Source of the DNA: Escherichia coli
Lineage (GTDB): Bacteria; Pseudomonadota; Gammaproteobacteria; Enterobacterales; Enterobacteriaceae
Length of the DNA stretch: 64,000 bases
Direction: 5' to 3' (one strand)
Assembly: GCF_030384885.1 (NCBI RefSeq)
Contig: NZ_CP128613.1
Shown here piece after piece: positions 1-64,000 of this stretch. The translations under genes and the position numbers were made by a program. How positions within the stretch are numbered: position 1 is the first letter of the stretch; each line of letters begins with the position of its first letter. The notes below the pieces were generated by a model. It was not told where the DNA came from and searched no databases. It was given only the letters and a program-made list of their open reading frames with translations.

Positions 1-235
1 TCGCGGCCAGATCGCTTAAATTCACTGCCAGAGCTTTATATGCCAAATCCGCAGGATCGATATCAGGGAGGAAATGGTTGCCCGCCACCAGCGTATCAGT
101 GCTGATCGCCAGGGTCTGTTTCTCGGGGATATTGAGAAGTGCGCAATCGTCGCCAATGCCCAGTTCGACATCAAGACGAGAACTTCTTACACGGTCAAAA
201 TAACGGGCAATCAGGGAGAACTCGCCACATGCCAT
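1..235 (-). CDS. thiL: Thiamine-monophosphate kinase, N-terminal part (gene continues past window start)
   Basis: Reverse complement of 182..235 translates [18 protein letters not shown], the ThiL N-terminus; ATG at 233-235; no stop before position 1. Confidence 0.85.
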
Positions 236-312
236 ACGTTATGCCTCAGCAGGTAAAAAAGAAAAGGCCGGCGATCGCGGAACGGTCTTCCGTGAATCTA
301 CCGGCCTGGATA

Positions 313-732
313 TCACTTTTTGTTAGGGCGAATCACAGGTGCTGCTTTATCGAGTACGCCGTTGACGAACTTATGGCTGTCTTCTGCGCCGAACGATTTC
401 GCCAGTTCGATCGCTTCGTTAATGGCCACTTTGTATGGCACATCGCTACGTTTAGACAGCTCGTACAGCGCAATGCGCAGTACTGCTTTTTCTACCTGGC
501 CCAGTTCTTCCAGCAGACGGGACAGGTACGGCTTCATCAGTCCGTCGAGGTATGCGGTGTTAGTCGCCACCCCGGCCAGCAGCTCACGGAAGTACAGGAC
601 GTCAACGTCTTTTACATCCTGTTCAGCCAGGAACTGGTATTCAACATCAGCGATGTCGTTCTGGGACAACTGCCAGGAGTAGAGCGCCTGGACGGCACAC
701 TCACGAGCGCGGCGACGAGCAGCAGGTTTCAC
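313..732 (-). CDS. nusB: Transcription antitermination factor NusB
   Basis: 139-aa [24 protein letters not shown]...; start codon reads GTG (cac at 730-732); sits between ribE and thiL as expected. Confidence 0.95.
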
Positions 733-751
733 GGATTTCCCCTTACTAATT

Positions 752-1222
752 TCAGGCCTTGATGGCTTTCAATACATTAATCATTTCAAGCGCGGTCAGT
801 GCAGCTTCTGCACCTTTGTTGCCAGCTTTGGTGCCAGCACGTTCGATCGCTTGTTCAATGCTTTCAGTGGTCAGAACACCAAAAGCAACCGGAATTTCGC
901 TGTCCTGGGCAACATGCGCCAGGCCGTTGCTTGCACCACCAGCGACATATTCAAAGTGGGCAGTGCCACCACGAATAACCGTACCCAGCGCAATCACCGC
1001 GTCATATTTACCGGTTTTAGCCAGTGCACCCGCCGCCAGCGGCAGCTCATAGGCACCAGGCACCCAAACAACGGTAATGTTTTCATCTTTTACCTGACCG
1101 ATACGTTTCAGTGCGTCAATTGCACCTTCCAGCAGGCTGTCATTGATAAAGTTGTTGAAACGCGCAATGGTGATGGCGACGCGAGCGTCCGGGGTAGCAA
1201 CGTTAGCTTCAATAATGTTCAT
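752..1222 (-). CDS. ribE: 6,7-dimethyl-8-ribityllumazine synthase
   Basis: Track ORF 752..1318 trimmed to the internal ATG at 1220-1222, giving 156 aa starting [25 protein letters not shown]. Confidence 0.93.
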
Positions 1223-1310
1223 TTTCTTCCTTCGGGTTCGAGTATGGCCCCGCAGGGGGGCGGATTTTAGCATAATATTTCGTGCGCTGCTTCCCTTTCG
1301 AGCCGGGAGA

Positions 1311-2414
1311 TCATGCACCCACTAAATGCAGGCAAACATCCGGGCCTACATGACGTATCTCTTTGAATTTAAATTGGGGGGCGTCGGCTAATTTCTCAAG
1401 TCCTGGCAGCGTGCATAATCCACGGGCGTCGTTGCCTAATAGTTTAGGTGCGATATAGACAATCAGCTCATCGACTAAGCCCGCCTGTAGCAATGCGCCA
1501 GCGAGCGTTGGCCCAGCTTCCACCCAGATGCTATTAATCTGCTGTTTACCCAGTTGCATCATCAATACAACCAGATCCAGATGACCTTTATGCTCTGGAA
1601 TCAGCAAGGTTCGCACCGTTTCCGGCCACTCACGAGAATCTTCCTGCGTACGCGCGAACCAGGTTTCGCCAGACTGCTGCACAATACGGTGTTCCGGCGT
1701 CACGCGATTTTGGCTATCAATCACAATACGTACTGGCTGGCGGAGATTTTGTTGCGGATAGAGCGCCTGAGTTTGTTCATCCAGTTCAGACCAACGCACC
1801 GTTAAGGCTGGATCGTCCGCCATGACTGTTGCGCTGCTGGTTAAAATGGCATGACTTTGCGCACGCAGACGTTGTACATCGCGTCGCGCCTGAGGAGACG
1901 TGATCCACTGGCTCTCACCGCTCGCCATCGCCGTGCGGCCATCTAGCGACGCGCCAAGTTTTAACTGGATATAAGGAAAGCCGGTGCGCATGCGCTTGAG
2001 AAAGCCTTTATTCAATTGCTCGGCTTCACTCATCATCAGGCCGTGGCTGACGTCAATGCCAGCCTGTTGCAAACGATAAAGTCCACGCCCAGCGACCTGC
2101 GGGTTAGGATCCTGCATCGCGGCAACCACGCGCGTGACACCCGCAGCAATCAACGCATCGCAACATGGCGGCGTACGACCATGATGACTACAAGGTTCGA
2201 GTGTGACATACGCCGTGGCACCTTTGGCTTTTTCGCCAGCCATGCGCAACGCGTGTACCTCGGCATGCGGTTCACCCGCTCGCTGATGGTAACCTTCACC
2301 GACGATTTCGCCATCTTTTACAATGACGCACCCGACATTCGGGTTGGGATGAGTGGTAAAACGTCCTCGTTGCGCCAGCTTAAGCGCCCGCGCCATGTAA
2401 TACTCGTCCTGCAC
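1311..2414 (-). CDS. ribD: Bifunctional riboflavin biosynthesis deaminase/reductase
   Basis: 367-aa ORF with deaminase motif HAEVHAL...[11 protein letters not shown]; GTG start read from sequence. Confidence 0.95.
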
Positions 2415-2417
2415 GGC

Positions 2418-2903
<486 letters not shown>

Positions 2904-3017
2904 TTACCCTGAACTGACGATACAACAAAGGCGCAACGCTTTTGAGATAAAGGATCGATGCTTTCGCTGCTTTTACCCTCTACCATTAGGCTTATTGCGA
3001 TAAGAAAGGGACGACCT

Positions 3018-3557
3018 ATGAATACAAACGTTTTTCGACTGCTCCTGCTGGGAAGCCTGTTCAGCCTTAGCGCCTGTGTGCAGCAAAGCGAAGTGCGGCA
3101 GATGAAACACAGCGTCAGCACACTGAACCAGGAGATGACGCAACTCAATAAAGAAACGGTCAAAATCACTCAGCAAAACAGGCTGAATGCAAAATCCAGC
3201 AGTGGGGTTTACCTTCTGCCTGGAGCGAAAACACCAGCAAGACTGGAAAGCCAGATCGGTACTTTACGTATGTCGCTGGTGAATATTACGCCTGATACAG
3301 ATGGCACCACCCTGACGCTACGTATTCAGGGCGAGTCGAATGATCCCTTGCCCGCATTCAGCGGAACTGTTGAATATGGGCAAATTCAGGGAACAATAGA
3401 CAACTTTCAGGAAATCAATGTGCAGAATCAATTGATTAACGCCCCTGCCAGCGTCCTCGCCCCCAGCGATGTTGATATTCCGTTACAGTTAAAGGGTATT
3501 TCTGTGGATCAGTTAGGCTTTGTACGTATCCACGACATTCAACCTGTTATGCAGTAA
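3018..3557 (+). CDS. yajI: Lipoprotein YajI
   Basis: 179 aa from ATG 3018; lipoprotein signal MNTNVFRLLLLGSLFSLSAC; track ORF starts 60 nt further upstream. Confidence 0.85.
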   Translation: MNTNVFRLLLLGSLFSLSACVQQSEVRQMKHSVSTLNQEMTQLNKETVKITQQNRLNAKSSSGVYLLPGAKTPARLESQIGTLRMSLVNITPDTDGTTLTLRIQGESNDPLPAFSGTVEYGQIQGTIDNFQEINVQNQLINAPASVLAPSDVDIPLQLKGISVDQLGFVRIHDIQPVMQ

Positions 3558-3728
3558 ACGTATCGCGGGGCGTTTTGTGCGTCCCGCAACATCTTTCCCC
3601 GTCATTTTGTTACTCTGCTTACATCACCCAGATTGATAGTAAAAGTTTGCAACAAGGGTGAAAGTCAGTACAATCCCCGCCCGAATGTGTGTAAACGTGA
3701 ACGCAATCGATTACGTAAATGATAGAAC

Positions 3729-3765
3729 TGTGAAACGAAACATATTTTTGTGAGCAATGATTTTT
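3729..3765 (+). promoter_or_regulatory. Candidate CRP/CytR half-sites in the tsx promoter region
   Basis: Two TGTGA motifs (3729-3733, 3749-3753) about 100 bp upstream of the tsx ATG; tsx is a known CRP/CytR/DeoR target (from memory). Confidence 0.3.
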
Positions 3766-3854
3766 ATAATAGGCTCCTCTGTATACGAAATATTTAGAAA
3801 CGCAATTTGCGCCTTTTTCACTCCCGCAAGGGATTTTCAAACAGTGGCATACAT

Positions 3855-4739
3855 ATGAAAAAAACATTACTGGCAGCCGGTGCGGTACTGGCGCTCTCTT
3901 CGTCTTTTACTGTTAACGCAGCTGAAAACGACAAACCGCAGTATCTTTCCGACTGGTGGCACCAGAGCGTTAACGTTGTCGGAAGCTATCACACCCGTTT
4001 CGGACCGCAGATCCGCAACGATACCTACCTTGAGTACGAAGCATTCGCTAAAAAAGACTGGTTCGACTTCTATGGGTATGCGGATGCGCCGGTATTCTTC
4101 GGCGGTAACTCCGATGCAAAAGGTATCTGGAACCACGGTTCCCCGCTGTTTATGGAAATCGAACCACGTTTCTCCATCGACAAGCTGACCAATACTGACC
4201 TTAGCTTTGGTCCGTTCAAAGAGTGGTACTTCGCGAACAACTACATTTACGACATGGGTCGTAATAAAGATGGTCGCCAGAGCACCTGGTACATGGGTCT
4301 GGGTACCGATATTGATACTGGCCTGCCGATGAGCCTGTCCATGAACGTGTATGCAAAATACCAGTGGCAGAACTATGGCGCAGCGAACGAAAACGAGTGG
4401 GACGGTTACCGTTTCAAAATTAAATACTTTGTGCCGATTACCGATCTGTGGGGTGGTCAGCTGAGCTACATCGGCTTCACCAACTTCGACTGGGGTTCCG
4501 ATTTAGGGGATGACAGCGGTAACGCAATCAACGGTATTAAGACCCGTACCAATAACTCCATCGCTTCCAGCCATATTCTGGCTCTGAACTACGATCACTG
4601 GCACTACTCTGTCGTAGCTCGTTACTGGCACGACGGTGGTCAGTGGAACGACGATGCAGAACTGAACTTCGGCAACGGCAACTTCAACGTTCGCTCTACC
4701 GGCTGGGGTGGCTACCTGGTAGTAGGTTACAACTTCTGA
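3855..4739 (+). CDS. tsx: Nucleoside-specific outer-membrane channel Tsx
   Basis: 294 aa from ATG 3855; [22 protein letters not shown] signal peptide; ends in aromatic ...VGYNF typical of a beta-barrel. Confidence 0.95.
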
Positions 4740-4746
4740 TGAATGA

Positions 4747-4775
4747 AATGCCGGATCTTGTATCCGGCATTTCAG
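4747..4775 (+). terminator. Putative intrinsic terminator downstream of tsx
   Basis: Stem aatgccggat / atccggcatt with 5-nt loop at 4747-4771, followed by a short T-containing tail. Confidence 0.5.
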
Positions 4776-4802
4776 ATTGTTAACAACGTGCGCTTTGTTC
4801 AT

Positions 4803-4900
4803 GCCGGATGCGGCATAAACGCCTTATCCGGCCTACAAAAACACGTAAATTCAATACATTGCTGAGATTACGTAGGCCTGATAAGCGTAGCGCATCAGGC
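4803..4900. repeat. REP/BIME pair
   Basis: gccggatgcggcataaacgccttatccggcctac (4803-4836) and inverted gtaggcctgataagcgtagcgcatcaggc (4872-4900) match the enterobacterial REP consensus. Confidence 0.85.
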
Positions 4901-4956
4901 AATTTTGCGTTTGTCATAAAGCTCAAATAACGGATTTTGTATCCGTCATTTTTTTA

Positions 4957-5304
4957 TCACTTCTTCTTATTCATCATCGCTTTTAAATCAGCGAATGGGT
5001 TGTACTTCGCTTCACCGATATCTTTCTGCGCATCTTCCCCTGCGATAACCGTCGTACCATACTGATCCGCTTCGGTATATTTCGAATGCTCATGATCGTG
5101 GCAATAGAGACACAACAATTCCCAGTTACTGCCATCTTCCGGGTTATTAGTATGGTCGTGATCAATGTGGTGAACAGTAAGTTCACGCAGGTTGGAATAG
5201 ACAAACTCGCGGGAACAGCGACCGCAGACCCACGGATAGAGTTTTAACGCTTTTTCGCGATAGCCGCTTTCTAACCGCGCATAATTTTTTGGGATGATAG
5301 CCAT
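4957..5304 (-). CDS. yajD: HNH-family nuclease-like protein YajD
   Basis: 115-aa ORF with HNH-type motif HHIDHDHTNN...LLCLYCHDHEH; ATG at 5302-5304. Confidence 0.9.
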   Translation of the reverse strand: MAIIPKNYARLESGYREKALKLYPWVCGRCSREFVYSNLRELTVHHIDHDHTNNPEDGSNWELLCLYCHDHEHSKYTEADQYGTTVIAGEDAQKDIGEAKYNPFADLKAMMNKKK

Positions 5305-5433
5305 GAGAAGTTACCTGGATGAAATGTAGGGTTAGGCGCAGTTTCCCAAGATGCGAGGGTTTTCGCAATCACCTTACATCAAAAAAAAATCCCGATCTTC
5401 TGACCGGGATTTTCAACATCAGCTGAAACTTGA

Positions 5434-6405
5434 TTAAGGCAGAATTGACGGCTGATCCGCCCCTTCTTTCTCCACTTTCTGCTGTAACATGTGTTCGCGC
5501 TTCATACCCAGTTTCAGGGCCAGCGCCGATGCTACGTAGATAGAAGATGCAGTACCGATAGTCACACCAATCAGCATGGTCAGCGAGAAGCCTTCCAGTA
5601 CCGGACCACCGAAGAGGTACAGCATCAGGATAACCATCAAGGTAGTACCGGATGTGATCAAGGTACGGTGCAGCGTCTGGGTCAAGGACACGTTAAAGAT
5701 TTCGTAAGGCGTACCGCGACGGATCTTGCGGAAGTTTTCACGAATACGGTCCGAGACCACGATACTGTCGTTAAGCGAGTAACCGATGACCGACATCAGT
5801 GATGCCACAATAGTCAGGTCAATCTCGATATGGAATAACGACAAAATACCCAACGTAATGATCACGTCGTGCGCCAGCGCAATAACGACCCCTGCAGCCA
5901 GTCGCCACTCAAAGCGGAAACCTACATACACGAGGATAGACAGCAGCGCCACCATCAACGCCATCGCACCGGTTTGCGCAAGGTCTGCCCCCACGCTCGG
6001 ACCAACGAATTCAATACGCTTCACTGCCGCATTCTGATTGGTGGATTCGTTAATCACCTTCAGAACCTGGCTGCCCAGCACCTGACCGCCGGTTTCGCCT
6101 TCAGCAGGCGGCATGCGGACCATGATGTCGTGGCTGCTACCAAAGTTTTGCAGCATTGGCTCTTCAAAACCGGCTTTTTGCAATGCATCACGCATTACAT
6201 CAATTTCAGCGGGTTTTTCGAGCGTAATTTCAATAACCGTACCACCGGTGAAATCCAGCCCCCAGTTAAAGCCGCGTACGCCCATTATGACGATAGCGGC
6301 GATCAACAGCAGACCAGAGATGCCAAATGCCCAGTAGTCCCAGCGCATAAAGTCATAGACTTTACGGCCGTGGTTTAGTTGTTCAACAGTATATTCCTGT
6401 GCCAC
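5434..6405 (-). CDS. secF: Protein translocase subunit SecF
   Basis: 323 aa from GTG at 6403-6405 ([16 protein letters not shown]...); the track ORF extends 15 codons upstream into secD. Confidence 0.93.
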
Positions 6406-6415
6406 ATCGCACTCC

Positions 6416-8263
6416 TCAGATTGACAGCTTCTTGACGCGCTTGCCGCCATATAGCAGGTTTACGATGGCACGCGTACCGACAATCGCGGTAAACATCGAC
6501 GTCGCCACACCGATACCGGTAGTAATCGCGAACCCTTTAATTGCCCCGGTACCCACTGCGTACAGGATGATGACTTTAATCAGCGTGGTGATGTTCGCAT
6601 CGAAAATGGAACTGAATGCGCCACGATAACCTTCATCAATTGCCTGTTGAACAGTACGTCCGTTGCTCAACTCTTCTTTAATACGTTCGTTGATCAGTAC
6701 GTTCGCATCGACCGCTACCGCAAGGGTTAAGACGATACCCGCGATACCTGGCATACTCAGCGTTGCGCCTGGCAACAGCGACATAATGCCGACGATCAAG
6801 ATCAAGTTGGCAATCAGAGCACTGGTCGCAATCAGACCAAACTTCTTATAGAAGATGATCATAAACAGAATAGAAACCAGCAGACCGGCAAGGCAAGCCT
6901 CCAGCCCCTGTTCAATGTTCTGCATACCCAGAGTCGGGCCAATGGTACGTTCTTCAACAATCTGAATTGGCGCGATCAACGCACCGGCACGCAGCAAAAG
7001 TGAAAGCTGACGGGCTTCGTTCGGGTTGTTAATACCGGTGATACGGAAGCTGTTACCCAGACGAGACTGGATGTTAGCGATGTTAATCACCTCTTCCTGT
7101 TTCACCAGAACCGCACGACCGTTAGCATCTTTCTTACCGCTGTCTTTGTACTCCACAAATAGGGTCGCCATCGGTTTGCCGATGTTGTCCTTGGTGAAGT
7201 TAGACATGATGTTGCCACCAGCGCTATCGAGCGAGATGTTAACCTGCGGCTGGTTGTATTCGTCCTGGCTGGAAGTGGAATCAGTGATGTGGTCACCGGT
7301 CAGAATTACGCGTTTGTACAGCACAACAGGCTGACCTTCGCGGGTCTGTTTCACTTCAGAGTCGCCCGGTACGCGTCCAGACGCAGCAGCGGCCTGGTCA
7401 ACGTTGGTATTTACCAGACGGAATTCCAACGTTGCCGTTGCACCCAGAATCTCTTTCGCTCGTGCGGTGTCCTGGATACCAGGCAGCTCAACAACGATAC
7501 GGTCAGCACCCTGACGCTGAACCACCGGCTCCGCCACGCCAAGCTGGTTTACACGGTTACGCAGTATGTTGATGTTCTGTTGCACCGCGTATTCACGCGC
7601 CTCACTCAGACGCGCATCGCTCATTACCGCACGCAGCTGATTGCTGCCCTGGCTACTAATCACCAGGTCCGGATGACGCTTGCTCAGATACGCAATGGCT
7701 TCATCACGAGCTTTAGCATCGCGGAAAGTGATGCTCAGGCCGTAGTTGTTTTCTTTACGAACGGTGGTATACGGGATGCCCTTTTCGCGCAGGTCGCTGC
7801 GCAGGCTATCGATATTTTGTTCCTGGAGTTTGCCAAGCGCGGTGTCCATATCCACTTCCATCAGGAAGTGAACGCCGCCACGCAGGTCAAGGCCGAGCTT
7901 CATCGGCTCAGCGTGAATAGCTGCCAGCCAGCGCGGCGTTGCCGGGGCAAGGTTAAGCGCCACGACGTATTTGTCACCCATAACGCCCATTAATGCTTCA
8001 CGAGCGCGCAGCTGGGTGTCAGTGGAGTCGAAGCGCGCAAGAATAGCGCCCTCTTCCAGTGCCACAGACTTAGCAGTTATTTTTTCTTCTTGTAACGTTT
8101 TCTGGACCTGGATCAGCGTTTGCTCACTGGCGGCGACTCCGCGCGCACCAGTGATCTGAACAGCCGGATCCTCACCAAACAGGTTGGGAAGCGCATACAG
8201 CAGACCGATGACAATCACCACGATCAGCATGACGTACTTCCACAAAGGATAACGGTTTAACAC
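6416..8263 (-). CDS. secD: Protein translocase subunit SecD
   Basis: 615-aa [20 protein letters not shown]...; GTG start (cac at 8261-8263). Confidence 0.95.
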
Positions 8264-8290
8264 GGCAATTCCCTTAGGGAAAAATTTTAA

Positions 8291-8623
8291 TTACAGCGCC
8301 TTCATGGTGCCTTTCGGCAGGACGGCAGCTACGAAGTCACGTTTAATAACTACTTCAGTGGTGTCATTCAGTGCGATAGCAATGTAGCCGTTTTCCGCTA
8401 CTTTGGTTACGCGACCGACCAGGCCACCGTTCGTCAGAACTTCATCACCTTTGGCAATGGAGTCCATCAGCTTTTTGTGTTCTTTGGTGCGCTTCTGCTG
8501 TGGACGCAGGATCATGAAATAGAAAATCAGACCGAATACCACCAGCATCAAAATCAAAGACATCGGGCTACCTTGCGCCGGTGCACCCGTTGCCGCTACC
8601 GCATCAGAAATAAAAAAGCTCAT
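8291..8623 (-). CDS. yajC: Sec translocon accessory protein YajC
   Basis: 110 aa from ATG 8621-8623, MSFFISDAVAATGAPAQGSPMSLIL... Confidence 0.93.
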   Translation of the reverse strand: MSFFISDAVAATGAPAQGSPMSLILMLVVFGLIFYFMILRPQQKRTKEHKKLMDSIAKGDEVLTNGGLVGRVTKVAENGYIAIALNDTTEVVIKRDFVAAVLPKGTMKAL

Positions 8624-8645
8624 TAAATTTCCCTCATTATTAATA

Positions 8646-9788
<1,143 letters not shown>

Positions 9789-9827
9789 TCAGAAAAACAG
9801 TCCAACGTTTAAACCAGCGCCGCGGAA

Positions 9828-10898
9828 TTACTCCCCGACGCGCTCATTAATTGCCTGCGGATTGTACGTGATAAACATCGCATCACCGTAACTAAAAAAG
9901 CGATATTTCTCTTCTACCGCCGCTTTATAGGCGTTCATAGTGTGTTGATAGCCGGCAAATGCCGAAACCAGCATAATCAGCGTCGATTCAGGAAGGTGGA
10001 AGTTCGTCACCAGCGCATCGACCACTTTGTACTGGAAGCCCGGATAGATAAAGATTTGGGTATCGTCAAAGAACGGTTCGATGAGATCGTTTTTCGCCGC
10101 CTGGGCCGCGCTTTCCAGCGAACGTACCGAGGTGGTGCCAACCGCAATCACCCGATTACCGCGTGCTTTTGCTGCCAGTACCGCGTCTACCACATCCTGC
10201 GGCACTTCAGCGTATTCTGAGTGCATGATGTGATCTTCAATGGTGTCGACGCGCACCGGCTGGAAAGTACCCGCACCAACGTGCAGAGTTACGAACGCCA
10301 TCTCCACGCCTTTGGCGCGCAATTTTTCCAGCAAAGGTTCGTCAAAATGCAGCCCGGCAGTCGGGGCCGCTACCGCGCCCGGTTTTTCACTATAAACTGT
10401 TTGATAAAGTTCGCGGTCTGCATCTTCGTCCGGACGGTCGATGTACGGCGGCAGTGGCATGTGGCCGATGCTGTTGAGGATATCCAGTACAGAACGATCA
10501 TCATTAAATTCGACTTCAAACAGTGCGCCGTGGCGAGCGGTCATTGTTGCGTTGATACTTTCGTCATCGCCCAACAGCAGCTCTGCGCCCGGTTTTGGCG
10601 CTTTCGAAGCGCGAATATGCGCAAGAATGCGTTTGTCGTCGAGCATACGCTCAACCAGCACTTCAATCTTGCCGCCGCTGGCTTTACGCCCAAACAGGCG
10701 CGCCGGGATCACGCGGGTATTATTAAAAACCAGAAGATCGCCGGGGTTGAGCTTATCGAGTAAATCGGTGAAAGTACCGTGCGTCAGCGCGCCCGTCGGC
10801 CCGTCCAGCGACAGTAAACGACAGCTACTGCGTTCAGGCATTGGATAGTGGGCAATCAGGGATTCGGGCAATTCAAAGGAGAAATCGGTAACGCGCAT
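9828..10898 (-). CDS. queA: S-adenosylmethionine:tRNA ribosyltransferase-isomerase
   Basis: 356-aa [22 protein letters not shown]... Confidence 0.95.
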
Positions 10899-10990
10899 GA
10901 CACTGACTCAGACTAAAATAAGAGGCGGGTAGTCTAGTGCCGGGGCGCTCTCCCTGCAACCTTTACCCCCCTTTGGATAGAATATAATCG

Positions 10991-11572
10991 ATGAATTTTT
11001 TAGCTCACCTGCATCTAGCCCATCTCGCGGAAAGCTCGCTTTCCGGCAATTTACTGGCTGATTTCGTACGCGGAAATCCTGAAGAAAATTTTCCGCCCGA
11101 CGTCGTGGCTGGCATTCATATGCATCGCCGTATCGACGTACTGACCGATAATCTGCCGGAAGTCCGCGAAGCAAGGGAGTGGTTTCGTCGTGAAACCCGC
11201 CGCGTTGCGCCTATTACGCTGGATGTCATGTGGGATCACTTTCTTTCCCGCCACTGGTCGCAGCTGTCGCCGGACTTTCCACTACAGGAATTTGTTTGTT
11301 ATGCCCGCGAGCAAGTGATGACGATTTTGCCGGACTCACCGCCACGCTTTATCAATCTGAACAACTACTTATGGTCTGAGCAATGGCTGGTTCGCTATCG
11401 CGATATGGATTTCATCCAGAACGTGTTAAACGGCATGGCAAGCCGTCGCCCACGTCTGGATGCCCTGCGTGACTCCTGGTACGATTTAGACACCCATTAC
11501 GACGCCCTGGAAACCCGCTTCTGGCAGTTTTATCCGCGGATGATGGCGCAGGCGTCACGCAAGGCGTTATAA
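10991..11572 (+). CDS. acpH: Acyl carrier protein phosphodiesterase
   Basis: 193-aa [31 protein letters not shown]... Confidence 0.92.
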
Positions 11573-11576
11573 GAGG

Positions 11577-13394
11577 TTAATTCATCCACACCGTAGCCGA
11601 AATGGCAGACAAAGCCAGAATCCCGTCCGTCAGTTGCCCATGCCCCTCCTTGCGTTGCCATTGCGCGACATTGAGTAACGGCGACGCGGGTAGCACCACT
11701 TCACAGGCTTCGCCACGGTTGATAGCCACCAGCACACGCTGCTGATTCAGCACGCGGACAAATACCACTACGTTATCTTCCGCATATACCACCTGGCAGC
11801 CACCACGACGCAGCGCATGGCTTTTCTTACGTAGCGCAATCATTCGCTGGTACAGCGCGAATAATGCCGTATCCTGTTTATCCACCTGCCAGGGGAACGG
11901 TTTACGGCAAAACGGATCGTTTTTGCCATCCACCCCCACTTCATCACCGTAATAAATACACGGTATGCCAGGCCAGGTAAGAAGCCAGACCACCGCCAGC
12001 GGCAGACGCGCGACATCCCGACCGAGAAGTGTTTTAAATCGCGCAGTATCGTGGCTGTCGAGCTGATTAAACATGCGCAATTGCTGTTGATGAGAAAGCC
12101 CTGCGCGGTAATTATCCATCCAGGCCATACAGGTTTGGGCGTCAATTTGCTGCGGATCGTAAGAGATATCAGTGTTGGCAAGAAATCCCCACAACGGGAA
12201 TGTGAAGCCACGATAGTTCATGGCGGCATCTTCCACATCGGCCTGTAGCCATTGCCGTGCATCGCCAAAATGTTCGCCGACTATATACGCTTCCGGTTGG
12301 GTTTCTTTCGCGGCTTCGGTGATCCCAGCGACGTGCTGTAAATTATTGCGCGCCCCACCCGCTTCTCCCAGCATATGCACCACATCCAGCCGCCAGCCGT
12401 CCATATTCCATGGTGCTTTCAGCCAATGGCGGACAATGCTGTCTTCCCCGCGATAAATTTCATTTACCAGACTTTCCGATTGATAATCCAGCTTCGGCAG
12501 GCTGGCATAGCCCAGCCAGTCGAGCGCCGTGCCATCATCGCTAAATGAGTACCAGTCACGCCAGGGCGATTCGGGGTTGTGACAAGCGCCACCTGTCCCA
12601 CGATTATGTCGGTCAAACCAGGCATGGGAGTCGCCACTGTGGTTAAACACGCCGTCCAGCACCAGCCGCATTCCCATCTGCTGTGTATTGTTTCGTAAAC
12701 GCAGCAACGCCCCATCGCCGCCAAACTGCGGATCGACATGGCGATAATCCTCGGTATCGTATTTGTGTACGCTGGGGGCTTTAAACACCGGATTAAGATA
12801 CAGCGCCGTCACGCCGAGCTTTTTCAGATACGGCAGTTTTTCGCTGATACCGTCCAGATCGCCGCCATAGAACGTTGATCCGCCCGCCTGCGCCGTGACC
12901 GGTTCATCCCAGTCACGCAATATGATCTCTTGTCCGGCTGCGTGATGGTAATAAACATGATCCTGTTCAGCTTCACGAGGAAGACTACGGGCGAAACGAT
13001 CAGGGAAGATCTGATAAAAAATCTGATCTGCCGCCCATTGTGGCCCGATGTCCGGTACATCGACGGCAAACTGCTCCAGTCGCGCTGGCGGCATTCGGCT
13101 GAAGCCCTGCGGTGTAAACCAACGCTGGTGATCGTGCCACAATAATTTGAAGCTATAGCGCCGCCGGGGTTGCCCAATGGAAATATCGATGGCCGCCCGC
13201 CATGCCGTGACACCAGGCAGGGGCTGACTGCGCTGCTTATGCATCGGTACTGACGTTTCTTCGTTATCGTTTTCTGTACGTAGCATAATCCGCTGCGGTG
13301 GGTCTTCGCCTGTCAGCCACAGTGTAATGAGTAGTTGATCTTTGCTTTGTTTAACAAATGGGGGCACCGGCAGGTGCCATGCATTTAACATCAT
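11577..13394 (-). CDS. malZ: Maltodextrin glucosidase
   Basis: 605-aa ORF with glycoside-hydrolase family 13 motifs ([20 protein letters not shown]). Confidence 0.93.
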
Positions 13395-13548
13395 AATTCC
13401 CCTGTGATGAAAATCTGATCACCTTGCCATAGCCTAATGCAGGATCACTCATCATCTGAAGGATATTTGGGGGAGGAGGACGGGGGCGGATAACTTTCGG
13501 AATAGCCGGATCAGGGCTTGCCTTGATCCGGCTTACAGAACGCAGTGA

Positions 13549-14922
13549 TTAGTGATTTTCAGCCAGCTGACGATCGTGGCGGCGTTTAAACATCCAGCCA
13601 ATCAACAGCAGAACAATCCACGCGAAACCAACGTACAGCGAGATACGTGTGTCCGGATGATAACCAATCAATCCGATAATAAAGAGCAGGAAAATCAAAC
13701 CGCCGATGGTCGTTGCTACCCCACCTGGTACTTTAAATTTCAGTGCCTTCACTTCTTCTGGTGGCAAACGGCGACGGAAAGCAATTTGCGACAGCAGGAT
13801 CATAATCCATACCCACACCGTGGCGAAGGTTGCCAGCGAAGCGATCACCAGGAAGACATTTTCCGGCATGATGTAGTTCAGATATACCGCAAACAATAGC
13901 GCGGTAGTCATCACCAGCACCGTGACCCACGGAATACCGCGACGCGAGGTTTTGCTGAAAATTTTCGGCGCGCTACCCTGCTCTGCCATGCCGTGAAGCA
14001 TACGACCTACGCCAAATACGTCACTGTTAATTGCTGACAGCGAAGCGGTCAGCACAACAAAGTTAAGAATGCTGGCGGCAAAGGTAATGCCCATATGCTG
14101 GAACGTCAGCACGAACGGGCTACCGGCAGTGCCAACCTGATTCCACGGATAGATAGACATAATGACGAACAGCGTACCGACGTAGAACACCAGAATACGC
14201 ATCGGCACGGAGTTAATCGCACGCGGAATCGATTTTTCCGGATCTTTCGCTTCCCCGGCGGTAATCCCGATAATTTCGATCCCACCGTAAGCAAACATTA
14301 CCATTTGCAGCGACATCACCATGCCAAGCCAGCCGTTACTGAAGAAGCCGCCGTTGCTCCAAAGATTATGGATACCGGTCGGTTGCCCGCCGTTGCCAAT
14401 CCCCCAGATAATGATGCCGAAACCGGCGACAATCATGATGATGATGGTGGCGACTTTAAAGAACGAGAACCAGAACTCAAGCTCACCAAATACCTTCACG
14501 CTCATCAGGTTTACGGCGCAGATAATCAGCACTACGCTCAGTACCCAAATCCAGTGTGGCACCGTCGGGAACCAGACGCCCATATAGATACCGAAAGCGG
14601 TCACATCGGCGATGGCGACAATAAGGATTTCAAAGCAGTAGGTCCAGCCAGTGATATAACCTGCCAGTGGACCGAGGTTTTCCTGCGCATAGCGCGAGAA
14701 AGAGCTGGCTGCCGGGTTATGTACCGACATTTCCCCCAGCGCACGCATAATGATATACGCCGCGATACCACCGATAATATAGGCCAACAACACGCTCGGA
14801 CCGGCCATTTTGATGGCGTCTGCCGAACCGTAAAACAACCCGGTGCCAATTGCTGAACCCAGTGCCATAAAGCGTATGTGTCGGGTACTTAGCCCACGCT
14901 TTAGCTTGTTCTTACTTTCCAT
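13549..14922 (-). CDS. proY: Proline-specific permease (APC family)
   Basis: 457 aa from ATG 14920-14922, [30 protein letters not shown]...; the track's first codon is an upstream TTG. Confidence 0.92.
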
Positions 14923-14942
14923 CAATTCCTAACCCATCAACA

Positions 14943-14978
14943 CAATAAAAAACCACGGGACATCGCAGCCCCGTGGTT
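14943..14978 (-). terminator. Intrinsic terminator downstream of brnQ
   Basis: Stem aaccacggg (14951-14959) / cccgtggtt (14970-14978) followed on the minus strand by TTTTATTGTG. Confidence 0.7.
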
Positions 14979-14997
14979 AAAACAAATATTCAGTGAT

Positions 14998-16317
14998 TTA
15001 GTGAGCGCTGGAGGTCACCTGACGACCTGCCGCGCGATCCCAAATAATGGCCAGAACCACCATCACCACTGTTGGCATTAACCACGCAAGACCTTGTTCG
15101 GCCAGCGGTAAACGCTGCGCCCAGGACGGTAAGATATCGCTGAATGCAGATGCTTTGATCCCGTCGAGAATACCAAAAAGCAGGCTGATAAACATCGGCG
15201 GAGCAATCACGCGGGACGAATTATGCCACCATGAGCGTGTAAAACTTAATACAACCAGTGCGATACACGGCGGATAAATAGCGGTCAGCACCGGTACGGA
15301 GATCTGAATCAGCTGGCTCAAGCCGAGGTTAGACACCACCATCGAGAAGCCGCCGAGGATGAACACCAGCGTACGATAGGAGAGTGGTACGTACTGAGCA
15401 AAGAATTCTGCACAAGCACAGGTCAGGCCAACCGCCGTGACCAGGCAGGCGATAAAGATTAACGCCGCCAGCAGGAAGCTACCGCCGCCGCCAAAGGTGT
15501 GCTGAACGTAGGCATGCAGAATAGCCGCACCGTTTGCAGACTGATCGACCAGCGACGCGCTGTCTGAACCCAGACGGAACAGCGCCAGGTACAGCAGAGT
15601 CAGACCGACACCCGCCATCAGGCCAGCCCAGACGGTATAACGGGTCAGCAGACGCGCTTCGGTAACGCCGCGAGAACGCGCTGCATTAACAATAACGATA
15701 CCAAACACCATCGCGCCCAGCGTATCCATGGTCAGATAGCCATTAACGAAGCCGTTAGAAAACGCGGCGTTTTGATAAGCCTCAGTCGCCGTGCTGATAG
15801 AGCCCGCTGGCCAGACAATTGCCGCAACAGACAGGATGACCAGCGCGATAATTTTCAGCGGTGCCAGGAAGTTACCGACGGTATCCAGCAGTTTGCCCGG
15901 ATAGAGCGAAACCAGAATAACGATAGCGAAATAGACCAGGCTGTAGATAAACAGCGGCAGCGCGGAGTCACCCGTCAGGGGCGCAATGCCCACTTCAAAG
16001 GAGACGGTGGCTGTACGCGGCGTGGCGAACAACGGCCCTACAGCCAGGTAGCAAACCGTTGCCAGCAGTACGCCAGCGACTTTACCGATTGGCGTGCTGA
16101 GGCTGTCAACACCGCCGCCAACTTTCGCCAGCGCCACCACCGTTAATACCGGCAGGCCAACGGCAGTAATGAGGAAGCCGAATGCCGCAGTCCAGACGTG
16201 TTCGCCTGCCTGCAAGCCGACCATTGGAGGGAAAATGATGTTACCTGCGCCGACGAACAACGCAAATGTCATAAAGCCCAGAGCGATGATATCGCGCGAT
16301 CTTAATTGATGGGTCAT
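14998..16317 (-). CDS. brnQ: Branched-chain amino acid transporter (LIVCS family)
   Basis: 439-aa polytopic membrane [34 protein letters not shown]... Confidence 0.93.
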
Positions 16318-16663
16318 AAATCATACTGCCTGTGGATGTGGTGTTGTAACGTTAAATTTTTGTGCCAATCCCTGGGGATGATACAGCGGTATATTTAAAC
16401 AATTTTAGCGGGAAATACTCCCAACCAGGCGCGGCGAAGAATAGTTTTTCGATTTACCGCGTGAATGCAGTCAGTATGACAGCACCTGAAGCGCAATTTA
16501 AACGCTTATAACGTTTTAATGCAAGAAGGGATCTAAAAACCAGAGGTATATAGCGATAAGAAATCACCAACCAGTATAAAACACTATTTCCGTGAAAAAG
16601 ACATGGCTAATCATGCGAACAAAAAATCACCAACCGTTGTAAAATCTAACGCCCGTATTATGA

Positions 16664-16696
16664 CTGCAAAGAAAATAAGCCAGCATCAGCTGGCTT
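16664..16696 (-). terminator. Putative intrinsic terminator downstream of phoR
   Basis: Stem aagccagc / gctggctt with atca loop (16677-16696), followed on the minus strand by ATTTTCTTTG. Confidence 0.6.
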
Positions 16697-16723
16697 ATGG
16701 CAATAAAAGATGACAAAGGCGGA

Positions 16724-18019
16724 TTATTCGCTGTTTTTGGCAATTAAACGTTCCGGGATAACAAAACTGAAACGCGTACCTTTTCCCACCGTACTCTCAA
16801 TATGCAGGCGACTTTCGTGATGATTCACCGCATGTTTCACGATCGCTAACCCTAATCCGCTACCGCCAGTTTGTCGGGAACGTGCTTTATCAACGCGATA
16901 AAAACGCTCGGTCAGGCGCGGAATATGCTCCGGTGCGATGCCCGGTCCATTATCTTCAACGCTAAATTCGGCACCGTGCGGCACTCGCTGCCAGCGTACG
17001 GTGATATGCGTACCTTCCGGCGTATGATTCACGGCGTTATAAACCAGGTTCGAAATCGCGCTGCGAAGTTGGTCTTCGTTGCCAGACACCTTGAGGTCGT
17101 TATCTATTTCAAAGGTAAATGTCTGTTTTTTCTGACTCAGAGTCTGAGCCTCGCGCTCAACAACGCGCAGCATCATCGGCACATCAACCTTTTCATTGAG
17201 CAACTGCGTCGGCGCGGCTTCTATTTTTGACAGCGTCAGTAACTGCTTCACCAGCCCTTCCATCCGCTGGGTCTGCTCGCGCATGGTGTGCAACGCTTTT
17301 TCACGTACCGCGCCTTCCAGCGGTTGCTCATCCATCATCTCCAGGTAACCCTGTAACACGGTCAATGGCGTACGCAACTCATGGCTCACGTTGGCAAAAA
17401 AGTTACGCCGCGCCCCTTCCAGTTGATGCATTTGCGTGACATCACGCGCCACCATCAGCAACTGTTTGTGGGTATAAGGCATGACGCGAATTTCCAGATG
17501 CCGCCCGCTGTTGAGCACCAGATTAAGCGGGCGAGAAAAATCACGCGTTTTCAGATATTGCGTAAACTCCGGGTAACGCAGCAGGTTAAGGATGTTCTGC
17601 CCGTTATCTTCCGGCCAGCGCAAACCAAGAATCTGTTGCGCCAGACCGTTACACCAGAAAATACCGCCCTCTTCCGTGGTCAGCACCACCGCGTCGGGCA
17701 GCGACTCCGCGCCACTACGAAAGCGTTTAATCAGATTGCCCAGTTCGCGGCGGCGTTTTTTATTTCGCAGCTGCATCTGGTGTAAGCCGTATAGCAGCGG
17801 TTCCCAGCTACCACGCCCCGGTGGCGGGGTCATACTACGATCCACCCACAGCCACCATGAAAGGCGCAATAAATTCCAGAAATGCCAGATAAGCAGTCCC
17901 GTTACCGATGCCAGCAAAAACCAGGGCAGGTAACCAAAAAATGCACCCAGGATGAAAGCCGGGAGGCAACAAAGTAGCAGCTCCAGCACCAGCCTTTTCC
18001 ACGACAGCCGTTCCAGCAC
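16724..18019 (-). CDS. phoR: Phosphate regulon sensor histidine kinase
   Basis: 431-aa ORF with H-box [11 protein letters not shown] and ATPase G-boxes; GTG start (cac 18017-18019). Confidence 0.95.
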
Positions 18020-18076
18020 GTAAGATACTCCAGTTAAGAAATCATAAGCCCTGCTCTGCGTCCGATGAGCAAGGCG

Positions 18077-18766
18077 TTAAAAGCGGGTTGAAAAACGATA
18101 TCCTGTACCGCGTACGGTCTGCACCATGCGGTCATGTCCGCCGGGCTCCAGTGCCTTACGCAGGCGACGAATGTGAACATCGACCGTGCGGTCTTCCACA
18201 TATACGTTGGTTCCCCAGACGTGGTTTAACAGCTGCTCGCGGCTGTACACGCGCTCGGGATGCGTCATAAAAAAGTGCAGCAGTTTAAATTCTGTCGGCC
18301 CCATCTCCAGCGGTTCTTCGCCCGCCATCACCCGGTGAGATGTCGGGTCGAGACTGAGCCCCTGCATCTCGATCACCTCTTCCACCGCCATTGGCGAAAT
18401 ACGGCGCATTACCGCTTTGATTCGCGCCACCAGTTCCTTCGGCGAAAACGGCTTGGTGATATAGTCATCCGCACCGGTTTCAAGGCCGCGCACGCGATCT
18501 TCTTCTTCCCCTCTGGCGGTCAGCATCACCACTGGAATATCCCGGGTCATCGATTCGCGCTTGAGGTGTTTGATGAACTGGATACCGGAGCCGCCAGGTA
18601 ACATCCAGTCAAGGAGAATTAAATCCGGCCAGGGTTCATTCAGTTGATTCACAGCACTGTCATAATCTTCCGCTTCGACCGGCTGAAAGCCATTTTGTTC
18701 GAGCACGAAGCAGACCATTTCGCGAATTGGAGCTTCATCTTCTACGACCAGAATACGTCTCGCCAT
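18077..18766 (-). CDS. phoB: Phosphate regulon response regulator
   Basis: 229-aa [21 protein letters not shown]..., OmpR-family receiver plus winged helix. Confidence 0.96.
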
Positions 18767-18798
18767 GATTTGCCCTGTTGTAATAAATAGGTTGCGAT

Positions 18799-18846
18799 CA
18801 TTAATGCGACGTCATTATGCGTCAGATTTATGACAGATTTATGAAA
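18799..18846 (-). promoter_or_regulatory. Pho box in the phoB promoter
   Basis: Minus strand reads TTTTCATAAATCTGTCATAAATCTGACGCATAATGACGTCGCATTAA, i.e. tandem CTGTCAT-type PhoB half-sites, about 40-80 bp upstream of the phoB ATG. Confidence 0.8.
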
Positions 18847-18955
18847 AGCACGTCGCACATATCTTCAGGTAGTTGATTTCCGTGGCGCAGAAAAAAGCAA
18901 ATGGCACATCTGTTTGGGTATAATCGCGCCCATGCTTTTTCGCCAGGGAATCGTT

Positions 18956-20158
18956 ATGCGCATCCTTCACACCTCAGACTGGCACCTCGGCCAGAACTTC
19001 TACAGTAAAAGCCGCGAAGCTGAACACCAGGCCTTTCTTGACTGGCTGCTGGAAACAGCGCAAACCCATCAGGTGGATGCGATTATTGTTGCCGGTGATG
19101 TTTTCGATACCGGATCACCGCCCAGTTACGCCCGCACGTTATACAACCGTTTTGTTGTCAATTTACAGCAAACGGGCTGTCATCTGGTGGTACTGGCAGG
19201 AAACCATGACTCGGTCGCCACGCTGAATGAATCGCGCGATATCATGGCGTTCCTCAATACTACCGTGGTCGCCAGCGCCGGACATGCGCCGCAAATCTTG
19301 CCTCGTCGCGACGGGACGCCAGGCGCAGTGCTGTGCCCCATTCCTTTTTTACGCCCGCGTGACATTATTACCAGCCAGGCGGGGCTTAACGGTATTGAAA
19401 AACAACAACATTTGCTGGCGGCTATTACCGATTATTACCAACAACATTATGCCGATGCCTGCAAACTGCGCGGCGATCAGCCTCTGCCCATCATCGCCAC
19501 GGGGCATTTAACGACCGTTGGTGCCAGCAAAAGTGACGCCGTGCGTGACATTTATATTGGCACGCTGGACGCCTTCCCGGCACAAAACTTTCCGCCAGCC
19601 GACTACATCGCGCTCGGGCATATTCACCGCGCACAGATTATTGGCGGCATGGAACATGTTCGCTATTGCGGTTCCCCCATTCCACTGAGTTTTGATGAAT
19701 GCGGAAAAAGTAAATATGTCCATCTGGTGACATTTTCAAACGGCAAATTAGAGAGCGTGGAAAACCTGAGCGTGCCGATAACGCAACCGATGGCGGTACT
19801 GAAAGGCGATCTGGCGTCGATTACCGAACAGCTGGAACAGTGGCGCGATGTATCACAGGAACCACCTGTCTGGCTGGATATCGAAATCACTACTGATGAG
19901 TATCTGCATGATATTCAGCGCAAAATCCAGGCATTAACTGAATCACTGCCTGTCGAAGTATTGCTGGTACGCCGCAGCCGTGAACAGCGCGAGCGTGTGT
20001 TAGCCAGCCAACAGCGTGAAACCCTCAGCGAACTCAGCGTCGAAGAGGTGTTTAATCGTCGTCTCGCACTGGAAGAACTGGATGAATCACAGCAGCAACG
20101 TCTGCAACATCTTTTCACCACGACGCTGCAGACCCTCGCCGGAGAACACGAAGCATGA
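18956..20158 (+). CDS. sbcD: SbcCD nuclease, SbcD subunit (Mre11-like)
   Basis: 400 aa from ATG 18956, [13 protein letters not shown]... phosphoesterase motifs; the track ORF starts 14 codons upstream. Confidence 0.94.
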
Positions 20159-23100
20159 AAATTCTCAGCCTGCGCCTGAAAAACCTGAACTCGTTAAAAG
20201 GCGAATGGAAGATTGATTTCACCCGCGAACCGTTCGCCAGCAATGGGCTGTTTGCGATTACCGGCCCAACCGGCGCGGGGAAAACCACCCTGCTGGATGC
20301 CATTTGTCTGGCGCTGTATCACGAAACTCCGCGCCTTTCTATCGTTTCACAATCGCAAAATGATCTAATGACCCGCGATACCGCCGAATGTCTGGCGGAA
20401 GTGGAGTTTGAAGTCAAAGGTGAAGCGTACCGTGCATTCTGGAGCCAGAATCGGGCGCGTAACCAGCCAGACGGTAATTTGCAGGTGCCGCGCGTAGAGC
20501 TGGCGCGCTGTACCGATGGCAAAATTCTCGCTGACAAAGTGAAAGATAAGCTGGAACTGACGGCGACGTTAACCGGACTGGATTATGGGCGTTTCACCCG
20601 TTCGATGCTGCTTTCGCAGGGGCAATTTGCTGCCTTCCTGAATGCCAAACCAAAAGAACGCGCGGAATTGCTCGAGGAATTAACCGGCACCGAAATCTAC
20701 GGGCAAATCTCGGCGATGGTTTTTGAGCAGCACAAATCGGCCCGCACTGAGCTGGAGAAACTGCAAGCGCAGGCCAGCGGCGTCGCGTTATTAGCGCCAG
20801 AACAAGTGCAATCGCTGACAGAAAGTTTGCAGGTACTCACTGTCGAAGAGAAACAGTTACTCGCCGCGCAGCAGCAAGAACAACAATCGCTAAACTGGTT
20901 AACGCGTCTGGACGAATTGCAGCAAGAAGCCAGCCGCCGTCAGCAGGCATTGCAACAGGCGTTAGCCGAAGAAGAAAAAGCGCAACCTCAACTGGCGGCG
21001 CTCAGTCTGGCACAACCGGCGCGAAATCTTCGTCCGCACTGGGAACGCATCGCAGAACACACTGCGGCACTGGCGCATACTCGCCAGCAGATTGAAGAAG
21101 TAAATACTCGCTTACAGCGCACAATGGCGCTTCGTGCGAGCATTCGCCACCACGCGGCGAAGCAGTCTGCAGAATTACAGCAGCAGCAACAAAGCCTGAA
21201 TGCCTGGTTACAGGAACACGACCGCTTCCGTCAGTGGAACAACGAACTGGCGGGTTGGCGTGCGCAGTTCTCCCAACAAACCAGCGATCGCGAGCATCTG
21301 CGGCAGTGGCAGCAACAGTTAACCCATGCAGAGCAAAAACTTAATGCGCTTGCGGCGATCTCGTTGACGTTAAGCGCCGATGAAGTTGCTAGCGCCCTGG
21401 CGCAACATGCTGAGCAACGCACGCTGCGTCAGCGCCTGGTCGCGCTGCATGGGCAGATTGTTCCCCAACAAAAACGCCTGGCGCAATTACAGGTTGCTAT
21501 CCAGAATGTCACGCAGGAACAGACGCAACGTAACGCCGCACTTAACGAAATGCGCCAGCGTTATAAAGAAAAAACGCAACAACTTGCCGATGTGAAAACC
21601 ATTTGCGAGCAGGAAGCTCGTATCAAAACGCTGGAAGTTCAACGTGCGCAGTTACAGGCGGGTCAGCCTTGCCCACTTTGTGGTTCCACCAACCACCCGG
21701 CAGTAGAGGCGTATCAGGCACTGGAACCGGGTGTTAATCAGGCCCGCTTACTGACGCTTGAAAACGAAGTGAAAAAGCTCGGGGAGGAAGGCGCGGCGCT
21801 GCGCGGGCAACTGGACGCCTTAACGAAGCAGCTTCAGCGTGATGAAAACGAAGCGCAAAGCCTCCGACAAGATGAGCAAGCACTTACTCAACAATGGCAA
21901 GCTGTCACGGCCAGCCTCAATATCACCTTGCAGCCACAGGACGATATTCAACCGTGGCTGGATGCACAAGATGAGCACGAGCGCCAGCTGCGGATACTCA
22001 GCCAACGGCATGAATTACAAGGGCAGATTGCCACGCATAATCAGCAAATTATCCAGTATCAACAGCAAATTGAACAACGCCAGCAGCAACTCTTAACGGC
22101 ATTGGCGGGTTATGCACTGACATTGCCACAGGAAAATGAAGAAGAGAGCTGGTTAGCGACACGTCAGCAAGAAGTGCAGAGCTGGCAACAGCGTCAGAAC
22201 GAATTAACCACGCTGCAAAACCGTATTCAGCAACTGACGCCGATTCTGGATACGTTACCGCAAGGTGATGAGTTACCGCACAGCGAAGAAACAGTGGCGC
22301 TGGAAAACTGGCGGCAGGTTCATGAACAATGTCTCGCATTACACAGCCAGCAGCAGACGTTACAGCAACAGGATGTTCTGGCGGCGCAAAGTCTGCAAAA
22401 AGCCCAGGCGCAGTTTGACACCGCGCTACAGGCCAGTGTCTTTGACGATCAACAGGCGTTCCTTGCGGCGCTAATGGATGAACAAACACTAACCCAGCTG
22501 GAACAGCTCAAGCAGAATCTGGAAAACCAGCGCCGTCAGGCGCAAACGCTGGTCACTCAGACAGCTGAAACGCTGGCACAGCATCAGCAACACCGACCTG
22601 ACGGCCTGGATCTCAGTGTGACGGTGGAGCAGATTCAGCAAGAGTTAGCGCAAACTCACCAAAAGTTGCGTGAAAACACCACCAGTCAGGGCGAGATTCG
22701 CCAGCAGCTGAAACAGGATGCGGAAAACCGTCAGCAACAACAAACCTTAATGCAGCAAATTGCTCAAATGACGCAGCAGGTTGAGGACTGGGGATATCTG
22801 AATTCGCTAATAGGTTCCAAAGAGGGCGATAAATTCCGTAAGTTCGCCCAAGGGCTGACGCTGGATAATTTAGTCCATCTCGCTAATCAGCAACTGACTC
22901 GCCTGCATGGGCGCTATCTGTTACAGCGCAAAGCCAGCGAGGCGCTGGAAGTCGAGGTTGTCGATACCTGGCAGGCAGACGCGGTACGCGATACCCGTAC
23001 GCTTTCTGGCGGCGAAAGTTTTCTCGTCAGTCTGGCGCTGGCGCTGGCGCTTTCGGATCTGGTCAGCCATAAAACGCGTATTGACTCGCTGTTCCTTGAT

Positions 23101-23298
23101 GAAGGTTTTGGCACGCTGGATAGCGAAACACTGGATACCGCCCTTGATGCCCTGGATGCTCTGAATGCCAGTGGTAAAACTATCGGTGTGATTAGCCACG
23201 TTGAAGCGATGAAAGAGCGTATTCCGGTGCAGATCAAAGTGAAAAAGATCAACGGCCTGGGATACAGCAAACTGGAAAGTGCGTTTGCAGTGAAATAA
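20155..23298 (+). CDS. sbcC: SbcCD nuclease, SbcC ATPase subunit (Rad50-like)
   Basis: 1047-aa ORF with Walker [10 protein letters not shown], long Q-rich coiled coil, central CPLCGS zinc hook and C-terminal signature; ATGA overlap with sbcD. Confidence 0.95.
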
Positions 23299-23423
23299 CT
23301 ATTCAGCAGGATAATGAATACAGAGGGGCGAATTATCTCTTGGCCTCGCTGGCCGTTATCCTGCAAGCTATCACTTTATTGGCTACGGTGATTGGTAGCC
23401 GTTCTGGTGGTTGTGATGGTGGT

Positions 23424-24608
23424 ATGAAAAAAGTCATTTTATCTTTGGCTCTGGGCACGTTTGGTTTGGGGATGGCCGAATTTGGCATTATGGGCGTGCT
23501 CACGGAGCTGGCGCATAACGTAGGAATTTCGATTCCTGCTGCCGGGCATATGATCTCGTATTATGCGCTGGGGGTGGTGGTCGGTGCGCCAATCATCGCC
23601 CTCTTTTCCAGCCGCTACTCACTCAAACATATCTTGTTGTTTCTGGTGGCGTTGTGCGTCATTGGCAACGCCATGTTCACGCTCTCTTCGTCTTACCTGA
23701 TGCTCGCCATTGGTCGGCTGGTTTCCGGCTTTCCGCATGGTGCATTTTTTGGCGTCGGGGCGATTGTGTTATCGAAAATTATCAAACCCGGCAAAGTCAC
23801 CGCCGCCGTGGCGGGGATGGTTTCGGGGATGACAGTTGCCAATTTGCTGGGCATTCCGCTGGGGACGTATTTAAGTCAGGAGTTTAGCTGGCGTTACACC
23901 TTTTTATTGATCTCTGTGTTTAATATCGCGGTGATGGCATCGGTCTATTTTTGGGTGCCGGATATTCGCGACGAGGCGAAAGGAAAGCTGCGCGAACAAT
24001 TTCACTTTTTGCGCAGCCCGGCCCCGTGGTTAATTTTCGCTGCCACGATGTTTGGCAACGCGGGTGTATTTGCCTGGTTCAGCTACGTAAAGCCATACAT
24101 GATGTTTATTTCCGGTTTTTCGGAAACGGCGATGACCTTTATTATGATGTTAGTTGGGCTGGGGATGGTGTTGGGGAATGTGCTAAGTGGCCGGATTTCA
24201 GGACGTTATTCACCACTACGCATTGCGGCAGTGACTGATTTCATTATTGTGCTGGCATTGCTGATGCTCTTTTTCTTCGGCGGCATGAAAACAACGTCGC
24301 TTATTTTTGCTTTTATTTGTTGCGCGGGATTATTTGCCCTCTCTGCACCGCTGCAAATATTGTTACTGCAAAATGCCAAAGGTGGAGAATTATTAGGTGC
24401 CGCAGGTGGGCAAATAGCGTTTAACCTCGGTAGCGCCGTCGGCGCATATTGCGGAGGTATGATGCTGACGCTGGGGCTGACTTATAATTACGTGGCGCTG
24501 CCTGCCGCCCTGCTCTCGTTTGCTGCGATGTCGTCGTTGCTACTGTATGGTCGCTATAAGCGCCAGCAAGCGGCGGATAGTCCGATGCTGGCGAAACCAC
24601 TGGGATAG
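23424..24608 (+). CDS. araJ: MFS transporter AraJ
   Basis: 394 aa from ATG 23424, MKKVILSLALGTFGLGMAEFGIMGVL...; 12-TM-like hydropathy. Confidence 0.9.
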   Translation: MKKVILSLALGTFGLGMAEFGIMGVLTELAHNVGISIPAAGHMISYYALGVVVGAPIIALFSSRYSLKHILLFLVALCVIGNAMFTLSSSYLMLAIGRLVSGFPHGAFFGVGAIVLSKIIKPGKVTAAVAGMVSGMTVANLLGIPLGTYLSQEFSWRYTFLLISVFNIAVMASVYFWVPDIRDEAKGKLREQFHFLRSPAPWLIFAATMFGNAGVFAWFSYVKPYMMFISGFSETAMTFIMMLVGLGMVLGNVLSGRISGRYSPLRIAAVTDFIIVLALLMLFFFGGMKTTSLIFAFICCAGLFALSAPLQILLLQNAKGGELLGAAGGQIAFNLGSAVGAYCGGMMLTLGLTYNYVALPAALLSFAAMSSLLLYGRYKRQQAADSPMLAKPLG

Positions 24609-24627
24609 GTTGCAGTCACTGCTTGTT

Positions 24628-24714
24628 GTCGGATGCGGCGCGAGCGTCTTATCCGACCTACGCGAGCTGCTCATTTTGTAGGCCTGATAAGACGCGGCAA
24701 GCGTCGCATCAGGC
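24628..24714. repeat. REP/BIME pair downstream of araJ
   Basis: gtcggatgcggcgcgagcgtcttatccgacctac and inverted gtaggcctgataagacgcggcaagcgtcgcatcaggc. Confidence 0.85.
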
Positions 24715-24745
24715 ATGATGCACCAATTGTCTACGTTTTTTATTC

Positions 24746-25648
24746 TTATGACCATAACCATGCAGCGCCGCGTACGCCGCTGGAATCACCATGTTTCGCC
24801 TTACGCACCGGTGTTTCACATTCGCCACCGAAGACAAATTGTTTAATCAACTGCGGAACCGTTTGATATAAACGATCTACATTGCTCATCCCGCCCCCCA
24901 ACACAATCACATCCGGATCGAGAATATTCACGACATGTGCCAGCGATTTTGCCAGCCGCAGCTCGTAACGACGCAATGCCAACTCCGCTACCGGATCGCT
25001 TTCTTCAACAAGGCGGATAATTTCACTACCTTTCAGCGCATGTCCGCTCAAACGATGATAATCCGTCGCAAATCCCGTACCCGAAATAAAGGTTTCAATG
25101 CAGCCTTGTTTGCCGCAATAACAAGGGACTTCCTCGCGATAACGCAGTTCATCTTCGTCCATCCACGGTAGCGGATTGTGTCCCCACTCGCCTGCCGTGC
25201 CATTGCCGCCGATATGCGCTCGACCATTGAACGCTACGCCCGCGCCGCATCCCGTGCCGATAATCACGGCAAATACCGTCTGCGCTCCCGCTGCTGCGCC
25301 ATCTACCGCTTCCGAGACCGCCAGACAGTTGGCGTCATTTGCCAACCGCACTTCCCGTTGCAACCGCGCGCTTAAATCTTTATCAAATGGCTGACCGTTA
25401 AGCCAGGTTGAATTGGCATTTTTCACCACGCCAGTGTAAGGCGAAATCGAGCCTGGAATGCCCATGCCTACCGTTCCGCGCTGCCCTGTCGCCTGCTCCG
25501 CCATATCAACCAACGTGGCGATCGTTTCGATGGTCTGATGGTAATCATCACGCGGTGTGGGCAGACGATGACGATACAACTGCTCCCCTGCATCGCCCAG
25601 TGCAATCACTTCAGTTTTAGTGCCGCCTAAATCGATACCTATACGCAC
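24746..25648 (-). CDS. mak: Fructokinase / manno(fructo)kinase (ROK family)
   Basis: 300 aa from GTG at 25646-25648 preceded by AAGGAG; [14 protein letters not shown]... ROK motif. Confidence 0.88.
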
Positions 25649-25772
25649 GGTACTCTCCTTATTTTTTTCAATATCAATAGCGTAGAGACGGACAACCGGA
25701 TTGGCAATGCAAGGCCGCCGACAATTCGTTATCATGCCCGCTAAATTTAACGACAAGGCCGTGGAAATTATC

Positions 25773-26684
25773 ATGCTGTGGTTCAAAAATTTAATGGTTT
25801 ACCGTCTTAGCCGCGAGATTTCGCTGCGTGCAGAAGAGATGGAAAAACAGCTAGCCTCGATGGCATTTACCCCATGCGGCAGCCAGGACATGGCGAAGAT
25901 GGGCTGGGTTCCTCCGATGGGATCGCACAGCGATGCGTTAACGCACGTTGCCAATGGTCAAATTGTTATCTGCGCGCGCAAAGAAGAAAAAATCCTCCCG
26001 TCTCCGGTGATTAAACAGGCGCTGGAAGCAAAAATCGCCAAGCTGGAAGCGGAACAGGCGCGCAAGCTGAAGAAAACCGAAAAAGATTCGCTGAAAGATG
26101 AAGTGCTGCACTCTCTTCTGCCGCGCGCTTTCAGCCGTTTCAGCCAAACTATGATGTGGATCGACACGGTAAACGGTTTGATTATGGTGGACTGCGCCAG
26201 TGCCAAAAAAGCAGAAGATACGCTGGCATTACTGCGTAAAAGCCTGGGGTCGTTACCGGTTGTACCATTGAGCATGGAAAACCCGATTGAACTGACGCTG
26301 ACCGAATGGGTACGCTCTGGTAGTGCGGCACAAGGCTTCCAGCTGCTTGATGAAGCCGAACTGAAATCGTTGCTGGAAGATGGCGGCGTGATCCGCGCGA
26401 AGAAACAAGATTTGACCAGCGAAGAAATCACCAACCACATTGAAGCAGGAAAAGTGGTGACTAAACTGGCGCTCGACTGGCAGCAGCGCATTCAGTTTGT
26501 GATGTGCGACGATGGTTCACTCAAGCGTCTGAAGTTCTGCGACGAGCTGCGCGATCAAAACGAAGATATCGACCGTGAAGATTTTGCCCAACGTTTTGAT
26601 GCCGATTTCATCCTGATGACCGGTGAACTAGCCGCATTAATCCAAAACCTGATCGAAGGATTAGGTGGCGAAGCACAACGTTAA
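25773..26684 (+). CDS. rdgC: Recombination-associated protein RdgC
   Basis: 303 aa from ATG 25773, [27 protein letters not shown]... Confidence 0.94.
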
Positions 26685-26703
26685 TTGCTGATTTGCCTTT
26701 AAT

Positions 26704-26740
26704 GCCGGATGCGACGCCTGCGGCGTCTTATCCGGCGTAC
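26704..26740. repeat. REP element between rdgC and the islet
   Basis: gccggatgcgacgcctgcggcgtcttatccggcgtac matches the REP consensus. Confidence 0.8.
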
Positions 26741-26761
26741 GAATCCACACCAGGCATATAA

Positions 26762-27217
26762 TCATTCGCTACGGCGGGCAATAATTTTTAGCGCAGCAAT
26801 ATTATGCGTTTTACGCCGTAACTGATCCAACCGTCTCATCCCTATTCGCCTGTCAGCGGCACGCAGAATATTCACTAACCCCCATTTATCGCTGGTAAAT
26901 TGTTTCGTTAACAGCTCCGCTTTTGGGGTATCAATATATTCACGCAATAAATCAGAAATTGAACAAATATCCGTCAGATAAGGATACCAGCAAGTTTCAC
27001 CATGAAAATTACGCACTCCACCATTGCCTGCCATAAAGTCTTTTGGGTAATCCCAGATCACGTCTTTATCCAACGTGATCCAATAACGCGGTAAATCGGT
27101 GCTTCCACCATTTTGGCTGCGCATGGGATAACGGGTACAGTGAATTTGCAGGTTGATCGTTGGCGTCAGTAAGTCATAAATCTCCCTCTGTAACTTGCTC
27201 CAGGGGCGTTGTGTCAT
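26762..27217 (-). CDS. Hypothetical cytoplasmic protein, 151 aa, unassigned family
   Basis: [35 protein letters not shown]...; no signal peptide or TM segment; its ATG (27215-27217) overlaps the stop of the upstream ORF as ATGA. Confidence 0.6.
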
Positions 27218-29493
27218 TGTTTTTCCTCAAGCCGATTACGCGCTTCACTGCGAATTTGCCGCGTTGCCCCGGTTTTCACTAAATCACGTAACTGCGAAAG
27301 ATCGGGCTGATCGACAAATAAGATTAATGATGGATCCTCTTTTAACCACGCCGTTTTCACATCGGCAGCCAACTGTGGATTATTAATAGCCAGCGCCCGA
27401 TCCTGTGACTCAGTCAATGTCGTTAACAAAGAGGCTGGGGTATGTACATTGCGCAACGCCGTCTGCCGCAAATGATCATTGTGACTTTTCAGCAATCCGC
27501 ACCACCATTCATCATCTGATTTATCTTTTATCGTATCCAGCTCCGCAAAAATATCGCTTTCCTCATGATTCCAGCGGTGTAATCCTCTTTCACTTTGTCT
27601 ACGGGTGCTATTTTTCATACTGACAATAGACAACGCCCAGTCGGAGTTAAAACGATACTGTTGATCGAGTTTGTTGATAATTCCGGAGGGTAAATCTTTA
27701 TTATCAAATAACTGGTTTCGCATCCGATAGCGGTATTCAGCAGGTAAATAAACCAGTAAATCGATAGCATTATTAAGCATCTCTTCGTCAATAATACCAT
27801 TATCAATCAGCGCCAGCTGTACTTCGTAGGCTTGCTCTTGATCTTCTTGCCGTTTACTCATCATTAATTTTAAGGTGTGTTGCCATAATTGTTTCTTATA
27901 CTCCAGAGGTAACAATTTATCGCGTGCCAGCTCATACCAGATGCTGGGAATGTCATGCTGATTCAGTAGATAACTAATCACTTCCTTCGAGGTCAGATAA
28001 CGCATGCCGTCACGTAAGTTGTGCACATCTTCTTTTGCCAAAGTCAGTTGACGCGACTCCGGCAAAGCGACCAATAACGCCTTCACGATATTTTTATTTT
28101 CTTTATTATCCAGATACATTTGTTCTGCGATACGTTCAACATCCTCTGTCCTCAGGGTCGCTGACAGTTGGGTGATTTTTAGTTCAGTAAGCGTCCGGGC
28201 TAATGCTTGACGAACTTTCAGCGATTTATCTTTACTCAACAACACCGCTTGTTGTGCGGTTAAATCGGTTCCGGTAATTCTTTCGCGTAACTCCGGATCT
28301 TCGCTATTTATCAATTCATCAACCACTGCAGTTGGAACCAGCCAGGCGTAATCGTAATGGCTGATTAATGTCTTGCGCACACTGAGAAAAGGGCTTTGAC
28401 TTAACGACACAACAATATCAGGAGAAAGATTATCCTGTCTGGCCTGCTCCAGCTGTACGCTCTCGACGGGTACAGACATTAATTTTTTATTCACTTCGGC
28501 GGATATATTGCTGTTTTTAACCAGTCCTCTGGCAACAGCTTCATCTTTAATTAATTCATCGGTAAGCAAATGCATGTGTTGAGCAGGCCAGGACTGCGCC
28601 ATTGATTCACGCGTCTGGTCATCAGGGTGCTGTAACAATTGCAGCATAACGGCGGTTGACAAACTTTCTATATGAGTCAGAAAACGTGCCACCAGTGGAT
28701 CTTCATGCTTTATTTTATCCGCAAGGAAATTATCGAGTTTCCCCGTTTCAATCCATTGTAATTTCTCATTAATTTCAGAAGCAGCTTTATCTCGAAAAAG
28801 AGGTAAACCCTGAACGATATTGTCTACGACGCTATCATAGTCAGGATACGCATTGGAAATATTATCGGTTTCGATTTCACTATGATCATAAAGATTAGGC
28901 GTCACCAGTGAATAGGATTTTTGAATATTCTCGTCCCAGTTATATTCTTCACCGCTTTCATCTTCATTGATATAAAACTCAGCTTTGATGACCTCAAATT
29001 GCGTTGCTTTATCGGAAACAATAATGCCTCGCGCGCTAATTCCTTTCATCACTTCAAAGTTGTGATCATTATAATCAGCATAAACCAAACCTTTCGCTGT
29101 CATCTGACCTTTCACATACGCGAAATCATGATTAATAAAGTTGTCGACAATAACATTACCTAATACAATCAGATGACCATTACCTGACAGATAATCATCA
29201 TAATCGCCGGAAATCGTTAAATTACCGTTCACCACCAGTTTATTTTGATTGCTGAAGTTAGCGGGTAATGATAGGTCACCATTATGATAATACCAGCGGA
29301 TATTATCTTTTAGCATATAAGCAGCTTCCATACTATCGTTGGTTGCCGCTTTAACCACGTTGCGCTCATCTGCCGTCATAAGATGAAAGTCAGAGGTGAT
29401 AAGGTCCTCGCTACTGATCCACTCTATGGCACATGCATTGCCAGTCATAAAAAACACGACCATACAGATGACCAATATATTAATTCTATTCAT
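27214..29493 (-). CDS. Hypothetical exported repeat protein, ~759 aa, unassigned family
   Basis: Long uninterrupted ORF; ATG at 29491-29493 gives [22 protein letters not shown], a Sec-type signal with an AXA-like cleavage site (an in-frame GTG lies 3 codons upstream at 29502). Coding DNA is visibly AT-rich compared with neighbours. Confidence 0.8.
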
Positions 29494-29636
29494 AATCTTC
29501 ACTGATATTTATATCAACCTTGATGAATTATGAATATATCGGAAATCGAAAAAATCGCAGCAAAGGAAATATTATTATGGGTTAAAGAGAGGATATTTCA
29601 GAAAAATGCCCTCCCGTTCAAGGGGAAGGCGGGGAA

Positions 29637-29921
29637 TTACAGATAGCGGCACAGATAAGAGGTAGGTTCGGCAACTTGCAGATGAAACTCACTGTGACCG
29701 GGAACATGAAATACCGAACCGGCTTCGTACACTTGCCAGTCGGTCGCGTCAGGCAGTAACACATTCAGCGCGCCACTGATTACCGTCATCTCTTCCGGTT
29801 CAGCGGTGCTGAAGGTGTATTCGCCTTCAACCATAACACCTACGCTGGCGCGGCCAGTGCTACTGCTGGAAAAGCCGATCGATTTCACTTTGCCGGAAAA
29901 GTACTCATTACTTTGAAGCAT
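29637..29921 (-). CDS. ppnP: Pyrimidine/purine nucleoside phosphorylase PpnP (YaiE)
   Basis: 94-aa [40 protein letters not shown]... Confidence 0.92.
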
Positions 29922-29992
29922 AAACTGGCCCTGTCTGGTAGTTGAACATCTACTTCACTATAGGGGCCAGAGGCGCTGGCTGTCACGCAAAA

Positions 29993-30670
29993 TTACACCA
30001 GTAATTCCGCAGCTAGCCGTGCAATCAATACGTTAGAGAGCAAGACAGGAACATCGAGCTGTTTTTGCAGTAAATCGCGATGACGTTGGTTAAATCCCAA
30101 ACAATCCAGCATGATGACATCAGCCCCTTTTGCCAGTAATTCTTTCCCGGCATCAATGATTTTTTGTTCCGAATCATGAATGGGGTTACCCAATGAAAAT
30201 ACTGGCGGTTTCTGCAAAATTTGCCATTTTTGCGCCTGAACGGGCAGCATCTCCTCAACCGGAACGATAACCCCCACCTGATGATCTTCAACAATAGAGG
30301 AAACCAGCGGTGGCAATATTCGCGACGGATCAAGAAAGATCGTATTACGCGCGGTCATACTCCTAATGTTTGCCGTACTCATTAATATAATGACGTCGTA
30401 ACCCTGATTATCGAGCACTTCAACCACACCTTGCAGGTCTCGCTCCACTTTGCGACGCGAAACATGGGCCAGCTGGTTGTCATTTAATAATGTGAGAATT
30501 GTGTCTTCGCCTGCTTCTGGCGCGTACTCCGCCATCACTTCTTCGCGGCTTAACTTCCCCAGCAGGCTATGATGGGAAATATTATCTTCGTCAATGTATT
30601 CTGTCAGGAGCGGCAAAACTTCCTGCATAGGTACAATGCCGATGGTCAGGATCGCCAACGACGCACTCAT
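29993..30670 (-). CDS. aroM: Protein AroM
   Basis: 225-aa [33 protein letters not shown]... Confidence 0.9.
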
Positions 30671-30927
30671 TGTTCTTCCACCTTACTTTTATTTCGTCGT
30701 TAATTACCGGGCAAGCGCTAAGCACCACTGCCGACACTTACCTGTGCTACAAATGACAAAAAGCGTAGCAGCAGACCTGCACGGCATAATGTAAAGATTC
30801 CAAATGATTCCAGTAATGGATTGTTATTGTTTAATATTCTAATTATTTGAAAAACATGAATTGTGAAAAATGTGACGCAGATCCCTTGTGGTGGCACTCA
30901 GAATCCCTTCCGAGCAGTCTGATGCGG

Positions 30928-31128
<201 letters not shown>

Positions 31129-31168
31129 TTATTTCACGGGATGAACGTTAAGTATAGGCGCTCGAAAA

Positions 31169-31693
31169 TCAACAATTGATCGTCTGTGCCAGGGCGCTGC
31201 GAATTTCAGAAATCACCTGGCTGGGTTCGTTTGTTGCGTCGATGATAATATGCGCAACTTCGCGATATAGCGCATCGCGTTCTTCCAGCACTTCCTGAAC
31301 TTCTTCGCTCAGCGGTTTCCCCGTTAAGGTTGGCCGTAAATCTTCTTCCGGTGCAGCTTGCAGTCGGTTAACCAGGACTGATACTGGCGCACACAAATAA
31401 ACCACGATCCCGTTATTTTGCATAAAGTGACGATTAAATTCCGTCAGGATAATGCCGCCGCCCGTGGCGATAACGGTGGATGGCGCAGTTACCGCTTCCA
31501 ACGCCGCCGTTTCTCTGGCGCGGAATCCCGCCCACTCTTCCCTTTCGACGATCTCCGCGACCGTCATATTGAGCTGTGATTGCAACCACTGGTCGGTATC
31601 GACAAATCGACGGTTAAGCGAATCGGCAAGGGCCATTCCGACCGTTGTTTTACCACAGCCCCGAGGCCCGATCAGAAAAAGAGGTTGTGTCAT
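31169..31693 (-). CDS. aroL: Shikimate kinase 2
   Basis: 174-aa [26 protein letters not shown]... with P-loop. Confidence 0.95.
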
Positions 31694-31856
31694 CGTGGGT
31701 TTTCCCCAATAGGTCGCAATGCGGCGAAAGCCGGTGTCATGAGAATAGCGATCATACCATCAAACTAGTACAATTTCGATTGTAAAGAAAAAATTCCACT
31801 TAAAGTGAAAATTTTAATACATCCCTTACTATACCAATAAATTTTCAAGAATGAAG

Positions 31857-31874
31857 TGTAAATAATAAATTACA
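31857..31874 (-). promoter_or_regulatory. Candidate TyrR box upstream of aroL
   Basis: TGTAAATAATAAATTACA resembles the TyrR box TGTAAA-N6-TTTACA; aroL is a TyrR-regulon gene (from memory). A weaker TGTAAA-N6-like site lies near 31781. Confidence 0.35.
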
Positions 31875-31875
31875 T

Positions 31876-32334
31876 TCAGCCACGACTACGTTGCACTTCC
31901 AGCCACCACTTCTCCAGCTCCGCGGCAAAGGCCTGGCGGTCACGTTGTGAAAGGCTATCTGGTCCCCCGGTCTGGATCCCACTGGCGCGTAAGGTATCCA
32001 TAAAATCGCGCATCGTCAGGCGCTCACGAATGGTCGCTGGTGTGTAACGTTCGCCGCGTGGATTAAGCGCCGCAGCGCCTTTCTCGATGGCTTCAGCAGC
32101 CAAAGGAATATCTGCGGTGATCACCAAATCGCCCGCTTCACTCTGCCGGACAATTTCGTTATCGGCAACGTCGAAACCTGCCGCGACACGCAGCGTACGA
32201 ATAAATCGCGAAGGCGGTACGCGTAAATTCTGGTTTGCTACCAGTACCAGCGGCATCTGCATACGTTCAGCCGCGCGATACAAAATCTCTTTAATTACAT
32301 TGGGACACGCGTCGGCATCCACCCAAATTGTCAT
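31876..32334 (-). CDS. yaiI: UPF0178-family protein YaiI
   Basis: 152 aa from ATG 32332-32334, [24 protein letters not shown]...; the track ORF is longer. Confidence 0.88.
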
Positions 32335-32453
32335 AAAGTCATCCTTTGTTGGGTAATTCTCTATTGTGTCGCGCTTTTGCCTTCCGGCATAGTTCTGTTT
32401 ATGCTTCTGCCAGCGATTATCAAAACAATGAATTTCACGGCAGGAGTGAGGCA

Positions 32454-33263
32454 ATGGAAAAGAAAATCGGTTTTATTGGCTGCGGCAATATGGGAAAAGC
32501 CATTCTCGGCGGTCTGATTGCCAGCGGTCAGGTGCTTCCAGGGCAAATCTGGGTATATACCCCCTCCCCGGATAACGTCGCCGCCCTGCATGACCAGTTC
32601 GGCATCAACGCCGCAGAATCGGCGCAAGAAGTGGCGCAAATCGCCGACATCATTTTCGCCGCCGTTAAACCGGGCATCATGATTAAAGTGCTTAGCGAAA
32701 TCACCTCCAGCCTGAATAAAGACTCTCTGGTCGTTTCTATTGCTGCGGGTGTCACGCTCGACCAGCTTGCCCGCGCGCTGGGCCATGACCGGAAAATTAT
32801 CCGCGCCATGCCGAACACTCCCGCACTGGTTAATGCCGGGATGACCTCCGTAACGCCAAACGCGCTGGTAACCCCAGAAGATACCGCTGATGTGCTGAAT
32901 ATTTTCCGCTGCTTTGGCGAAGCGGAAGTAATTGCCGAGCCGATGATCCACCCGGTGGTCGGTGTGAGCGGTTCTTCGCCAGCCTACGTCTTTATGTTTA
33001 TCGAGGCGATGGCCGACGCCGCCGTGCTGGGCGGGATGCCACGCGCCCAGGCGTATAAATTTGCCGCTCAGGCGGTAATGGGTTCCGCAAAAATGGTGCT
33101 GGAAACGGGAGAACATCCGGGGGCACTGAAAGATATGGTCTGCTCACCGGGAGGCACCACCATTGAGGCGGTACGCGTACTGGAAGAGAAAGGCTTCCGT
33201 GCCGCAGTGATCGAAGCGATGACGAAGTGTATGGAAAAATCAGAAAAACTCAGCAAATCCTGA
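32454..33263 (+). CDS. proC: Pyrroline-5-carboxylate reductase
   Basis: 269 aa from ATG 32454, [21 protein letters not shown]... Rossmann motif. Confidence 0.95.
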
Positions 33264-33279
33264 TGACTTTCGCCGGACG

Positions 33280-34395
33280 TCAGGCCGCCACTTCGGTGCG
33301 GTTACGTCCGGCTTTCTTTGCTTTGTAGAGCGCCAAATCTGCCGATTTCAACCACTCCCGATAGTGACTCATTTGTGGATTCAGCGGCGCGACACCCACA
33401 CTAATCCGTAACATCACCTGCGGTGTATTCGGCAAACGTAACGTATTTAGCCCTTCATGTACCCGTAACATGGCGGTAATGGCGCTCTCAGCTGGCGTAC
33501 CGGACATGATCACCGCAAACTCATCGCCACCAAACCGACCAATCACATCGCTACCGCGCAGGGTAATTTGTAATTGTCGGGTAAGCGCCACAATCGCTTC
33601 ATCGCCCACATCATGGCCCCAGGTATCGTTGATGCTCTTGAAATGGTCGATATCGATAATCAGTAACGTCGCATCGCGGTTATGCCGCCGACAGTTATCA
33701 AATTCATTGCGTAACATAGTTTCCCAATGACGTCGGTTATACACGCCCGTCATACCGTCGCGGGTACTCATGACCTGCAATCGGCGTTTATGTTCCGCCA
33801 GTTTAGTCGCCGTCTGGTAGCTGACCCAACCAAACAGCAGAGGATAAATGACGATAATGGGAAGGGAGAGCCACCATTCCAGCGGCGCACTATTGAACGA
33901 CACGGTGATACCCGTCAGTTCGAGGGTGACAAGGCAGGAAACCACCATCAACACCAGACCCGCGACAAACAGACGGGGGCCGCCTGCCCCCATCAAATTC
34001 AGACACATAATCATCAACATCGCGGTGGAAGGCAGCACGTTTACGCCCATTACGCCTACCCACATTCCCGCTAATACTGCATCGGTTTTTAAGTTATAAA
34101 TTTCCCGGCTAAGCGGATCGACAGCCCTACTCGCAATCTGCCAGGCTAAATGCGGCCAGACGAACGCCCAGCCGACCAACACCAGCCACCACCAGCCCGG
34201 CGGCGGGTGCGAAACCAGCGTTGAAGCAATCGGTAAGAACATGCCAGCCAGGCCAACCGCGCGGGGTAGTCTGACGCGACGGGCGAAGCGCAGCCCGGAC
34301 CGCTGATGTTCGTTTTGAGGAGTTAAAGGAGGTTCCTCCCCATGCGCCGCCGCTTTTTTGAAAAAGTTTTCATCATTCATTATTTTTGGGAACAT
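33280..34395 (-). CDS. dgcC: Diguanylate cyclase (AdrA/YaiC)
   Basis: 371-aa ORF with N-terminal membrane MASE-like segments and C-terminal GGDEF motif RFGGDEFAVIM. Confidence 0.92.
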   Translation of the reverse strand: MFPKIMNDENFFKKAAAHGEEPPLTPQNEHQRSGLRFARRVRLPRAVGLAGMFLPIASTLVSHPPPGWWWLVLVGWAFVWPHLAWQIASRAVDPLSREIYNLKTDAVLAGMWVGVMGVNVLPSTAMLMIMCLNLMGAGGPRLFVAGLVLMVVSCLVTLELTGITVSFNSAPLEWWLSLPIIVIYPLLFGWVSYQTATKLAEHKRRLQVMSTRDGMTGVYNRRHWETMLRNEFDNCRRHNRDATLLIIDIDHFKSINDTWGHDVGDEAIVALTRQLQITLRGSDVIGRFGGDEFAVIMSGTPAESAITAMLRVHEGLNTLRLPNTPQVMLRISVGVAPLNPQMSHYREWLKSADLALYKAKKAGRNRTEVAA

Positions 34396-34496
34396 TCAGA
34401 AACAATTTTCCCAAATTATAGAGACGGGGCTAAAGGCAGAAGTATGAAATTTCGGGTGAGCCATTTTCGTAGCTCACCCGTTAGCACTATCAGGTA

Positions 34497-34817
34497 TCAG
34501 GCGGCTTTCTTGAGGCAGGCGCTCATAAACTTATTACGATCATCACCTTTCAGAGATTGTTGCGTTGCTTGATTATTACATTCGCGCATCTTTTGCTGCT
34601 GTGGCGTCAAACTTTTTTCACCAGGCGCAGACTTGCTGTTCTTCAGGCAATCACTCATGTAGGTCTTACGAGCATCCCCTTTCAACGCCTGCGCCGTCGC
34701 CTGCTGATTACAGGAGGTCATACGCTGTTGTTGCGGGGTTAAGGTTCTCTCGGCAGCGCCGACGGTGGTTAAAAAAACCAGTCCGAAAAGCAAGGTAACC
34801 AGTAATGTTATTTTCAT
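34497..34817 (-). CDS. psiF: Phosphate-starvation-inducible protein PsiF
   Basis: 106 aa from ATG 34815-34817, MKITLLVTLLFGLVFLTTVGAA signal; duplicated C-x-N-Q-A-T-Q...KGD motif; directly downstream of phoA. Confidence 0.9.
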   Translation of the reverse strand: MKITLLVTLLFGLVFLTTVGAAERTLTPQQQRMTSCNQQATAQALKGDARKTYMSDCLKNSKSAPGEKSLTPQQQKMRECNNQATQQSLKGDDRNKFMSACLKKAA

Positions 34818-34935
34818 AGCACCATCCCTCTTCATGTTTTAACCATGAGCGTTTGCGCCCGTGATCTGCCATTAAGTCTGGTTGCTAACCGCAAAAAAAC
34901 CACCCGGCAGCGAAATTTCACCGCCGGGCGAGGTT

Positions 34936-36351
34936 TTATTTCAGCCCCAGGGCGGCTTTCATGGTGTAGAAGAGATCGGTCTGGTCGGTCAGTCCAACGA
35001 CATTGGCGGCATGTGGGCCATACGCCGCAATACGCAGCTGACTACCGGTATGTTCTTGTGAATCCTCTTCGGAGTTCCCGTAACTCATCACCATCACTGC
35101 GCCATCTTTGGTATTTAGCGCCTGGGTGAGGCCCGGCGCTTTGGTGTCCGGCGCGACAATCTGGCTGGCGTGGGCGTGATCAGCGGTGACTATGACCAGC
35201 GTGTTGCCATCCTTTTTAGCGAATTCCAGCGCCCGTTGTACGGCTTCGTCGAGATCGACCGTCTCGCCAATTTGCCCACAAGGATTCGCCGCGTGATCCT
35301 GTTTATCGATTGATGCACCTTCAACTTGCAGGAAAAAGCCTTTCTCATTTTTACTCAACAATTCAATGGCTTTATCAGTCATCTGCGCCAGGGTCGGTAC
35401 GCTGTCATTACGTTGCGGATTAGGCGTACAGGTAACTGCGGGCTTGTCGATATTGCCGTGGTACGTTGCTTTCGGTCCTTGCCAGCGCACTGGCATATTG
35501 CCGTCAGCAAACAGTCCTAGCAGGGGTTTTTGCTGGTTCGCTTCCGTCACCGCATTCAGTGAGGCAGCATCGCTCACCAACTGATAACCACGCGCCTGCG
35601 CCTGTTCACGCAGCGTTTTTCCCTGCCATTCACCGGCGGTTGCCGTTTCCGCAAAGGTTTTTGCGCCGCCGCCAAGCGTAACATCGGCACGGGCGTTAAG
35701 CAGCTGTTCGGTAATCGATCCTTTTCCGCCTTTTTCCAGCGCGTTACCCGGACATTTTTCACTGGTCGCGCTCGGACCGTAGCATTTGCGCGAAGTCACA
35801 TGCGCCACCAACGCGGCGGGAGTGGCATCCTGCAACTCTGCGGTAGAAACGTTACCGGTCGCCAGCCCTGCGGCTTTTGCCATTTCCAGAATCGTTGGGT
35901 GATCTTTTTCATGAATATCGACACCCAATGCGCCGTTATAGGTTTTGACACCGGTTGACCAGGCAGTTGCTGATGCAGCCGAGTCGGTAACGTAGTCCGG
36001 TTTGCCGGTTTTTTTATTCAGCGCATAGTGAGTGTATTGCCCGGTAAGCGGTAAGGCATCAATACCTTTAAAAAAGCCGCCCGCACCTTCGGCATAATTA
36101 CGTGCGGCAGTAATTTCCGAATCCCCCATCCCATCGCCAATCAGCAAAATAATATTTTTTGCAGGCTTATCGCTAAGAGAATCACGCAGAGCGGCGCTCT
36201 GATCACCCGTTAAGCGGCGAGCACCGCCGGGTGCAGTAATATCGCCCTGAGCAGCCCGGTTTTCCAGAATAGGCATTTCTGGTGTCCGGGCTTTTGTCAC
36301 AGGGGTAAACAGTAACGGTAAGAGTGCCAGTGCAATAGTGCTTTGTTTCAC
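34936..36351 (-). CDS. phoA: Alkaline phosphatase
   Basis: 471 aa from GTG at 36349-36351, [21 protein letters not shown] signal; active-site region [12 protein letters not shown]. Confidence 0.96.
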
Positions 36352-36413
36352 TTTATTTTCTCCATGTACAAATACATTAAAAAATAAAAACAAAGCGACT
36401 ATAAGTCTCAGCC

Positions 36414-36431
36414 GTGACAGCTTTATGACAG
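36414..36431 (-). promoter_or_regulatory. Pho box of the phoA promoter
   Basis: Minus strand reads CTGTCATAAAGCTGTCAC, an 18-bp Pho box, followed by a TATAGT -10 about 60 bp upstream of the phoA GTG. Confidence 0.85.
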
Positions 36432-36451
36432 CTGTTGAAAAGATTACCTTT

Positions 36452-36712
36452 TTACTGACGAGGATGCTTCAATAACTTCTTTACATAATCGCGCAGCAGC
36501 TCCGTATCGTCGTCAGGAATGCTGGCATCGGGCTTTACCTCGTAAAGTGCCCCCTCAACCTGATCAATCAACCGCTGTTGGTCATTTTGCGCCATATTAC
36601 GAAGCATTGCAGTGACGATAATCTCCAGTGCTTCTACCTGCGCGCACAGTTCTTTCGACTCTTCTTCTTTTTGGGCAAGCTTAAATAACAACTCAGCAAT
36701 GAGATTTTTCAT
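36452..36712 (-). CDS. iraP: Anti-adaptor protein IraP
   Basis: 86-aa [35 protein letters not shown]... Confidence 0.9.
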
Positions 36713-37174
36713 GTCTGTATTTCCTTATCCAAAGTATGGAGAAGTTAACATTATGCTTCACAACTTCATAGTGTCTGGAGGTAGTATTTTTATGACGAAT
36801 GAAATACTTTGCGCAAATATTTTTTCCATATTTATCAGCGAAACGTTTCTCTTATTTAAATAAGTAACCATACAAAGTATAGGTTTTTAATTATCAACCT
36901 TTATTATAAGTAAAAGTTATGAAATATATTCTCTTTGCTAACTTATAATTAAGAGAAAAAAACTCACTGCATGGCCATTTAAACCAGGAATAAATTAGCT
37001 TCCCGTTCATCATTTTTGTGATCTTGCGCACATCTTTGAGATAACGCACTTTCTTCACCAGTACGTTGCACACTTTGTCAGTAGAAGATTGCAACATTCT
37101 GTCAGAAGGCCGCGAATCCCCCGTTTTGTCGTGGTAATGTATGCACTTTGTGTTAGACGGGATAGGTTTTCAAG

Positions 37175-38269
37175 ATGGAAAAACTGCGGGTAGGAATCGT
37201 TTTTGGTGGTAAATCAGCGGAACATGAAGTGTCTTTGCAATCGGCAAAAAACATTGTCGATGCCATTGATAAAAGTCGCTTCGACGTTGTGCTGCTGGGC
37301 ATTGATAAACAAGGGCAATGGCACGTCAGCGATGCCAACAATTATCTGCTAAATGCAGACGATCCTGCCCATATTGCGTTGCGCCCTTCGGCGACCAGTC
37401 TTGCGCAGGTGCCTGGTAAACATGAGCATCAGCTTATCGACGCACAAAACGGTCAGCCATTGCCGACGGTGGATGTCATTTTCCCGATTGTTCACGGTAC
37501 GCTAGGCGAAGATGGTTCCTTGCAGGGAATGCTGCGGGTCGCCAATTTACCGTTTGTGGGTTCTGATGTTTTGGCGTCAGCGGCCTGTATGGATAAAGAT
37601 GTCACCAAACGTCTGCTACGCGATGCCGGGCTGAACATTGCGCCATTTATTACCCTGACACGCACCAATCGTCAAAACATCAGTTTTGCCGAAGTGAAGT
37701 CAAAACTGGGGTTACCGCTGTTTGTAAAACCCGCTAACCAAGGCTCTTCTGTTGGTGTCAGCAAAGTAACCAGTGAAGAAGAGTACGCAATTGCCGTCGA
37801 TCTGGCGTTCGAGTTCGATCATAAAGTGATCGTTGAGCAAGGGATCAAAGGTCGTGAGATCGAATGCGCGGTTCTGGGCAACGACAATCCGCAAGCCAGT
37901 ACCTGTGGCGAGATCGTACTAACCAGCGATTTCTATGCCTACGACACCAAGTACATTGACGAAGATGGCGCGAAAGTGGTGGTTCCGGCAGCCATTACGC
38001 CTGAAATTAACGATAAGATCCGGGCAATTGCCGTTCAGGCTTATCAAACGTTGGGTTGCGCAGGCATGGCGCGTGTAGACGTGTTTTTAACCCCAGAGAA
38101 CGAAGTGGTAATCAACGAGATCAACACACTGCCAGGCTTCACCAACATCAGTATGTATCCGAAGCTGTGGCAAGCCAGCGGTTTGGGTTACACCGACCTG
38201 ATCACACGTCTGATCGAGTTGGCGCTGGAGCGTCACGCTGCGGATAACGCATTGAAAACCACAATGTAA
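37175..38269 (+). CDS. ddlA: D-alanine--D-alanine ligase A
   Basis: 364-aa [36 protein letters not shown]..., ATP-grasp. Confidence 0.95.
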
Positions 38270-38290
38270 TTTTTAAATGCCCAATAACTG

Positions 38291-38503
38291 TTATTGGGCG
38301 TTTTCAGTTTCTTCATCGCGACGACGAATAATCAGCCCCGCGAGCCAGAAACTAATCACCCACGTCACCAGACCAACGGCATAGGTCTGCCAACCTTTTG
38401 CTTCAAATCCCAGTAACCCCACCACGCCATTAAGAATGAATATCAGGCCAATGGCGAACGCATAGTAGTGCCAGTCACGGCGAATTTTTACAGGCAGACT
38501 CAT
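38291..38503 (-). CDS. yaiZ: Small inner-membrane protein YaiZ
   Basis: 70 aa from ATG 38501-38503, MSLPVKIRRDWHYYAFAIGLIFILNGVVGLLGF...; two predicted TM helices. Confidence 0.8.
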   Translation of the reverse strand: MSLPVKIRRDWHYYAFAIGLIFILNGVVGLLGFEAKGWQTYAVGLVTWVISFWLAGLIIRRRDEETENAQ

Positions 38504-38762
38504 GGCAGCTCCGTTAACGAAAAATAACATCTTCGCATAATCGATAACTTACGTCTGTGGGGTAGACAGCATTTCCCGTATCGTTAAAAAATTTAACTTA
38601 AAGTTACCGTTTTGTGACTCGTGACAAATATTCCCGCTTCGGGAATATTCCCAACATCAATTTACCATGATTCTGATATTGACAATCTAAATGACCTGTC
38701 AGACTTGCCATAAGCCGCTGGTATGACACCAGAAGAGAAGTAGATGACTTCCGGAGGTTTTT

Positions 38763-39071
38763 ATGGCTGATTTCACCCTGTCAAAATCGCTGTTTAGCGG
38801 AAAATATCGCAATGCCTCTTCTACGCCTGGCAACATTGCCTATGCGTTGTTTGTGCTGTTTTGCTTTTGGGCTGGGGCGCAATTGCTGAACCTGTTAGTG
38901 CATGCGCCCGGCGTCTATGAGCGTTTAATGCAGGCTCAGGAAACAGGCCGCCCACGGGTGGAAATTGGTTTAGGTGTCGGTACCATTTTCGGGCTGATCC
39001 CATTTTTAATTGGCTGCTTCATTTTTGCAGTGGTGGCGCTATGGCTGCACTGGCGACATCGCCGCCAGTAA
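38763..39071 (+). CDS. yaiY: Inner-membrane protein YaiY
   Basis: 102-aa ORF with GGAGG Shine-Dalgarno at 38753-38757; two predicted TM helices. Confidence 0.8.
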
Positions 39072-39128
39072 GAGTAGGTTGCCAGATGCGGCCTAAAATG
39101 CCTTATCTGGCCTGGCGTTCCCTCTTGC

Positions 39129-40223
39129 TTACTGTTTCATACAACGCGCCCGCCGTTCGTCTACGCGCTTCGCAAACCAGGCCGTAGTCAGATTGCGGGT
39201 AATTTTCGGGCTTTCCAGTTGGATGCCGGGCAACATTTCGCGGGGTAGTGATCTACCCGTTTTTGCTTCGGCAAGTTGATAAACTTCCTTGTACAGCGCC
39301 GTCTCCTCAAAAGAGAAGCTGTCCCCTTTCTCTAACTGACGGCGAATTTCGCTGTCGCTCATCCCCAGTTTGCTTGCCAGTTTGCGCGTTGCCAGCTCTG
39401 TTTTCCCTGGTTCTTTACTGTCGTAACGAATTAAATCACCGTCCAGCGCCAGCTTTATGCCAGTGGCCTTACTGACCGCGTTCTGAAAAGCGGCATTACG
39501 GCTGGCGTACCAGCCAGCGTTAAAATCGGCAAAACGGTATATCGGCGCGCTATAACTGGCGGGATAATTCAGTAAATGGTAAGTACCGAACCACAATCCG
39601 CCGCGGCGACTGAAGACTTCCTGACGGACTGTACCGTCCATTTTCCACGGATACCCTTTGGTATGCTGTTCGGCAAACGCAATGCTGACCTGCATCGGTC
39701 CACCGGTACGTACCGGATTAAGCGAACCAAACAGCGTCTGCCCCATTGGCACCATGCTGATCAAATCGTCAAAAATCGCGCTTAATTGCTTTTCTGTACG
39801 CACAGAATCTAACCGCTCACTATAACTTTTGCCGTTTGGCGATTTGATTTTTAGCGCGGTATGAACCAGAAAAGCAGGGATGTGCATCCGTTCGGCACGA
39901 CGGTCAATCTCTTGCCATGCTATCTTGCTTAAGCCCGGAACGGGCGGATCTGCCTGATAATTTGACTCCTGCTGCGCCACCGCCAGCACCGAGCAGACAT
40001 TTTCCAGCGTCGGTGCCAGCCCCTGACTTTCAAACGTGGTGGCAAGATCTTTCGCCCAGGCATCGCGGTCTTTCACGCTCGCGGGCATCTTCTGCCGCAC
40101 GACGCTCGCCACATCTATCGCTTTTTCGCCCTTTTTCAACGGTTGCGGAGCCTGACTACTACACCCTGCTAAAACCAGAACCGCCAACAACGAAAGCGAA
40201 GATAGATGATTGACGCGCGACAT
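39129..40223 (-). CDS. yaiW: Outer-membrane lipoprotein YaiW
   Basis: 364-aa ORF with lipobox LVLAGCSS; neighbour of sbmA. Confidence 0.88.
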   Translation of the reverse strand: MSRVNHLSSLSLLAVLVLAGCSSQAPQPLKKGEKAIDVASVVRQKMPASVKDRDAWAKDLATTFESQGLAPTLENVCSVLAVAQQESNYQADPPVPGLSKIAWQEIDRRAERMHIPAFLVHTALKIKSPNGKSYSERLDSVRTEKQLSAIFDDLISMVPMGQTLFGSLNPVRTGGPMQVSIAFAEQHTKGYPWKMDGTVRQEVFSRRGGLWFGTYHLLNYPASYSAPIYRFADFNAGWYASRNAAFQNAVSKATGIKLALDGDLIRYDSKEPGKTELATRKLASKLGMSDSEIRRQLEKGDSFSFEETALYKEVYQLAEAKTGRSLPREMLPGIQLESPKITRNLTTAWFAKRVDERRARCMKQ

Positions 40224-40235
40224 TACTTCTCCTTT

Positions 40236-41456
40236 TTAACTCAAGGTATGGGTTACTTCCTGAATTTTGTCACCATCCAGCTCATGTTCAAAGCTGCGCA
40301 GACGTTTGTAGATAGACATCAACTCAACCAGCGTGGTCCATGAGTTAATCAGGTACTGAAAAGCACCGCGAACCTGACCAAAAACGTTGGTAATCTGCGT
40401 CATCAGGCCGAGCGTAATCGTACCGGCAACAATCGACGGAAACAGCAAGAACAAACCGAAAACGTTATCGACCTGCAAATAGAGAATGCGGGCGATGTTG
40501 AAATACATATAGTGAAAATAGAGGCGGAAATAGTTTTTCCGCACGGCGCTAAACAGCTCGCGTACCGTAGGCGGCGTCGCGCGCGATGCATCGTCTTCAC
40601 CATAAACCAACTCTTTACGGTAGGCAGCCTCTACACGCTGATTTTTAAACTCCAGTCCCGGCAGTTTGATCCCTACCACTGCCAGCAATCCGGTCCCCAT
40701 CAACGACCATACGATAGCAGCAATCACCAGACCATACGGAATATGCCCGACAATCGGCAGCTCCGGCACATGCGCAGAGAGCGTTACCAGTACCGGCAGG
40801 AAGGCGATCAACGTCATGATAGCGTTGATAAAACTGACGCCCATATTCTCAAGCGTTGAAGCAAAACGCATGGTGTCTTCCTGCACACGCTGGGCGGCAC
40901 CTTCGATATGACGCAGTTGTTGCCAGTTCGCCATGTAATATTCGTTCATCGCCGTACGCCAGCGGAACACGTAGTGACTGACAAAGAAGTTGTTCAGCAC
41001 ACTGATCACCACCGCGATCAGCGCAATCCCCAGAAAGACGCCCACTTCGCGGTAAAATTGTTCGATAGTGACTTTATGCGGCGAACTTAGCGCAGTTTGA
41101 ATCAGATCATAAAACGGCGCATACCAGGCGTTGACGGCAACTCCAACTTCCACCAAAAACCAGGTGACGAAGATAATCAACGCAGTACCGAGTATTGACC
41201 AGTATTGCCAACGATGCGGGCTATAAATAAACCAGAACAGTGCAAAAAGCCCTACGCAAACAATGTAGTAAGCGTAAAAAATCAGGAAATCTAACGACCA
41301 GAAACGCGCGGCGCTAATTGGGATCTGCCCGGAAGCTCCGGTGATGCGCGCCACCCAATCCCCCCCACCGGCTTGCCAGAAGATAACGGCAATCAATGCC
41401 CAAACAAAGGCCGAGAGAAAAAACGTTCCCGGCTTTGGGAAAAAAGACTTAAACAT
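40236..41456 (-). CDS. sbmA: Peptide antibiotic / microcin transporter SbmA
   Basis: 406 aa from ATG 41454-41456, [24 protein letters not shown]... Confidence 0.93.
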
Positions 41457-41807
41457 ATGCACTCCTGCTAACTTCTTATCGTTTTAACAACTGCTGTGTA
41501 TTAACCGCATGACCGCTACAAAGAATCAGCCAAATGAAACTGCCCATTGTGACCCATAGCAAGGCGCATAGTTCGCCAGCCTGACCATAAGAATTGTTTC
41601 GACGGATTTCACAAACCAAAGATTATTTACATTAGCGGATTAACACGCGCAGGATCACAAATGCAGGCATTGGTGAGCAGGAAAAAGATCGTGTTTACGC
41701 GCCGTTACGTTTTTAACACTATTATTGCACTAATTCGCCCTTTGCAATCCATCAATGAGTAGTATAAATACGCTCAGTTACCTTCATTCAATCTATGGAC
41801 ACCACCG

Positions 41808-42965
41808 TTGAAACGTAGTCTGCTTTTTTCTGCCGTGCTTTGTGCGGCGTTATTGACCCCCGTCCATGCGGCGCAGCCGATCACTGAACCGGAGTTCGCC
41901 TCTGATATTGTCGATCGTTATGCCGATCATATTTTTTATGGCAGTGGTGCCACGGGGATGGCGCTGGTTGTTATCGACGGTAACCAGCGCGTCTTTCGCA
42001 GTTATGGCGAAACGCGCCCGGGTAATAACGTTCGCCCGCAGCTGGATTCGGTCGTGCGTATTGCTTCGCTCACCAAGCTAATGACCAGTGAGTTGCTGGT
42101 GAAATTGCTCGACCAGGGGACCGTGAAGTTAAACGATCCGCTAAGTAAATATGCTCCACCAGGCGCACGCGTGCCGACTTACAATGGCACGCCTATTACC
42201 CTGGTGAATCTGGCAACCCATACCAGTGCCCTGCCCCGTGAACAGCCGGGAGGTGCGGCACATCGCCCAGTGTTTGTCTGGCCAACGCGCGAGCAACGCT
42301 GGAAATACCTTTCTACGGCGAAGCTGAAAGCCGCGCCAGGCAGTCAGGCGGCATACTCTAACCTTGCGTTCGACCTGCTGGCAGATGCACTGGCGAATGC
42401 TTCTGGCAAGCCTTATACCCAGTTGTTTGAAGAGCAGATTACCCGTCCGTTGGGGATGAAAGACACGACCTATACTCCATCGCCGGACCAGTGCCGCCGT
42501 TTAATGGTTGCAGAGCGCGGTGCCAGTCCATGCAATAACACGCTGGCGGCAATTGGCAGCGGCGGAGTCTATTCCACGCCTGGCGATATGATGCGCTGGA
42601 TGCAGCAGTATTTGTCATCTGATTTTTATCAGCGCAGTAACCAGGCAGATCGCATGCAGACGTTGATTTATCAGCGAGCGCAGTTTACAAAAGTGATTGG
42701 CATGGATGTCCCCGGCAAAGCGGATGCGCTTGGTTTAGGCTGGGTATATATGGCCCCGAAAGAGGGTCGTCCAGGGATTATTCAGAAGACAGGTGGTGGT
42801 GGCGGTTTCATTACCTATATGGCGATGATCCCGCAGAAGAATATTGGCGCATTTGTGGTGGTCACTCGTTCGCCATTGACGCGCTTTAAAAATATGAGCG
42901 ATGGCATCAATGACCTGGTGACCGAACTGAGCGGGAATAAACCGTTGGTCATCCCCGCGTCCTGA
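41808..42965 (+). CDS. ampH: Penicillin-binding protein AmpH (class C beta-lactamase fold)
   Basis: 385-aa ORF with signal peptide and SxxK motif IASLTK; first codon reads TTG. Confidence 0.92.
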   Translation: MKRSLLFSAVLCAALLTPVHAAQPITEPEFASDIVDRYADHIFYGSGATGMALVVIDGNQRVFRSYGETRPGNNVRPQLDSVVRIASLTKLMTSELLVKLLDQGTVKLNDPLSKYAPPGARVPTYNGTPITLVNLATHTSALPREQPGGAAHRPVFVWPTREQRWKYLSTAKLKAAPGSQAAYSNLAFDLLADALANASGKPYTQLFEEQITRPLGMKDTTYTPSPDQCRRLMVAERGASPCNNTLAAIGSGGVYSTPGDMMRWMQQYLSSDFYQRSNQADRMQTLIYQRAQFTKVIGMDVPGKADALGLGWVYMAPKEGRPGIIQKTGGGGGFITYMAMIPQKNIGAFVVVTRSPLTRFKNMSDGINDLVTELSGNKPLVIPAS

Positions 42966-43652
<687 letters not shown>

Positions 43653-43653
43653 T

Positions 43654-46623
<2,970 letters not shown>

Positions 46624-47148
46624 TTGTCATCCCTCCTCAGGGACGTAATAAGTTGATCCATCAATTATCAATGCATAGAAAACATCTTATGTTTCGCGTT
46701 GACGATTATGCGGCGTTATAGAGGAATGGTTCAATTATTCTTTCCCCGAAGTCCGGTTACGGACATATATAAAGCACGGAGAAACACACAAAGAAAAAAT
46801 TGATGAAATCCTAATTTTTCAACAAGTTAACAGGAGTTCCATTTTTAAAGCATATGCATTTAAAATATCAAACACACAAACCAGACAAATAATCTATCAA
46901 TAACCAATGAACTTTAAATCATTCTGTTTTTGATAACGCAATCAAATCCGTAAAAACAATAATCTATAGCTATAAATAAAAATTAAAAATATTTTCAATG
47001 AATATAAATTTATTGCTATTTCTATTACAAAGATGTCCTGACCTCTCATTCATTCTCTTCTTGTCAACATCGCGACAACTTTCGTAAAACATCCCCACCC
47101 TGCTTCAGGTATACTATGCCCCTCGATTCCACAAACATCAGGCAGACC

Positions 47149-48123
47149 ATGACAGATTTAATCCAACGCCCTCGTCGCCTGCGCAAATCTCCTGCGCTGC
47201 GCGCTATGTTTGAAGAGACAACACTTAGCCTTAACGACCTGGTGTTGCCGATCTTTGTTGAAGAAGAAATTGACGACTACAAAGCCGTTGAAGCCATGCC
47301 AGGCGTGATGCGCATTCCAGAGAAACATCTGGCACGCGAAATTGAACGCATCGCCAACGCCGGTATTCGTTCCGTGATGACTTTCGGCATCTCTCACCAT
47401 ACCGATGAAACCGGCAGCGATGCCTGGCGGGAAGATGGTCTGGTGGCGCGTATGTCGCGCATCTGCAAGCAGACCGTGCCAGAAATGATCGTTATGTCAG
47501 ACACCTGCTTCTGTGAATACACATCTCACGGTCACTGCGGTGTGCTGTGCGAGCATGGCGTGGACAACGACGCGACCCTGGAAAATTTAGGCAAGCAGGC
47601 CGTGGTTGCAGCTGCTGCAGGTGCAGACTTCATCGCCCCTTCCGCCGCAATGGATGGCCAGGTACAAGCGATTCGCCAGGCGCTGGACGCTGCGGGCTTT
47701 AAAGATACGGCGATCATGTCGTATTCGACCAAGTTCGCCTCTTCCTTTTATGGTCCGTTCCGTGAAGCTGCCGGAAGCGCATTAAAAGGCGACCGCAAAA
47801 GTTATCAGATGAACCCAATGAACCGTCGCGAGGCGATTCGTGAGTCACTGCTGGATGAAGCCCAGGGCGCAGACTGCCTGATGGTTAAACCAGCCGGAGC
47901 GTACCTCGACATCGTGCGTGAGCTGCGTGAGCGTACTGAATTGCCGATTGGTGCGTATCAGGTGAGCGGTGAGTACGCGATGATTAAGTTCGCCGCGCTG
48001 GCGGGTGCTATAGATGAAGAGAAAGTCGTGCTCGAAAGCTTAGGTTCAATTAAGCGTGCGGGTGCGGATCTGATTTTCAGCTACTTTGCGCTGGATCTGG
48101 CTGAGAAGAAGATTCTGCGTTAA
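47149..48123 (+). CDS. hemB: Porphobilinogen synthase
   Basis: 324 aa from ATG 47149, [37 protein letters not shown]... Confidence 0.95.
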
Positions 48124-48162
48124 TGATCATTATGCCGGGTTATCCAACCCGGCATTTCCCCT

Positions 48163-49014
48163 TTACCCCGCCCGATAAAACGGAATATCCCCAAGAATCG
48201 TCGCCCGATGCATAATCCGCCGCTGTGGCAGGTAATCCGCATTGGCATAGTGCTGAGTCACTCGGTTATCCCAAATCGCAATATCATTCGGTTGCCAGCG
48301 CCAGCGCACCTGAAACTCCGGTTTAGTGATATGGGCAAACAAAAAACCTAACAAGGCTTCGCTCTCTTTCTCGCTGACGTCAACAATTCGCGTAGTAAAG
48401 CCTTCGTTCACAAACAGCGCCTGTTTACCGGTCACCGGATGCGTTCGCACAACCGGATGGAGTAACGGTGGATTTTTCGCGACCGCCTCGTGCCAGCGTT
48501 GATGCTCCTCCTCGGTTTTGCGGTACTTGTATTCCGGGAACGATTTACGGAAATCATGCTCCGCACATAACCCGCTCAATAGTTGACGGAAGGGAACTGA
48601 GAGCGCCTCATAGGCCGCAATACCGCTGCTCCATAGCGTATCGCCGCCGGTCGAGGGTAACTCTTTCGCCGCCAGAATCGCCCCTGCGGGTGGCGTTTCA
48701 ATAAATGTCACATCGGTGTGCCAGTTATCGTTATCCGGCGGATTATCGTTATGAGTATCCAGTACGATAATCTCGTCAACCCCTTCGGCATGAGGGTAAA
48801 CAGGATGAATATGCAGTTCGCCAAAACGTTGGGCCAGCGCGCGTTGCTGCTGCGGCGTAATGGCCTGTTCACGCAGAAACACCACCTGATGACGCAGTAC
48901 CGCATGGTAAAGCTGTTCAAACTGGTTATCACTTAACGGGCGCGTCAGGTCGACACCCGTAATTTGTGCGCCAATATACGGCCCCAGCGGGGTAATGCTC
49001 AGACGTTCACTCAT
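48163..49014 (-). CDS. tauD: Taurine dioxygenase
   Basis: 283-aa [30 protein letters not shown]... with H-x-D iron motif WHTDVTF. Confidence 0.95.
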
Positions 49015-49838
49015 TGTACTTCTCCATGCCAGGGCGTCAGGCGGCGCTGTAACGCGCGCAGACCCAGTTCTAAAAGAAAGGCGATACTCGCAATCACCGC
49101 GATCCCCGCCAGCACCACGTCAGTCGCGAGAAATTCACCCGCTGACTGGACCATAAAACCCAAACCGCGCGTCGCGGCAATCAACTCCGCCGCCACCAGG
49201 GTAGACCAGCCCACACCCAGACCAATGCGTAATCCGGTGAGAATTTCCGGCAGCGCACCGGGCAAAATAACAAACCACAGTACCTGTGTGCGGCTGGCCC
49301 CCAGCGACTGAGCGGCACGAATGCGAACCTGCTGCGCGCTTTTCACCCCCGCCAGCGCCGACATCGCCACAGGTGCAAAAATCGCTAAATAGATCAGTAA
49401 GATCTTCGAGGTTTCACCAATACCAAACCAGATCACCATCAGCGGCAAATACGCCAGCGGCGGCACCGGGCGATACAATTCAATTATCGGATCCAGAATG
49501 CCGCGCACCGTCGGGCTTAGTCCCATGGCGATCCCAACCGGAATGCCGATCAACACCGCCGCAAGTAGCGCCAGCACAATGCGCGTCAGGCTGGCTGCCA
49601 GATGTTGCCACAGGGTGGCGTCCATAAATCCTTGAGGTCCGGCAATAGTGAGCAGTTTTGCCAGTACCTGTTGCGGCGGCGGCAGAAACAGCGGGCTAAT
49701 CAGTTGCAGGGCCGCCACCGCCCACCATACAGTGAGTAAAACCGCTAACGTGCCAATGCTTAAGGTCACCTGACGCGAGAGCGGCCAGCGCCATTTCAGC
49801 CGATGCGAATGCAGTTTTTCATTAATGAGCACACTCAT
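49011..49838 (-). CDS. tauC: Taurine ABC transporter permease
   Basis: 275-aa membrane ORF; 4-nt overlap with both tauD and tauB. Confidence 0.93.
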
Positions 49839-50602
49839 GAGAACGCCTCCCGTTGCTCAAATACGCGGCTTAAAACATATTCGCGCATGGCGATGAATTG
49901 TGGATCGGACTTGATGCTGCGGCTCGGTTCCCCGGCAACAAAGCGGCGGGCGAAGTTGAGCGGCAGCCGTTCCAACACACGGCCAGGGCCGGGTGAAAGC
50001 AGTACCAGCTCAGTCGCCATAAACACCGCTTCTTCTATATCGTGGGTAATCAACAGCACCTGCTTGCCCGTCTCCTGCCAGAGTTTCAGCAGCAGGGTTT
50101 GCATCTGGTCGCGGGTGAAGGCGTCCAGCGCGCCAAACGCTTCGTCGAGTAATAACAGCTGGGGATTTGCCGCCAGCGCGCGGGCAATCCCTACCCGCTG
50201 ACGTTGACCGCCGGAAAGCTGCCAGATATAGCGTTTTTCTGCGCCTTCTAGCCCCACTTTTTTCAGCATCTGGTGCGCGATTTCCAGGCGCTGTACTTTC
50301 TCTACACCTGCCAGTTGCAGGCCGAATGCCACGTTGTCTACCACATTACGCCACGGCAACAGCCCTTCATTCTGAAAAACCACGCCCCGCTCTGCGCCCG
50401 ATCCCTCAATGCACTTACCCGCCAGTTGAATGCTGCCATGCTGATAAGGCACAAAACCGGCAATCAGATTCAGCAAGGTGGTTTTGCCGCAGCCAGACGG
50501 TCCCAGAACCACCAGAAGCTCGCCGCTTTCCAGCGTCAGGTTGATATCTTCCAACGCCGGTTTGCCGCCATAATCGGCGTAAAGATGAGAGATTTGCAGC
50601 AT
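49835..50602 (-). CDS. tauB: Taurine ABC transporter ATPase
   Basis: 255-aa ORF with Walker [10 protein letters not shown] and signature LSGGQRQRV. Confidence 0.94.
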
Positions 50603-50614
50603 CTGCGCCTCCTT

Positions 50615-51577
50615 TTATTGCACGAAGCGCGAGGTCACGTACTGGCTGTAATCATTCGCCACGGCAGGGACTTTGCCCTGATCTTTCAAAAACTGCGCGG
50701 TATCGATGATCGCTTTATTCACCGGTCCGGTCAGTTCTGCCGTTTGTTGCTGCGGCGTCAGATAGGTATTCCCCTTCACCAGCCCCGGAACGTCACCTTC
50801 CGGCACGCCGCTTAAACGCGCCAGCTTGCTGATGTTTTCCGGCTGTTTCAGCCACGCGTCTGGGTTAGCAATGTACGGTTGCTGAGCATCGATGGCGCTT
50901 TTAGCGAACGCTTTCACGACTTCAGGATGTTTCTCGGCAAAATCTTTGCGCACTACCCAGACGTCCAGTGTCGGCGCGCCCCACTGCCCGACCTGTTCAG
51001 AATCGGTCAGCACCTTGCCATCTTTTTCCAGGGCGTTAACCGCCGGTGCCCAGACATAAGCACCATCAATGTCTTCCCGCTGCCAGGCGGCGATAATCGC
51101 AGGCGGCTGCAGGTTCACAATCTCCACTTGCCCGGGTTTAATGCCCCAGTGTTTCAGCGCCGCCAGCAAGCTGTAATGCGTGGTGGAGATAAACGGTACG
51201 GCAATGCGTTTGCCAATGAGATCTTCGGGTTTGCTGATGGTTTTCTTCACCACCAGCGCTTCGGAGTTACCCAGTTTTGACGCCAGCAAGAAGACCTCAA
51301 TCGGCACCTGTTGGCTGGCTGCAACCGCTAATGGGCTGGAACCGAGGTTGCCGATTTGCACATCGCCAGAAGCCAGTGCCCGCACGATGCTGGCCCCGCT
51401 GTCAAACTTACGCCAGTCCACGGTCGCCCCGCTCTCTTTAGCAAAGGTGTTATCAGCCTGAGCCACTTTCGCCGGTTCAGCGGAGGTTTGATAGGCCACA
51501 GTGACGTTCACCGCCTGTGCCTGAAAAGCGATGAATGCCAGTGCGGCAAGAAGTGTGTTACGCGATGAAATTGCCAT
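50615..51577 (-). CDS. tauA: Taurine ABC transporter periplasmic binding protein
   Basis: 320-aa ORF with signal peptide MAISSRNTLLAALAFIAFQAQA. Confidence 0.94.
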   Translation of the reverse strand: MAISSRNTLLAALAFIAFQAQAVNVTVAYQTSAEPAKVAQADNTFAKESGATVDWRKFDSGASIVRALASGDVQIGNLGSSPLAVAASQQVPIEVFLLASKLGNSEALVVKKTISKPEDLIGKRIAVPFISTTHYSLLAALKHWGIKPGQVEIVNLQPPAIIAAWQREDIDGAYVWAPAVNALEKDGKVLTDSEQVGQWGAPTLDVWVVRKDFAEKHPEVVKAFAKSAIDAQQPYIANPDAWLKQPENISKLARLSGVPEGDVPGLVKGNTYLTPQQQTAELTGPVNKAIIDTAQFLKDQGKVPAVANDYSQYVTSRFVQ

Positions 51578-51879
51578 GATTGTCTGCTCCCCTGTCTTGT
51601 TATGGGAGCAGTATTTCGTTGCTGGTCAGTTTGATAAAGGAATTAAAACGTCTTGTTAAGAACAAAGCGTTTTTAGAAAAAAACTGGCAATGGTTAGCGA
51701 GTTTACGCATTTTGCAGCTTGGGCGAATGTAGCATGCCGATTCACAAACCAGATCAGATGTTCGCTCTCCGGCAAATTATTGCCATTTTGTTACATCCAT
51801 TCCATATCTGTCGCTGGTTGATTGCCAGCGACGCGCCGTGATGCATGATAGGAGAATGAGATAATAAGAGAAGAAAAGT

Positions 51880-52509
51880 ATGATTAGGGTTGTGCTGGTG
51901 GATGACCATGTGGTGGTGCGCTCTGGCTTCGCACAATTACTCTCTCTGGAAGACGATCTGGAGGTCATTGGTCAGTACAGTTGTGCCGCGCAGGCATGGT
52001 CGGCATTAACTCATAATGACGTTAATGTTGCCGTCATTGATATCGCCATGCCGGACGAAAATGGCCTCAGTCTGCTTAAGCGTCTGCGTGCACAAAAACC
52101 GCAATTCCGCGCCATTATTCTTAGCATTTATGACACGCCAACCTTTGTACAAAGCGCTCTGGATGCTGGTGCCAGCGGCTATTTGACCAAACGCTGTGGG
52201 CCGGAAGAGTTAGTGCAGGCGGTGCGCTCGGTCGGGATGGGCGGGCATTATCTCTGCGCCGATGCAATTCGGGCTTTACGCGGCGGCGAGCAACCCGCCC
52301 AGGCGCTGGAAATTCTCACCCCACGAGAACGTGAAGTGTTTGATTTATTAGTCAAAGGCGACAGTGTAAAAGAGATCGCCTTTAAGCTCGAACTCAGCCA
52401 TAAAACGGTACATGTACATCGCGCCAACGTGCTGGGAAAACTGAACTGTCATAGCACCATTGAGCTGGTGCATTTTGCACTCAATCACCATCTGCTGGCG
52501 GGGCATTAA
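51880..52509 (+). CDS. NarL/FixJ-family response regulator, UhpA-like
   Basis: 209-aa ORF MIRVVLVDDHVVVRSGFAQLL... plus C-terminal LuxR helix-turn-helix (KTVHVHRANVLGKL); closely resembles UhpA as I recall it. Confidence 0.85.
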   Translation: MIRVVLVDDHVVVRSGFAQLLSLEDDLEVIGQYSCAAQAWSALTHNDVNVAVIDIAMPDENGLSLLKRLRAQKPQFRAIILSIYDTPTFVQSALDAGASGYLTKRCGPEELVQAVRSVGMGGHYLCADAIRALRGGEQPAQALEILTPREREVFDLLVKGDSVKEIAFKLELSHKTVHVHRANVLGKLNCHSTIELVHFALNHHLLAGH

Positions 52510-54050
52510 TGTCGCGTAACCTTCGTCATTGGGTGATTTCGCTGTTTATTGTGCTGGCCTGGGGAAGCGGCTGGCTGATGTTGTGGACGCTCAGCTTTTA
52601 TCTGACCAATAACGGTCAACAGGCAGTGTTATTTCTGCCGCACGGAGTTTACCTCGCTCTTCTTATTTTGCTCTCTCGCCGTTACTGGCCTGCGTTGGTG
52701 CTCCCCCCTTTGCTGATGATGTTCTGGCTGCACAGCGAGCAACTGTTGAACGGCTATCTCATGCTGGCAACGCCGGTTATTAGCCTGCTTCCTGCCATCC
52801 TTGCACAAAACGTCTGGCACCGTTTTCCACTTTACTGGCAGCGTCTGACGTTGCTGCTAGCCTCAGTAACAGCAGCTTCATTGCTGAATACAGCCATGCT
52901 AACCCCTTTTATGTCAGGCCCAATAATGCTGCCCGGTCTGACCTCATTTACCGGCGGCGTATTGTTGACGCCGTTTGTCTATCTCATCTTTGAGTTTCTG
53001 CGCCAGCAGCATCGCTATCAGCTTCTGAGACTCGATACGCATAATCCCCCCTTGCGAACCTCTTTAATCATCTGGTGTAGCCTATTTTTTATTATTGGTA
53101 TCGGCACCCAGATGGTGTTGTCGCCTGAAATCGAACGCCTGCTGCTGATCGTGGTATTTCTACCCAATGTGGTCATGGCCTGGAAATTTGGCTGGCAAGG
53201 TGGCGTACTCTCGGGGCTTTTGGGCAGCATGATGATCACTATTGCCCGCCAGATTGGCGTGGGCTTTAGTAACCTGGTGGAACTGGAGATTTTTCTCGCA
53301 ACCCAGGCATTGCTGGGAATTGGCCTGGGCATTGCCATCAGTCGCCAGCAACATCTGGCGCTAAACCTGCATCATTACCGTCAGCGACTGGAGGCAGAAC
53401 TGGCAGCACGGCGGGCATTGGCTGAAAAGCTGATCCACACCGAGGAAGACACGCGTAAAAGCCTGGCTCGCGAGCTGCACGACGAAATCGGTCAGAACAT
53501 TACCGCCATTCAGATCCAGTCGCAACTGGTGACGCGGGCACGCGATCCGGCGCAAGTTCATTCCGCAGCTAGCCAAATCAACGAACTCGCCCGCCGCATT
53601 CATCTCTCCACCCGCCAGTTGCTGCGCCAGTTGCGGCCACCCGCGCTTGATGAACTGACATTCCGCGAAGCATTACTTCATCTGATTAATGAATTTGCCT
53701 TTAGTGAACGCGGCATTCATTGCCAGTTTACCTATCAACTAACCACCACGCCAGAAAACGAAACGGTTCGCTTTACACTGTATCGGTTATTGCAGGAGTT
53801 ACTCAATAACGTCTGTAAACACGCCGAAGCCAGCGAAGTGACGATTATTCTGCGCCAGCAGGGAGAGATATTGCACCTGGAGGTCAGCGACAACGGTATA
53901 GGAATCGCCAGCGGGAAAATGACCGGATTTGGCATTCAGGGGATGCGTGAACGCGTCAGTGCCCTGGGCGGCGACTTAACGCTCGAAAAACATAACGGTA
54001 CGCGAGTAATTGTTAACCTGCCCACATTTTTGCAACAAATCGCCGGATAA
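52509..54050 (+). CDS. Sensor histidine kinase, UhpB-like
   Basis: 513-aa ORF: multi-TM N-terminal domain, H-box ELHDEIGQ (HisKA_3 type), C-terminal ATPase; start overlaps the regulator stop (TAATG). Confidence 0.85.
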   Translation: MSRNLRHWVISLFIVLAWGSGWLMLWTLSFYLTNNGQQAVLFLPHGVYLALLILLSRRYWPALVLPPLLMMFWLHSEQLLNGYLMLATPVISLLPAILAQNVWHRFPLYWQRLTLLLASVTAASLLNTAMLTPFMSGPIMLPGLTSFTGGVLLTPFVYLIFEFLRQQHRYQLLRLDTHNPPLRTSLIIWCSLFFIIGIGTQMVLSPEIERLLLIVVFLPNVVMAWKFGWQGGVLSGLLGSMMITIARQIGVGFSNLVELEIFLATQALLGIGLGIAISRQQHLALNLHHYRQRLEAELAARRALAEKLIHTEEDTRKSLARELHDEIGQNITAIQIQSQLVTRARDPAQVHSAASQINELARRIHLSTRQLLRQLRPPALDELTFREALLHLINEFAFSERGIHCQFTYQLTTTPENETVRFTLYRLLQELLNNVCKHAEASEVTIILRQQGEILHLEVSDNGIGIASGKMTGFGIQGMRERVSALGGDLTLEKHNGTRVIVNLPTFLQQIAG

Positions 54051-54122
54051 CCAGGAAAAAGTCTTAGGCATCCCGGATTTTCTCTCATCCTCTTTCACTT
54101 TCATTTTCATATAGTCAGCAAC

Positions 54123-55439
54123 ATGGAGACGACCATGCACGCGCGTTCAGCGAGAGAGATTAATCAATGCTACCGGACATTACGTCCGCGATTGCTGATG
54201 TGCATGATTATTGGCTACGCCGCATTTTATCTGACGCGAAAAAGCGTGAATTACGTCCTTCCGGCGCTGCAAACCGACCTCGGACTGGATAAAGGCGACA
54301 TTGGCCTGCTGGGTTCGCTGTTTTATCTCAGCTACGGATTGTCGAAATTTACCGCCGGACTGTGGCATGACAGCCACGGACAACGCGGTTTTATGGGCAT
54401 CGGCTTGTTCGCCACTGGGCTATTGAACGTGGTGTTTGCCTTTGGCGAATCACTTACGCTTCTGCTTGTGGTCTGGACACTGAACGGATTTTTTCAAGGC
54501 TGGGGGTGGCCACCGTGTGCCCGCTTACTGACCCATTGGTACTCCCGTAATGAACGTGGTTTCTGGTGGGGCTGCTGGAATATGTCGATCAACATTGGCG
54601 GAGCGATTATTCCGCTGATTAGCGCCTTTGCCGCCCACTGGTGGGGCTGGCAGGCCGCGATGCTGACACCGGGGATTATCAGCATGGCATTAGGGATCTG
54701 GTTAACGCTACAGCTTAAAGGCACACCCCAGGAAGAGGGATTACCGACGGTGGGTCAGTGGCGTCACGATCCGCTGGAATTACGTCAGGAACAACAAAGT
54801 CCGCCGATGGGTCTGTGGCAAATGTTGCGCACCACAATGCTGCAAAATCCGATGATCTGGCTGCTGGGTGTCTCTTATGTACTGGTTTATGTGATCCGGA
54901 TTGCGTTAAACGACTGGGGCAATATCTGGCTGACGGAAAGCCACGGCGTCAACCTACTCAGCGCCAACGCCACGGTAATGCTGTTTGAAGTGGGCGGCTT
55001 ACTCGGCGCGTTATTTGCCGGATGGGGTTCGGATTTGCTGTTTAGCGGGCAGCGAGCCCCCATGATTTTGCTGTTTACCCTTGGGTTGATGGTTTCGGTC
55101 GCTGCACTCTGGTTGGCACCGGTTCATCACTATGCCCTTCTGGCTGTGTGCTTTTTTACTGTGGGCTTTTTTGTCTTTGGCCCGCAAATGCTGATTGGAC
55201 TTGCGGCAGTGGAATGTGGACACAAAGCTGCGGCGGGTTCAATCACCGGATTTCTCGGTCTGTTCGCCTATCTCGGTGCGGCGCTGGCAGGCTGGCCGTT
55301 GTCGCTGGTTATCGAACGCTACGGCTGGTCGGGAATGTTCAGTTTACTCTCGGTCGCCGCAGTACTTATGGGTTTACTGCTGATGCCGTTACTGATGGCG
55401 GGCATCACCACCACTCACGCTCGAAGGATAAAACAATGA
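54123..55439 (+). CDS. MFS organophosphate:phosphate antiporter-family protein, UhpC-like
   Basis: 438-aa 12-TM-like ORF; follows the UhpA/UhpB-like pair in uhpABC order. Confidence 0.8.
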   Translation: METTMHARSAREINQCYRTLRPRLLMCMIIGYAAFYLTRKSVNYVLPALQTDLGLDKGDIGLLGSLFYLSYGLSKFTAGLWHDSHGQRGFMGIGLFATGLLNVVFAFGESLTLLLVVWTLNGFFQGWGWPPCARLLTHWYSRNERGFWWGCWNMSINIGGAIIPLISAFAAHWWGWQAAMLTPGIISMALGIWLTLQLKGTPQEEGLPTVGQWRHDPLELRQEQQSPPMGLWQMLRTTMLQNPMIWLLGVSYVLVYVIRIALNDWGNIWLTESHGVNLLSANATVMLFEVGGLLGALFAGWGSDLLFSGQRAPMILLFTLGLMVSVAALWLAPVHHYALLAVCFFTVGFFVFGPQMLIGLAAVECGHKAAAGSITGFLGLFAYLGAALAGWPLSLVIERYGWSGMFSLLSVAAVLMGLLLMPLLMAGITTTHARRIKQ

Positions 55440-56467
55440 AAATGCCCCTTACCTCTACTCTGATTGCTTCTGCCGTTGCGCTGGCAACCTTAACGGGTGC
55501 CGCACAAGCGAAAGGTCGACTGGTGGTCTATTGCAGCGCCACTAATGAAATGTGTGAGACCGAAACCAAAGCGTTTGGCGAGAAATATGATGTGAAAACC
55601 TCGTTTATCCGCAACGGCTCCGGTAGCACCCTGGCAAAAGTCGATGCTGAAAAGAAAAACCCACAGGCTGACGTCTGGTACGGCGGCACCTTAGACCCGC
55701 AGTCGCAGGCCGGCGAGATGGGCCTGTTACAGGCATATAAATCGCCTAACCTTGAACAGATCATGGAAAAATTCCGCGATCCGGCAAAAGTGAAAGGAAA
55801 CCTTTCCTCCGCCGTTTATGTGGGGATCCTCGGGTTTGGCGTCAACACAGAGCGTCTGAAAGAGAAAAACCTGCCTGTGCCGAAGTGCTGGAAAGATCTC
55901 ACCAAACCTGAATATAAAGGCGAAATTCAGATTGCCGATCCACAAAGTTCCGGTACCGCCTACACCGCGCTGGCTACCTTTGCGCAGCTGTGGGGGGAAG
56001 ATCAGGCCTTTGATTATCTAAAACAACTGAACGCCAACGTCTCCCAGTACACCAAATCAGGCATAGCCCCGGCACGTAACGCCGCCCGTGGCGAAACGGC
56101 GATTGGTATTGGCTTCCTGCATGACTACTCGCTGGAAAAAGAACAGGGCGCGCCGCTGGAGTTGATTTCCCCGTGTGAAGGTACGGGCTACGAAATTGGC
56201 GGCGTCAGCATTCTGAAAGGCGCGCGCAACCTCGACAACGCCAAACTGTTTGTGGACTGGGTATTATCAAAAGAAGCTCAGGAACTGGCGTGGAAGAAAG
56301 GGAAGTCTTATCAGATCCTGACCAATACCACCGCCGAAACGTCGCCAAATTCGCTGAAGCTCGACGACCTGAAATTAATCAACTACGACATGGATAAATA
56401 CGGTTCAACTGATGTTCGTAAGGCATTAATTAATAAATGGGTCAGCGAAGTGAAGATGGGTAAATAA
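55436..56467 (+). CDS. afuA: ABC transporter periplasmic substrate-binding protein (AfuA/FbpA family)
   Basis: 343 aa from ATG 55436 (ATGA overlap with upstream stop); signal MKMPLTSTLIASAVALATLTGAAQA; the track ORF 55148.. is an upstream over-extension. Confidence 0.85.
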   Translation: MKMPLTSTLIASAVALATLTGAAQAKGRLVVYCSATNEMCETETKAFGEKYDVKTSFIRNGSGSTLAKVDAEKKNPQADVWYGGTLDPQSQAGEMGLLQAYKSPNLEQIMEKFRDPAKVKGNLSSAVYVGILGFGVNTERLKEKNLPVPKCWKDLTKPEYKGEIQIADPQSSGTAYTALATFAQLWGEDQAFDYLKQLNANVSQYTKSGIAPARNAARGETAIGIGFLHDYSLEKEQGAPLELISPCEGTGYEIGGVSILKGARNLDNAKLFVDWVLSKEAQELAWKKGKSYQILTNTTAETSPNSLKLDDLKLINYDMDKYGSTDVRKALINKWVSEVKMGK

Positions 56468-56535
56468 ACCCGCATTGCGTGCACTTGCCGGGTGCAGCAC
56501 AGACGCCTGCCCCGGCCAACCATACCGGAACTGCT

Positions 56536-58614
56536 ATGTCACAGACACTTGCACTCCATCCCGCGAAAAAGCGGGATGCGATTTTCCTTTGGGTTTTGCT
56601 GGGCTGGCTGGCATTTATCCTGTTGCCGAGCTGGAGTCTCGATTATGGTCTGCTGGAGTCCACGAGTGATGAGATCCTCGAGGCGTACAGCTGGTCGCAT
56701 TTTAATATCAGCTGGCTGTGGTATTTACTCCCGAGTTTGCTGCTGGTTCGCCCGTTTAATGAGGCCAAACGCGAGCAGCGTAGCCGTCATTATTTTGATG
56801 CAGGCTGGGCATTGCTTTGTATAGCGTTTATGGTCATCAGTGCCACCATCGTTGGCCGCGGTCTAGGCTACGCCGCCATCGTGCTGTTTATCGAATTAAG
56901 CGCGATAATGACGCTGGCCTTAACCCGCCTCGAATGGCTGGGTGGCGACCGCTTTGTGATCGGCTCGCTGATTGCGATTGTGGCGCTGATTGGCATTTTT
57001 ATCGTCTGGCCGAGCATCGCCATTTTTATCCCGATGTTCACCAACGACGCGGGAGGGTTCGCCCCACTGGCGTTTATGAATGTGCTCTCGCAGGCACATA
57101 TTGTTCAGGTGATCGTCAACTCCATCGTCTTATCGATAGCGGTGGGTATTGGCTGTACTTTCTTCGGTCTGGTGCTGGCGATATATACCACGCGCATCGC
57201 TAAACGCAGCGCAGTAATCGGCCGCATCTTTTCCATTCTGCCAATTGTCACGCCACCGTTTGTGGTCGGCTTAGGCGTTACGCTCATGATGGGGCGCTCC
57301 GGCTACATAACGGAATTTATGGTGGAGTGGTTTGGGCTGACCAACACCAACTGGCTGTATGGTTTTACCGGGATCTGGCTGGCACAGGTCCTGGCATTTA
57401 CGCCAATGGCTTTTATGATCCTCGATGGGGCCATTAAAACCATTCATCCCTCGCTGGAAGAAGCCTCCTACACCCTGCGCGCCAGCCGCTGGCAAACCTT
57501 TAACGGTGTGTTTGTGCCGTTGTTAAAGCCCGCGCTTGCCAATGCCTTTTTAATCGTCGTGGTACAGTCACTGGCTGACTTCAGTAACCCGCTGGTGCTT
57601 GGCGGCAACTTCGACGTACTGGCGACGCAAATTTACTTCTACATTACCGGCTCGCAGCTGGATTATCAGGCCGCCAGCACCCTTGGCGCTTTCCTGCTGC
57701 TGTTCTCGCTACTGGTGTTCTGCGTCCAGTATATGTGGATTGGTAAACGCTCTTACGTCACGGTTTCCGGAAAGTCCTACCGCGGCGATGTCCAGCCACT
57801 ACCGGTCACCCTGGTGTGGAGCGTGGTCGCCATACTTGCGATATGGATTGCCTTTAACGCCCTGCTCTATGGCAGCATTTTCTACGGCAGCTTCACCGTG
57901 AACTGGGGCGTAGACTACACCCTAACGCTGGATAACTTTATCAAGTTATTTGGTCAGGGGATGAGCGACGGCGCATGGCCTTCACTGTTAGATACCTTGC
58001 TCTACGCCGGGATTGCCGCACCCATTACCGCTATTTTTGGCCTGCTCATCGCCTGGGTGGTGGTGCGCCAACAATTCAAAGGCAAAAAGACCATCGAGTT
58101 CACCACCATGTTGTGCTTTGCCGTACCGGGTACAGTGGCGGGTGTCTCGTATATTCTTGCCTTTAATAGCGCCCCAGTCTATCTCACCGGAACGGCAGCA
58201 ATTGTGATTATCTCGATGGTGATGCGCAACGTTCCGGTGGGTATTCGCGCCGGGATTGCAGGTCTGGGGCAGATCGACAAATCGCTGGATGAAGCCTCAC
58301 TTAGCCTGCGTGCGGGTTCCCTGCGAACCATTACGCACATTTTACTGCCGTTGTTACGCCCAGCTATTCTCTCGGCCCTGATTTACAGCTTTGTGCGGGC
58401 TATCACGACGGTCAGCGCCATCGTCTTTCTCGTCACGCCGGACACACGCGTGGCAACCGCCTACATCCTTAACCGCGTAGAAGACGGCGAATATGGCGTA
58501 GCCATCGCCTACGGTTCGATTCTGATCGTGGTGATGCTGGCGATTATTTTCCTCTTTGACTGGCTGATCGGTGAAGCACGTATTTCCCGTTCTAAAGCCA
58601 AAAACCAGGCGTAA
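56536..58614 (+). CDS. afuB: ABC transporter fused permease (AfuB/FbpB family)
   Basis: 692 aa from ATG 56536 (track's GTG at 56479 is possible); two tandem permease domains. Confidence 0.85.
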
Positions 58615-58625
58615 TGGAGCGCACT

Positions 58626-59672
58626 ATGAGTCAGAAAAATTTTGTGGAACTGCGCAACGTCACTAAACGATTCGGCAGTAATACGGTTATCGACAATATC
58701 AATCTCACCATCCCACAAGGGCAAATGGTGACGCTGCTCGGTCCTTCCGGATGCGGCAAAACCACCATTCTGCGTCTGGTTGCCGGGCTGGAAAAACCGA
58801 GCGAAGGGCAAATTTTTATAGATGGCGAAGATGTCACGCATCGTTCCATTCAGCAACGCGATATCTGCATGGTGTTTCAGTCATACGCTCTGTTCCCACA
58901 TATGTCGCTGGGCGAAAACGTTGGCTATGGGTTGAAAATGCTTGGCGTGTCGCGTAGTGAAGTGAAGCAGCGGGTGAAAGATGCGCTAGCAATGGTGGAT
59001 CTGGAAGGATTCGAAGACCGCTATGTCGACCAGATTTCCGGTGGTCAGCAACAGCGTGTGGCTCTGGCCCGTGCGTTGATCCTTAAGCCTAAAGTGCTGC
59101 TGTTTGATGAGCCGTTAAGTAACCTCGATGCCAACCTGCGTCGCAGCATGCGCGATAAAATCCGCGAGCTGCAAAAGCAATTTAACATCACTTCGCTCTA
59201 TGTGACTCACGATCAAAGTGAAGCTTTCGCGGTGTCCGACACCGTGTTGGTGATGAATAAAGGTCACATCATGCAAATTGGCTCGCCGCAGGATCTCTAT
59301 CGTCAGCCCGCCTCCCGCTTTATGGCAAGTTTTATGGGCGACGCCAACCTGTTCCCGGCGAACTTTAGCGAAGAGTATGTCGATATCTACGGTTATCGCC
59401 TGCCGCGCGCGGCGCATTTCCCGGCGCAAGGTAGCGGCACCGTCGGCGTTCGCCCGGAAGCCATCACCTTAAGCAATCACGGCGAAGAGAGTCAGCGTTG
59501 TGTTATTCGCCATGTCGCCTACATGGGGCCGCAGTACGAAGTGACCGTAGAATGGCATGGTCAGGAGATTTTATTGCAAGTCAACGCCACCCGTTTACAG
59601 CCCGATATTGGTGAACACTATTACCTCGAAATCCATCCTTACGGGATGTTTGTTTTAGCGGATGCGGCATAA
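58626..59672 (+). CDS. afuC: ABC transporter ATP-binding protein (AfuC/FbpC family)
   Basis: 348 aa from ATG 58626, [16 protein letters not shown]...; Walker [10 protein letters not shown], signature [15 protein letters not shown]. Confidence 0.9.
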
Positions 59673-59754
59673 AAATAGCACATAAACGGTCCCAACCTGT
59701 CTTGAGAGACCGTTCACCTGTTTAGACGTCGGACAACAATTATTCTCCGGTGTT

Positions 59755-59807
59755 ATATACTATAGGGGGGTATGCATTGACATATGGCATACCCCCCTAT
59801 AGTATAT
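59755..59807 (+). promoter_or_regulatory. frmRAB promoter embedded in a perfect 21-11-21 inverted repeat (candidate FrmR operator)
   Basis: ATATACTATAGGGGGGTATGC - attgacatatg - GCATACCCCCCTATAGTATAT; TTGACA at 59777-59782 in the spacer, TAGTAT 17 bp downstream in the right arm, frmR ATG at 59832. Confidence 0.8.
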
Positions 59808-59831
59808 TGCGTGCAGATGATGAGGTGCGAA

Positions 59832-60107
59832 ATGCCCAGTACTCCGGAAGAGAAGAAAAAGGTCCTTACTCGAGTTCGTCGTATTCGGGGGCAAATTGAT
59901 GCTCTGGAACGGTCGCTGGAGGGTGATGCCGAATGCCGTGCCATACTCCAACAGATCGCTGCCGTTCGGGGCGCGGCTAACGGGCTGATGGCAGAAGTGC
60001 TTGAAAGCCATATCCGGGAAACGTTTGACCGAAATGACTGCTACAGCCGCGAAGTCAGCCAATCCGTTGACGACACTATTGAACTGGTTCGTGCCTATCT
60101 TAAATAG
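59832..60107 (+). CDS. frmR: Formaldehyde-responsive repressor FrmR (RcnR/CsoR family)
   Basis: 91 aa from ATG 59832, [35 protein letters not shown]... Confidence 0.93.
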
Positions 60108-60111
60108 CTGA

Positions 60112-61251
<1,140 letters not shown>

Positions 61252-61343
61252 TTTCCCGCTGATTTCGCCCCGTCCAGTTCAGACGGGGTTCTCAATACCG
61301 TCCCCGGGCAGCCGTCCGGGGATTAACCATGAGATAATGACTG

Positions 61344-62177
61344 ATGGAACTCATTGAAAAACATGCCAGCTTTGGCGGCTGGCAAAATGTGTATCGGCAT
61401 TATTCCCAATCACTGAAATGTGAAATGAATGTCGGCGTCTATCTCCCACCAAAAGCCGGGAATGAAAAATTGCCGGTACTGTACTGGCTTTCGGGCCTGA
61501 CCTGTAACGAGCAGAATTTCATTACTAAATCGGGGATGCAACGTTACGCGGCTGAGCACAACATTATTGTTGTTGCGCCAGACACCAGTCCGCGAGGCAG
61601 TCATGTCGCAGATGCCGACCGTTACGATCTCGGGCAAGGTGCCGGGTTTTACCTGAACGCAACGCAAGCGCCGTGGAATGAACATTACAAAATGTATGAT
61701 TATATCCACAACGAGTTGCCGGATTTAGTGATGCAACATTTTCCGGCAACGACCAGAAAGTCTATCTCAGGTCATTCTATGGGCGGGCTGGGCGCGCTGG
61801 TGCTGGCGTTACGTAACCCAGATGAATATGTCAGCGTCTCGGCGTTTTCGCCCATTGTCTCCCCATCGCAAGTACCGTGGGGACAGCAAGCCTTTGCCGC
61901 ATATCTTGGTGAAAATAAAGATGCCTGGTTGGATTACGATCCGGTTAGCCTTATTTCACAAGGTCAACGCGTTGCGGAAATCATGGTTGATCAAGGATTG
62001 AGTGATGATTTTTACGCAGAACAGCTGCGGACTCCAAATCTTGAAAAGATCTGCCAGGAGATGAATATCAAAACGTTAATCCGTTATCACGAGGGTTATG
62101 ATCACAGCTATTATTTTGTCTCCAGTTTTATTGGCGAGCATATTGCCTACCACGCCAATAAACTGAATATGCGTTGA
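61344..62177 (+). CDS. frmB: S-formylglutathione hydrolase
   Basis: 277-aa ORF with esterase motif GHSMGG. Confidence 0.94.
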   Translation: MELIEKHASFGGWQNVYRHYSQSLKCEMNVGVYLPPKAGNEKLPVLYWLSGLTCNEQNFITKSGMQRYAAEHNIIVVAPDTSPRGSHVADADRYDLGQGAGFYLNATQAPWNEHYKMYDYIHNELPDLVMQHFPATTRKSISGHSMGGLGALVLALRNPDEYVSVSAFSPIVSPSQVPWGQQAFAAYLGENKDAWLDYDPVSLISQGQRVAEIMVDQGLSDDFYAEQLRTPNLEKICQEMNIKTLIRYHEGYDHSYYFVSSFIGEHIAYHANKLNMR

Positions 62178-62187
62178 GCATCCGCGC

Positions 62188-62392
62188 ACGCCAGCCGGAT
62201 GCGGCGTGAACGCCTTATCCGCCTACATTTCGCCCATAAACCGTAGGCATGATAAGACGCGCATAGCGTCGCATCAGGCATCTGCGCACAACTGCCGGAT
62301 GCGGCGTGAACGCCTTATCCGGCCTACATTTCGCCCATGAGCCGTAGGCATGATAAGACGCGCAAAGCATCGCATCAGGCATCTGTGCACGG
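62188..62392. repeat. Tandem BIME cluster (two ~100-bp units of paired REP elements)
   Basis: Unit starting 62194 (gccggatgcggcgtgaacgccttatccgcctac...gtaggcatgataagacgcgcatagcgtcgcatcaggc) is repeated from 62294 with a few substitutions. Confidence 0.85.
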
Positions 62393-62403
62393 CTTATCGA
62401 TGA

Positions 62404-62943
62404 TTACCACATCAAATCATCAGGCACTTTAAAGTCGGCATACGGATCGTCTTCATCCTGCTCTTCGGCGCTGAGCGCGCTGTGCAACACAATACTGCTG
62501 GCGTCACGCTGAGCAATTTTATCGGCAACGCTGGCGGGAATAATGGCGTATTCACCTTCGCTATTGTTATCGATCTGCAAACGTGCAATCGCCAGACGAC
62601 CATTAATCAACTGCGTTTGCGTGAGCTTATCGACAAAAATCTTCTTAATCAGATTGCCATCGGTAAAGTTAAAACCGATATCGCCATTGGCAATGGTGAT
62701 CCGGTTCATTTCAATAAGCTGCTTCACCTGAGCTTTATATTCTTTCGCCAGTGCCGCTTGTTTTTGCTGCTCGCTAAGCTGTTTATCACGCTCAAGCTGT
62801 GCCTTTTTATTTTCTTCTACCGCCGCCCGAGCCTCACGCGCCTGAACGCGCGATTTTTTCGCCGTTCTCTCGACCTTCGCCGCTTTTTTGCTGGTGACTA
62901 ATCCTGCTTTGAGCAACTGCTCTTGTAAGGTAAGTTTTGCCAT
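62404..62943 (-). CDS. yaiL: Uncharacterised protein YaiL
   Basis: 179 aa from ATG 62941-62943, MAKLTLQEQLLKAGLVTSKKAAKVERTAKK...; Lys/Glu-rich N-terminal half. Confidence 0.85.
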   Translation of the reverse strand: MAKLTLQEQLLKAGLVTSKKAAKVERTAKKSRVQAREARAAVEENKKAQLERDKQLSEQQKQAALAKEYKAQVKQLIEMNRITIANGDIGFNFTDGNLIKKIFVDKLTQTQLINGRLAIARLQIDNNSEGEYAIIPASVADKIAQRDASSIVLHSALSAEEQDEDDPYADFKVPDDLMW

Positions 62944-63044
62944 CTTTGTTTCCAAACCCGCTGAATAATTTTTAGCGAGTATACCTGTAAACGCCGTAGG
63001 TGTATTGGGGGCAAGTCCCTTTCGCCCCTACCTAATAAGGCGCG

Positions 63045-64000
63045 TCAGGCATCGGCGCACGGCTGCATTCGTGATCTCCGGCTCATCAAAATAAACACTG
63101 CCAGGCCAGCAACAAAAATACCCGGCGCTGAAGCGGCCATTACGCCAACCGTGCCAGTACCTAATGCCAGCATTTTCCCGGCCAGTAACGGACCGCTCAT
63201 AGCCCCCAGACGCCCTACCGCCACGGCGGTTCCCACGCCGGTTGCGCGGATCTGCGAACTGTAAAACAACGGAGCCAATGCATACAAAACGCTTTGCCCA
63301 CCTGTTGCAAACAACCCTGCGACGAATCCCGCCAGCAACATACCGTTAAATGATGACACTGTTCCCAGCGCTAACAGCGAAGCTAACATACCGCTATAAA
63401 TCAGTAGCGACATGATCATTGGACGCAGTTTATCCATCAGTGCGCCCAATATTAACGTCCCGCTTGCCGCCCCCATTTGTAGTGCAAACATCACCCCTGC
63501 CGCCTGCGATGGCTGGAATCCTTGTTCCACTAAAAGCAGCGGTAGCCAGTTGATCAACATGTAGACCACCAGCAAAGTGAAGAAATAACACAACCACAGC
63601 AGCAGCGTTGCGGTTGCCGTGTCGGGCGCAAATAACGCACGCAGCGGCGGCGCAGCCTGTTTTTCGCCAGCGAACACCGCCGACTCCGGCAGCCAGCGCA
63701 TTAACAGTGGCACCAGAATCAACGGCACCACACCACCTACCCAAAACACCGTTTGCCAGGCTAAGTTTGCCCCTGCAAAACCCAGTGTCGCCGCCAGCGC
63801 CGCGCCAATGGGAACCCCGCAATACATCAGGCTCACCGCCGTTCCACGAAAACGTGGCCCCGCCGCTTCAGACGTCAGGGCGATAAGATTCGGCAACGCC
63901 GCCCCCAGCCCGACACCGGTCATCAGCCGCGCAAAGACCAGTGAGGGGAAATCCCAGGCAATAGCCGTTGCCAGCGAGAACAAACCAAACAGCGCAACTG
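63045..64000 (-). CDS. mhpT: MFS transporter, C-terminal part (likely 3-hydroxyphenylpropionate transporter; start lies beyond the window end)
   Basis: Open minus-strand frame runs from the stop at 63045 to the window edge; polytopic membrane sequence; position next to yaiL matches mhpT. Confidence 0.75.
   Translation of the reverse strand, partial: VALFGLFSLATAIAWDFPSLVFARLMTGVGLGAALPNLIALTSEAAGPRFRGTAVSLMYCGVPIGAALAATLGFAGANLAWQTVFWVGGVVPLILVPLLMRWLPESAVFAGEKQAAPPLRALFAPDTATATLLLWLCYFFTLLVVYMLINWLPLLLVEQGFQPSQAAGVMFALQMGAASGTLILGALMDKLRPMIMSLLIYSGMLASLLALGTVSSFNGMLLAGFVAGLFATGGQSVLYALAPLFYSSQIRATGVGTAVAVGRLGAMSGPLLAGKMLALGTGTVGVMAASAPGIFVAGLAVFILMSRRSRMQPCADA

Follow-up and report, generated by a model that had tools for sequence, protein, structure and literature searches.

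What does a small HNH protein do when it is encoded by almost every strain of a species, consists of a single domain and sits beside secDF? The question is raised by yajD in the 64,000-nucleotide stretch of Escherichia coli DNA that we analyzed (NZ_CP128613.1; hereafter the window). The gene, its HNH annotation and its uncharacterized status were already known, and to our knowledge YajD has no assigned function. A search of the open full-text literature, with subscription journals largely outside its scope, returned no functional study of YajD, and there were no biochemical data for YajD in the literature searched. In Salmonella Typhimurium, deletion of yajD affected neither growth at various temperatures, pH values and salt levels nor, as a single deletion, H2O2 survival and mouse virulence (PMC3878590). 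Sensitivity to H2O2 was seen in the cbpA/yajD and ychN/yajD double mutants of the same study (PMC3878590), a phenotype that offers a weak and indirect clue to the role of YajD. Apart from the Salmonella deletion and its lack of a single-mutant phenotype, the open literature yielded an example of a transcription pause and a terminator test, and the statement in the initial annotation that the function is unassigned therefore holds.

Organization and transcription of the yajD locus

The yajD coding sequence occupies positions 4957 to 5304 of the minus strand (115 codons; ATG start; stop codon at 4957–4959), an assignment based on the open reading frame (ORF) list, a 210-bit match to the NCBIfam YajD family and the RefSeq label, which for the same ORF in E. 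coli genomes reads "yajD: HNH nuclease YajD". The listed 115-aa translation, MAIIPKNYARLESGYREKALKLYPWVCGRCSREFVYSNLRELTVHHIDHDHTNNPEDGSNWELLCLYCHDHEHSKYTEADQYGTTVIAGEDAQKDIGEAKYNPFADLKAMMNKKK, includes both HHIDHDHTNN and CLYCHDHEH, the two strings quoted when the gene was first noted, to which the listing adds the strand; secF (5434 onward) and secD are likewise encoded on the minus strand. The window is part of an Escherichia chromosome and has the gene order nusB-ribH-ribD-nrdR-yajI-tsx-yajD-secF-secD-yajC-tgt-queA-acpH-malZ. Within 6 kb of yajD lie nrdR, yajI, tsx, secF, secD, yajC, tgt and queA, and none of the neighbors in this range is a mobile-element or restriction-modification gene.

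A strong intrinsic terminator of secF (5385–5414, minus strand), consisting of a 13-bp stem and a T-run, parts yajD from the yajC-secDF operon. The 80 bases between this terminator and the start codon form the yajD 5′ region (5305–5384, minus strand), with a Shine-Dalgarno AGG at 5314–5316. Just 3′ of the stop codon lies a hairpin terminator (4930–4946), called on the plus strand with a T-run and having the minus-strand continuation TATTTGAGCTTT. In vitro work has validated the terminator of E. coli yajD (PMC12207403), and a NusG-suppressed transcription pause has been mapped within yajD (PMC10268239). Considering the secF terminator upstream, the hairpin downstream and the published terminator and pause, we conclude that yajD is expressed as its own monocistronic transcription unit in E. 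coli.

A scan of positions 4600 to 5700 gave no match to a sigma-70 consensus promoter. On the minus strand of the 5′ region, CTTGGGAAACTGCGC(C/G)TAACCCTACATTT loosely resembles a sigma-32 promoter and, read by eye, CTTGGGA-N12-CCCTACAT weakly suggests a sigma-32-like promoter for Escherichia yajD. A TAACCCTACATTT-like element also precedes yajD in Enterobacter sp. Ag1, despite the different locus there (upstream regions L001, L007 and L009). When 81 yajD loci were read by eye, ordinary TATATT-type −10 boxes and a common RBS context were seen upstream of the gene in other genera, and the 81 aligned loci displayed neither a common upstream regulatory motif nor an obvious LexA box.

The intergenic region between tsx and yajD (4760–4900) is filled with REP/BIME-type palindromic repeats. 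No structured RNA was detected in or around yajD by Rfam, whose matches were all below threshold and fell on the REP repeats and the secF terminator. Two of these matches were to the REP-derived families naRNA4 (4797–4833, minus strand; 36.6 bits vs. a threshold of 59.5) and ES036 (4839–4879, plus strand; 30.1 bits vs. 37.6).

Conservation of yajD and extent of the family

Of 5426 complete E. coli genomes, 5424 carried exactly one copy of yajD, always full length, in agreement with its earlier description as a conserved core gene. The dN/dS ratio relative to the K-12 type was approximately 0.04 (0.007/0.165), and dN for the core was close to 0 within Escherichia; purifying selection on the YajD core is very strong. 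The protein encoded in the window is 98% identical to the K-12-type protein, the differences being I22L and V96I. At the DNA level, only 2 of the 5459 E. coli records matched the 4700–5600 region at 99% identity or more, and 5323 matched it at 90–95%; strain 2013C-4282 shared 99.9% identity with the yajD region, and for most E. coli the figure was about 93%. Judged by these identities, the window derives from a divergent Escherichia lineage.

Among 1.8 billion representatives, the YajD family comprised 645 clusters (50% identity) at E values up to 1e-3 and 289 at E values up to 1e-10, many of which are frameshifted or chimeric metagenome products. The named members belong mostly to the Gammaproteobacteria (Enterobacterales, Vibrionales, Alteromonadales, Chromatiales and Metallibacterium), and members also occur in Nitrospira and Myxococcota MAGs. 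Domain fusions were considered as clues to a partner and set aside, because the longer representatives carried frameshifted tails or looked like chimeras joined at a common short word. Read by eye, P0131 seemingly joins an argininosuccinate-synthase-like N-terminus to YajD at REKALK, P0129 joins another protein to YajD at RERAL, and both look like artifacts. The 560-aa P0189 consists of a complete YajD followed by approximately 430 unrelated residues, reflecting either a genuine fusion or the loss of a stop codon.

Genomic context of yajD

A conservation and synteny survey had been proposed together with the initial annotation; beyond establishing yajD as a core gene in E. coli, it revealed no conserved neighbor. 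The synteny scan took one genome per species and covered 80 loci, all gammaproteobacterial. secF adjoined yajD only in Escherichia, Kluyvera, Pseudocitrobacter (with one gene inserted) and one Salmonella record; Enterobacter, Citrobacter, Klebsiella, Serratia, Yersinia, Vibrio, Shewanella and others each had different yajD neighbors, and none was conserved across the 80 genomes. The 102 distinct immediate flanking proteins spanned 140 Pfam families, the commonest of which, GST, occurred three times. Neither an operon partner nor an immunity gene or a small ORF upstream was conserved, and the same-strand neighbors at less than 70 nt differed by genus. Among the 25 of these 140 families that were listed, there was no transposase, integrase, restriction-modification or defense family. 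The claim that yajD lacks flanking mobile-element and restriction-modification genes thus extends from the window to the flanking families listed from other genera. The adjacency to secDF is real in the window, but it occurs in only a few enterobacterial genera, and the secF terminator lies between the genes. For these reasons a functional link between yajD and secDF was dropped, and we conclude that the adjacency, being limited to Escherichia, Salmonella, Kluyvera and Pseudocitrobacter, carries no functional message.

In Pantoea, yajD is located on plasmids of 130–180 kb and not beside secF (61 plasmid records). The Pantoea protein is about 92% identical to YajD, and its gene has an RND efflux pump and a 2-phosphosulfolactate phosphatase among its neighbors (Pantoea vagans C9-1 pPag1, L085, 6001–6348). 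In Salmonella enterica CP082688.1 (L084), the interval from yajD to tsx, occupied by REP repeats in the window, contains an Ldr-family type I toxin gene at 6786–6893. This record is a 238-kb linear "plasmid" that bears the chromosomal core genes from queA to thiL, and it is therefore probably a chromosome fragment.

The contexts of yajD in Nitrospira, Chromatiales and Metallibacterium were again unrelated, and most of the distant representatives lie on contigs too short for an informative context. In Metallibacterium scheffleri (L088–L090, 4049–10793), yajD and a full-length recQ lie 90 bp apart and are divergently transcribed, with ligA 2 kb downstream; on a JGI contig, uvrD lies two genes away from another member of the YajD family. 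The proximity of recQ, ligA and uvrD is an anecdotal hint, from two cases only, at DNA metabolism.

The HNH domain and its conserved residues

The Pfam HNH family PF01844 matched YajD residues 27–75 over positions 1–47 of its 47-position profile (E = 1.1e-12; 48.4 bits vs. a cut-off of 21.4), and the NCBIfam equivalog NF008448, "YajD family HNH nuclease", matched residues 2–113 over positions 2–113 of 113 (E = 6e-63; 210 bits vs. a cut-off of 87). NF008448/PRK11295 represents E. coli YajD, the same gene at the same secF-tsx locus, with no difference of substance. PF01844 is the sole domain in YajD and the family members are almost all 100–160 aa long, consistent with the initial view of a stand-alone HNH-like protein.

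An N-terminal helix comprising residues 8–22 (5239–5283, minus strand) was delimited by the AF2 secondary structure and by column conservation; Y8, E12, Y15, R16, A19 and L20 within it were 100% conserved among 82 gammaproteobacterial copies. It is followed by the HNH core, alternatively termed the beta-beta-alpha-metal core (residues 27–75; 5080–5226, minus strand), which includes the zinc knuckles C27-x2-C30 and C65-x2-C68, strand 42–46 ending in H45-H46, N60, and helix 66–82 bearing H69 and H73. The predicted structure has the beta-beta-alpha-metal fold, with two antiparallel strands and then a helix.

Family alignments of 29, 71 and 136 members, down to about 40% identity, were used to assess these positions. 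In the 136-sequence alignment, H45, H46, H51, D57, G58, C65, C68 and L107 were invariant, and conservation of at least 90% was observed on the N-side of the core for C30, R32, F34, L42, T43, V44, D48, N53, N54 and P55 and in the rest of the protein for S59, N60, W61, E62, L63, L64, Y67, H69, D70, E72, H73, P103 and F104. The positions of the catalytic His, the structural Asn, the helix metal ligands and the CxxC...CxxC pair are all occupied in YajD and invariant or at least 90% conserved (n = 136). The description of the HNH metal-binding motif as complete is accordingly upheld, with C27/C30/C65/C68, H45, H46, N60, H69 and H73 invariant or nearly so.

Judging from the Pfam register and the fold, the general base is predicted to be H46, the last residue of strand 1, with H45, H69 and H73 as the metal ligands and N60 as the structural Asn, and C27, C30, C65 and C68 would form a structural zinc site in the model. 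The HH...N...H-x3-H pattern and its spacing presumably parallel the H-N-H motif of the colicin E7/E9 DNases. The local H-x-D-H-D-H of YajD resembles T4 endonuclease VII, the best match among PDB sequences other than zinc fingers (E = 0.01). The local alignment with this enzyme had made H49 a candidate for the catalytic His, which was dropped since the position varies across the family; H49 is replaced by G or N in several members and is thus not an essential histidine. A classical C2H2 zinc finger was also considered and rejected. The matches to the ZBTB17 and SALL4 fingers among PDB sequences were weak (E = 0.004–0.007) and needed a 2-residue gap, and the AF2 model placed H45/H46 in a strand, with C65/C68 completing the zinc site.

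The structural neighbors of YajD were DotN (6.7), EcoKMcrA (6.6), GVE2 HNH (6.6) and the Gme HNH nickase (5.9), followed by the HNH modules of Cascade-HNH, Cap5, Cas9, IscB and retron effectors.

A conserved C-terminal peptide behind a variable linker

The initial annotation stated that YajD has no partner domain. There is indeed no second domain, but this statement overlooked a conserved C-terminal peptide that implies a partner. Downstream of the core, residues 76–100 (5005–5079, minus strand) form a variable linker of low confidence (pLDDT 50–58), and residues 101–115 (4960–5004, minus strand) form a conserved peptide motif, Y-N-P-F-A-D-L-K-A-M-M-N-K-K-K. The consensus of this tail across the family is A-T-[HY]-x-P-F-A-x-L-x-x-[LM]-[LM]-K-K, in which, among 135 members filtered at 88% identity, 130 have the P, 133 the F and all 135 the L. 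The gap between the second CxxC and the tail motif varies from 27 to 47 residues across the family. In a Nei-Gojobori comparison with a Shewanella copy, the core had a dN of 0.125 and the tail motif one of 0.117, whereas the linker, at 0.946, is close to saturation; constraint on the tail thus equals that on the catalytic core.

AF2 predicted a short helix at residues 107–113 of the tail, with a pLDDT of 64–72; for the tail, the value did not rise with a deeper alignment (64–68). This low confidence fits a peptide that binds in trans and is folded by its partner; docking of the tail in cis was, as judged by pLDDT, unsupported. From its conservation and the model, the tail motif is probably a tethered docking peptide that docks YajD to a partner. 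Two YajD tail peptides compared with the PDB gave no match at E values up to 10. We also compared the tail with the clamp-binding (QL[SD]LF), SSB-tip (DDDIPF-COOH) and FtsZ C-terminal peptide patterns, and rejected all three as misfits.

Comparison with HlpB and with HNH-fold proteins that do not cut

B. subtilis HlpB (YisB) resembles YajD in that both are chromosomal lone-HNH proteins of about 100 aa, conserved within their lineages and devoid of a partner domain. HlpB is proposed to handle recombination or repair intermediates in connection with AddAB (PMC3765158, PMC5714182), and it binds DNA cooperatively with no cleavage seen (PMC3765158, PMC5714182, citing Pediaditakis 2012). The hlpB gene adjoins addAB and sbcCD and can be dispensed with only when addAB is deleted (PMC3765158, PMC5714182). 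By contrast, yajD has no conserved repair-gene neighbor in the 80 genomes and is dispensable in Salmonella, whereas hlpB is conditionally essential. YajD is not a member of the HlpB family either, since it scored 13.3 bits against the HlpB model NF058586 (cut-off 130; E = 0.086).

The absence of detected cleavage by HlpB provides a precedent for YajD being a non-cutting, zinc-binding protein that uses the HNH fold to bind DNA or to act as an adaptor, and the HNH-like zinc module of Legionella DotN/IcmJ, used for protein contacts, provides another for the adaptor. DotN-type proteins have lost the HNH catalytic residues. In YajD, however, the whole catalytic set (H46, H45/H69/H73 and N60) is invariant or nearly so, and given this invariance a scaffold role is not expected; we regard a non-cutting YajD as unlikely.

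Comparison with phage, homing, defense and toxin nucleases

Outside the family, the best relative of YajD is a free-standing HNH protein of the Vequintavirinae (Av-05 YP_009111209), which is 46% identical over residues 21–85 and shares VHHIDHD.TNN and CxxCH..EH with the YajD core. It is extended by about 75 aa at its N-terminus and lacks the N-terminal helix and the C-terminal motif of YajD. The DNA polymerase gene of these phages is split into two or three pieces by HNH genes (Av-05, L094, 99–4955; Klebsiella phage KpS11, L095, 169–3525), and the polymerase-splitting HNH protein closest to the YajD core, at the same 46% identity, is 151 aa long. From their position, these HNH genes, annotated just as "HNH endonuclease", would have a homing role. 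The genes of Gme HNH (PDB 4H9D), GVE2 HNH (5H0O) and HK97 gp74 adjoin terminase or cos sites in phages and prophages; unlike them, yajD is a chromosomal core gene without phage neighbors. The matches to small phage HNH proteins end at about residue 86, and these proteins therefore lack the YajD C-terminal motif. On their own, the small HNH nickases Gme, GVE2 and HK97 gp74 are weak and non-specific.

It is quite unlikely that YajD is a domesticated or selfish phage homing-type HNH, or a solitary anti-phage or anti-plasmid nuclease. Such an origin or role would be in line with the polymerase-splitting habit of the closest phage relatives of the core, with the different positions of yajD in close enterobacterial genera and on Pantoea plasmids, and with weak local matches to ZorE of Zorya in PADLOC (E = 5e-7; YajD residues 22–76 vs. 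positions 213–269 of 282). On the other hand, yajD is present in single copy at a fixed site in E. coli and hence not sporadic, it is intergenic, and its product has no additional DNA-recognition domain, features at odds with a homing endonuclease. Very strong purifying selection also argues against this reading, as does the lack of any full-length family member in 50,697 phage records. As for the defense nucleases (ZorE and the retron, Septu and CBASS HNH proteins), the PADLOC matches covered only the generic HNH core, and the flanks of yajD are housekeeping genes, with no integrase, transposase, defense or immunity gene among the families listed. Nor does YajD resemble the nuclease toxins (colicin and pyocin DNases, polymorphic toxins), as it is a single domain and the genes adjacent to yajD vary by genus.

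Discussion

An action of YajD on RNA, or on the machinery of translation or transcription, with its basic C-terminal helix anchoring it to the ribosome or RNA polymerase in the manner of ArfB, is improbable: a catalytic domain joined by a flexible linker to a basic C-terminal helix would resemble the tail-anchored ribosome factors, extreme conservation is typical of proteins contacting universal machines, some His-Me nucleases cut RNA and ArfB uses a linker and a C-terminal tail, but none of our results points to RNA, the structural neighbors of YajD are all DNA enzymes, and the sole linkage to translation genes is the location near tgt, queA and secDF, which is lineage-specific.

The reading that we prefer, with a probability of roughly 40%, is that YajD is a cytoplasmic zinc-finger HNH (His-Me finger) DNA nuclease that is recruited by a partner and functions in genome maintenance, loosely like HlpB. 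Nuclease activity is predicted from the conserved catalytic set, which is of the colicin/Cas9 style and intact. YajD would nick or cut nucleic acid, most likely DNA, by one-metal His-Me catalysis, in which H46 would activate water, H45, H69 and H73 would hold the catalytic metal and N60 would brace the hairpin. Lacking a DNA-recognition domain, YajD would be unable to select a substrate by itself; its amphipathic C-terminal peptide, an LxxLL-like helix, and the disordered linker may dock it onto a conserved partner or restrain it via that partner. It would have a redundant and non-essential part in maintaining the genome under stress, for example by processing damaged or recombination intermediates. 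A further proposal, which we put forward as doubtful, is that YajD may be an overlooked proteobacterial genome-maintenance nuclease recruited or gated by its LxxLL-like tail through a replisome, recombination, repair or transcription hub.

To what was known of yajD, the present analysis adds the lineage-limited adjacency to secDF, the relocations of the gene, including those to Pantoea plasmids, and the tethered, conserved C-terminal motif. yajD is an E. coli gene that lacks a function although it is near-universal, constrained and predicted to encode a cutter of nucleic acid, and a nuclease that is constitutively encoded without an immunity gene or a targeting domain must be controlled somehow. 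The C-terminal peptide offers a concrete handle on the controlling partner, through pull-down, mutagenesis and interface prediction. Should the tail bind nothing and YajD not cut, it would be a conserved zinc protein of another kind. If YajD is a hub-recruited nuclease, it would be what HlpB is to B. subtilis, its functional counterpart in the Proteobacteria, and would bring with it a new docking motif; and if its partner is a repair or replication hub, YajD would be a new component of bacterial genome maintenance.

Follow-up and report, generated by a model that had tools for sequence, protein, structure and literature searches.

Do the Pho box-like motifs upstream of phoB and phoA in this stretch of E. 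coli DNA serve as PhoB-dependent promoters, and does their proximity to each other, or to a sugar-phosphate transport locus further along, have any regulatory significance? The stretch, referred to here as the window, comprises 64 kb of one strand. An earlier note, made by reading the raw letters, had described both motifs as canonical Pho boxes and had seen in the window a concentration of the Pho regulon, together with a phosphate-linked Uhp-like/Afu locus. On the evidence below, this is E. coli chromosomal DNA, and the two sites almost certainly mark the promoters from which PhoB activates phoBR and phoA-psiF. This assignment is based on what was computed here, namely the sequences and positions of the sites, their spacing, the statistics, the identities of the genes, and the agreement, complete or nearly so, with K-12 sites; from the published K-12 experiments, we infer that PhoB binding, PhoB-dependent expression and auto-repression would also occur in this strain. 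Transcription start sites at both promoters were placed from the positions of the -10 elements.

Genomic setting and gene identities

The window differs from the chromosome of strain 2013C-4282 (NZ_CP027579.1, 2281338-2345337) at 9 positions, none of which falls inside the Pho elements discussed here. A 2-kb piece around the phoB site, which is 100% identical to that of 2013C-4282, has matches in 5,424 of 5,426 complete E. coli genomes. The gene order is thiL...brnQ-phoR-phoB / sbcDC...psiF-phoA-iraP...tauDCBA / fusR-like...afuABC-frmRA...mhpT, the reverse of the direction on the E. coli K-12 map. Genes were identified with NCBIfam equivalog models at their curated cut-offs, with coordinates from the RefSeq annotation. 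The phoBR and phoA-psiF identities read by eye held up, all four proteins scoring above their equivalog cut-offs: PhoB (540 bits, cut-off 471), PhoR (888 bits, cut-off 390), alkaline phosphatase, the phoA product (895 bits, cut-off 540) and PsiF (234 bits, cut-off 165). IraP, encoded next to phoA, also passed (137 bits, cut-off 78). The transcription units are as follows.

16724..18766, minus strand: phoB-phoR operon (phoB 18077-18766, phoR 16724-18019), driven by the phoB box; from RefSeq annotation
16675..16698, minus strand: terminator-like hairpin after phoR, with a 10-bp stem and a T-rich tail, 26 nt past the phoR stop codon; from a consensus scan only
34497..36351, minus strand: phoA-psiF (phoA 34936-36351, psiF 34497-34817); from annotation

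Judged by its sequence, the hairpin after phoR is the likely end of the phoBR transcript. Three other features of the window are recorded here. Between rdgC and ppnP, at 26762-29493(-), there are genes for a DUF2773 domain protein (759 aa) and an SF0329 family protein (151 aa), and the DUF2773 gene holds two of the nine differences from 2013C-4282. The annotation also places a 67-aa "hypothetical protein" between iraP and ddlA (36894-37097, minus strand). The fghA|yaiL spacer carries naRNA4 (RF02564) at 62246-62324(-), scoring 75.8 bits (gathering score, 59.5); it was the sole family above threshold in an Rfam scan of the whole window and is unrelated to the Pho sites.

The phoB and phoA promoters

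The elements found at the two promoters and within phoB are listed below.

18830..18847, minus strand: phoB activation Pho box, TTTTCATAAATCTGTCAT; from its sequence, matrix score and identity to a K-12 ChIP-seq-peak site
18815..18825, minus strand: third, degenerate 11-bp unit, CTGACGCATAA, adjoining the box and overlapping the -10; from the repeat register
18814..18819, minus strand: phoB -10, CATAAT (5/6), 10 bp downstream of the 18-bp box
18803..18831, plus strand: weak PhoB auto-repression site on the strand opposite phoB; exact match to the EMSA oligo of PMC6194859
18647..18664, plus strand: intragenic PhoB site, ATTCACAGCACTGTCATA, 102-119 nt into the phoB coding sequence and antisense to it; identical to K-12 peak 417245
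36414..36431, minus strand: phoA Pho box, CTGTCATAAAGCTGTCAC; from its sequence, matrix score and a K-12 counterpart that is a ChIP-seq peak
36398..36403, minus strand: phoA -10, TATAGT (5/6), 10 bp downstream of the box

Read on the minus strand, the interval 18799-18846 is TTTCATAAATCTGTCATAAATCTGACGCATAATGACGTCGCATTAATG. The phoB box within it consists of two tandem 11-bp direct-repeat units, TTTTCATAAAT and CTGTCATAAAT (TTTTCAT-AAAT-CTGTCAT-AAAT), the second of which reaches 18826, and it sits in place of the -35 hexamer, oriented toward the gene and with 10 bp to the -10. The earlier note had described tandem CTGTCATAAATCTG units here; a tandem repeat is indeed present, but CTGTCATAAATCTG occurs only once (18823-18836), the upstream unit being TTTTCATAAATCTG (18834-18847), and what is repeated exactly is the 11-mer TCATAAATCTG, twice, at 18823-18844(-). 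Likewise, the box does lie in the interval 18799-18846 assigned to it, but it is on the minus strand and its 18 bp end at 18847, one base beyond. The third unit adjoins the second on its downstream side; the correspondingly shifted 18-mer (18818-18835) scored 12.34 bits with the PhoB matrix described below, and an extra half-site beside the downstream half of the phoB Pho box has been described (PMC6194859). The same study isolated a weaker phoB promoter mutant with CATGAT "at the -10 region."

The phoA box likewise has two tandem repeats (CTGTCAT-AAAG-CTGTCAC), replaces the -35 element, faces its gene and stands 10 bp from the -10. Scans of 18700-19000 and of 36300-36500 found no complete -35/-10 sigma-70 promoter at either locus, the pattern anticipated at Pho promoters, in which the box takes the role of the -35 element.

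Compared with K-12, the phoB promoter shows no base change between the start of the box (18847) and the phoB ATG, a stretch that includes the -10 and the repression oligo; the only differences are SNPs farther upstream, outside the box (one at 18850, two at about 18870-18871 and one near sbcD). Of 5,424 E. coli genomes, 5,411 (99.8%) carry the core at 18795-18849 unchanged, whereas only 18 do so for the adjoining 56 bp. In K-12, the phoB Pho box was described by Makino (1986, as cited in PMC10294691), and the site identical to the window box is PhoB-bound (ChIP-seq peak 417093, PMC10294691 Table 1). The K-12 phoB RNA-seq value falls from 32,731 to 34 and phoBR is positively regulated by PhoB (PMC10294691).

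The box of the K-12 phoA promoter is CTGTCATAAAGTTGTCAC. As in K-12, the window box begins 20 bp past the iraP stop codon, and the 10-bp spacing to the TATAGT -10, the downstream leader and the start codon are all the same. Over 150 bases of promoter, three differ: a T-to-C change at the first base of the second repeat, converting AAGTTGTCAC into AAGCTGTCAC; a C-to-T change in the spacer between the box and the -10; and a T-to-G change 27 bp upstream of the box. K-12 ChIP-seq peak 401676 (PMC10294691 Table 1) is thus a site one base different from the window box. Deletion of phoB in K-12 lowers phoA RNA 200-fold, from 310,112 to 1,548, and phoA-psiF is positively PhoB-regulated; the sites upstream of phoB and phoA are both broadly conserved across gammaproteobacteria (PMC10294691).

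The change within the phoA box improves its agreement with the CTGTCA consensus. At that matrix position, 29 of the 59 sites have C, more than have any other base, and the window allele scores 20.89 bits versus 19.79 for the K-12 allele, a gain of 1.1 bits. Allele-specific 41-mer searches found the C allele in 616 of the 5,426 complete genomes (11%) and the T allele in 4,771; the exact window 41-mer was present in only 16. The C allele is therefore predicted, from the matrix, to be a slightly better PhoB site, and this minority allele might bind PhoB more tightly and change when alkaline phosphatase is induced in the lineages that carry it.

Just after iraP, at 36396-36414(-), the phoA -10 is overlapped by a weak terminator-like hairpin with 6 pairs, of which two are G-T, and the spacer SNP turns a C-A mismatch in its stem into a T-A pair. 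A strong one, with a 14-bp stem, 9 G-C pairs and a T7 tail, is located between the phoA stop and the psiF start (34900-34931, minus strand). In the phoA|psiF spacer, the matrix found no Pho-box-like site (best score, 3.2 bits). Given this strong hairpin and the PhoB dependence of psiF in K-12, co-regulation of psiF therefore requires read-through.

On the strand opposite phoB, CGTCA tracts at 18810-18814 and 18820-18824 are 5 bp apart and span the -10, and the published 29-nt EMSA oligo, AATGCGACGTCATTATGCGTCAGATTTAT, is an exact match to 18803-18831(+). For this site, Gao & Stock (2018, PMC6194859) reported a KD of 4.9 uM, and its mutation relieved repression and doubled PhoB levels. By analogy with that work, the 48-bp interval 18799-18846 would be more than a Pho box, namely a full coupled positive and negative autoregulatory switch.

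The published work suggests how these elements would operate. When phosphate is scarce, PhoR would phosphorylate PhoB (PMC10294691, PMC6194859, PMC3511308), and PhoB~P would bind as a head-to-tail dimer to two 11-bp direct repeats, each made of a TGTCA-type tract and an A/T-rich stretch. With the repeats occupying the -35 position, 10 bp upstream of a good -10, PhoB would recruit sigma-70 RNA polymerase there. At phoB, this should result in positive autoregulation through the Pho box until abundant PhoB~P fills the weak opposite-strand site over the -10, a negative feedback expected to cap phoBR expression; phoA-psiF would be a plain activated target. The third PhoB site, antisense within phoB, is occupied by PhoB in K-12; lacking promoter context, it is probably inert.

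The 59 MEME-defined K-12 ChIP-seq sites in Table 1 of PMC10294691, minus the 3 local ones (leaving 56), supplied a PhoB weight matrix, with which both strands of the window were scanned (127,966 positions). The phoB box ranked first (18829-18846, minus strand; 21.23 bits, exact p 4.7e-9) and the phoA box second (36413-36430, minus strand; 20.89 bits, exact p 8.1e-9), each with 0.001 matches expected per window. The intragenic site in phoB was third (18647-18664, plus strand; 16.25 bits). The K-12 ChIP-seq study has three peaks in this region (417093, 401676 and 417245), and the three top matches correspond to precisely these. Half-site scores were 7.3 and 10.1 for the phoB box and 10.1 and 8.9 for the phoA box, with a maximum of 10.1. 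In 300 dinucleotide-preserving shuffles of the window, the mean best score was 15.0 (sd 1.6), and none of the 300 contained two matches of at least 18 bits. A search with the consensus CTGTCATAWAWCTGTCAY, allowing at most 3 mismatches, gave 3 matches versus 0.18 expected: two overlapping registers at phoB, one at phoA and none elsewhere in the window; none of 100 shuffles reached 3. Among the best 16 matrix matches, only the phoB and phoA boxes had a 5/6 -10 at canonical spacing, and only these two had a start codon on the same strand 62-63 bp downstream. The presence of canonical boxes upstream of both genes was thus confirmed at the positions read by eye, and the matrix scan proposed as a check placed both, at 21.2 and 20.9 bits, far above the window background.

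In intergenic DNA, three further matches of at least 14 bits were found versus 0.2 expected under a zero-order intergenic model. They lie upstream of yaiZ (15.7 bits), in the yajI|tsx spacer (14.1) and in the tauA|fusR spacer (14.0), and were set aside as background or cross-matches, all three being without a -10 at the right spacing. Of the intermediate matches in regions common to K-12, none coincides with a K-12 ChIP peak. The yaiZ-upstream match, AGTCACAAAACGGTAACT at 38602-38619(-) in the yaiZ|yaiY spacer, is the window's fourth best and lies 99 bp upstream of yaiZ; its K-12 version scores 11.4 bits, and it has neither a correctly spaced -10 nor a K-12 ChIP peak.

The sugar-phosphate island and alternative readings

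The locus that had been regarded as phosphate-linked is an island encoding the following.

51880-59672: NarL/UhpA-type regulator, MASE1 kinase, UhpC-like MFS protein and AfuABC-type ABC transporter

Its regulator (194 bits) and kinase (373 bits) fell below the UhpA (258) and UhpB (408) equivalog cut-offs; the UhpC-like protein passed its subfamily cut-off (589 bits versus 564). The island is thus kin to UhpABC by homology only. Its genes are ordered as in O-island 20 of EHEC O157:H7 (fusR Z0463, fusK Z0462, z0461, afuABC), which also lies between tauA and frmR, with 94.2% DNA identity over 8.1 kb; the regulator and the kinase, 96% and 95% identical in amino acids, are orthologues of FusKR. The window thus carries a divergent O-island 20 allele, to which the nearest other genome is 98.1% identical. 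At least 80% of the island's length is present in 518 of 5,426 genomes, and K-12 has yaiO-yaiX::IS2-yaiP-yaiS at this position. The EHEC orthologues of the regulator and kinase form the fucose sensor FusKR (PMC6199705, PMC4546632), and AfuABC imports glucose-6-P, fructose-6-P and sedoheptulose-7-P (PMC4546632). The description of the locus as Uhp-like needed qualification.

Around the island, homology to K-12 extends only about 40 bp upstream from the tauA ATG (tauA upstream region, 51578-51879), and the K-12 tauA promoter region is replaced in the window by island-side sequence, the first 116 bp of which also occur in some island-free genomes. Upstream of the fusR-like gene, a 61-bp block (51770-51830) holds a palindrome, GGCAA-ATTA-TTGCC, which may be the operator of the regulator itself, together with a 14-bit PhoB-like match.

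Could this match, TGTAACAAAATGGCAATA at 51778-51795(-) in the tauA|fusR spacer, place the island in the Pho regulon? If it were a weak PhoB site, phosphate starvation would be coupled to the FusKR/AfuABC island in attaching-and-effacing E. coli, which the import of sugar phosphates by AfuABC (PMC4546632) would make attractive. Its 14.0 bits are within the range of ChIP-verified sites (median 15.0), only about 0.2 matches of this strength are expected in all the intergenic DNA of the window, and it lies inside the 61-bp block, which is 100% identical to O157:H7 between variable flanks. However, about one match of 14.0 bits is expected by chance window-wide, the second repeat is TGGCAAT rather than TGTCA, and the conservation of the block could be accounted for by the palindrome (GGCAA-N4-TTGCC). 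As a Pho promoter of the island, the match was rejected: it faces away from fusR, 201 bp from the tauA ATG, and its -10 at the required spacing matches only 2/6. The matrix scan of the afuA and UhpA-like upstream regions, also proposed in the earlier note, was extended to every intergenic spacer and to the entire island, both in the window and in O157:H7, and found no credible Pho box, TGTAACAAAATGGCAATA being the best match and in the wrong context; the uhpB-like|uhpC spacer scored 0.5 bits, the afuA|afuB spacer scored -2.8 bits, and afuA overlaps uhpC, leaving no promoter region. Furthermore, the main texts of the EHEC and C. rodentium Pho transcriptome papers do not mention afu, uhp or OI-20 genes. 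Membership of the island in the Pho regulon through this site is, in our opinion, highly unlikely.

A more basic alternative is that the phoB and phoA motifs themselves arose by chance in A/T-rich intergenic DNA or represent generic sequence of the H-NS type, with no specific PhoB function. The sequence preferences of H-NS and PhoB overlap, the phoA region is H-NS-bound in K-12 (PMC10294691), and the rest of the window contains about as many matches of 14-16 bits as chance would produce. However, the following all speak against it: the scores of the two boxes, whose p values are below 1e-8; the canonical -10 spacing at both; their identity or near-identity to K-12 ChIP-seq-peak sites with 200- to 1000-fold PhoB-dependent RNA changes; and the invariance of the phoB core in 99.8% of E. 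coli genomes. This alternative is effectively refuted, with virtually no probability remaining to it, and we retain the reading of both sites as PhoB-dependent promoters.

The co-location of phoBR and phoA has long been known from the genetic map. iraP, whose stop codon 20 bp upstream makes it abut the phoA box, is itself a phosphate-starvation-induced gene; its regulation probably runs through ppGpp rather than PhoB. One could imagine that the closeness of phoBR, phoA-psiF and iraP is functional, a "Pho neighbourhood" in which newly made PhoB would quickly reach a nearby target, and the window's three strongest matrix matches and the three K-12 ChIP peaks do all lie within 17.8 kb. However, phoBR and phoA-psiF, 17.6 kb apart, are separated by 15 unrelated genes and have no promoter or operon in common, and pstS, ugpB, phnC, phoH, amn and yoaI are scattered around the K-12 map. 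When the nine operons that are PhoB-bound and activated according to Fitzgerald et al. were placed at random on the 4.64-Mb K-12 circle, the closest pair fell within 17.6 kb in 24% of the simulations, with roughly one pair expected to be no more than 64 kb apart. The concentration of the Pho regulon noticed earlier is thus real as co-location, but it does not exceed chance (P = 0.24) and was rejected as significant; a functional neighbourhood seems unlikely.

Comparison with known Pho systems

The phoB and phoA Pho boxes are ordinary, already known biology, and no new biology follows from them. This agrees with the earlier description of the sites as established biology and a positive control, their K-12 counterparts being bound by PhoB in ChIP-seq and PhoB-dependent (PMC10294691). 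As such a control, the reading of raw sequence found two regulatory sites that are experimentally validated in K-12, and the matrix separates both cleanly from background. What the plain reading missed was the strand, the opposite-strand auto-repression site and the -10 in the same interval, and the intragenic PhoB site. The frequency of the phoA Pho-box allele and the negative Pho-box result at the OI-20 island are mildly informative by-products.

The intragenic site also has a counterpart among known sites. It is identical to the phoB-internal peak (ChIP score 5) among the inert intragenic PhoB sites of Fitzgerald et al. (2023, PMC10294691), most of which lack promoter context, as this one does. 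The best -10 match downstream of it is 2/6, and because it has no downstream -10, it is probably transcriptionally inert here as well. Unlike most of the intragenic sites in that study, the one within phoB has been retained in roughly half of the gammaproteobacterial species studied, a conservation that may merely reflect constraint on the phoB codons.

What the first reader, a model, noticed from the sequence alone, without database searches (positions are those of the whole stretch)
27214..29493. Exported ~759-aa protein with a beta-rich N-terminal module and LRV/HEAT-like C-terminal repeats
After a Sec-type signal peptide, the first ~170 residues show glycine-punctuated alternating hydrophobic runs ([38 protein letters not shown]) suggestive of a beta-helix or beta-solenoid. 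The remaining ~500 residues are acidic and alpha-helical with recurring motifs such as [37 protein letters not shown] and [35 protein letters not shown], which resemble leucine-rich-repeat-variant or HEAT-type repeats. I see no HEXXH, GxSxG or nucleotide-binding motif, so it looks like a binding or scaffold protein rather than an enzyme.
Basis: inference. Interest (0 to 1): 0.65.

Follow-up and report, generated by a model that had tools for sequence, protein, structure and literature searches.

The report
Intact E. coli ykiA: exported repeat protein
This is a real gene for an exported protein with a beta-helix head and a long helical-repeat tail; it is the intact form of the E. coli K-12 pseudogene ykiA and a paralogue of YdbD, already annotated as "DUF2773 domain-containing protein", and its function is unknown.

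Summary

The window is E. coli chromosome, and the gene lies between ppnP and rdgC. K-12 and about 92% of complete E. coli genomes have lost codons 1-646, leaving pseudogene ykiA. Intact copies are mostly in O157:H7. K-12 YdbD is a full-length paralogue (29% identity, E 3e-86). About 40 exported proteins with the same architecture exist in other bacteria, with no conserved gene neighbour.

The gene is under purifying selection (dN/dS 0.13-0.17; beta-helix 0.04-0.08) but diverges much faster than its neighbours. The K-12 promoter, 96% conserved here, is H-NS-repressed and BglJ-RcsB-activated.

It is most likely a dispensable periplasmic binding or scaffold protein. An enzymatic beta-helix is not excluded. 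RefSeq already annotates the gene, and its function is unknown. Interest is modest.

The parts
27214..29493 (-). CDS of the 759-aa protein (intact ykiA; RefSeq 'DUF2773 domain-containing protein'), stop codon included
   Evidence: dN/dS 0.13-0.17 against other alleles
29428..29493 (-). Sec-type signal peptide, residues 1-22, predicted SPase I cleavage ACA|IEW
   Evidence: It is the only hydrophobic segment. There is no lipobox or twin-Arg motif. It is conserved in relatives and in YdbD. AF2 models it as a detached low-confidence helix.
29293..29427 (-). N-cap of the head module, residues 23-67: conserved Trp25 strand plus short helices
28966..29292 (-). Right-handed three-sided beta-helix of about 5 coils, residues 68-176, with conserved YDDY (98-101) and YND..FE (141-147) motifs
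28714..28965 (-). Linker, residues 177-260: helices and the conserved G-x-P-x-F-R motif (R234 invariant). This motif is the end of the autonomous head module seen in stand-alone homologues.
28234..28713 (-). LRV-like repeat block 1, residues 261-420 (short alternating helices, about 24-residue period)
   Evidence: The family profile hits 1LRV at E 2e-12 over this stretch. hhalign gives 96% for 261-340 vs 341-420. DSSP.
27559..28233 (-). Irregular HEAT/ARM-like alpha-solenoid, residues 421-645 (longer helical hairpins)
   Evidence: Foldseek hits to PP2A-A, importins and SF3B1; hhalign gives 95% for 261-340 vs 501-580
27217..27558 (-). LRV-like repeat block 2, residues 646-759. Pfam DUF2773 covers residues 679-759. 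This block is almost exactly the piece that survives as K-12 pseudogene ykiA (residues 647-759).
   Evidence: Pfam E 7.5e-39; hhalign 91% vs 341-420; K-12 comparison
29494..29636 (-). Own promoter region between ppnP and the gene. It contains the ppnP terminator-like hairpin (29608-29630) and a sigma70-like -35/-10 (29601-29574). It is 96.5% identical to the K-12 ykiA upstream region.
   Evidence: The K-12 ykiA promoter is BglJ-RcsB-activated and belongs to the set the paper discusses as H-NS/StpA-repressed (PMC3950696).
26762..27217 (-). Downstream SF0329-family gene (151 aa). It overlaps the stop of the large gene by 4 bp and is probably co-transcribed in E. coli, but it is not a conserved partner elsewhere.

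Best explanation
The gene is the intact ancestral form of the E. coli K-12 pseudogene ykiA. It belongs to the YkiA/YdbD (DUF2773) family.

Shown: a Sec-type signal peptide; a compact N-terminal module built around a five-coil right-handed beta-helix; a roughly 500-residue alpha-solenoid with two LRV-like repeat blocks flanking a HEAT-like middle; purifying selection that is strongest on the beta-helix; frequent loss of the gene within E. coli.

Inferred: the protein is exported by Sec and cleaved after Ala22, giving an acidic soluble periplasmic protein of about 85 kDa (pI about 5). There it acts as a non-enzymatic adaptor. The beta-helix head recognises a ligand through a conserved acidic/aromatic corner (Y98-D-D-Y, N121-x-D123, Y141-N-D). 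The solenoid tail offers an extended surface for a protein partner.

By analogy with the near-identical K-12 promoter, expression is normally silenced by H-NS and switched on by BglJ-RcsB, that is, under particular envelope-related conditions. It is an accessory gene, not a core gene.
For: Identity and locus:
- The window is E. coli chromosome with the order rdgC - SF0329 gene - this gene - ppnP.
- K-12 has pseudogene ykiA at this site, produced by deletion of window 27556-29494.
- The protein is 29% identical to YdbD over 745 aa, E 3e-86, and hits Pfam DUF2773 at E 7.5e-39.

Export:
- There is a single N-terminal hydrophobic segment with an AxA site.
- Equivalent signal peptides occur in most relatives and in YdbD.

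Fold:
- AF2 gives pLDDT 91.3 and pTM 0.81 for the full length, and pLDDT 93.5 for the head.
- Foldseek matches HEAT/ARM scaffolds.
- The family profile hits 1LRV at E 2e-12.
- Internal repeats score 91-96% by profile-profile comparison.

No enzyme signature:
- Searches found none.

Selection:
- Omega is 0.13-0.17 overall and 0.04-0.08 in the beta-helix.
- Conserved columns cluster in the head.

Regulation:
- The K-12 ykiA promoter is BglJ-RcsB-activated (PMC3950696).
- The upstream region is 96.5% identical here.
- The gene has 41.5% GC against 51% for the window.

Accessory status:
- The internal segment is present in only 446 of 5426 complete genomes.
Against: - No experiment localises the protein, and SignalP could not be run.
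- No ligand or partner is known.
- No conserved gene neighbour was found in eight loci holding a homologue outside Escherichia, so nothing points to a pathway.
- The conserved acidic/aromatic residues on the beta-helix could be catalytic rather than binding residues.
- Some relatives lack a signal peptide and are fused to TPR repeats, so the core function does not depend on the periplasm.
- YdbD has lost the YDDY and YND motifs, so the two paralogues may work differently.
Confidence: 0.55

Rival explanations
1. The beta-helix head is a carbohydrate-active module (a lyase, hydrolase, epimerase or lectin) that acts on peptidoglycan, LPS, ECA or an exopolysaccharide. The solenoid only positions it.
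Confidence: 0.17
2. It is a bactofilin, that is, a polymer-forming cytoskeletal protein, as some database names say ('DUF2773 domain-containing bactofilin', 'polymer-forming cytoskeletal protein').
Against: Pfam Bactofilin does not match the query or any of 75 relatives scanned. The bactofilin PDB sequences are not hit by the head profile even at E 10. The protein has a signal peptide, whereas bactofilins act in the cytoplasm. In the model both ends of the beta-helix are covered by helices, which would block end-to-end polymerisation.
Confidence: 0.05
3. It is a secreted or surface adhesin or virulence factor of STEC lineages, like autotransporter passengers or tapirins.
Against: There is no beta-barrel translocator, TPS domain or LPXTG-type anchor. 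No secretion-system gene lies nearby. The homologues are in environmental bacteria such as Tahibacter and Pseudomonas. dN/dS is well below 1. K-12 keeps a full-length paralogue, YdbD, on its chromosome.
Confidence: 0.08
4. It forms a two-gene system (toxin/immunity or defence) with the overlapping SF0329-family gene.
For: The two genes overlap by 4 bp on the same strand. The same pairing occurs in a second enterobacterial contig, L010. The locus is variable.
Against: E. whittamii has the large gene without SF0329. P0005, P0006, P0008, P0009, P0014, P0018, P0020 and P0022 have no SF0329 neighbour. The SF0329 family is far more widespread than this protein and much more conserved, about 60% identity across phyla. 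PADLOC has no hit for either protein.
Confidence: 0.05

Closest known systems
E. coli K-12 YdbD (b1407), DUF2773 domain-containing protein
   Same: It is a full-length paralogue: 29% identity over 745 aa, E 3e-86. It has the same length class, a signal peptide, the same beta-helix plus solenoid layout, and the Pfam DUF2773 C-terminus. Papers describe YdbD only as methylglyoxal-induced or related to methylglyoxal susceptibility (Kim et al. 2007, PMID 17846588, cited in PMC13313352; not read), and as induced 3.9-fold on sigmaE overexpression (PMC2731931).
   Different: YdbD has lost the YDDY and YND..FE motifs that are conserved in the wider family and kept here. It sits at a different locus, next to ynbABCD. 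YdbD is intact in K-12, whereas ykiA is a deletion remnant there.
E. coli K-12 pseudogene ykiA (b0392) and small protein YkiD
   Same: They occupy the same locus between ppnP and rdgC. The K-12 ykiA sequence corresponds to window 27188-27555 at 91.6% identity and the upstream region is 96.5% identical.
   Different: K-12 lacks codons 1-646. The window carries the complete gene and the complete SF0329-family gene, of which YkiD is a 27-aa in-frame remnant.
Leucine-rich repeat variant protein of Azotobacter vinelandii (PDB 1LRV; Pfam LRV PF01816, LRV_2 PF25591)
   Same: The family profile aligns to the 1LRV repeats at E 2e-12. In A2, 4 of 42 members hit LRV and 6 hit LRV_2 at E<=0.001; 14 hit each at E<=0.1. 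The model shows short alternating helices with a period of about 24 residues.
   Different: The query itself does not reach any Pfam LRV threshold. From my own knowledge, 1LRV is a small cytoplasmic protein with an Fe-S cluster domain. This protein is exported, has only one Cys in the mature chain, and carries a beta-helix head instead.
Bactofilins (BacA 2n3d, Thermus bactofilin 6ria; Pfam PF04519)
   Different: There is no sequence-profile match. This protein is exported, its helix ends are capped, and it is fused to a 500-residue solenoid.
HEAT/ARM scaffold proteins (PP2A A subunit, importins)
   Same: Both have an elongated alpha-solenoid of helical hairpins (Foldseek E about 1e-6). Such proteins are typically binding platforms.
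   Different: The TM-scores are only 0.1-0.3 and identity is 10-16%. This is generic repeat-fold similarity, not homology. The Pfam HEAT hit has E 9.9.

Membership tests
YkiA/YdbD family (Pfam DUF2773, PF10971) | Match to the PF10971 model | tested here: met
   i-Evalue 7.5e-39; residues 679-759 cover model positions 1-81 of 81
YkiA/YdbD family (Pfam DUF2773, PF10971) | Full-length similarity to the named member YdbD | tested here: met
   BLASTP 29% identity over 745 aa, E 3e-86
YkiA/YdbD family (Pfam DUF2773, PF10971) | Orthologous position to K-12 ykiA (between ppnP and rdgC) | tested here: met
   Annotated gene order; blastn of the K-12 locus against the window
Sec-exported protein (SPase I signal peptide) | Positively charged n-region, hydrophobic h-region of 10-15 residues, small residues at -3/-1, no lipobox or twin-Arg | tested here: met
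   MNR / [13 protein letters not shown] / TGNACA|I. The pattern is conserved in relatives. This is a heuristic check only; SignalP was not available.
Sec-exported protein (SPase I signal peptide) | Demonstrated periplasmic or extracellular location | not testable with these tools
   Needs fractionation or PhoA/Bla fusions
Leucine-rich repeat variant (LRV; PF01816, PF25591; 1LRV) | The protein itself matches the Pfam LRV or LRV_2 models | tested here: not met
   No LRV hit even at E<=10 for the query
Leucine-rich repeat variant (LRV; PF01816, PF25591; 1LRV) | The family profile is homologous to the LRV repeats | tested here: met
   The A2 profile hits 1lrv_A at E 2.1e-12. At E<=0.1, 14 of 42 relatives hit LRV and 14 hit LRV_2; at E<=0.001 the numbers are 4 and 6.
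Leucine-rich repeat variant (LRV; PF01816, PF25591; 1LRV) | Statistically supported internal repeats | tested here: met
   hhalign between family segments gives 96%, 95% and 91%. Single-sequence self-BLAST is negative.
HEAT repeat proteins (PF02985, PF13646) | Pfam HEAT match | tested here: inconclusive
   The query hits HEAT only at E 9.9. One relative hits HEAT_2 at 2e-6. Foldseek hits HEAT/ARM scaffolds at E about 1e-6 but with TM 0.1-0.3.
Bactofilin (PF04519) | Sequence-profile match to the bactofilin domain | tested here: not met
   No hit in the query, in 42 full-length relatives or in 33 head-domain relatives. The bactofilin PDB chains are not hit at E<=10.
Bactofilin (PF04519) | Right-handed triangular beta-helix fold | tested here: met
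Bactofilin (PF04519) | Cytoplasmic, polymerises end-to-end | tested here: not met
   Signal peptide; helices cap both ends of the beta-helix in the model. Polymerisation itself cannot be tested here.
Autotransporter / two-partner-secretion adhesins | C-terminal beta-barrel translocator or N-terminal TPS domain | tested here: not met
   No such Pfam domains. The C-terminus is all-helical.
Known anti-phage defence systems (PADLOC) | Match to any PADLOC model | tested here: not met
   0 families for both genes at E<=1

The most novel reading that the evidence does not exclude
The N-terminal module (residues about 25-240: cap, five-coil beta-helix, G-x-P-x-F-R motif) would be a previously unmodelled, autonomous beta-helix domain. 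It has no Pfam match and occurs alone or fused to LRV, TPR, LRR or WGR scaffolds. Its conserved acidic/aromatic corner would be a genuine ligand-binding or catalytic site for an envelope component. That would make the YkiA/YdbD family a new class of periplasmic sensors or modifiers tied to the Rcs/BglJ and sigmaE envelope responses.
Probability: 0.15. Interest if true: 0.5.

Novelty: already known. Interest (0 to 1): 0.27.

Why it matters
The result adds no new kind of system. Its value is in cleaning up annotation of a protein family.

- The K-12 pseudogene ykiA, and the Pfam family DUF2773 that covers only the last 81 residues, are the tail of a 759-aa exported beta-helix/LRV protein. That protein is intact in O157:H7-type strains.
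- K-12 YdbD is its full-length paralogue.
- The head module has no profile model in Pfam.
- The family has dozens of exported members in other bacteria, and its function is untested.

If someone wants to study YdbD or the BglJ-RcsB regulon, this intact allele keeps the ancestral motifs and is the better starting point.

Tried and rejected
Searches that gave nothing useful:
- NCBIfam, PADLOC, PHROGs and PDB sequence searches with the single protein gave nothing beyond DUF2773.
- Self-BLAST for repeats found nothing. The repeats appear only with family profiles.
- The word-indexed homologue search found only 6 clusters, and repeating it with the 42-sequence profile added none. The exhaustive HMMER search was needed to find the family.
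- The genome-contig scan failed with A2 because no stretch was conserved enough. With A1 it returned only two Escherichia loci and one partial Deinococcus MAG hit, so the taxonomic spread rests on a few named proteins.
- The literature holds nothing on DUF2773 or on exported LRV proteins. The primary paper for the YdbD-methylglyoxal link is not held.

Gene neighbourhoods:
- I inspected eight loci holding a homologue outside Escherichia and found no conserved partner.

Ideas rejected:
- A toxin/immunity or defence pair with SF0329.
- A bactofilin cytoskeletal role.
- An autotransporter-type adhesin.
The reasons are given under the rival explanations.

Full report
**What is at the coordinates**

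The window is Escherichia coli chromosome. The region reads araJ - mak - rdgC - [151-aa gene] - [759-aa gene] - ppnP - aroM - yaiA - aroL. It is 99.9% identical to strain 2013C-4282.

The ORF at 27214..29502 (-) has a GTG at 29502 and an ATG at 29493. There is no HExxH, GxSxG, Walker A, lipobox or twin-arginine motif.

**Relation to K-12**

At the same position, MG1655 has pseudogene ykiA (342 bp) followed by the 27-aa gene ykiD. Aligning the two loci shows that K-12 lacks window 27556-29494, which is codons 1-646 of the large gene. It also lacks most of the downstream 151-aa gene. The upstream intergenic region is 96.5% identical.

The internal segment is present in only 446 of 5426 complete E. 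coli genomes. Most of these are O157:H7 and related STEC, carrying an allele about 93% identical. The window's own allele (at least 95% identity) is in 18 genomes. The gene is therefore an accessory gene that has decayed in most of the species.

**Signal peptide**

The only strongly hydrophobic stretch is at residues 4-22. It follows the n/h/c pattern: [22 protein letters not shown]. Ala sits at -3 and -1 and there is no lipobox.

When upstream starts are used, the 49%- and 25%-identical relatives have equivalent peptides. So do the paralogue YdbD and most of about 40 full-length relatives. In these the AxA site typically lies one to three residues before a conserved Trp. AF2 models residues 2-16 as a detached low-confidence helix.

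Export is therefore well supported by sequence but has not been shown experimentally. The mature protein would be 737 aa, about 85 kDa, with pI about 5 and a single Cys.

**Structure**

With a 42-sequence family alignment, AF2 gives mean pLDDT 91.3 and pTM 0.81. The model has these parts:
- short cap helices (residues 28-60);
- about 16 short strands (68-176);
- a helical linker (186-260);
- an all-helical remainder (to 758).

Left-handed hexapeptide helices score similarly but with rmsd about 12. From the strand pattern, the head is a three-sided helix of about five coils with 17-22 residues per coil.

No Pfam family matches this module. That holds for the query, for 33 head-domain relatives and for 42 full-length relatives. 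No PDB sequence matches its profile.

The full-length model matches PP2A-A, importins, SF3B1 and designed ARM proteins with Foldseek (E about 1e-6, TM 0.1-0.3). This is generic alpha-solenoid similarity.

**Repeats**

The single sequence shows no self-similarity by BLAST. Its only Pfam hit is DUF2773 at residues 679-759.

At family level the repeats are clear:
- The 42-sequence profile hits the leucine-rich repeat variant structure 1LRV at E 2e-12.
- Among the relatives, 4 hit Pfam LRV and 6 hit LRV_2 at E<=0.001, and 14 hit each at E<=0.1.
- Profile-profile comparison of segments gives 96% for 261-340 vs 341-420, 95% for 261-340 vs 501-580, and 91% for 341-420 vs 671-759. The head matches none of them.

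The tail is therefore LRV block 1 (261-420), an irregular HEAT-like middle (421-645) and LRV block 2 (646-759). The Pfam "DUF2773" domain is simply the last repeats of block 2. It lies inside the piece that survives in K-12.

**Family**

An exhaustive HMMER search finds 3883 proteins at E<=1e-3 and 95 at E<=1e-30. These include about 40 proteins of 750-820 aa that align end to end. Many weaker hits share only the LRV repeats.

Named members come from Tahibacter, Pseudomonas, Halopseudomonas and Escherichia. A sub-group has no signal peptide and carries C-terminal TPR repeats. Stand-alone head modules of about 200 aa also exist. They end at the conserved G-x-P-x-F-R motif and mostly keep the YDD(Y) and YND motifs, so the head is an autonomous unit.

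The AFDB search showed an E. coli paralogue named "DUF2773 domain-containing bactofilin" or "protein involved in detoxification of methylglyoxal". This is YdbD (b1407), 768 aa. It has a signal peptide and is 29% identical over 745 residues (E 3e-86), but it lacks the YDDY and YND..FE motifs.

What the papers I could read say about YdbD is thin:
- It was induced 3.9-fold on sigmaE overexpression and is described as "induced by methylglyoxal" (PMC2731931).
- It is possibly involved in methylglyoxal detoxification, citing Kim et al. 2007, PMID 17846588, which I could not read.
- It was reported as weakly expressed yet important for fitness in one Tn-seq study.
- It is a ChIP-exo target of YciT.

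**Genomic context and evolution**

None of the eight loci I inspected that hold a homologue outside Escherichia shares a neighbour with the E. coli locus. One Pseudomonas contig has two tandem paralogues.

The downstream SF0329-family gene overlaps the stop codon by 4 bp. A second enterobacterial contig also has the pair. E. whittamii lacks SF0329, and so do all the distant homologues. It is therefore not an obligatory partner.

The large gene diverges far faster than its neighbours:
- Against E. whittamii it is 72% identical, compared with 92-99.7% for aroM, ppnP and rdgC.
- In contig L010 it is 32% identical, compared with 86% for ppnP and 79.5% for SF0329.

It is AT-rich in every enterobacterial host examined, at 42-44% GC. 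Even so, it is under purifying selection. dN/dS is 0.17 and 0.13 against two other alleles. The beta-helix is the most constrained (0.04 and 0.08) and the linker and C-terminus the least (0.16-0.25). Conserved columns cluster in the head, along with invariant R234 and D265.

**Regulation**

A terminator-like hairpin follows ppnP at 29608-29630, and a sigma70-like promoter lies at 29601-29574.

In K-12 the ykiA promoter is one of ten loci activated by BglJ-RcsB, and a binding site was mapped by mutagenesis. The same paper treats these loci as H-NS/StpA-repressed (PMC3950696). ynbA, the gene next to ydbD, is another target in that paper. Because the upstream DNA is nearly identical, the same control probably applies here. 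This is an inference.

**Interpretation**

The most likely function is a periplasmic, non-enzymatic adaptor. The conserved beta-helix head would recognise a ligand through the acidic/aromatic corner formed by residues 98-101, 121-123 and 141-143 on successive coils. This register is deduced from the strand pattern, not from coordinates. The LRV/HEAT solenoid would bind a protein partner. The gene would be expressed only when H-NS silencing is relieved.

I give this about 0.55. A carbohydrate-active head gets about 0.17. Adhesin, bactofilin and SF0329-pair readings get under 0.1 each.

**Novelty**

The gene is annotated in RefSeq and modelled in AFDB (A0A2X5QEV0, 96% identical over the head). 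It belongs to a named family of unknown function. The kind of protein is not new.

The useful results are the link between the K-12 pseudogene, the DUF2773 model and YdbD, and the recognition of an unmodelled beta-helix head domain.

Noticed in passing
window 26762-27217 (-): The SF0329-family gene (151 aa; PF25753, NF049912) overlaps the large gene's stop by 4 bp. Its family is very widespread (550 clusters) and unusually conserved, about 57-68% identical to proteins named from Leminorella, Prevotellaceae, Bradymonadia, Paenibacillus and Zoogloeaceae. Its function is unknown.
   Followed up: partly
window 26824-27187, compared with L002 4948-5031: The K-12 small protein YkiD ([27 protein letters not shown]) was shown to be synthesised by epitope tagging (PMC6001520). 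It is an in-frame deletion remnant that joins the first 11 and last 16 residues of the SF0329-family protein. The two BLAST segments overlap by 8 bp at the junction, which suggests microhomology.
   Followed up: partly
window 27556-29494, compared with L002 4605-4609: The K-12 ykiA deletion starts just upstream of the ATG and ends at codon 646, so it places the surviving 113 codons directly behind the original promoter. Pfam DUF2773 (81 positions) lies wholly inside this remnant.
   Followed up: yes
L011 7145-14202 (K-12 ydbD-ynbABCD): The paralogue ydbD lies immediately upstream of ynbABCD. Both ynbA and ykiA are BglJ-RcsB-activated promoters (PMC3950696), so the two paralogous loci may share regulation.
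   Followed up: no
L010 102-3377: An enterobacterial contig has the same ppnP - large gene - SF0329 arrangement. There the large protein is only 32% identical, while ppnP is 86% and SF0329 is 79.5% identical. This points either to very fast divergence or to replacement by a distant allele.
   Followed up: partly
L005 5977-8424: Escherichia whittamii has the large gene (72% identity) directly next to rdgC, with no SF0329 gene.
   Followed up: yes
L015 3581-8307: A Pseudomonas MAG carries two tandem paralogues of the family (764 and 768 aa).
   Followed up: no
proteins P0084, P0099, P0120 (no locus): A cytoplasmic sub-family has the same head plus LRV repeats, no signal peptide, and a long C-terminal TPR extension. 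AFDB also shows the head fold fused to WGR/MolR-like, LRR and TPR proteins in Bacteroidota.
   Followed up: partly
hit H50, NZ_CP182139.1 1255876-1257116: In one E. coli genome the large gene is interrupted by an IS1B element. This is another route of decay at the locus.
   Followed up: no
window 29608-29630 (-): A strong terminator-like hairpin (GCCTTCCC...GGGAGGGC followed by a T-run) sits right after ppnP. It separates ppnP from the large gene's own promoter.
   Followed up: no

What the first reader, a model, noticed from the sequence alone, without database searches (positions are those of the whole stretch)
26762..27217. 151-aa cytoplasmic ORF translationally coupled (ATGA) to the exported protein
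The stop of the 759-aa ORF (TGA 27214-27216) overlaps the ATG of the next ORF (27215-27217). That arrangement is typical of stoichiometrically co-expressed partners such as chaperone-cargo or toxin-immunity pairs. The partner has no signal peptide, so the two products are predicted to sit in different compartments, which is unusual for a simple binary complex and hints at a secretion-chaperone or regulatory role. The partner sequence is unfamiliar to me.
Basis: partly seen in the sequence, partly recalled or inferred. Interest (0 to 1): 0.5.

Follow-up and report, generated by a model that had tools for sequence, protein, structure and literature searches.

The report
Mobile SF0329 gene, probable orphan immunity
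The 151-codon reading frame is a real, intact E. coli accessory gene of the uncharacterised SF0329 family; its ATGA overlap with the exported protein's gene is genuine but ordinary, the two are not obligate partners, and elsewhere the gene sits among anti-toxin "immunity" genes.

Summary
On the minus strand the stop of the 759-aa gene (TGA, 27216-27214) overlaps the ATG (27217-27215) of a 151-aa ORF, with GAGG 7 nt upstream. The window is E. coli, between rdgC and ppnP.

**What the genes are**
- The 151-aa product is a full-length SF0329 protein (PF25753, NF049912). It is under strong purifying selection (dN/dS about 0.06).
- Its confident predicted fold matches no solved structure.
- The upstream product has a signal peptide, a beta-helix and an LRV/HEAT-like solenoid. 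"DUF2773" is only the last few repeats.

**Why they are not obligate partners**
- The pairing exists only in Escherichia.
- SF0329 persists without the big gene in E. albertii and in about 477 E. coli genomes.
- The big gene persists without SF0329 in Escherichia sp. E4930.
- Relatives of each gene in other taxa lack the other.

**Context elsewhere**
- SF0329 is a rare, low-GC, horizontally moved gene.
- In Bacteroidales it lies in recombinase-linked arrays with Imm51, Imm10, SUKH, YwqG/DUF1963 and DUF7716 genes.
- It also lies beside restriction-modification genes, or alone after housekeeping genes, sometimes with the same 4-nt overlap.

**Other points**
- K-12's detected small protein YkiD is an in-frame deletion remnant of SF0329, so this start codon is used.
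- The most likely role is an orphan immunity-type defence protein. This is inferred; no cognate toxin was found.
- Modest interest.

The parts
26762..27217 (-). SF0329-family gene, 151 aa, cytoplasmic, full length
   Evidence: ORF list. Pfam PF25753 E 5e-22. NCBIfam NF049912 93.9 bits against a cutoff of 60. RefSeq WP_000194192.1 'SF0329 family protein'. AlphaFold2 pLDDT 88.4. dN/dS 0.05-0.09.
27214..27217 (-). ATGA stop/start overlap (TGA of the 759-aa gene, ATG of SF0329)
   Evidence: Read from the sequence. Kept in K-12-like, E. albertii and Escherichia sp. E4930 remnants.
27225..27228 (-). Shine-Dalgarno GAGG, 7 nt upstream of the SF0329 ATG, inside the end of the upstream gene
   Evidence: Sequence. 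The same motif precedes K-12 ykiD, whose product was detected.
27214..29493 (-). 759-aa exported protein gene (annotated DUF2773 domain-containing). Signal peptide residues 1-22, beta-helix about 68-176, LRV/HEAT-like alpha-solenoid about 186-758.
29428..29493 (-). Codons for the predicted Sec signal peptide [22 protein letters not shown]
   Evidence: Sequence. Helix 3-16 in the model. Signal-like N-termini in most relatives.
27217..27459 (-). DUF2773 region: the last helical repeats of the solenoid. This is the part that survives as the ykiA pseudogene in K-12-like strains.
29574..29601 (-). Promoter-like site upstream of the 759-aa gene. It lies in the ppnP-ykiA intergenic region whose promoter is activated by BglJ-RcsB in K-12.
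   Evidence: Consensus scan only. ykiA promoter activation from PMC3950696. The correspondence of the exact site is inferred.
29608..29630 (-). Terminator-like hairpin after ppnP, marking the upstream end of the two-gene unit
26704..26737 (.). REP-type palindrome between the convergent ends of rdgC and SF0329, marking the downstream end of the unit
   Evidence: Sequence. Conserved in all Escherichia variants aligned. Identification as REP is from my own knowledge of E. coli REP sequences.

Best explanation
The 151-aa ORF is a genuine stand-alone gene of the SF0329 family. It encodes a small cytoplasmic alpha+beta protein with a fold not seen in solved structures.

In Escherichia it is the second gene of a low-GC, horizontally acquired two-gene operon inserted between ppnP and rdgC, transcribed from the ykiA promoter. 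It is translated by coupling or re-initiation at the ATGA junction, helped by its own GAGG.

The coupling reflects operon packing, not a specific partnership with the exported 759-aa beta-helix/LRV-solenoid protein. Each gene functions and is retained without the other.

By context, SF0329 most likely acts as an orphan immunity-type defence protein that protects the cytoplasm against a toxin delivered by competing bacteria.

What is shown: gene identity, integrity, purifying selection, start-site use (through YkiD), independence from the neighbour, mobility, and residence in immunity-gene arrays. What is inferred: the immunity function itself and the cytoplasmic site of action.
For: **Identity and integrity:**

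**Purifying selection:** dN/dS is 0.064 between E. coli and E. albertii and 0.061 between two lineages that both lack the big gene.

**Start-site use:** K-12 YkiD is SF0329 residues 1-10 plus 135-151. It has the same ATGA and Shine-Dalgarno sequence, and it was detected by SPA tag.

**Independence within Escherichia**
- E. coli genomes with at least 80% of SF0329: 920 of 5426. With the full 759-aa gene: 443.
- E. albertii and Escherichia sp. MOD1 keep SF0329 with only scraps of the big gene.
- Escherichia sp. E4930 keeps an intact 759-aa gene (dN/dS 0.12-0.14) with SF0329 reduced to a 21-codon remnant.

**Independence elsewhere:** the big protein's relatives stand alone, and tblastn finds it next to SF0329 only in Escherichia.

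**Mobility**
- Found in about 93 of 100,044 species genomes, spread over at least six phyla, at 50-65% identity.
- Gene GC is far below its flanks in several genomes.
- Recombinases lie nearby.

**Immunity-array context**
- L006/L007: tyrosine recombinase followed by a co-directional 34%-GC array with Imm10, Macro and DUF7716. This is the rAID architecture of Ross et al..
- L022: DUF4240, then SF0329, then SMI1/KNR4.
- L064: DUF4304, Imm51, YwqG, DUF1963 and SMI1/KNR4.
- L003: SUKH-3 and Macro.
- DUF7716 is a predicted T6SS nuclease immunity protein. Polyimmunity loci are defined in PMC3482391.
Against: - No cognate toxin gene was found beside SF0329 in any of about 90 loci.
- Cross-phylum conservation is unusually high for a toxin-binding immunity protein: 21 invariant columns.
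- Many occurrences are solitary or lie in restriction-modification or Abi islands rather than immunity arrays.
- PADLOC has no match, and Pfam matches only the uncharacterised SF0329 family, so neither gives a functional lead.
- Guilt by association in arrays is weak evidence.
- Within E. coli itself, every genome with the intact big gene also has SF0329 (443 against 443). A toxin-immunity pair would also produce that pattern.
Confidence: 0.5

Rival explanations
1. SF0329 is a stand-alone conflict or repair factor rather than a toxin-binding immunity protein. For example, it could be an enzyme or target-protecting protein acting on nucleic acids or on NAD/ADP-ribose-linked modifications, or a single-gene anti-phage or anti-mobile-element function. 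Its conservation would then come from a conserved substrate.
For: - Very high cross-phylum conservation with many invariant polar and aromatic residues and a basic C-terminal half.
- An in-frame fusion to an RNA 2'-phosphotransferase Tpt1/KptA domain in L083.
- Macro-domain genes lie 1-4 genes away in Bacteroidales arrays carrying three different SF0329 alleles.
- Neighbours include EndoV, Ada/Ogt and AlkZ-like genes and type I R-M and AbiC genes.
- Frequent solitary occurrence.
Against: - The fusion is a single metagenome-assembled contig, and no other locus has KptA nearby.
- Neighbours in arrays are heterogeneous, with no conserved partner.
- There is no match to any defence model, no phage copies, and no fold or motif of a known enzyme.
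Confidence: 0.3
2. The two genes are a small polyimmunity locus. The exported LRV/HEAT-type repeat protein would guard the periplasm and SF0329 the cytoplasm, each against a different incoming toxin, co-expressed from one H-NS-silenced, BglJ-RcsB-activated promoter.
For: - HEAT-repeat proteins are listed among immunity protein types, and small two- or three-gene polyimmunity loci are described (PMC3482391).
- Both genes are low-GC and under purifying selection.
- They are lost independently, as expected for unrelated cassettes.
Against: - Relatives of the 759-aa protein were not seen in immunity arrays; their contexts are miscellaneous.
- A 759-aa beta-helix plus solenoid protein is atypical for an immunity protein.
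- Nothing links it to any toxin.
Confidence: 0.1
3. Toxin-immunity pair: the 759-aa exported protein is a toxin or effector and SF0329 is its cognate immunity protein, made in fixed ratio through the ATGA coupling.
For: - ATGA coupling with the downstream small gene is the classic layout.
- Within E. coli, SF0329 can occur without the big gene, but the intact big gene never occurs without SF0329 (443 against 920 genomes).
Against: - Escherichia sp. E4930 keeps an intact, selected 759-aa gene with SF0329 deleted.
- Relatives at 25-49% identity stand alone.
- The C-terminus is LRV-type helical repeats, not a toxin domain.
- An exported toxin and a cytoplasmic immunity protein would sit in different compartments.
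- SF0329 is far more widespread than the big protein and is never paired with it outside Escherichia.
Confidence: 0.06
4. SF0329 is a dedicated cytoplasmic secretion chaperone or regulator of the exported 759-aa protein.
For: Operon partnership and opposite predicted compartments.
Against: - The same independence data as above.
- The cargo has an ordinary Sec signal peptide and needs no special chaperone.
- SF0329 is conserved in phyla that lack the cargo.
- There is no DNA-binding or chaperone fold.
Confidence: 0.04

Closest known systems
SF0329 protein family (Pfam PF25753; NCBIfam NF049912)
   Same: Full-length match above the curated cutoff, with the same length and motifs ([37 protein letters not shown]). 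RefSeq already names this gene 'SF0329 family protein'.
   Different: Nothing. It is a member. The family has no assigned function, and no paper in the searched library mentions the SF0329 protein (the only text hit for that term is an unrelated rice genetics paper).
Orphan immunity genes of polyimmunity loci and rAID/AID clusters (Zhang et al. 2012, PMC3482391; Ross et al. 2019, bioRxiv 471110)
   Same: Small cytoplasmic single-domain protein with patchy, horizontally transferred distribution and low GC. Relatives lie in co-directional arrays with Imm10, Imm51, SUKH/SMI1-KNR4, YwqG/DUF1963 and DUF7716 genes, some headed by a tyrosine recombinase.
   Different: SF0329 was not among the immunity families in the text of Zhang et al. 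that I searched. No cognate toxin is known. The E. coli copy is not in an array. Conservation is much higher than is typical for such families. Protection has not been tested.
E. coli K-12 ykiA pseudogene and small protein YkiD
   Same: Same locus and same promoter region. ykiA is the C-terminal 342-bp remnant of the 759-aa gene. YkiD is an in-frame deletion derivative of SF0329 with the same ATGA start.
   Different: The window carries the intact ancestral genes, which only 443 of 5426 complete E. coli genomes have.
Leucine-rich repeat variant (LRV) / HEAT-like alpha-solenoid proteins (PDB 1LRV; Pfam LRV, LRV_2) with an N-terminal beta-helix
   Same: For the upstream partner: a profile hit to 1LRV (E 1e-12), LRV/LRV_2/HEAT_2 hits in family members, and a solenoid in the model.
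Type II toxin-antitoxin or polymorphic toxin-immunity gene pairs with 4-nt overlaps
   Same: A small downstream gene overlapping the stop codon of the upstream gene.
   Different: The upstream gene has no toxin domain, the pairing is not conserved, and either gene survives alone.

Membership tests
SF0329 family (PF25753 / NF049912) | Score above the curated whole-protein cutoff of the family model | tested here: met
   NCBIfam 93.9 bits against a cutoff of 60, E 1.3e-26. Pfam i-E 5.1e-22.
SF0329 family (PF25753 / NF049912) | Full-length single-domain protein of about 150-165 aa with the conserved family motifs | tested here: met
   Covers model positions 2-160 of 161. There are 21 invariant and 39 nearly invariant columns shared with 39 relatives.
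Orphan immunity gene of polyimmunity / rAID loci | Lies in a tandem co-directional array with recognised immunity families | tested here: inconclusive
   Met for relatives: L006/L007, L022, L064, L003 and L048. Not met for the E. coli copy, which has one unrelated neighbour. Many relatives are solitary.
Orphan immunity gene of polyimmunity / rAID loci | Array headed by a XerD-like tyrosine recombinase, with array GC of 41% or lower (criteria of Ross et al.) | tested here: inconclusive
   L006/L007: a Phage_integrase gene 5' of the array, array GC 0.34. The 44% identity criterion to the B. fragilis recombinase was not tested. No recombinase is present in the window.
Orphan immunity gene of polyimmunity / rAID loci | A cognate copy directly downstream of a toxin gene in at least some genomes | tested here: not met
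   No toxin-like neighbour in about 90 loci. Large neighbours are housekeeping, R-M or recombinase genes. The sample is limited and Pfam coverage of neighbours was partial.
Orphan immunity gene of polyimmunity / rAID loci | Neutralises a toxin in co-expression or competition | not testable with these tools
   Needs an experiment.
Toxin-immunity pair with the upstream 759-aa gene | The upstream protein carries a toxin domain | tested here: not met
   Only DUF2773/LRV-type helical repeats run to the C-terminus. The model is beta-helix plus solenoid. No toxin family matched.
Toxin-immunity pair with the upstream 759-aa gene | The pairing is conserved wherever the toxin occurs, and the toxin is never kept without immunity | tested here: not met
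   Escherichia sp. E4930 has an intact 759-aa gene without SF0329. Relatives in L008, L009, L095, L096 and L097 lack SF0329.
Secretion chaperone or regulator of the exported neighbour | Co-occurrence with the cargo and dependence of the cargo on it | tested here: not met
   Co-occurrence is seen only in Escherichia, and each gene is retained alone under purifying selection. Dependence itself cannot be tested here.
Translationally coupled gene pair | Stop/start overlap with a ribosome-binding site inside the upstream gene | tested here: met
   ATGA at 27217-27214 and GAGG at 27228-27225.
Translationally coupled gene pair | Downstream translation depends on upstream translation | not testable with these tools
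   Only indirect evidence: the same start is used for YkiD in K-12. There the upstream gene is a pseudogene, so strict coupling is not required for initiation.
DUF2773 / LRV repeat proteins (the partner) | Match to PF10971 and to LRV-type repeats | tested here: met
   PF10971 E 7.5e-39 at residues 679-759. LRV/LRV_2 in 4-6 of 41 family members at E<=0.001 and in 14 at E<=0.1. 1LRV E 1.1e-12 with the family profile.

The most novel reading that the evidence does not exclude
SF0329 is not a one-toxin binder. It is a new-fold, broadly acting protective factor, either an enzyme or a target shield, possibly linked to RNA/DNA-end or ADP-ribose chemistry as hinted by the Tpt1/KptA fusion and nearby Macro genes. 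It would neutralise a whole class of cytoplasmic toxins or nucleic-acid damage. That would explain its 50-65% identity across at least six phyla despite its rarity. A corollary is that the in-frame mini-ORFs left in K-12 (YkiD) and in Escherichia sp. E4930, which both keep the C-terminal basic helix, retain some activity.
Probability: 0.15. Interest if true: 0.6.

Novelty: new member of a known kind. Interest (0 to 1): 0.3.

Why it matters
It removes a false lead: an ATGA overlap alone does not show that two proteins work together.

It explains two K-12 oddities. ykiA and the detected small protein YkiD are wreckage of a two-gene accessory operon that is intact in only about 8% of complete E. 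coli genomes.

It also gives a testable candidate role to a family that has none: an immunity-type defence gene that travels among gut Bacteroidales, Clostridia, Campylobacter, Leptospira and Escherichia. If confirmed, SF0329 would add a new fold and an unusually conserved member to the set of interbacterial defence genes.

Tried and rejected
**Searches that found nothing useful for SF0329**
- PADLOC and PHROGs: no significant match for either protein.
- PDB by sequence and by profile: nothing.
- Foldseek against AFDB50: only family members, a few of them labelled DUF4304. hhalign of the SF0329 profile against a true DUF4304 protein from the same Bacteroides array shows no relation (probability 0.06), so I dropped that link.
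- Phage genomes: no copies. Plasmids: only two, one of them a 1.2-Mb Escherichia record filed as a plasmid.
- Literature: SF0329 and DUF2773 are not discussed anywhere in the searched library.

**Searches for a partner or a toxin**
- Conserved neighbour across about 90 loci: none beyond lineage-specific synteny.
- Toxin genes among large neighbours: they turned out to be housekeeping genes, R-M subunits, MutS-like ATPases and recombinases.
- KptA next to SF0329 in other loci: none.
- Cassette ends around solitary copies: one 29-nt inverted-repeat pair in L021, nothing consistent elsewhere.

**Could not do**

Full report
**1. The observation**

The window is Escherichia coli chromosome. The gene order is sbcC-araJ-mak-rdgC, then two minus-strand ORFs, then ppnP-aroM-yaiA-aroL.

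- On the minus strand the bases A27217 T27216 G27215 A27214 form ATGA.
- The upstream ORF is 762 aa from a GTG, or 759 aa from the ATG at 29493, which is the RefSeq call. It stops at TGA 27216-27214.
- The 151-aa ORF (26762-27217) starts at ATG 27217-27215.
- GAGG (27228-27225) lies 7 nt upstream of that ATG.
- The upstream product begins with a typical Sec signal peptide ([22 protein letters not shown]|IEW). The 151-aa product has none.

The overlap is not rare, however: 4 of 37 same-strand neighbouring ORF pairs in this window share the same ATGA overlap.

**2. What the 151-aa ORF is**

- It is a full-length member of the SF0329 family. NCBIfam NF049912 scores 93.9 bits against a cutoff of 60, covering model positions 2-160 of 161. 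Pfam PF25753 gives E 5e-22.
- RefSeq annotates it as an SF0329 family protein. It is not a fragment of a longer gene.
- Forty relatives align end to end, with 21 invariant and 39 nearly invariant columns.
- AlphaFold2 gives a confident model (pLDDT 88.4): an N-terminal helix, a three-stranded sheet and four C-terminal helices.
- A sequence-profile search of the PDB is empty.
- Foldseek against AFDB50 finds only family members.
- Within Escherichia the gene is under strong purifying selection. Against E. albertii, dN/dS is 0.064 at dS 0.87.

**3. What the neighbour is**

- Only its last 81 residues match a Pfam family, DUF2773.
- A full HMMER scan of 1.8 billion representatives finds about 170 relatives. 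About 40 are full length at 20-35% identity, and most have signal-like N-termini.
- The AlphaFold2 model (pLDDT 90.9) shows a signal helix, a beta-helix at about residues 68-176, and an alpha-solenoid from about 186 to the C-terminus.
- The family profile hits the leucine-rich-repeat-variant structure 1LRV at E 1e-12. Family members hit the Pfam families LRV, LRV_2 and HEAT_2.
- There is no toxin-like domain. DUF2773 is simply the last few repeats.

**4. Are they partners?**

*Outside Escherichia they are never together.*
- tblastn with the 759-aa protein against all fetched loci finds it next to SF0329 only in Escherichia.
- About 90 SF0329 loci from 80 species share no conserved neighbour.
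- Five loci with relatives of the 759-aa protein have no SF0329: L008 at 49% identity, plus L009, L095, L096 and L097.

*Inside Escherichia the two genes are lost independently.*
- Of 5426 complete E. coli genomes, 443 have the whole locus, 443 have the full 759-aa gene, and 920 have at least 80% of SF0329.
- Some strains keep SF0329 with only a 342-bp tail of the big gene.
- E. albertii keeps SF0329 behind a big gene reduced to its first three codons and scraps of its tail.
- Conversely, Escherichia sp. E4930 keeps an intact 759-aa gene (73% identity, dN/dS 0.12-0.14). Its SF0329 is reduced to a 21-codon remnant.
- SF0329 remains under dN/dS of about 0.06 between two lineages that both lack the big gene.

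*Tight packing against an upstream gene is not specific to this pair.* In Clostridia, SF0329 overlaps by 4 nt, or nearly abuts, argD, a sensor kinase gene and gltX. It also follows isocitrate dehydrogenase and ada/ogt.

I conclude that the ATGA junction reflects operon packing of an acquired gene, not a dedicated two-protein system.

**5. Expression**

- The unit is low in GC (0.37-0.47 against about 0.51 for the flanks).
- It is bounded by the ppnP terminator plus a promoter-like site upstream and by a REP-type palindrome downstream.
- In K-12 the promoter in this intergenic region, named for ykiA, is activated by BglJ-RcsB (PMC3950696).
- Most E. coli, including K-12, carry two deletions. 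ykiA is the 342-bp tail of the big gene. The 27-aa YkiD is [10 protein letters not shown]|[17 protein letters not shown], that is SF0329 residues 1-10 joined in frame to 135-151 across a GTTAC(A/G)G microhomology. It still has the ATGA and GAGG.
- YkiD is listed with a new gene name in a study that detected 36 of 80 chromosomally SPA-tagged short ORFs in MG1655 by immunoblot (PMC6001520). This start site is therefore used in vivo.

**6. What SF0329 most likely does**

The family is rare. It was found in about 93 of 100,044 species genomes, spread over Escherichia, Leminorella, Photobacterium, Campylobacter, Bacteroidales, Clostridia, Leptospira, Deferribacteraceae and Spirochaetia. Identity to the E. 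coli protein is 50-65%. Gene GC is often far below the host's, for example 0.40 against 0.61.

Its contexts are those of conflict genes.

- *Immunity-gene arrays*
  - In two metagenome contigs (L006/L007), a tyrosine recombinase heads a co-directional 34%-GC array of small genes that includes Imm10, Macro, DUF7716 and SF0329. This is the architecture of recombinase-associated acquired interbacterial defence clusters (bioRxiv 471110).
  - In Parabacteroides distasonis the order is DUF4240, SF0329, SMI1/KNR4.
  - In Bacteroides sp. ET71 the array carries DUF4304, Imm51, YwqG, DUF1963 and SMI1/KNR4 genes.
  - In Paenibacillus, SUKH-3 and Macro genes are nearby.
  - DUF7716 is the predicted immunity partner of a Salmonella T6SS nuclease (PMC13224477).
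  - Such heterogeneous polyimmunity loci, often next to XerC/D recombinases, were defined by Zhang et al. (PMC3482391).
- *Defence islands and mobile elements*
  - Other copies lie beside type I R-M and AbiC genes with resolvases and integrases.
  - One copy is on a Photobacterium plasmid next to a recombinase.

The best-supported reading is an orphan immunity-type protein acting in the cytoplasm. I put this at about 0.5.

The weaknesses are these:
- No cognate toxin was found next to it anywhere.
- Its conservation is unusually high for a toxin binder.
- Many copies are solitary.

The main rival, at about 0.3, is a stand-alone protective or repair factor with a conserved substrate. The hints for it are one in-frame fusion to a Tpt1/KptA RNA 2'-phosphotransferase domain (a single contig, not seen elsewhere) and Macro genes 1-4 genes away in several arrays.

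**7. Comparison with what is known, and novelty**

- The gene is a member of a named but uncharacterised family. No paper in the searched library discusses it.
- It behaves like the orphan immunity genes of polyimmunity/rAID loci, but it fails the one context criterion that would clinch membership, a cognate toxin neighbour. The functional criterion cannot be tested here.
- It does not fit a toxin-immunity or chaperone-cargo pair with its neighbour.
- I rate it a new member of a known kind, of modest interest.
- The useful outputs are:
  - the demotion of the ATGA clue;
  - the explanation of ykiA and YkiD as remnants of this operon;
  - a concrete, testable role for SF0329.

Noticed in passing
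L013 1663-1746 (K-12-like E. coli); corresponds to window 26762-27217 with codons 11-134 deleted: The K-12 small protein YkiD (27 aa, listed among newly named small proteins in a study that detected SPA-tagged short ORFs) is an in-frame internal-deletion remnant of SF0329. The deletion lies between GTTAC(A/G)G microhomologies. The adjacent ykiA pseudogene is the 342-bp tail of the 759-aa gene.
   Followed up: yes
L010 7277-7342 (Escherichia sp. E4930): A second, independent in-frame remnant of SF0329 ([21 protein letters not shown]) also keeps the ATGA start and the C-terminal basic helix. Two in-frame survivors could be chance (about 1 in 9) or a sign that the tail peptide is still useful.
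   Followed up: partly
L083 2162-3199 (uncultured Bacilli MAG): A single ORF fuses SF0329 (Pfam E 1.2e-16) to an RNA 2'-phosphotransferase Tpt1/KptA domain (PF01885, E 2.7e-42). No other fetched locus has KptA nearby, so it may be a lost stop codon or an assembly error.
   Followed up: partly
L021 7827-7855 and 8471-8499: A 29-nt inverted repeat (79% complementary) brackets a solitary SF0329 gene whose GC is 0.37 in a 0.55-GC genome. It looks like the ends of a small mobile cassette. No comparable repeat was seen in three other solitary loci.
   Followed up: partly
L091, L004/L005/L018, L026, L066 (SF0329 gene against flanks): SF0329 gene GC is 0.36-0.43 in genomes whose flanks are 0.50-0.62, pointing to recent horizontal insertion of little more than the ORF itself.
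   Followed up: partly
L006 5394-5924, L007 6116-6673, L048 6604-6858, L064 9159-9635, L066 14931-15407, L068 1279-1503: Macro-domain genes lie 1-4 genes from SF0329 in Bacteroidales arrays that carry three different SF0329 alleles. This may be a linked sub-block or just a common array member.
   Followed up: partly
L014 1670-2119 (E. coli 21B8, cattle): This allele of SF0329 has a 1-nt indel near the 3' end that replaces the last 8 residues (…ALKNYCPP*, 149 aa).
   Followed up: no
L084, L093 (Eubacterium brachy / nodatum) and L098: SF0329 lies just downstream of type I restriction-modification genes (hsdM/hsdR) and, in L098, a putative AbiC gene, with resolvase and integrase genes nearby. This is a defence-island context rather than an immunity array.
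   Followed up: partly
L009 4194-7811 and L097 7807-9971: Two distant relatives of the 759-aa protein lie convergent with large Ser/Thr protein kinase genes (Pkinase+AAA_16; Pkinase+TPR). This is probably coincidence in kinase-rich genomes.
   Followed up: no
window 26704-26737: A REP-type palindrome (GCCGGATGCGACGCC…GGCGTCTTATCCGGC) sits between the convergent ends of rdgC and SF0329. It is conserved in all Escherichia variants of the locus.
   Followed up: no
L016 7800-8003 (E. albertii): The 759-aa gene is reduced to ATGAATAGGTAA (M-N-R-stop) plus scraps of its tail. The promoter region, the GGAGG and the ATGA in front of an intact SF0329 are kept.
   Followed up: partly

Follow-up and report, generated by a model that had tools for sequence, protein, structure and literature searches.

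The AT-rich spacer between ehaB and hemB of Escherichia coli: a probable H-NS-silenced control region joined to the short hemB promoter

The adhesin gene ehaB and the gene hemB of Escherichia coli diverge from an AT-rich intergenic spacer, which very probably combines the H-NS-silenced control region of ehaB with the short promoter of hemB. Judged from its orthologs, the spacer is almost certainly of a type already described, the H-NS-silenced control region of an adhesin gene, and is hence ordinary. A hypervariable core lying beside a conserved promoter and leader gives modest new leads.

In the proposed mechanism, the AT-rich core would most probably load H-NS (and StpA) by virtue of its composition, and from there H-NS filaments would spread across a weak sigma-70 promoter into the AT-poorer 5' part of ehaB. 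The adhesin EhaB would thereby remain off in laboratory culture, and raised c-di-GMP or similar signals could lift the silencing, by analogy with Salmonella yaiU. hemB is served by a conserved promoter of its own, about 80 bp long, at the far edge of the spacer, the rest of which it does not require. H-NS binding and repression are known from papers on orthologs, from which we infer that they hold for this allele; the transcription start site and the spreading mechanism are likewise predicted.

Boundaries, composition and three-part anatomy of the spacer

The window, by which the whole analysed stretch of 64,000 nucleotides from contig NZ_CP128613.1 is meant, matches E. coli 2013C-4282 (NZ_CP027579.1) at 100%. 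In the RefSeq annotation, hemB occupies positions 47149-48123 of the plus strand. Because ehaB, on the minus strand, reaches up to 46623 and hemB begins at 47149, the spacer spans exactly 46624-47148 (Table 1). Its counterpart in MG1655 lies at NC_000913.3 389,728-390,250. It is the longest annotated intergenic gap of the window, the runners-up being 406, 351 and 302 bp long, and its GC content of 33.7% lies below the 43.4% of the window's intergenic DNA taken together and the 50.9% of the window as a whole. Segments of 525 bp that are equally AT-rich account for only 0.26% of those in the window, and all of them overlap the spacer itself. The window minimum among 200-bp stretches is found at 46835-47034 (GC 21.5%), and the long A/T run quoted in an earlier sequence-only reading of this DNA maps to 46970-47016. 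That reading had described an AT-rich divergent gap of 525 bp, the longest non-coding stretch of the window, and had proposed a windowed GC calculation; the annotation bears out the description, and the calculation identifies the spacer as the most AT-rich stretch of the window. It had also named the gene yaiT. The locus and the gene are the same, but yaiT of K-12 is a pseudogene, ehaB split by IS3, whereas the allele in the window is intact and encodes an EhaB of 982 amino acids.

Table 1. Features of the ehaB-hemB spacer and its neighbors (positions are those of the window)
Feature	Position	Strand	Description	Basis
iprA	42966..43589	-	CRP/FNR-like regulator	HTH_46 domain and weak cNMP-binding domain
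ehaB	43675..46623	-	intact AIDA-type autotransporter adhesin, 982 aa	RefSeq annotation, PF03797 beta-domain
ehaB-hemB divergent intergenic region	46624..47148	.	525 bp, GC 33.7%	RefSeq annotation and composition
ehaB 5' leader, predicted	46624..46698	-	about 75 nt	position relative to the -10 hexamer
anti-SD/SD hairpin CGUCCCU-GAGG-AGGGAUG	46628..46645	-	6 nt upstream of the ehaB AUG
short hairpin UUGA-UGGA-UCAA	46653..46664	-	GGA in the loop
small hairpin near the leader 5' end, AAACAU-aag-AUGUUU	46680..46694	-		weak support
ehaB -10 hexamer, predicted, CATAAT	46705..46710	-	inside invariant GCATAAT	invariant in 44/44 sequences
ehaB -35 hexamer, predicted, TTGAAC	46729..46734	-		invariant in 44/44 sequences
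inverted repeat GTCCGgttaCGGAC, candidate transcription-factor site	46751..46764	.	5-4-5; GTCCG-N4-CGGAC	centre near -59.5
AT-rich core	46770..47069	.	300 bp, GC 26%; putative H-NS nucleation/silencing tract
hemB promoter and 5' UTR	47070..47148	+	about 79 bp, GC about 50-51%	conservation with or without ehaB

To place the spacer in a comparative frame, hemB loci were fetched from 80 species, in 39 of which an ortholog of ehaB faces hemB. A conservation profile of 42 sequences, made up of these 39 loci, a Salmonella locus and another two alleles from E. coli, splits the spacer into a conserved ehaB-proximal block (46624-46769; about 146 bp, nearly invariant), a stretch that is not conserved (46770-47069) and a conserved hemB-proximal block (47070-47148). 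Of the 525 bp, about 225 consist of conserved sequence, promoter and leader, and not of AT-rich spacer. The hemB-proximal block, which contains a -10-like TATACT at 47110-47115, is kept in both classes of locus, including the genera without ehaB, and is therefore assigned to hemB as its own promoter and leader. Strain 4848 agrees with this assignment: an IS1-associated deletion took ehaB and everything to the left of 47097, and hemB is annotated as intact. Some 50-80 bp of the spacer apparently suffice for hemB.

The AT-rich spacer is found wherever ehaB adjoins hemB and is missing elsewhere. Where ehaB faces hemB (41 loci in 15 named genera), the spacer is 389-617 bp long with a GC content of 32-38%, apart from one at 44%; Salmonella is a sixteenth genus, with 513 bp and 34%. 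Where ampH abuts hemB, an arrangement seen in Klebsiella, Raoultella, Pantoea and some Citrobacter, the spacer measures roughly 100-160 bp as estimated from ORF calls, with a GC content of about 42-53%. iprA accompanies ehaB in all loci whose flank reaches that far. Because both the spacer type and iprA track ehaB, the unit consists of iprA, ehaB and about 446 bp of spacer, placed between ampH and hemB. The GC content of this unit (42966-47069) is 43.8%, and that of the flanking ampH and hemB is 54% each. Judged from gene order and composition, the AT-rich part belongs to ehaB.

The claim that the region holds no convincing ORF or RNA gene is sustained for its AT-rich part. An Rfam scan with a threshold of E<=10 had no relevant match, its two chance-level snoRNA matches (E 4-9) both lying outside the spacer, and no annotated feature lies beneath the core among the 25 E. 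coli records listed. Of 10 E. coli alleles, 8 share an open frame of 29 codons on the plus strand, at 46998-47087; as a small protein gene it was rejected, since its variable sites number 6, 11 and 8 at codon positions 1, 2 and 3, with no third-position bias, and since it has a frameshift in allele L008, a premature stop in O157 and no Shine-Dalgarno (SD) sequence. Other small ORFs in the spacer are not conserved among the E. coli alleles. An unannotated sRNA or small protein gene would give the long spacer a different cause, and the RefSeq locus tags do leave out one number between ehaB and hemB, as the open 29-codon frame would also suit. Against this, however, stand the empty Rfam scan, the codon-position pattern and lesions of the ORF, and a core that is unconserved across genera and, like the leader, present in a single copy per E. 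coli genome in a paralog search, so that such a gene has hardly any likelihood.

The AT-rich core and the probable H-NS silencing of ehaB

The composition of the core is kept while its sequence is not. Across the 42 sequences, the GC content of the core has a median of 28% and lies at 22-36% in 41 of them, low GC being retained in about 40 species, and its length lies between 164 and 392 bp. Cores from outside Escherichia have an identity of 0.47-0.63 to that of the window, which equals the level of shuffled sequence (0.45-0.59). TpA steps number 8.2 per 100 bp in the core versus 4.7 in the window. Among ten E. coli alleles, the pairwise difference per site is 0.219 in the core, compared with 0.009 in the leader, 0.079 in the ehaB promoter block, 0.086 in the hemB-proximal block and 0.036 in the hemB coding sequence. 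Of 5419 records from complete E. coli genomes, 3096 have a core that is 60-80% identical to that of the window, and only 36 reach 95% identity or more. Nevertheless, the length of the spacer within E. coli is confined to 522-525 bp, even though substitution in the core exceeds 20%. The core alleles do not follow the passenger-domain alleles; the EhaB of L008 is 97% identical and its core 69%. The locus offers a clean natural example of a silencer in which composition and length are conserved and sequence is not, adjoining one of the most conserved non-coding stretches of the locus, and the contrast between core and leader might serve for testing the evolution of H-NS-bound DNA.

H-NS-bound regulatory regions extend over hundreds of bp and have an AT content far above the genome average; intrinsic curvature and phased A-tracts are frequent in such regions and are not obligatory. 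The spacer contains an extended AT-rich tract of this kind, its core having a GC content of 26% as against 33.7% for the whole spacer and 50.9% for the window. The motif TCGATAAATT is a high-affinity nucleation site for H-NS. Four similar sequences occur in the spacer, each with two mismatches, at about five times the density in the window, which probably reflects composition. If H-NS loads here, it would do so through AT-richness and TpA steps.

Experimental work on orthologous loci supports silencing. The promoter of Salmonella yaiU is bound by H-NS in EMSA, ITC and ChIP-qPCR experiments, with Kd values by ITC of 0.29-0.46 uM across the four promoters tested, yaiU included (PMC10657408). The same study terms yaiU a previously reported H-NS-repressed gene and shows that H-NS occupancy at yaiU is reduced by c-di-GMP, L-arginine and bile salts; in the c-di-GMP-insensitive mutant hns(K107A), H-NS occupancy goes up and yaiU expression goes down (PMC10657408). 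yaiU is the former name of seaB, which adjoins hemB upstream of iprA and is the positional ortholog of ehaB (PMC13248724). Phenotypes of SeaB and EhaB appear only upon overexpression, for which the authors suggest repression in vitro as the reason (PMC13248724). EhaB is "also called UpaC", the two being alleles of one gene (PMC8281228), and a passage of PMC5012682, citing Allsopp 2012, counts UpaC among the H-NS-repressed autotransporters of UPEC.

Because H-NS work on the orthologs has been published, the silencing reading is both supported and already in the literature. The proposal that H-NS-type proteins silence a surface autotransporter here accordingly draws on yaiU/seaB for binding and repression and, through the passage cited, on upaC for repression. 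It also agrees with the comparative data, in which the AT-rich spacer accompanies ehaB. The finding as given matters little, since H-NS silencing has been published for Salmonella yaiU/seaB and UPEC upaC. The Salmonella result is carried over to this allele by inference through the homology of the promoters and the composition of the core; because the Salmonella core cannot be aligned with that of the window, the transfer at the level of the core is by composition alone. No co-mention of yaiT and H-NS was found in the literature searched. In a paper on excludons, yaiT is mentioned solely as a member of the yaiT-ytiB pair, which has no bearing on the spacer.

Mutational bias could account in part for the low GC content of a spacer under little constraint. 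It is also conceivable that the core is a passive remnant, made AT-rich by biased mutation and riding with the low-GC iprA-ehaB module, so that H-NS binding would be incidental and the off state would come from the weak promoter, a specific regulator and the leader. Such a remnant would fit a core that is unalignable between genera, varies from 164 to 392 bp and differs by 0.22 per site within E. coli as against 0.036 in the hemB coding sequence, and it would also fit the low GC content of the whole module from iprA to the core (43.8%) and the position of all conserved sequence blocks outside the core. However, the GC content of the core is, in 41 of 42 sequences, well under the 43% of the other intergenic DNA of the window, the length of the E. 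coli spacer is fixed despite heavy substitution, and both H-NS binding and regulation have been demonstrated experimentally at the orthologous promoter (PMC10657408). A passive remnant is therefore considered improbable, and H-NS silencing through the core is preferred.

The sequence-only reading had also expected curved DNA, and this part of it finds no backing in the model. Curvature was calculated as a wedge-model path, the code being checked on A-tract controls, in which phased A6 tracts score 35-38, out-of-phase tracts 7 and random DNA about 13 (maximum 22). The predicted curvature of the spacer is random-like, averaging 10 and peaking at 20, and its mean ranks only within the top 16% of 525-bp segments. 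A or T tracts of 4 bases or more number 11 in the spacer, roughly double the window density, and a long spacer might on that account be supposed to work by DNA shape, activating or looping the promoters through intrinsic curvature upstream of them. However, the number of tracts equals the composition-matched expectation, the tracts are unphased, and AA/TT periodicity at 10-11 bp does not rise above composition-matched simulations. Together with curvature values far from those of phased A6 tracts, this makes an effect of DNA shape very unlikely.

The predicted ehaB promoter, candidate operator and leader RNA

The hexamers of the predicted ehaB promoter are separated by a spacer that is always 18 nt long and variable in sequence in 44 of 44 sequences. 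A sigma-70 promoter is recognized by hexamers 16-19 bp apart that are conserved while the spacer between them drifts, and TTGAAC-18-CATAAT has these properties. From the position of the -10 hexamer, transcription of ehaB is predicted to start at 46697-46700 on the minus strand. The gap between the inverted repeat and the -35 hexamer is exactly 16 nt in all 44 sequences and varies in sequence. As a pattern of sequence conservation, such fixed hexamers and spacing are typical of a sigma-70 promoter accompanied by a phased operator.

Changes in the inverted repeat affect one arm and are not compensated in the other, a pattern more in keeping with a protein site than with an RNA helix. Its two 5-bp arms in fixed phase upstream of the -35 hexamer have, in 44 of 44 sequences, the geometry of a class I site of the CRP/FNR type, and because the centre of the repeat is near -59.5, a class I activator or a counter-silencer is plausible. 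IprA is a candidate for the cognate protein by adjacency and domain type only. The motif GTCCGN4CGGAC occurs nowhere else in the window that would hint at a regulon, and this sole copy is no more than expected by chance. The repeat is absent upstream of iprA at loci that keep iprA without ehaB.

The leader is the least variable part of the spacer in E. coli, where identity over an 86-nt leader segment reaches 95% or more for 5407 of 5408 records; across the sequences, the length of the leader is 60-85 nt. The anti-SD/SD hairpin is the sole consensus helix given by RNAalifold (-10.2 kcal/mol). It is paired in 98% of cells of the alignment, and the anti-SD segment UCCCU (46640-46644) is invariant in 38 of 38 leaders. 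Four of its seven pairs never vary, and the others undergo only one-sided changes, from G-U to A-U and from C-G to U-G. In the hairpin at 46653-46664, the loop GGA is present in 37 of 38 leaders, the register of the stem shifts between clades, and 76% of cells are paired. At the place of the small hairpin near the 5' end, other genera carry GCAAU...AUUGC; its median z-score is -1.2, with z < -2 in 32% of lineages. No compensatory changes were found in the two 3' hairpins among the 38 leaders, and shuffle controls were not exceeded. The fold of the whole leader is not unusually stable (z = -1.9), 12 of 200 shuffles being at least as stable. Two protein queries for more distant EhaB orthologs that could reveal covariation returned gene fragments only.

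An RNA thermometer is a helix that blocks the SD sequence and opens between about 30 and 42 C. The ehaB hairpin was rejected as such in silico: it stays closed from 20 to 45 C, with an unpaired probability of about 0 for the 3' half of the SD sequence, and on its own it has a folding energy of -10.9 kcal/mol and still -9.9 kcal/mol at 42 C. The SD sequence contains a second GGA, so that the motif content of CsrA-bound leaders, at least two GGA with one at the SD, is present at the sequence level only. The features of the leader resemble those of CsrA-type or other SD-sequestering leaders. In the literature searched, CsrA is co-mentioned with yaiT, yaiU, ehaB or upaC only in a few reviews and surveys, and the passages checked contain no regulatory link. 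The sequence-only reading had named a conserved structured RNA as a finding that would count against silencing. What emerges is a candidate leader hairpin, and because this cannot explain the AT core, the silencing reading is not refuted by it.

These elements raise the possibility that H-NS is complemented by further control: a regulator, with IprA as one candidate, would counter H-NS at the phased repeat, and the anti-SD hairpin with its GGA motifs, possibly through CsrA, would gate translation. The rigid geometry of the repeat, -35 and -10 elements in 44 of 44 sequences, the co-occurrence of ehaB with iprA and the HTH_46 and weak cNMP-binding domains of its product point to the regulator, and the invariant anti-SD segment, the stability of the hairpin, the two GGA motifs and the near identity of the leader in E. 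coli point to translational gating. Such a complement is nevertheless tentative, as no helix shows compensatory change, shuffles fold as well as the leader or better in 12 of 200 cases, the repeat occurs once in the window at chance level and is missing upstream of iprA where ehaB is absent, and the literature passages checked link none of these genes to CsrA. With similar reserve, it may be suggested that the spacer is an undescribed two-layer switch, composed of an operator module common to at least 16 genera, for which IprA is a candidate, and a leader that gates translation, though this is rather doubtful. If it were true, selection on the core would concern nothing but its composition and length, leaving its sequence free to drift apart by over 20% within one species; alternatively, the core could represent ancient alleles linked to the polymorphic passenger domain. 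By-products of the analysis for those working on EhaB, UpaC and SeaB are a likely promoter, a candidate operator and a candidate translation-blocking hairpin, all at single-base resolution.

Comparison with known systems

The upaC promoter region of UPEC strain CFT073 was reportedly treated by Allsopp et al. in 2012 (Infect Immun 80:321), a study reached through papers citing it. upaC of CFT073 shares its chromosomal locus and gene family with ehaB, and UpaC is described as H-NS-repressed in the relevant passage of PMC5012682. The upaC-type allele compared here, L006 (ST131) and not that of CFT073, also has a spacer of 525 bp, and its leader differs at only 2 positions, whereas its passenger domain is about 42% identical to that of the window and its AT core about 82%.

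SD-sequestering leaders include that of pgaA, which is bound by CsrA, and RNA thermometers. The ehaB leader is like these in having a conserved anti-SD/SD hairpin and two GGA motifs, and unlike them in having no Rfam match, no covariation and no melting at 20-45 C, so that the comparison indicates resemblance and not membership.

Also among the closest known systems is yaiU/seaB of Salmonella Typhimurium. Like ehaB, it adjoins hemB upstream of iprA with a spacer of similar length and composition (513 bp, GC 34%), and it has the same inverted repeat, -35 and -10 hexamers and leader, including the anti-SD hairpin. H-NS binding to it has been demonstrated by EMSA, ITC and ChIP-qPCR and is relieved by c-di-GMP (PMC10657408). 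In contrast, its AT core has no detectable similarity to that of the window, as judged from the cross-genus pattern, and the gene beyond hemB is that of an AMP-binding enzyme, whereas it is tauD in the window.

The genes upaG, upaH and those of F9 fimbriae, sslE and vat, which encode surface or secreted proteins of E. coli, are similar to ehaB in that they have AT-rich upstream regions, are silent in the laboratory and are derepressed in hns mutants (PMC5012682; PMC6956023; PMC12525524). They are not homologous loci. The ehaB-iprA module is no recent pathogenicity island but is common to at least 16 genera.

Conservation of the ehaB leader and the AT core

Two neighbouring non-coding stretches of the AT-rich spacer between ehaB, an autotransporter adhesin gene, and hemB show an extreme contrast in conservation over about 5,400 E. 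coli genomes. Of 5408 E. coli records, 5407 match the stretch covering the predicted ehaB 5' leader (46615-46700) with an identity of 95% or more, whereas the AT core (46770-47069) shows 60-80% identity in 3096 records. Despite this divergence of the AT core, the length of the spacer remains constant at 522-525 bp in E. coli. The leader carries an anti-SD/SD hairpin, which is invariant and has a computed stability of -10.9 kcal/mol. This hairpin has no match in Rfam and displays no covariation because sequence variation is nearly absent. One locus-tag number is missing between ehaB and hemB in RefSeq NZ_CP027579.1 and NZ_CP027548.1 (RS11900 to RS11910 and RS17305 to RS17315). This would fit a feature of the spacer (46624-47148) that was formerly called and later withdrawn.

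Coordinates and composition of sequence features in the window
Feature	Position	Strand	Context
Inverted repeat GTCCGnnnnCGGAC - 16 nt - TTGAAC - 18 nt - CATAAT	46705-46764	minus	upstream of ehaB
Anti-SD/SD hairpin CGUCCCU-GAGG-AGGGAUG	46628-46645	minus	6 nt upstream of the ehaB start codon
GC-rich strong hairpin GCCCGTCAA...TTGACGGGC	43590-43674		85-bp ehaB-iprA gap
Hypothetical CDS, 67 aa	36894-37097		inside the AT-rich iraP-ddlA stretch

Promoter block and the iprA-ehaB-spacer module

The distances between the inverted repeat, TTGAAC and CATAAT upstream of ehaB are constant in all 44 ehaB-type upstream regions compared, which represent at least 16 genera, and the sequence in between drifts. 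This block looks like a candidate operator and promoter that has not been described previously.

The CRP/FNR-like regulator gene iprA, ehaB and the AT-rich spacer (42966-47069; about 4.1 kb, with a low GC content of 43.8%) behave as a single module, which lies between ampH and hemB and follows a presence/absence pattern across Enterobacteriaceae. Remnants of the module are found in some lineages, namely S. diarizonae (locus L024) and Phytobacter ursingii (L067), in which ehaB is degraded and the promoter is still there. The hairpin in the gap between ehaB and iprA looks like a putative terminator, and this suggests that the two genes are transcribed as separate units.

The ehaB locus has been hit repeatedly by insertion sequences. 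IS3B lies within yaiT, the ehaB counterpart of K-12 (L002), and an IS3-family element is located 606 nt into ehaB in strain W46 (L088). In strain 4848 (L007), an IS1 element replaces ehaB together with the spacer as far as 52 bp upstream of hemB.

Other regions of the window

The region between iraP and ddlA (36662-37186; GC 33.9%) is the second in AT-richness within the window, and its GC content falls to 24.5% at 36783-36982. A low-GC block between rdgC and ppnP (26762-29763; 36-41% GC in 525-bp windows) spans the gene for a 759-aa DUF2773 protein and an SF0329-family gene. The tauA-frmR interval (51880-59672) contains a cluster of genes for a response regulator, a MASE1 histidine kinase and a UhpC-like receptor, together with a three-gene ABC transporter having an fbpC-like ATPase. 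The corresponding position in K-12 is presumably occupied by yaiO, yaiX, IS2, yaiP and yaiS.

Follow-up and report, generated by a model that had tools for sequence, protein, structure and literature searches.

In Escherichia the tauA–frmR interval is a genuine replacement site with multiple alleles, and in the genome described here it is occupied by the orthologue of O-island 20 (OI-20) of EHEC O157:H7 (EDL933 Z0458–Z0463). The overall explanation that we favor, and consider probable, is that this replacement site here holds the OI-20 allele with its Uhp-like sensor and Afu importer, and that the allele is an ancestral tauA neighbor lost in most E. coli.

The interval comprises positions 51578 to 59831 of the window (the whole 64,000-nucleotide stretch of E. 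coli DNA analyzed), with 51578 being the first base 5' of tauA and 59831 the last before the frmR ATG (59832), and it contains six intact coding sequences: fusR, fusK, a uhpC paralogue (hereafter uhpC'), afuA, afuB, and afuC. The RefSeq entry for E. coli 2013C-4282, a finished chromosome that is 100% identical, annotates all six with no pseudogene flags. The features of the interval and its flanks are as follows.

50615–51577, minus strand: tauA, conserved flank on the left (hit to the NCBIfam TauA equivalog model at 693 bits, cut-off 490; tauA in RefSeq).
51578–51715, minus strand: tauA regulatory module, found in island and empty-site alleles, the match to the ST131 empty site reaching 51715.
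51716–51775, no strand: variable spacer at the left edge of the block missing from the empty-site allele, whose homology stops at 51715/51716.
51776–51879, plus strand: fusR promoter module, a promoter-like match with a −35 TTGCCA (51822–51827) and a −10 CATGAT (51844–51849).
51880–52509, plus strand: fusR, UhpA-like NarL/LuxR-type response regulator, orthologue of O157 Z0463 (similarity and model scores).
52509–54050, plus strand: fusK, UhpB-like MASE1 histidine kinase, orthologue of O157 Z0462 (similarity and model scores).
54051–54122, plus strand: fusK–uhpC' spacer of 72 bp, promoter-like, with a candidate response-regulator box (phylogenetic footprint).
54123–55439, plus strand: uhpC', orthologue of O157 Z0461 (similarity and model score).
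55436–56467, plus strand: afuA, periplasmic hexose/heptose-phosphate binding protein (similarity to solved AfuA structures).
56536–58614, plus strand: afuB, fused double-domain ABC permease of 692 aa (two NCBIfam permease domains; RefSeq coordinates).
58626–59672, plus strand: afuC, ABC ATPase (NCBIfam PRK11432, 698 bits against a cut-off of 496).
59673–59739, no strand: afuC 3' flank, restricted to the island allele and forming the right edge of the variable block (start of BLAST homology).
59755–59807, plus strand: frmR operator palindrome with an embedded promoter (21-nt arms, 100% complementary).
59832–60107, plus strand: frmR, conserved flank on the right (hit to the NCBIfam FrmR equivalog model at 188 bits, cut-off 133; RefSeq annotation).

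Identity with OI-20 is evident at every level compared. The window and an O157-type strain form a gapless colinear alignment from 48501 to 62000, the six-gene block is 94.2% identical in nucleotide sequence to O157 OI-20, and the coding sequences are of the same lengths as in the O157-type strain (630, 1542, 1317, 1032, 2079, and 1047 nt). The order fusR-fusK-z0461-afuA-afuB-afuC, the single orientation, and the tauA–frmR site are likewise all as in OI-20. Carriers of the block include O157:H7, O55:H7, O145:H28, and NADC 5570/86-24 (86-24 at 94.2% identity), 86-24 being the strain in which FusKR was studied. OI-20 of O157 and the window allele nonetheless differ by about 6% of nucleotides, the window coming from a different, outlying lineage of E. 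coli. Since it is orthologous to OI-20, the segment is already known; afuABC and FusKR have been located on this island (PMC4546632), and the sensor genes are named as Z0461, Z0462, and Z0463 (PMC6199705).

A different set of genes lies between tauA and frmR in K-12 MG1655, where the order is frmR-yaiO-yaiX-yaiP-ykiC-yaiS-tauA with yaiX split by IS2A; the yai/IS2 order that a preliminary description of this DNA had given for K-12 is therefore correct. That description also called for alignment with other E. coli, and a survey of 5,426 complete genomes shows that the interval has three main states: the yai cassette in 4,246, an empty site in 595, and the six-gene locus in 519, these counts depending on BLAST coverage thresholds and leaving 66 genomes outside all three classes. 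With 519 of the 5,426 genomes carrying it, the block is not a chance feature. Strain 100117, compared with the window over 32 kb, is 99.4% identical in the island and 95–99.9% over the entire length. In the empty allele tauA and frmR are 305 bp apart, and the intervening sequence was read by eye as one REP. The alleles also extend across species, with the empty allele in E. albertii and Escherichia sp. E1V33 and the yai allele in E. whittamii, each at species-level divergence.

The polarity of the comparison is probably the reverse of a K-12-centered view, with the K-12 yai cassette appearing to be a foreign insert; its GC content is 44.9%, with a 30% GC spacer, and a second yai copy (about 86–89% identical) is located elsewhere in the chromosome, next to an IS66 remnant. 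The preliminary description had further stated that afuBC survive in K-12 only as an IS-flanked remnant elsewhere, and they are found in the cryptic prophage CP4-6 as afuC and an afuB pseudogene cut by IS1B. This remnant belongs to the same gene family as its window counterparts but is a different locus without afuA and the sensor genes. With Citrobacter portucalensis it shares 99.1% identity, against 85% at the nucleotide level with the afuB 3' end and afuC of the window, and we reject the idea that it is a relic of the tauA–frmR locus. Its order, mmuP-mmuM-afuC-afuB, is the native order of Citrobacter, Klebsiella, and Enterobacter; this arrangement, together with the C. portucalensis identity, identifies the K-12 remnant as a xenologue.

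The junctions of the variable segment adjoin the regulatory regions of tauA and frmR, as originally proposed and as borne out by alignments with K-12 and ST131. On the left, similarity to K-12 breaks at 51615/51616, 38 bp upstream of the tauA ATG; the K-12 tauA upstream region matches cleanly over these first 38 bp only and then at roughly 60% similarity to about −117. Against the ST131 empty-site allele the left junction is at 51715/51716, and the intervening tauA regulatory module contains blocks that are conserved among 14 sequences of several genera. The adjacent spacer (51716–51775) varies in length between genera in a multi-genus alignment, and in some of them it holds REP- or ERIC-like inserts, as called by eye. 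On the right, homology with both K-12 and ST131 begins at 59740 by BLAST and can be followed by eye back to about 59728, placing the junction 15–27 bp upstream of the frmR operator palindrome. This palindrome is kept in K-12, ST131, and E. albertii, and its promoter (TTGACA at 59777 and TAGTAT ending at 59805) matches at 10 of 12 positions.

The locus is not confined to Escherichia. Of 80 species-representative loci, 34 have the six genes next to tauA, and these come from 10 genera (Escherichia, Citrobacter, Klebsiella, Raoultella, Enterobacter, Leclercia, Lelliottia, Silvania, Huaxiibacter, and Intestinirhabdus), and in C. gillenii the six genes are gone while a remnant of the fusR promoter is present. 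Divergence of the island follows that of the tau operon: identity to the O157 type is 94.2% for the island and 94.6% for tau, and to C. werkmanii 82.3% and 83.1%, respectively. This parallel divergence, together with the native GC content, makes the locus look ancestral and repeatedly lost or replaced. In the other genera mmuM, not frmR, lies beyond afuC, and the right-hand synteny is therefore Escherichia-specific. Within Escherichia, this restricted right-hand synteny and the presence of empty and yai alleles in other species are points against an ancestral reading.

Under the ancestral explanation, most E. coli would have lost the locus, either by a deletion that left the 305 bp empty site with its one REP or, as in K-12, by replacement with the lower-GC yaiO-yaiX-yaiP-yaiS cassette, with alleles probably being exchanged by homologous recombination in the conserved flanks.

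A contrary view holds that a few E. coli lineages gained the block by lateral transfer, as an O-island or pathogenicity islet that entered the tauA–frmR interval. It accords with the small number of carriers (just 519 of the complete E. coli genomes), with the lack of the block in E. albertii, and with reviews that describe FusKR as a lateral acquisition (PMC11644481) or as a recent product of horizontal transfer, with Enterococcus faecalis as a possible source (PMC4810492). We nevertheless consider it unlikely, because the same six genes adjoin tauA in 10 genera, the island diverges in step with the tau flank at each depth tested, and FusK orthologues in other Enterobacteriaceae are 76–87% identical. 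Signs of mobility are also lacking. Profile searches and annotation reveal no IS, transposase, or integrase in the segment, upholding the earlier claim of an intact six-gene Uhp-like/Afu locus with no IS, to which the repeat scans also attest; there are no terminal or flanking direct repeats, a scan of 51400–60000 returning nothing beyond the frmR operator palindrome and short repeats attributable to chance. The segment contains no tRNA and no Rfam family, with two sub-threshold chance matches only. The search of the junctions for IS inverted-repeat scars or REP elements, suggested at the outset, was run on the window allele and found neither; by consensus searches REP is absent inside the segment and at its edges, the sole copies in the window being at 4803 and 62294. 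Base composition is not atypical, GC being 52.7% in the segment, 50.9% in the window, and 51.6–56.0% in the flanking operons. The segment thus does not have the character of a genomic or pathogenicity island—there is no integrase, IS, tRNA, att site, or repeat, GC is typical, and the same site is occupied in related genera—and nothing in the sequence indicates the action of an IS or integrase.

It is also conceivable, though we think it very unlikely, that the Escherichia ancestor already had the empty or yai allele and that the locus was regained from another enterobacterium by recombination, with tauA as one anchor. The spread of all three alleles over different Escherichia species would fit such a history, as would the right flank (frmR here, mmuM in other genera), and K-12 provides an example of Citrobacter afu DNA entering E. 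coli. A regained locus should however be closer to its donor than its flanks are, and island identity to Citrobacter and Klebsiella (82–84%) is not above that of tau (83%); moreover, the alleles of three Escherichia lineages are 6–7% apart, as are their flanks. An assembly or sampling artefact, or a strain-private IS-mediated rearrangement, is refuted by the 100% identical finished chromosome, by the same arrangement in 519 complete genomes, and by repeat scans showing no IS ends or repeats.

The products of the first three genes resemble the K-12 UhpABC proteins (33–54% identity). FusR is 49% identical to UhpA, its receiver domain aligning through the Asp region, and scores 194 bits with the UhpA equivalog model, below the cut-off of 258, and is therefore a UhpA paralogue. 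FusK is 33% identical to UhpB over its full length, with the His box ELHDEIGQ, and scores 373 bits against a cut-off of 408; the start of fusK and the stop of fusR overlap by 1 nt, an overlap identical to that of K-12 uhpA/uhpB. UhpC' is 54% identical to K-12 UhpC and exceeds the cut-off of the NCBIfam UhpC subfamily model (589 against 564 bits). With FusR and FusK below the equivalog cut-offs and the UhpC model alone passing, the trio is not a set of UhpABC orthologues; judged by these scores, fusR-fusK-uhpC' is a paralogous set and not the uhp operon itself. The true start of uhpC' is probably the ATG at 54135; the first ATG is ACG in other genera, GGAG stands in front of the second, and PGAP annotates the shorter form in strain 100117.

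Downstream, the start of afuA overlaps the uhpC' stop by 4 nt. AfuA matches the structures of A. pleuropneumoniae AfuA (PDB 4R72–4R75) over residues 25–343 with E = 3e-170, and the five residues reported to contact ligand, H205, D206, and E229 to the sugar and S37 and T150 to the phosphate (PMC4546632), are all conserved (window H229, D230, E253, S62, and T174). The afuABC genes are predicted to encode an ATP-driven importer of glucose-6-P, fructose-6-P, and sedoheptulose-7-P, placed where uhpT would be. The locus shares a fused permease, a single ATPase, and a very similar AfuA with AfuABC of A. pleuropneumoniae and Citrobacter rodentium (Sit et al. 2015), whereas the operon lies behind a Uhp-like sensor set in those Enterobacteriaceae loci that were compared.

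Two promoter-like regions are candidates for control of these genes. In the fusR promoter module ATTTTGTTACAT, GATTGCCAGC, and GGCATCATAG are conserved across genera, and the fusK–uhpC' spacer contains CCAGGAAAAAGTCTTAG (54051–54067), GGATTTTCTCTCATCC (54075–54090), and TATAGT (54110–54115). Across 20 sequences representing 10 genera the CCAGGAAAAAGTCTTAG and GGATTTTCTCTCATCC blocks show little or no variation; with TATAGT as reference they occupy about −71 to −55 and −47 to −32, and no second copy of CCAGGAAAAAGTCTTAG occurs in the window with up to 3 mismatches allowed. The K-12 uhpT promoter contains CCAGGTTTTGCCTGG, and the spacer blocks appear comparable to its CCAGG-containing stretch, with positions that resemble the UhpA sites there. 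Terminator and promoter scans, whose counts were no higher than the shuffled expectation, served only for locating candidate hexamers.

The most likely regulatory model, drawn only from gene architecture and phylogenetic footprinting, is that the UhpC-like membrane receptor and the FusK kinase would phosphorylate FusR, which would act at the conserved candidate box in the 72-bp spacer and from there control a uhpC'-afuABC transcript. Gene order, the FusK His box, the FusR receiver Asp region, and the downstream position of afuABC are consistent with a system that may work like UhpABC. As in K-12 UhpABC-UhpT, the order is regulator, MASE1 kinase, and MFS-type receptor; a transporter gene follows, and the regulated gene is preceded by an element containing CCAGG. 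The window differs from uhp in that the transporter is an ABC importer rather than the UhpT antiporter, that the promoter-like element is upstream of uhpC' and not downstream, and that the signal is, according to reviews, fucose and not glucose-6-P.

These reviews describe fucose as the FusK signal in EHEC and FusR as a repressor of z0461 (PMC11644481, PMC6199705), and published EHEC work describes a response to fucose and the repression of LEE, a virulence locus that is the reported FusR target. The reported fucose signal and z0461 repression differ from simple Uhp-like activation by a sugar phosphate. We tentatively put forward a joint reading, which is possible though somewhat short of an even chance, in which OI-20 is no acquired pathogenicity islet but the ancestral tau neighbor, maintained next to the REP-only and yai alleles as an old cross-species polymorphism, the trio would be mainly a sugar-phosphate sensor driving uhpC'-afuABC from 54051–54091, and the fucose and LEE role in EHEC would be a secondary, lineage-specific recruitment.

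The O-island versus K-island difference was known already, and both sugar-phosphate import by AfuABC and virulence regulation by FusKR have been studied; added here are the cross-genus synteny with tauA, the tau-like divergence, the Citrobacter origin of the K-12 remnant, and the conserved blocks of the fusK–uhpC' spacer. Reviews portray FusKR as recently gained by lateral transfer and as having contributed to the rise of hypervirulent EHEC, but contrary to this the data indicate an old, vertically inherited locus that has been lost or overwritten in about 90% of sequenced E. coli. The well-studied K-12 tauA upstream region is also shown to be a strongly diverged allele. The vertical reading alters how the presence of the locus is interpreted in pathogen genomics, and points to a housekeeping role in nutrient uptake.

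The interval between tauA and frmR (51578-59831), running from the first base 5' of tauA to the last base ahead of the frmR ATG, is 100% identical to that of the finished chromosome of E. coli 2013C-4282, in which RefSeq annotates six intact coding sequences flanked by tauABCD on one side and frmR-frmA-fghA on the other. The features are:

50615-51577, minus strand: tauA, left flank of the interval
51880-52509: fusR, 49% identity to K-12 UhpA
52509-54050: fusK, 33% identity to UhpB over its full length, His box present
54123-55439: uhpC', 54% identity to UhpC and above the cut-off of the NCBI UhpC model
55436-56467: afuA, E = 3e-170 to PDB 4R72-4R75
56536-58614: afuB, fused double permease
58626-59672: afuC, ABC ATPase
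59832: ATG of frmR, right flank of the interval

Because FusR and FusK do not reach the equivalog cut-offs for UhpA and UhpB, the fusR-fusK-uhpC' trio is a paralogous Uhp-like set and not the uhp operon; the 1-base overlap of fusR and fusK is shared with uhpA and uhpB of K-12. PDB 4R72-4R75 are structures of Actinobacillus pleuropneumoniae AfuA with G6P, F6P and S7P (Sit et al., PMC4546632), and alignment to them shows that the AfuA encoded here keeps all five residues reported there to contact ligand (S37, T150, H205, D206 and E229).

The segment is the already known difference between O-island 20 (OI-20) of EHEC and K-12. Both afuABC and the FusKR two-component system lie on OI-20 in EHEC (Sit et al., PMC4546632), where Z0461 is transporter-like, Z0462 is fusK and Z0463 is fusR (PMC6199705). 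O157:H7, O55:H7 and O145:H28 genomes and strain 86-24 all have this block, at about 94.2% identity, and the window is colinear with an O157-type strain, without gaps, over 48501-62000; each gene has the same length in both.

The preliminary description gave different genes for this position in K-12, and afuBC only as an IS-associated remnant elsewhere. This map proves right, since MG1655 has the order frmR-yaiO-yaiX (split by IS2A)-yaiP-ykiC-yaiS-tauA, and its CP4-6 prophage carries afuC with an afuB pseudogene cut by IS1B; alignment to K-12 and other E. coli finds the interval different and the six genes absent from K-12 here. Its further points, an intact locus without IS sequences and junctions beside two regulatory regions, are likewise borne out, and both its observation and its interpretation are supported. 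Left homology to K-12 stops at 51615, 38 bp 5' of the tauA ATG; right homology starts at 59740, and our own inspection of the alignment extends it to about 59728. The right junction thus lies 15-27 bp 5' of a perfect 21-nt palindrome (59755-59807). The palindrome overlaps a promoter-like TTGACA-17-TAGTAT, and together they are the frmR operator region. Scans of the segment and its edges found neither direct nor inverted terminal repeats, nor any IS sequences or inverted-repeat scars, tRNA genes, REPs or Rfam families. The window holds two canonical Y-type REPs outside the segment, at 4803-4836 and, just beyond it between frmB (fghA) and yaiL, at 62294-62327.

A third state is seen in an ST131 genome with just 305 bp separating tauA from frmR; on the left, homology to it reaches 51715, and the right junction is the same as against K-12. 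Among 5,426 complete E. coli genomes, 4,246 have the yai state (K-12-type yaiS-spacer-tauA junction), 595 the 305-bp empty site, which holds one REP by our own reading, 519 the six-gene block and, by subtraction, 66 none of these. The empty allele recurs at species-level divergence: E. albertii and Escherichia sp. E1V33 show the ST131 junctions, and all three have the same intervening sequence, read as a single REP. This scar is common to different species. The yai allele occurs in E. whittamii, also at species-level divergence, so that Escherichia as a whole contains all three alleles in carriers separated by species-level divergence.

The K-12 yai segment has a GC content of 44.9% (30% in its spacer), and another 578 records have a yai cassette of about 86% identity. 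In the single example inspected (E. coli 1428_w1_hybrid, L006:4815-8021) the cassette lies elsewhere on the chromosome, and its homology to the K-12 copy extends only over the coding region, yaiO through yaiS. This second-site yaiO-acetyltransferase-yaiP-yaiS copy is about 86-89% identical to that of K-12 and adjoins an IS66 remnant and ibrB-like genes, which suggests that the yai cassette is itself mobile. Escherichia, Klebsiella and Enterobacter share a highly conserved module upstream of tauA (51578-51715); beyond -38 the K-12-type region (L001:8618-9232) drops to only about 60% similarity, within a 615-bp spacer of 30% GC. By this comparison, the well-studied K-12 tauA upstream region is the unusual allele.

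A TauA scan of one genome per species gave 80 loci, in 34 of which the same six genes directly adjoin tauA in divergent orientation (Escherichia, Citrobacter, Klebsiella, Raoultella, Enterobacter, Leclercia, Lelliottia, Silvania, Huaxiibacter and Intestinirhabdus). Divergence of the block parallels that of the tau operon, with identities to the window of 94.2% and 94.6%, respectively, for the O157 type, 93.5% and 91.1% for a divergent Escherichia lineage (L009), and 82.3% and 83.1% for C. werkmanii. GC content is 52.7% in the block and 50.9% in the whole window. In block-less species (e.g. E. cloacae, E. hormaechei and R. terrigena) the next gene is about 125-210 bp from tauA, and C. gillenii lacks the block and keeps a remnant of the fusR promoter. 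Reviews describe FusKR as laterally gained (PMC11644481), with E. faecalis suggested as a source (PMC4810492), but a recent gain does not fit synteny beside tauA in ten genera, tau-like divergence, the GC content, or block-less species with a remnant. On these same grounds, we favour an old, vertically inherited six-gene locus that would have been lost recurrently. Within Escherichia itself, where all three alleles occur, any of them may have been the ancestral state.

A further caveat to this reading is that in other genera afuC is followed 3' by mmuM-mmuP instead of frmR. Citrobacter, Klebsiella and Enterobacter natively have mmuPM-afuCBA-uhpC'-fusKR adjoining tauABCD. The K-12 afuC-afuB' remnant (L087:7326-11163) is 99.1% identical to Citrobacter portucalensis, and its mmuP-mmuM-afuC-afuB block is colinear with C. 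youngae at 93%; because of this identity and the native mmuPM-afuCB order, the remnant is captured Citrobacter-type chromosomal DNA.

The 72-bp fusK-uhpC' spacer bears a strong phylogenetic footprint, with four elements invariant or nearly so in 20 sequences from 10 genera: block 1, CCAGGAAAAAGTCTTAG (54051-54067); block 2, GGAYTTTCTCTCATCC (54075-54090); a -10-like hexamer, TATAGT/TACAGT (54110-54115); and a GGAG ribosome-binding site. Blocks 1 and 2, which contain an AAAGTC/GACTTT inverted repeat, lie at about -71 to -55 and -47 to -32 from the hexamer, a span similar to that occupied by UhpA at the uhpT promoter, whose K-12 sequence includes CCAGGTTTTGCCTGG. Given the 4-nt overlap of the uhpC' stop and the afuA start, we propose that uhpC'-afuABC would form a single transcript under FusR control, with the candidate box in this spacer. 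According to reviews, in EHEC fucose activates FusK, and FusR represses ler, fuc genes and z0461 (PMC11644481, PMC6199705). The true uhpC' start is probably 54135, since other genera have ACG in place of the annotated ATG (54123), and the ATG at 54135 has GGAG ahead of it and is the start chosen by PGAP in strain 100117. What we read as ERIC-like insertions (CCCCAGGAGCTTACATAAGTAAGTGACTGGGG) break the fusK-uhpC' or tauA-fusR spacers in some genera, and in Raoultella planticola such an insertion separates the conserved box from the -10-like hexamer of the fusK-uhpC' spacer.

The source strain itself belongs to an outlying E. coli lineage. Identity of the whole window (1-64000) to K-12 is only 93-97%, and for the conserved secD-tgt segment (6000-10000) none of the other genomes among the 5,426 reaches 99% (next best 98.5%). 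Two further stretches lack a K-12 counterpart or are strongly diverged: about 1.9 kb by the ykiA region (27556-29494) and the 5' part of the yaiT/ehaB autotransporter gene (44997-46540), which is split by IS3 in K-12.

Beyond the known island, the locus thus yields an argument on the polarity of the change, a third allele, the Citrobacter origin of the K-12 remnant, and a candidate regulatory box.
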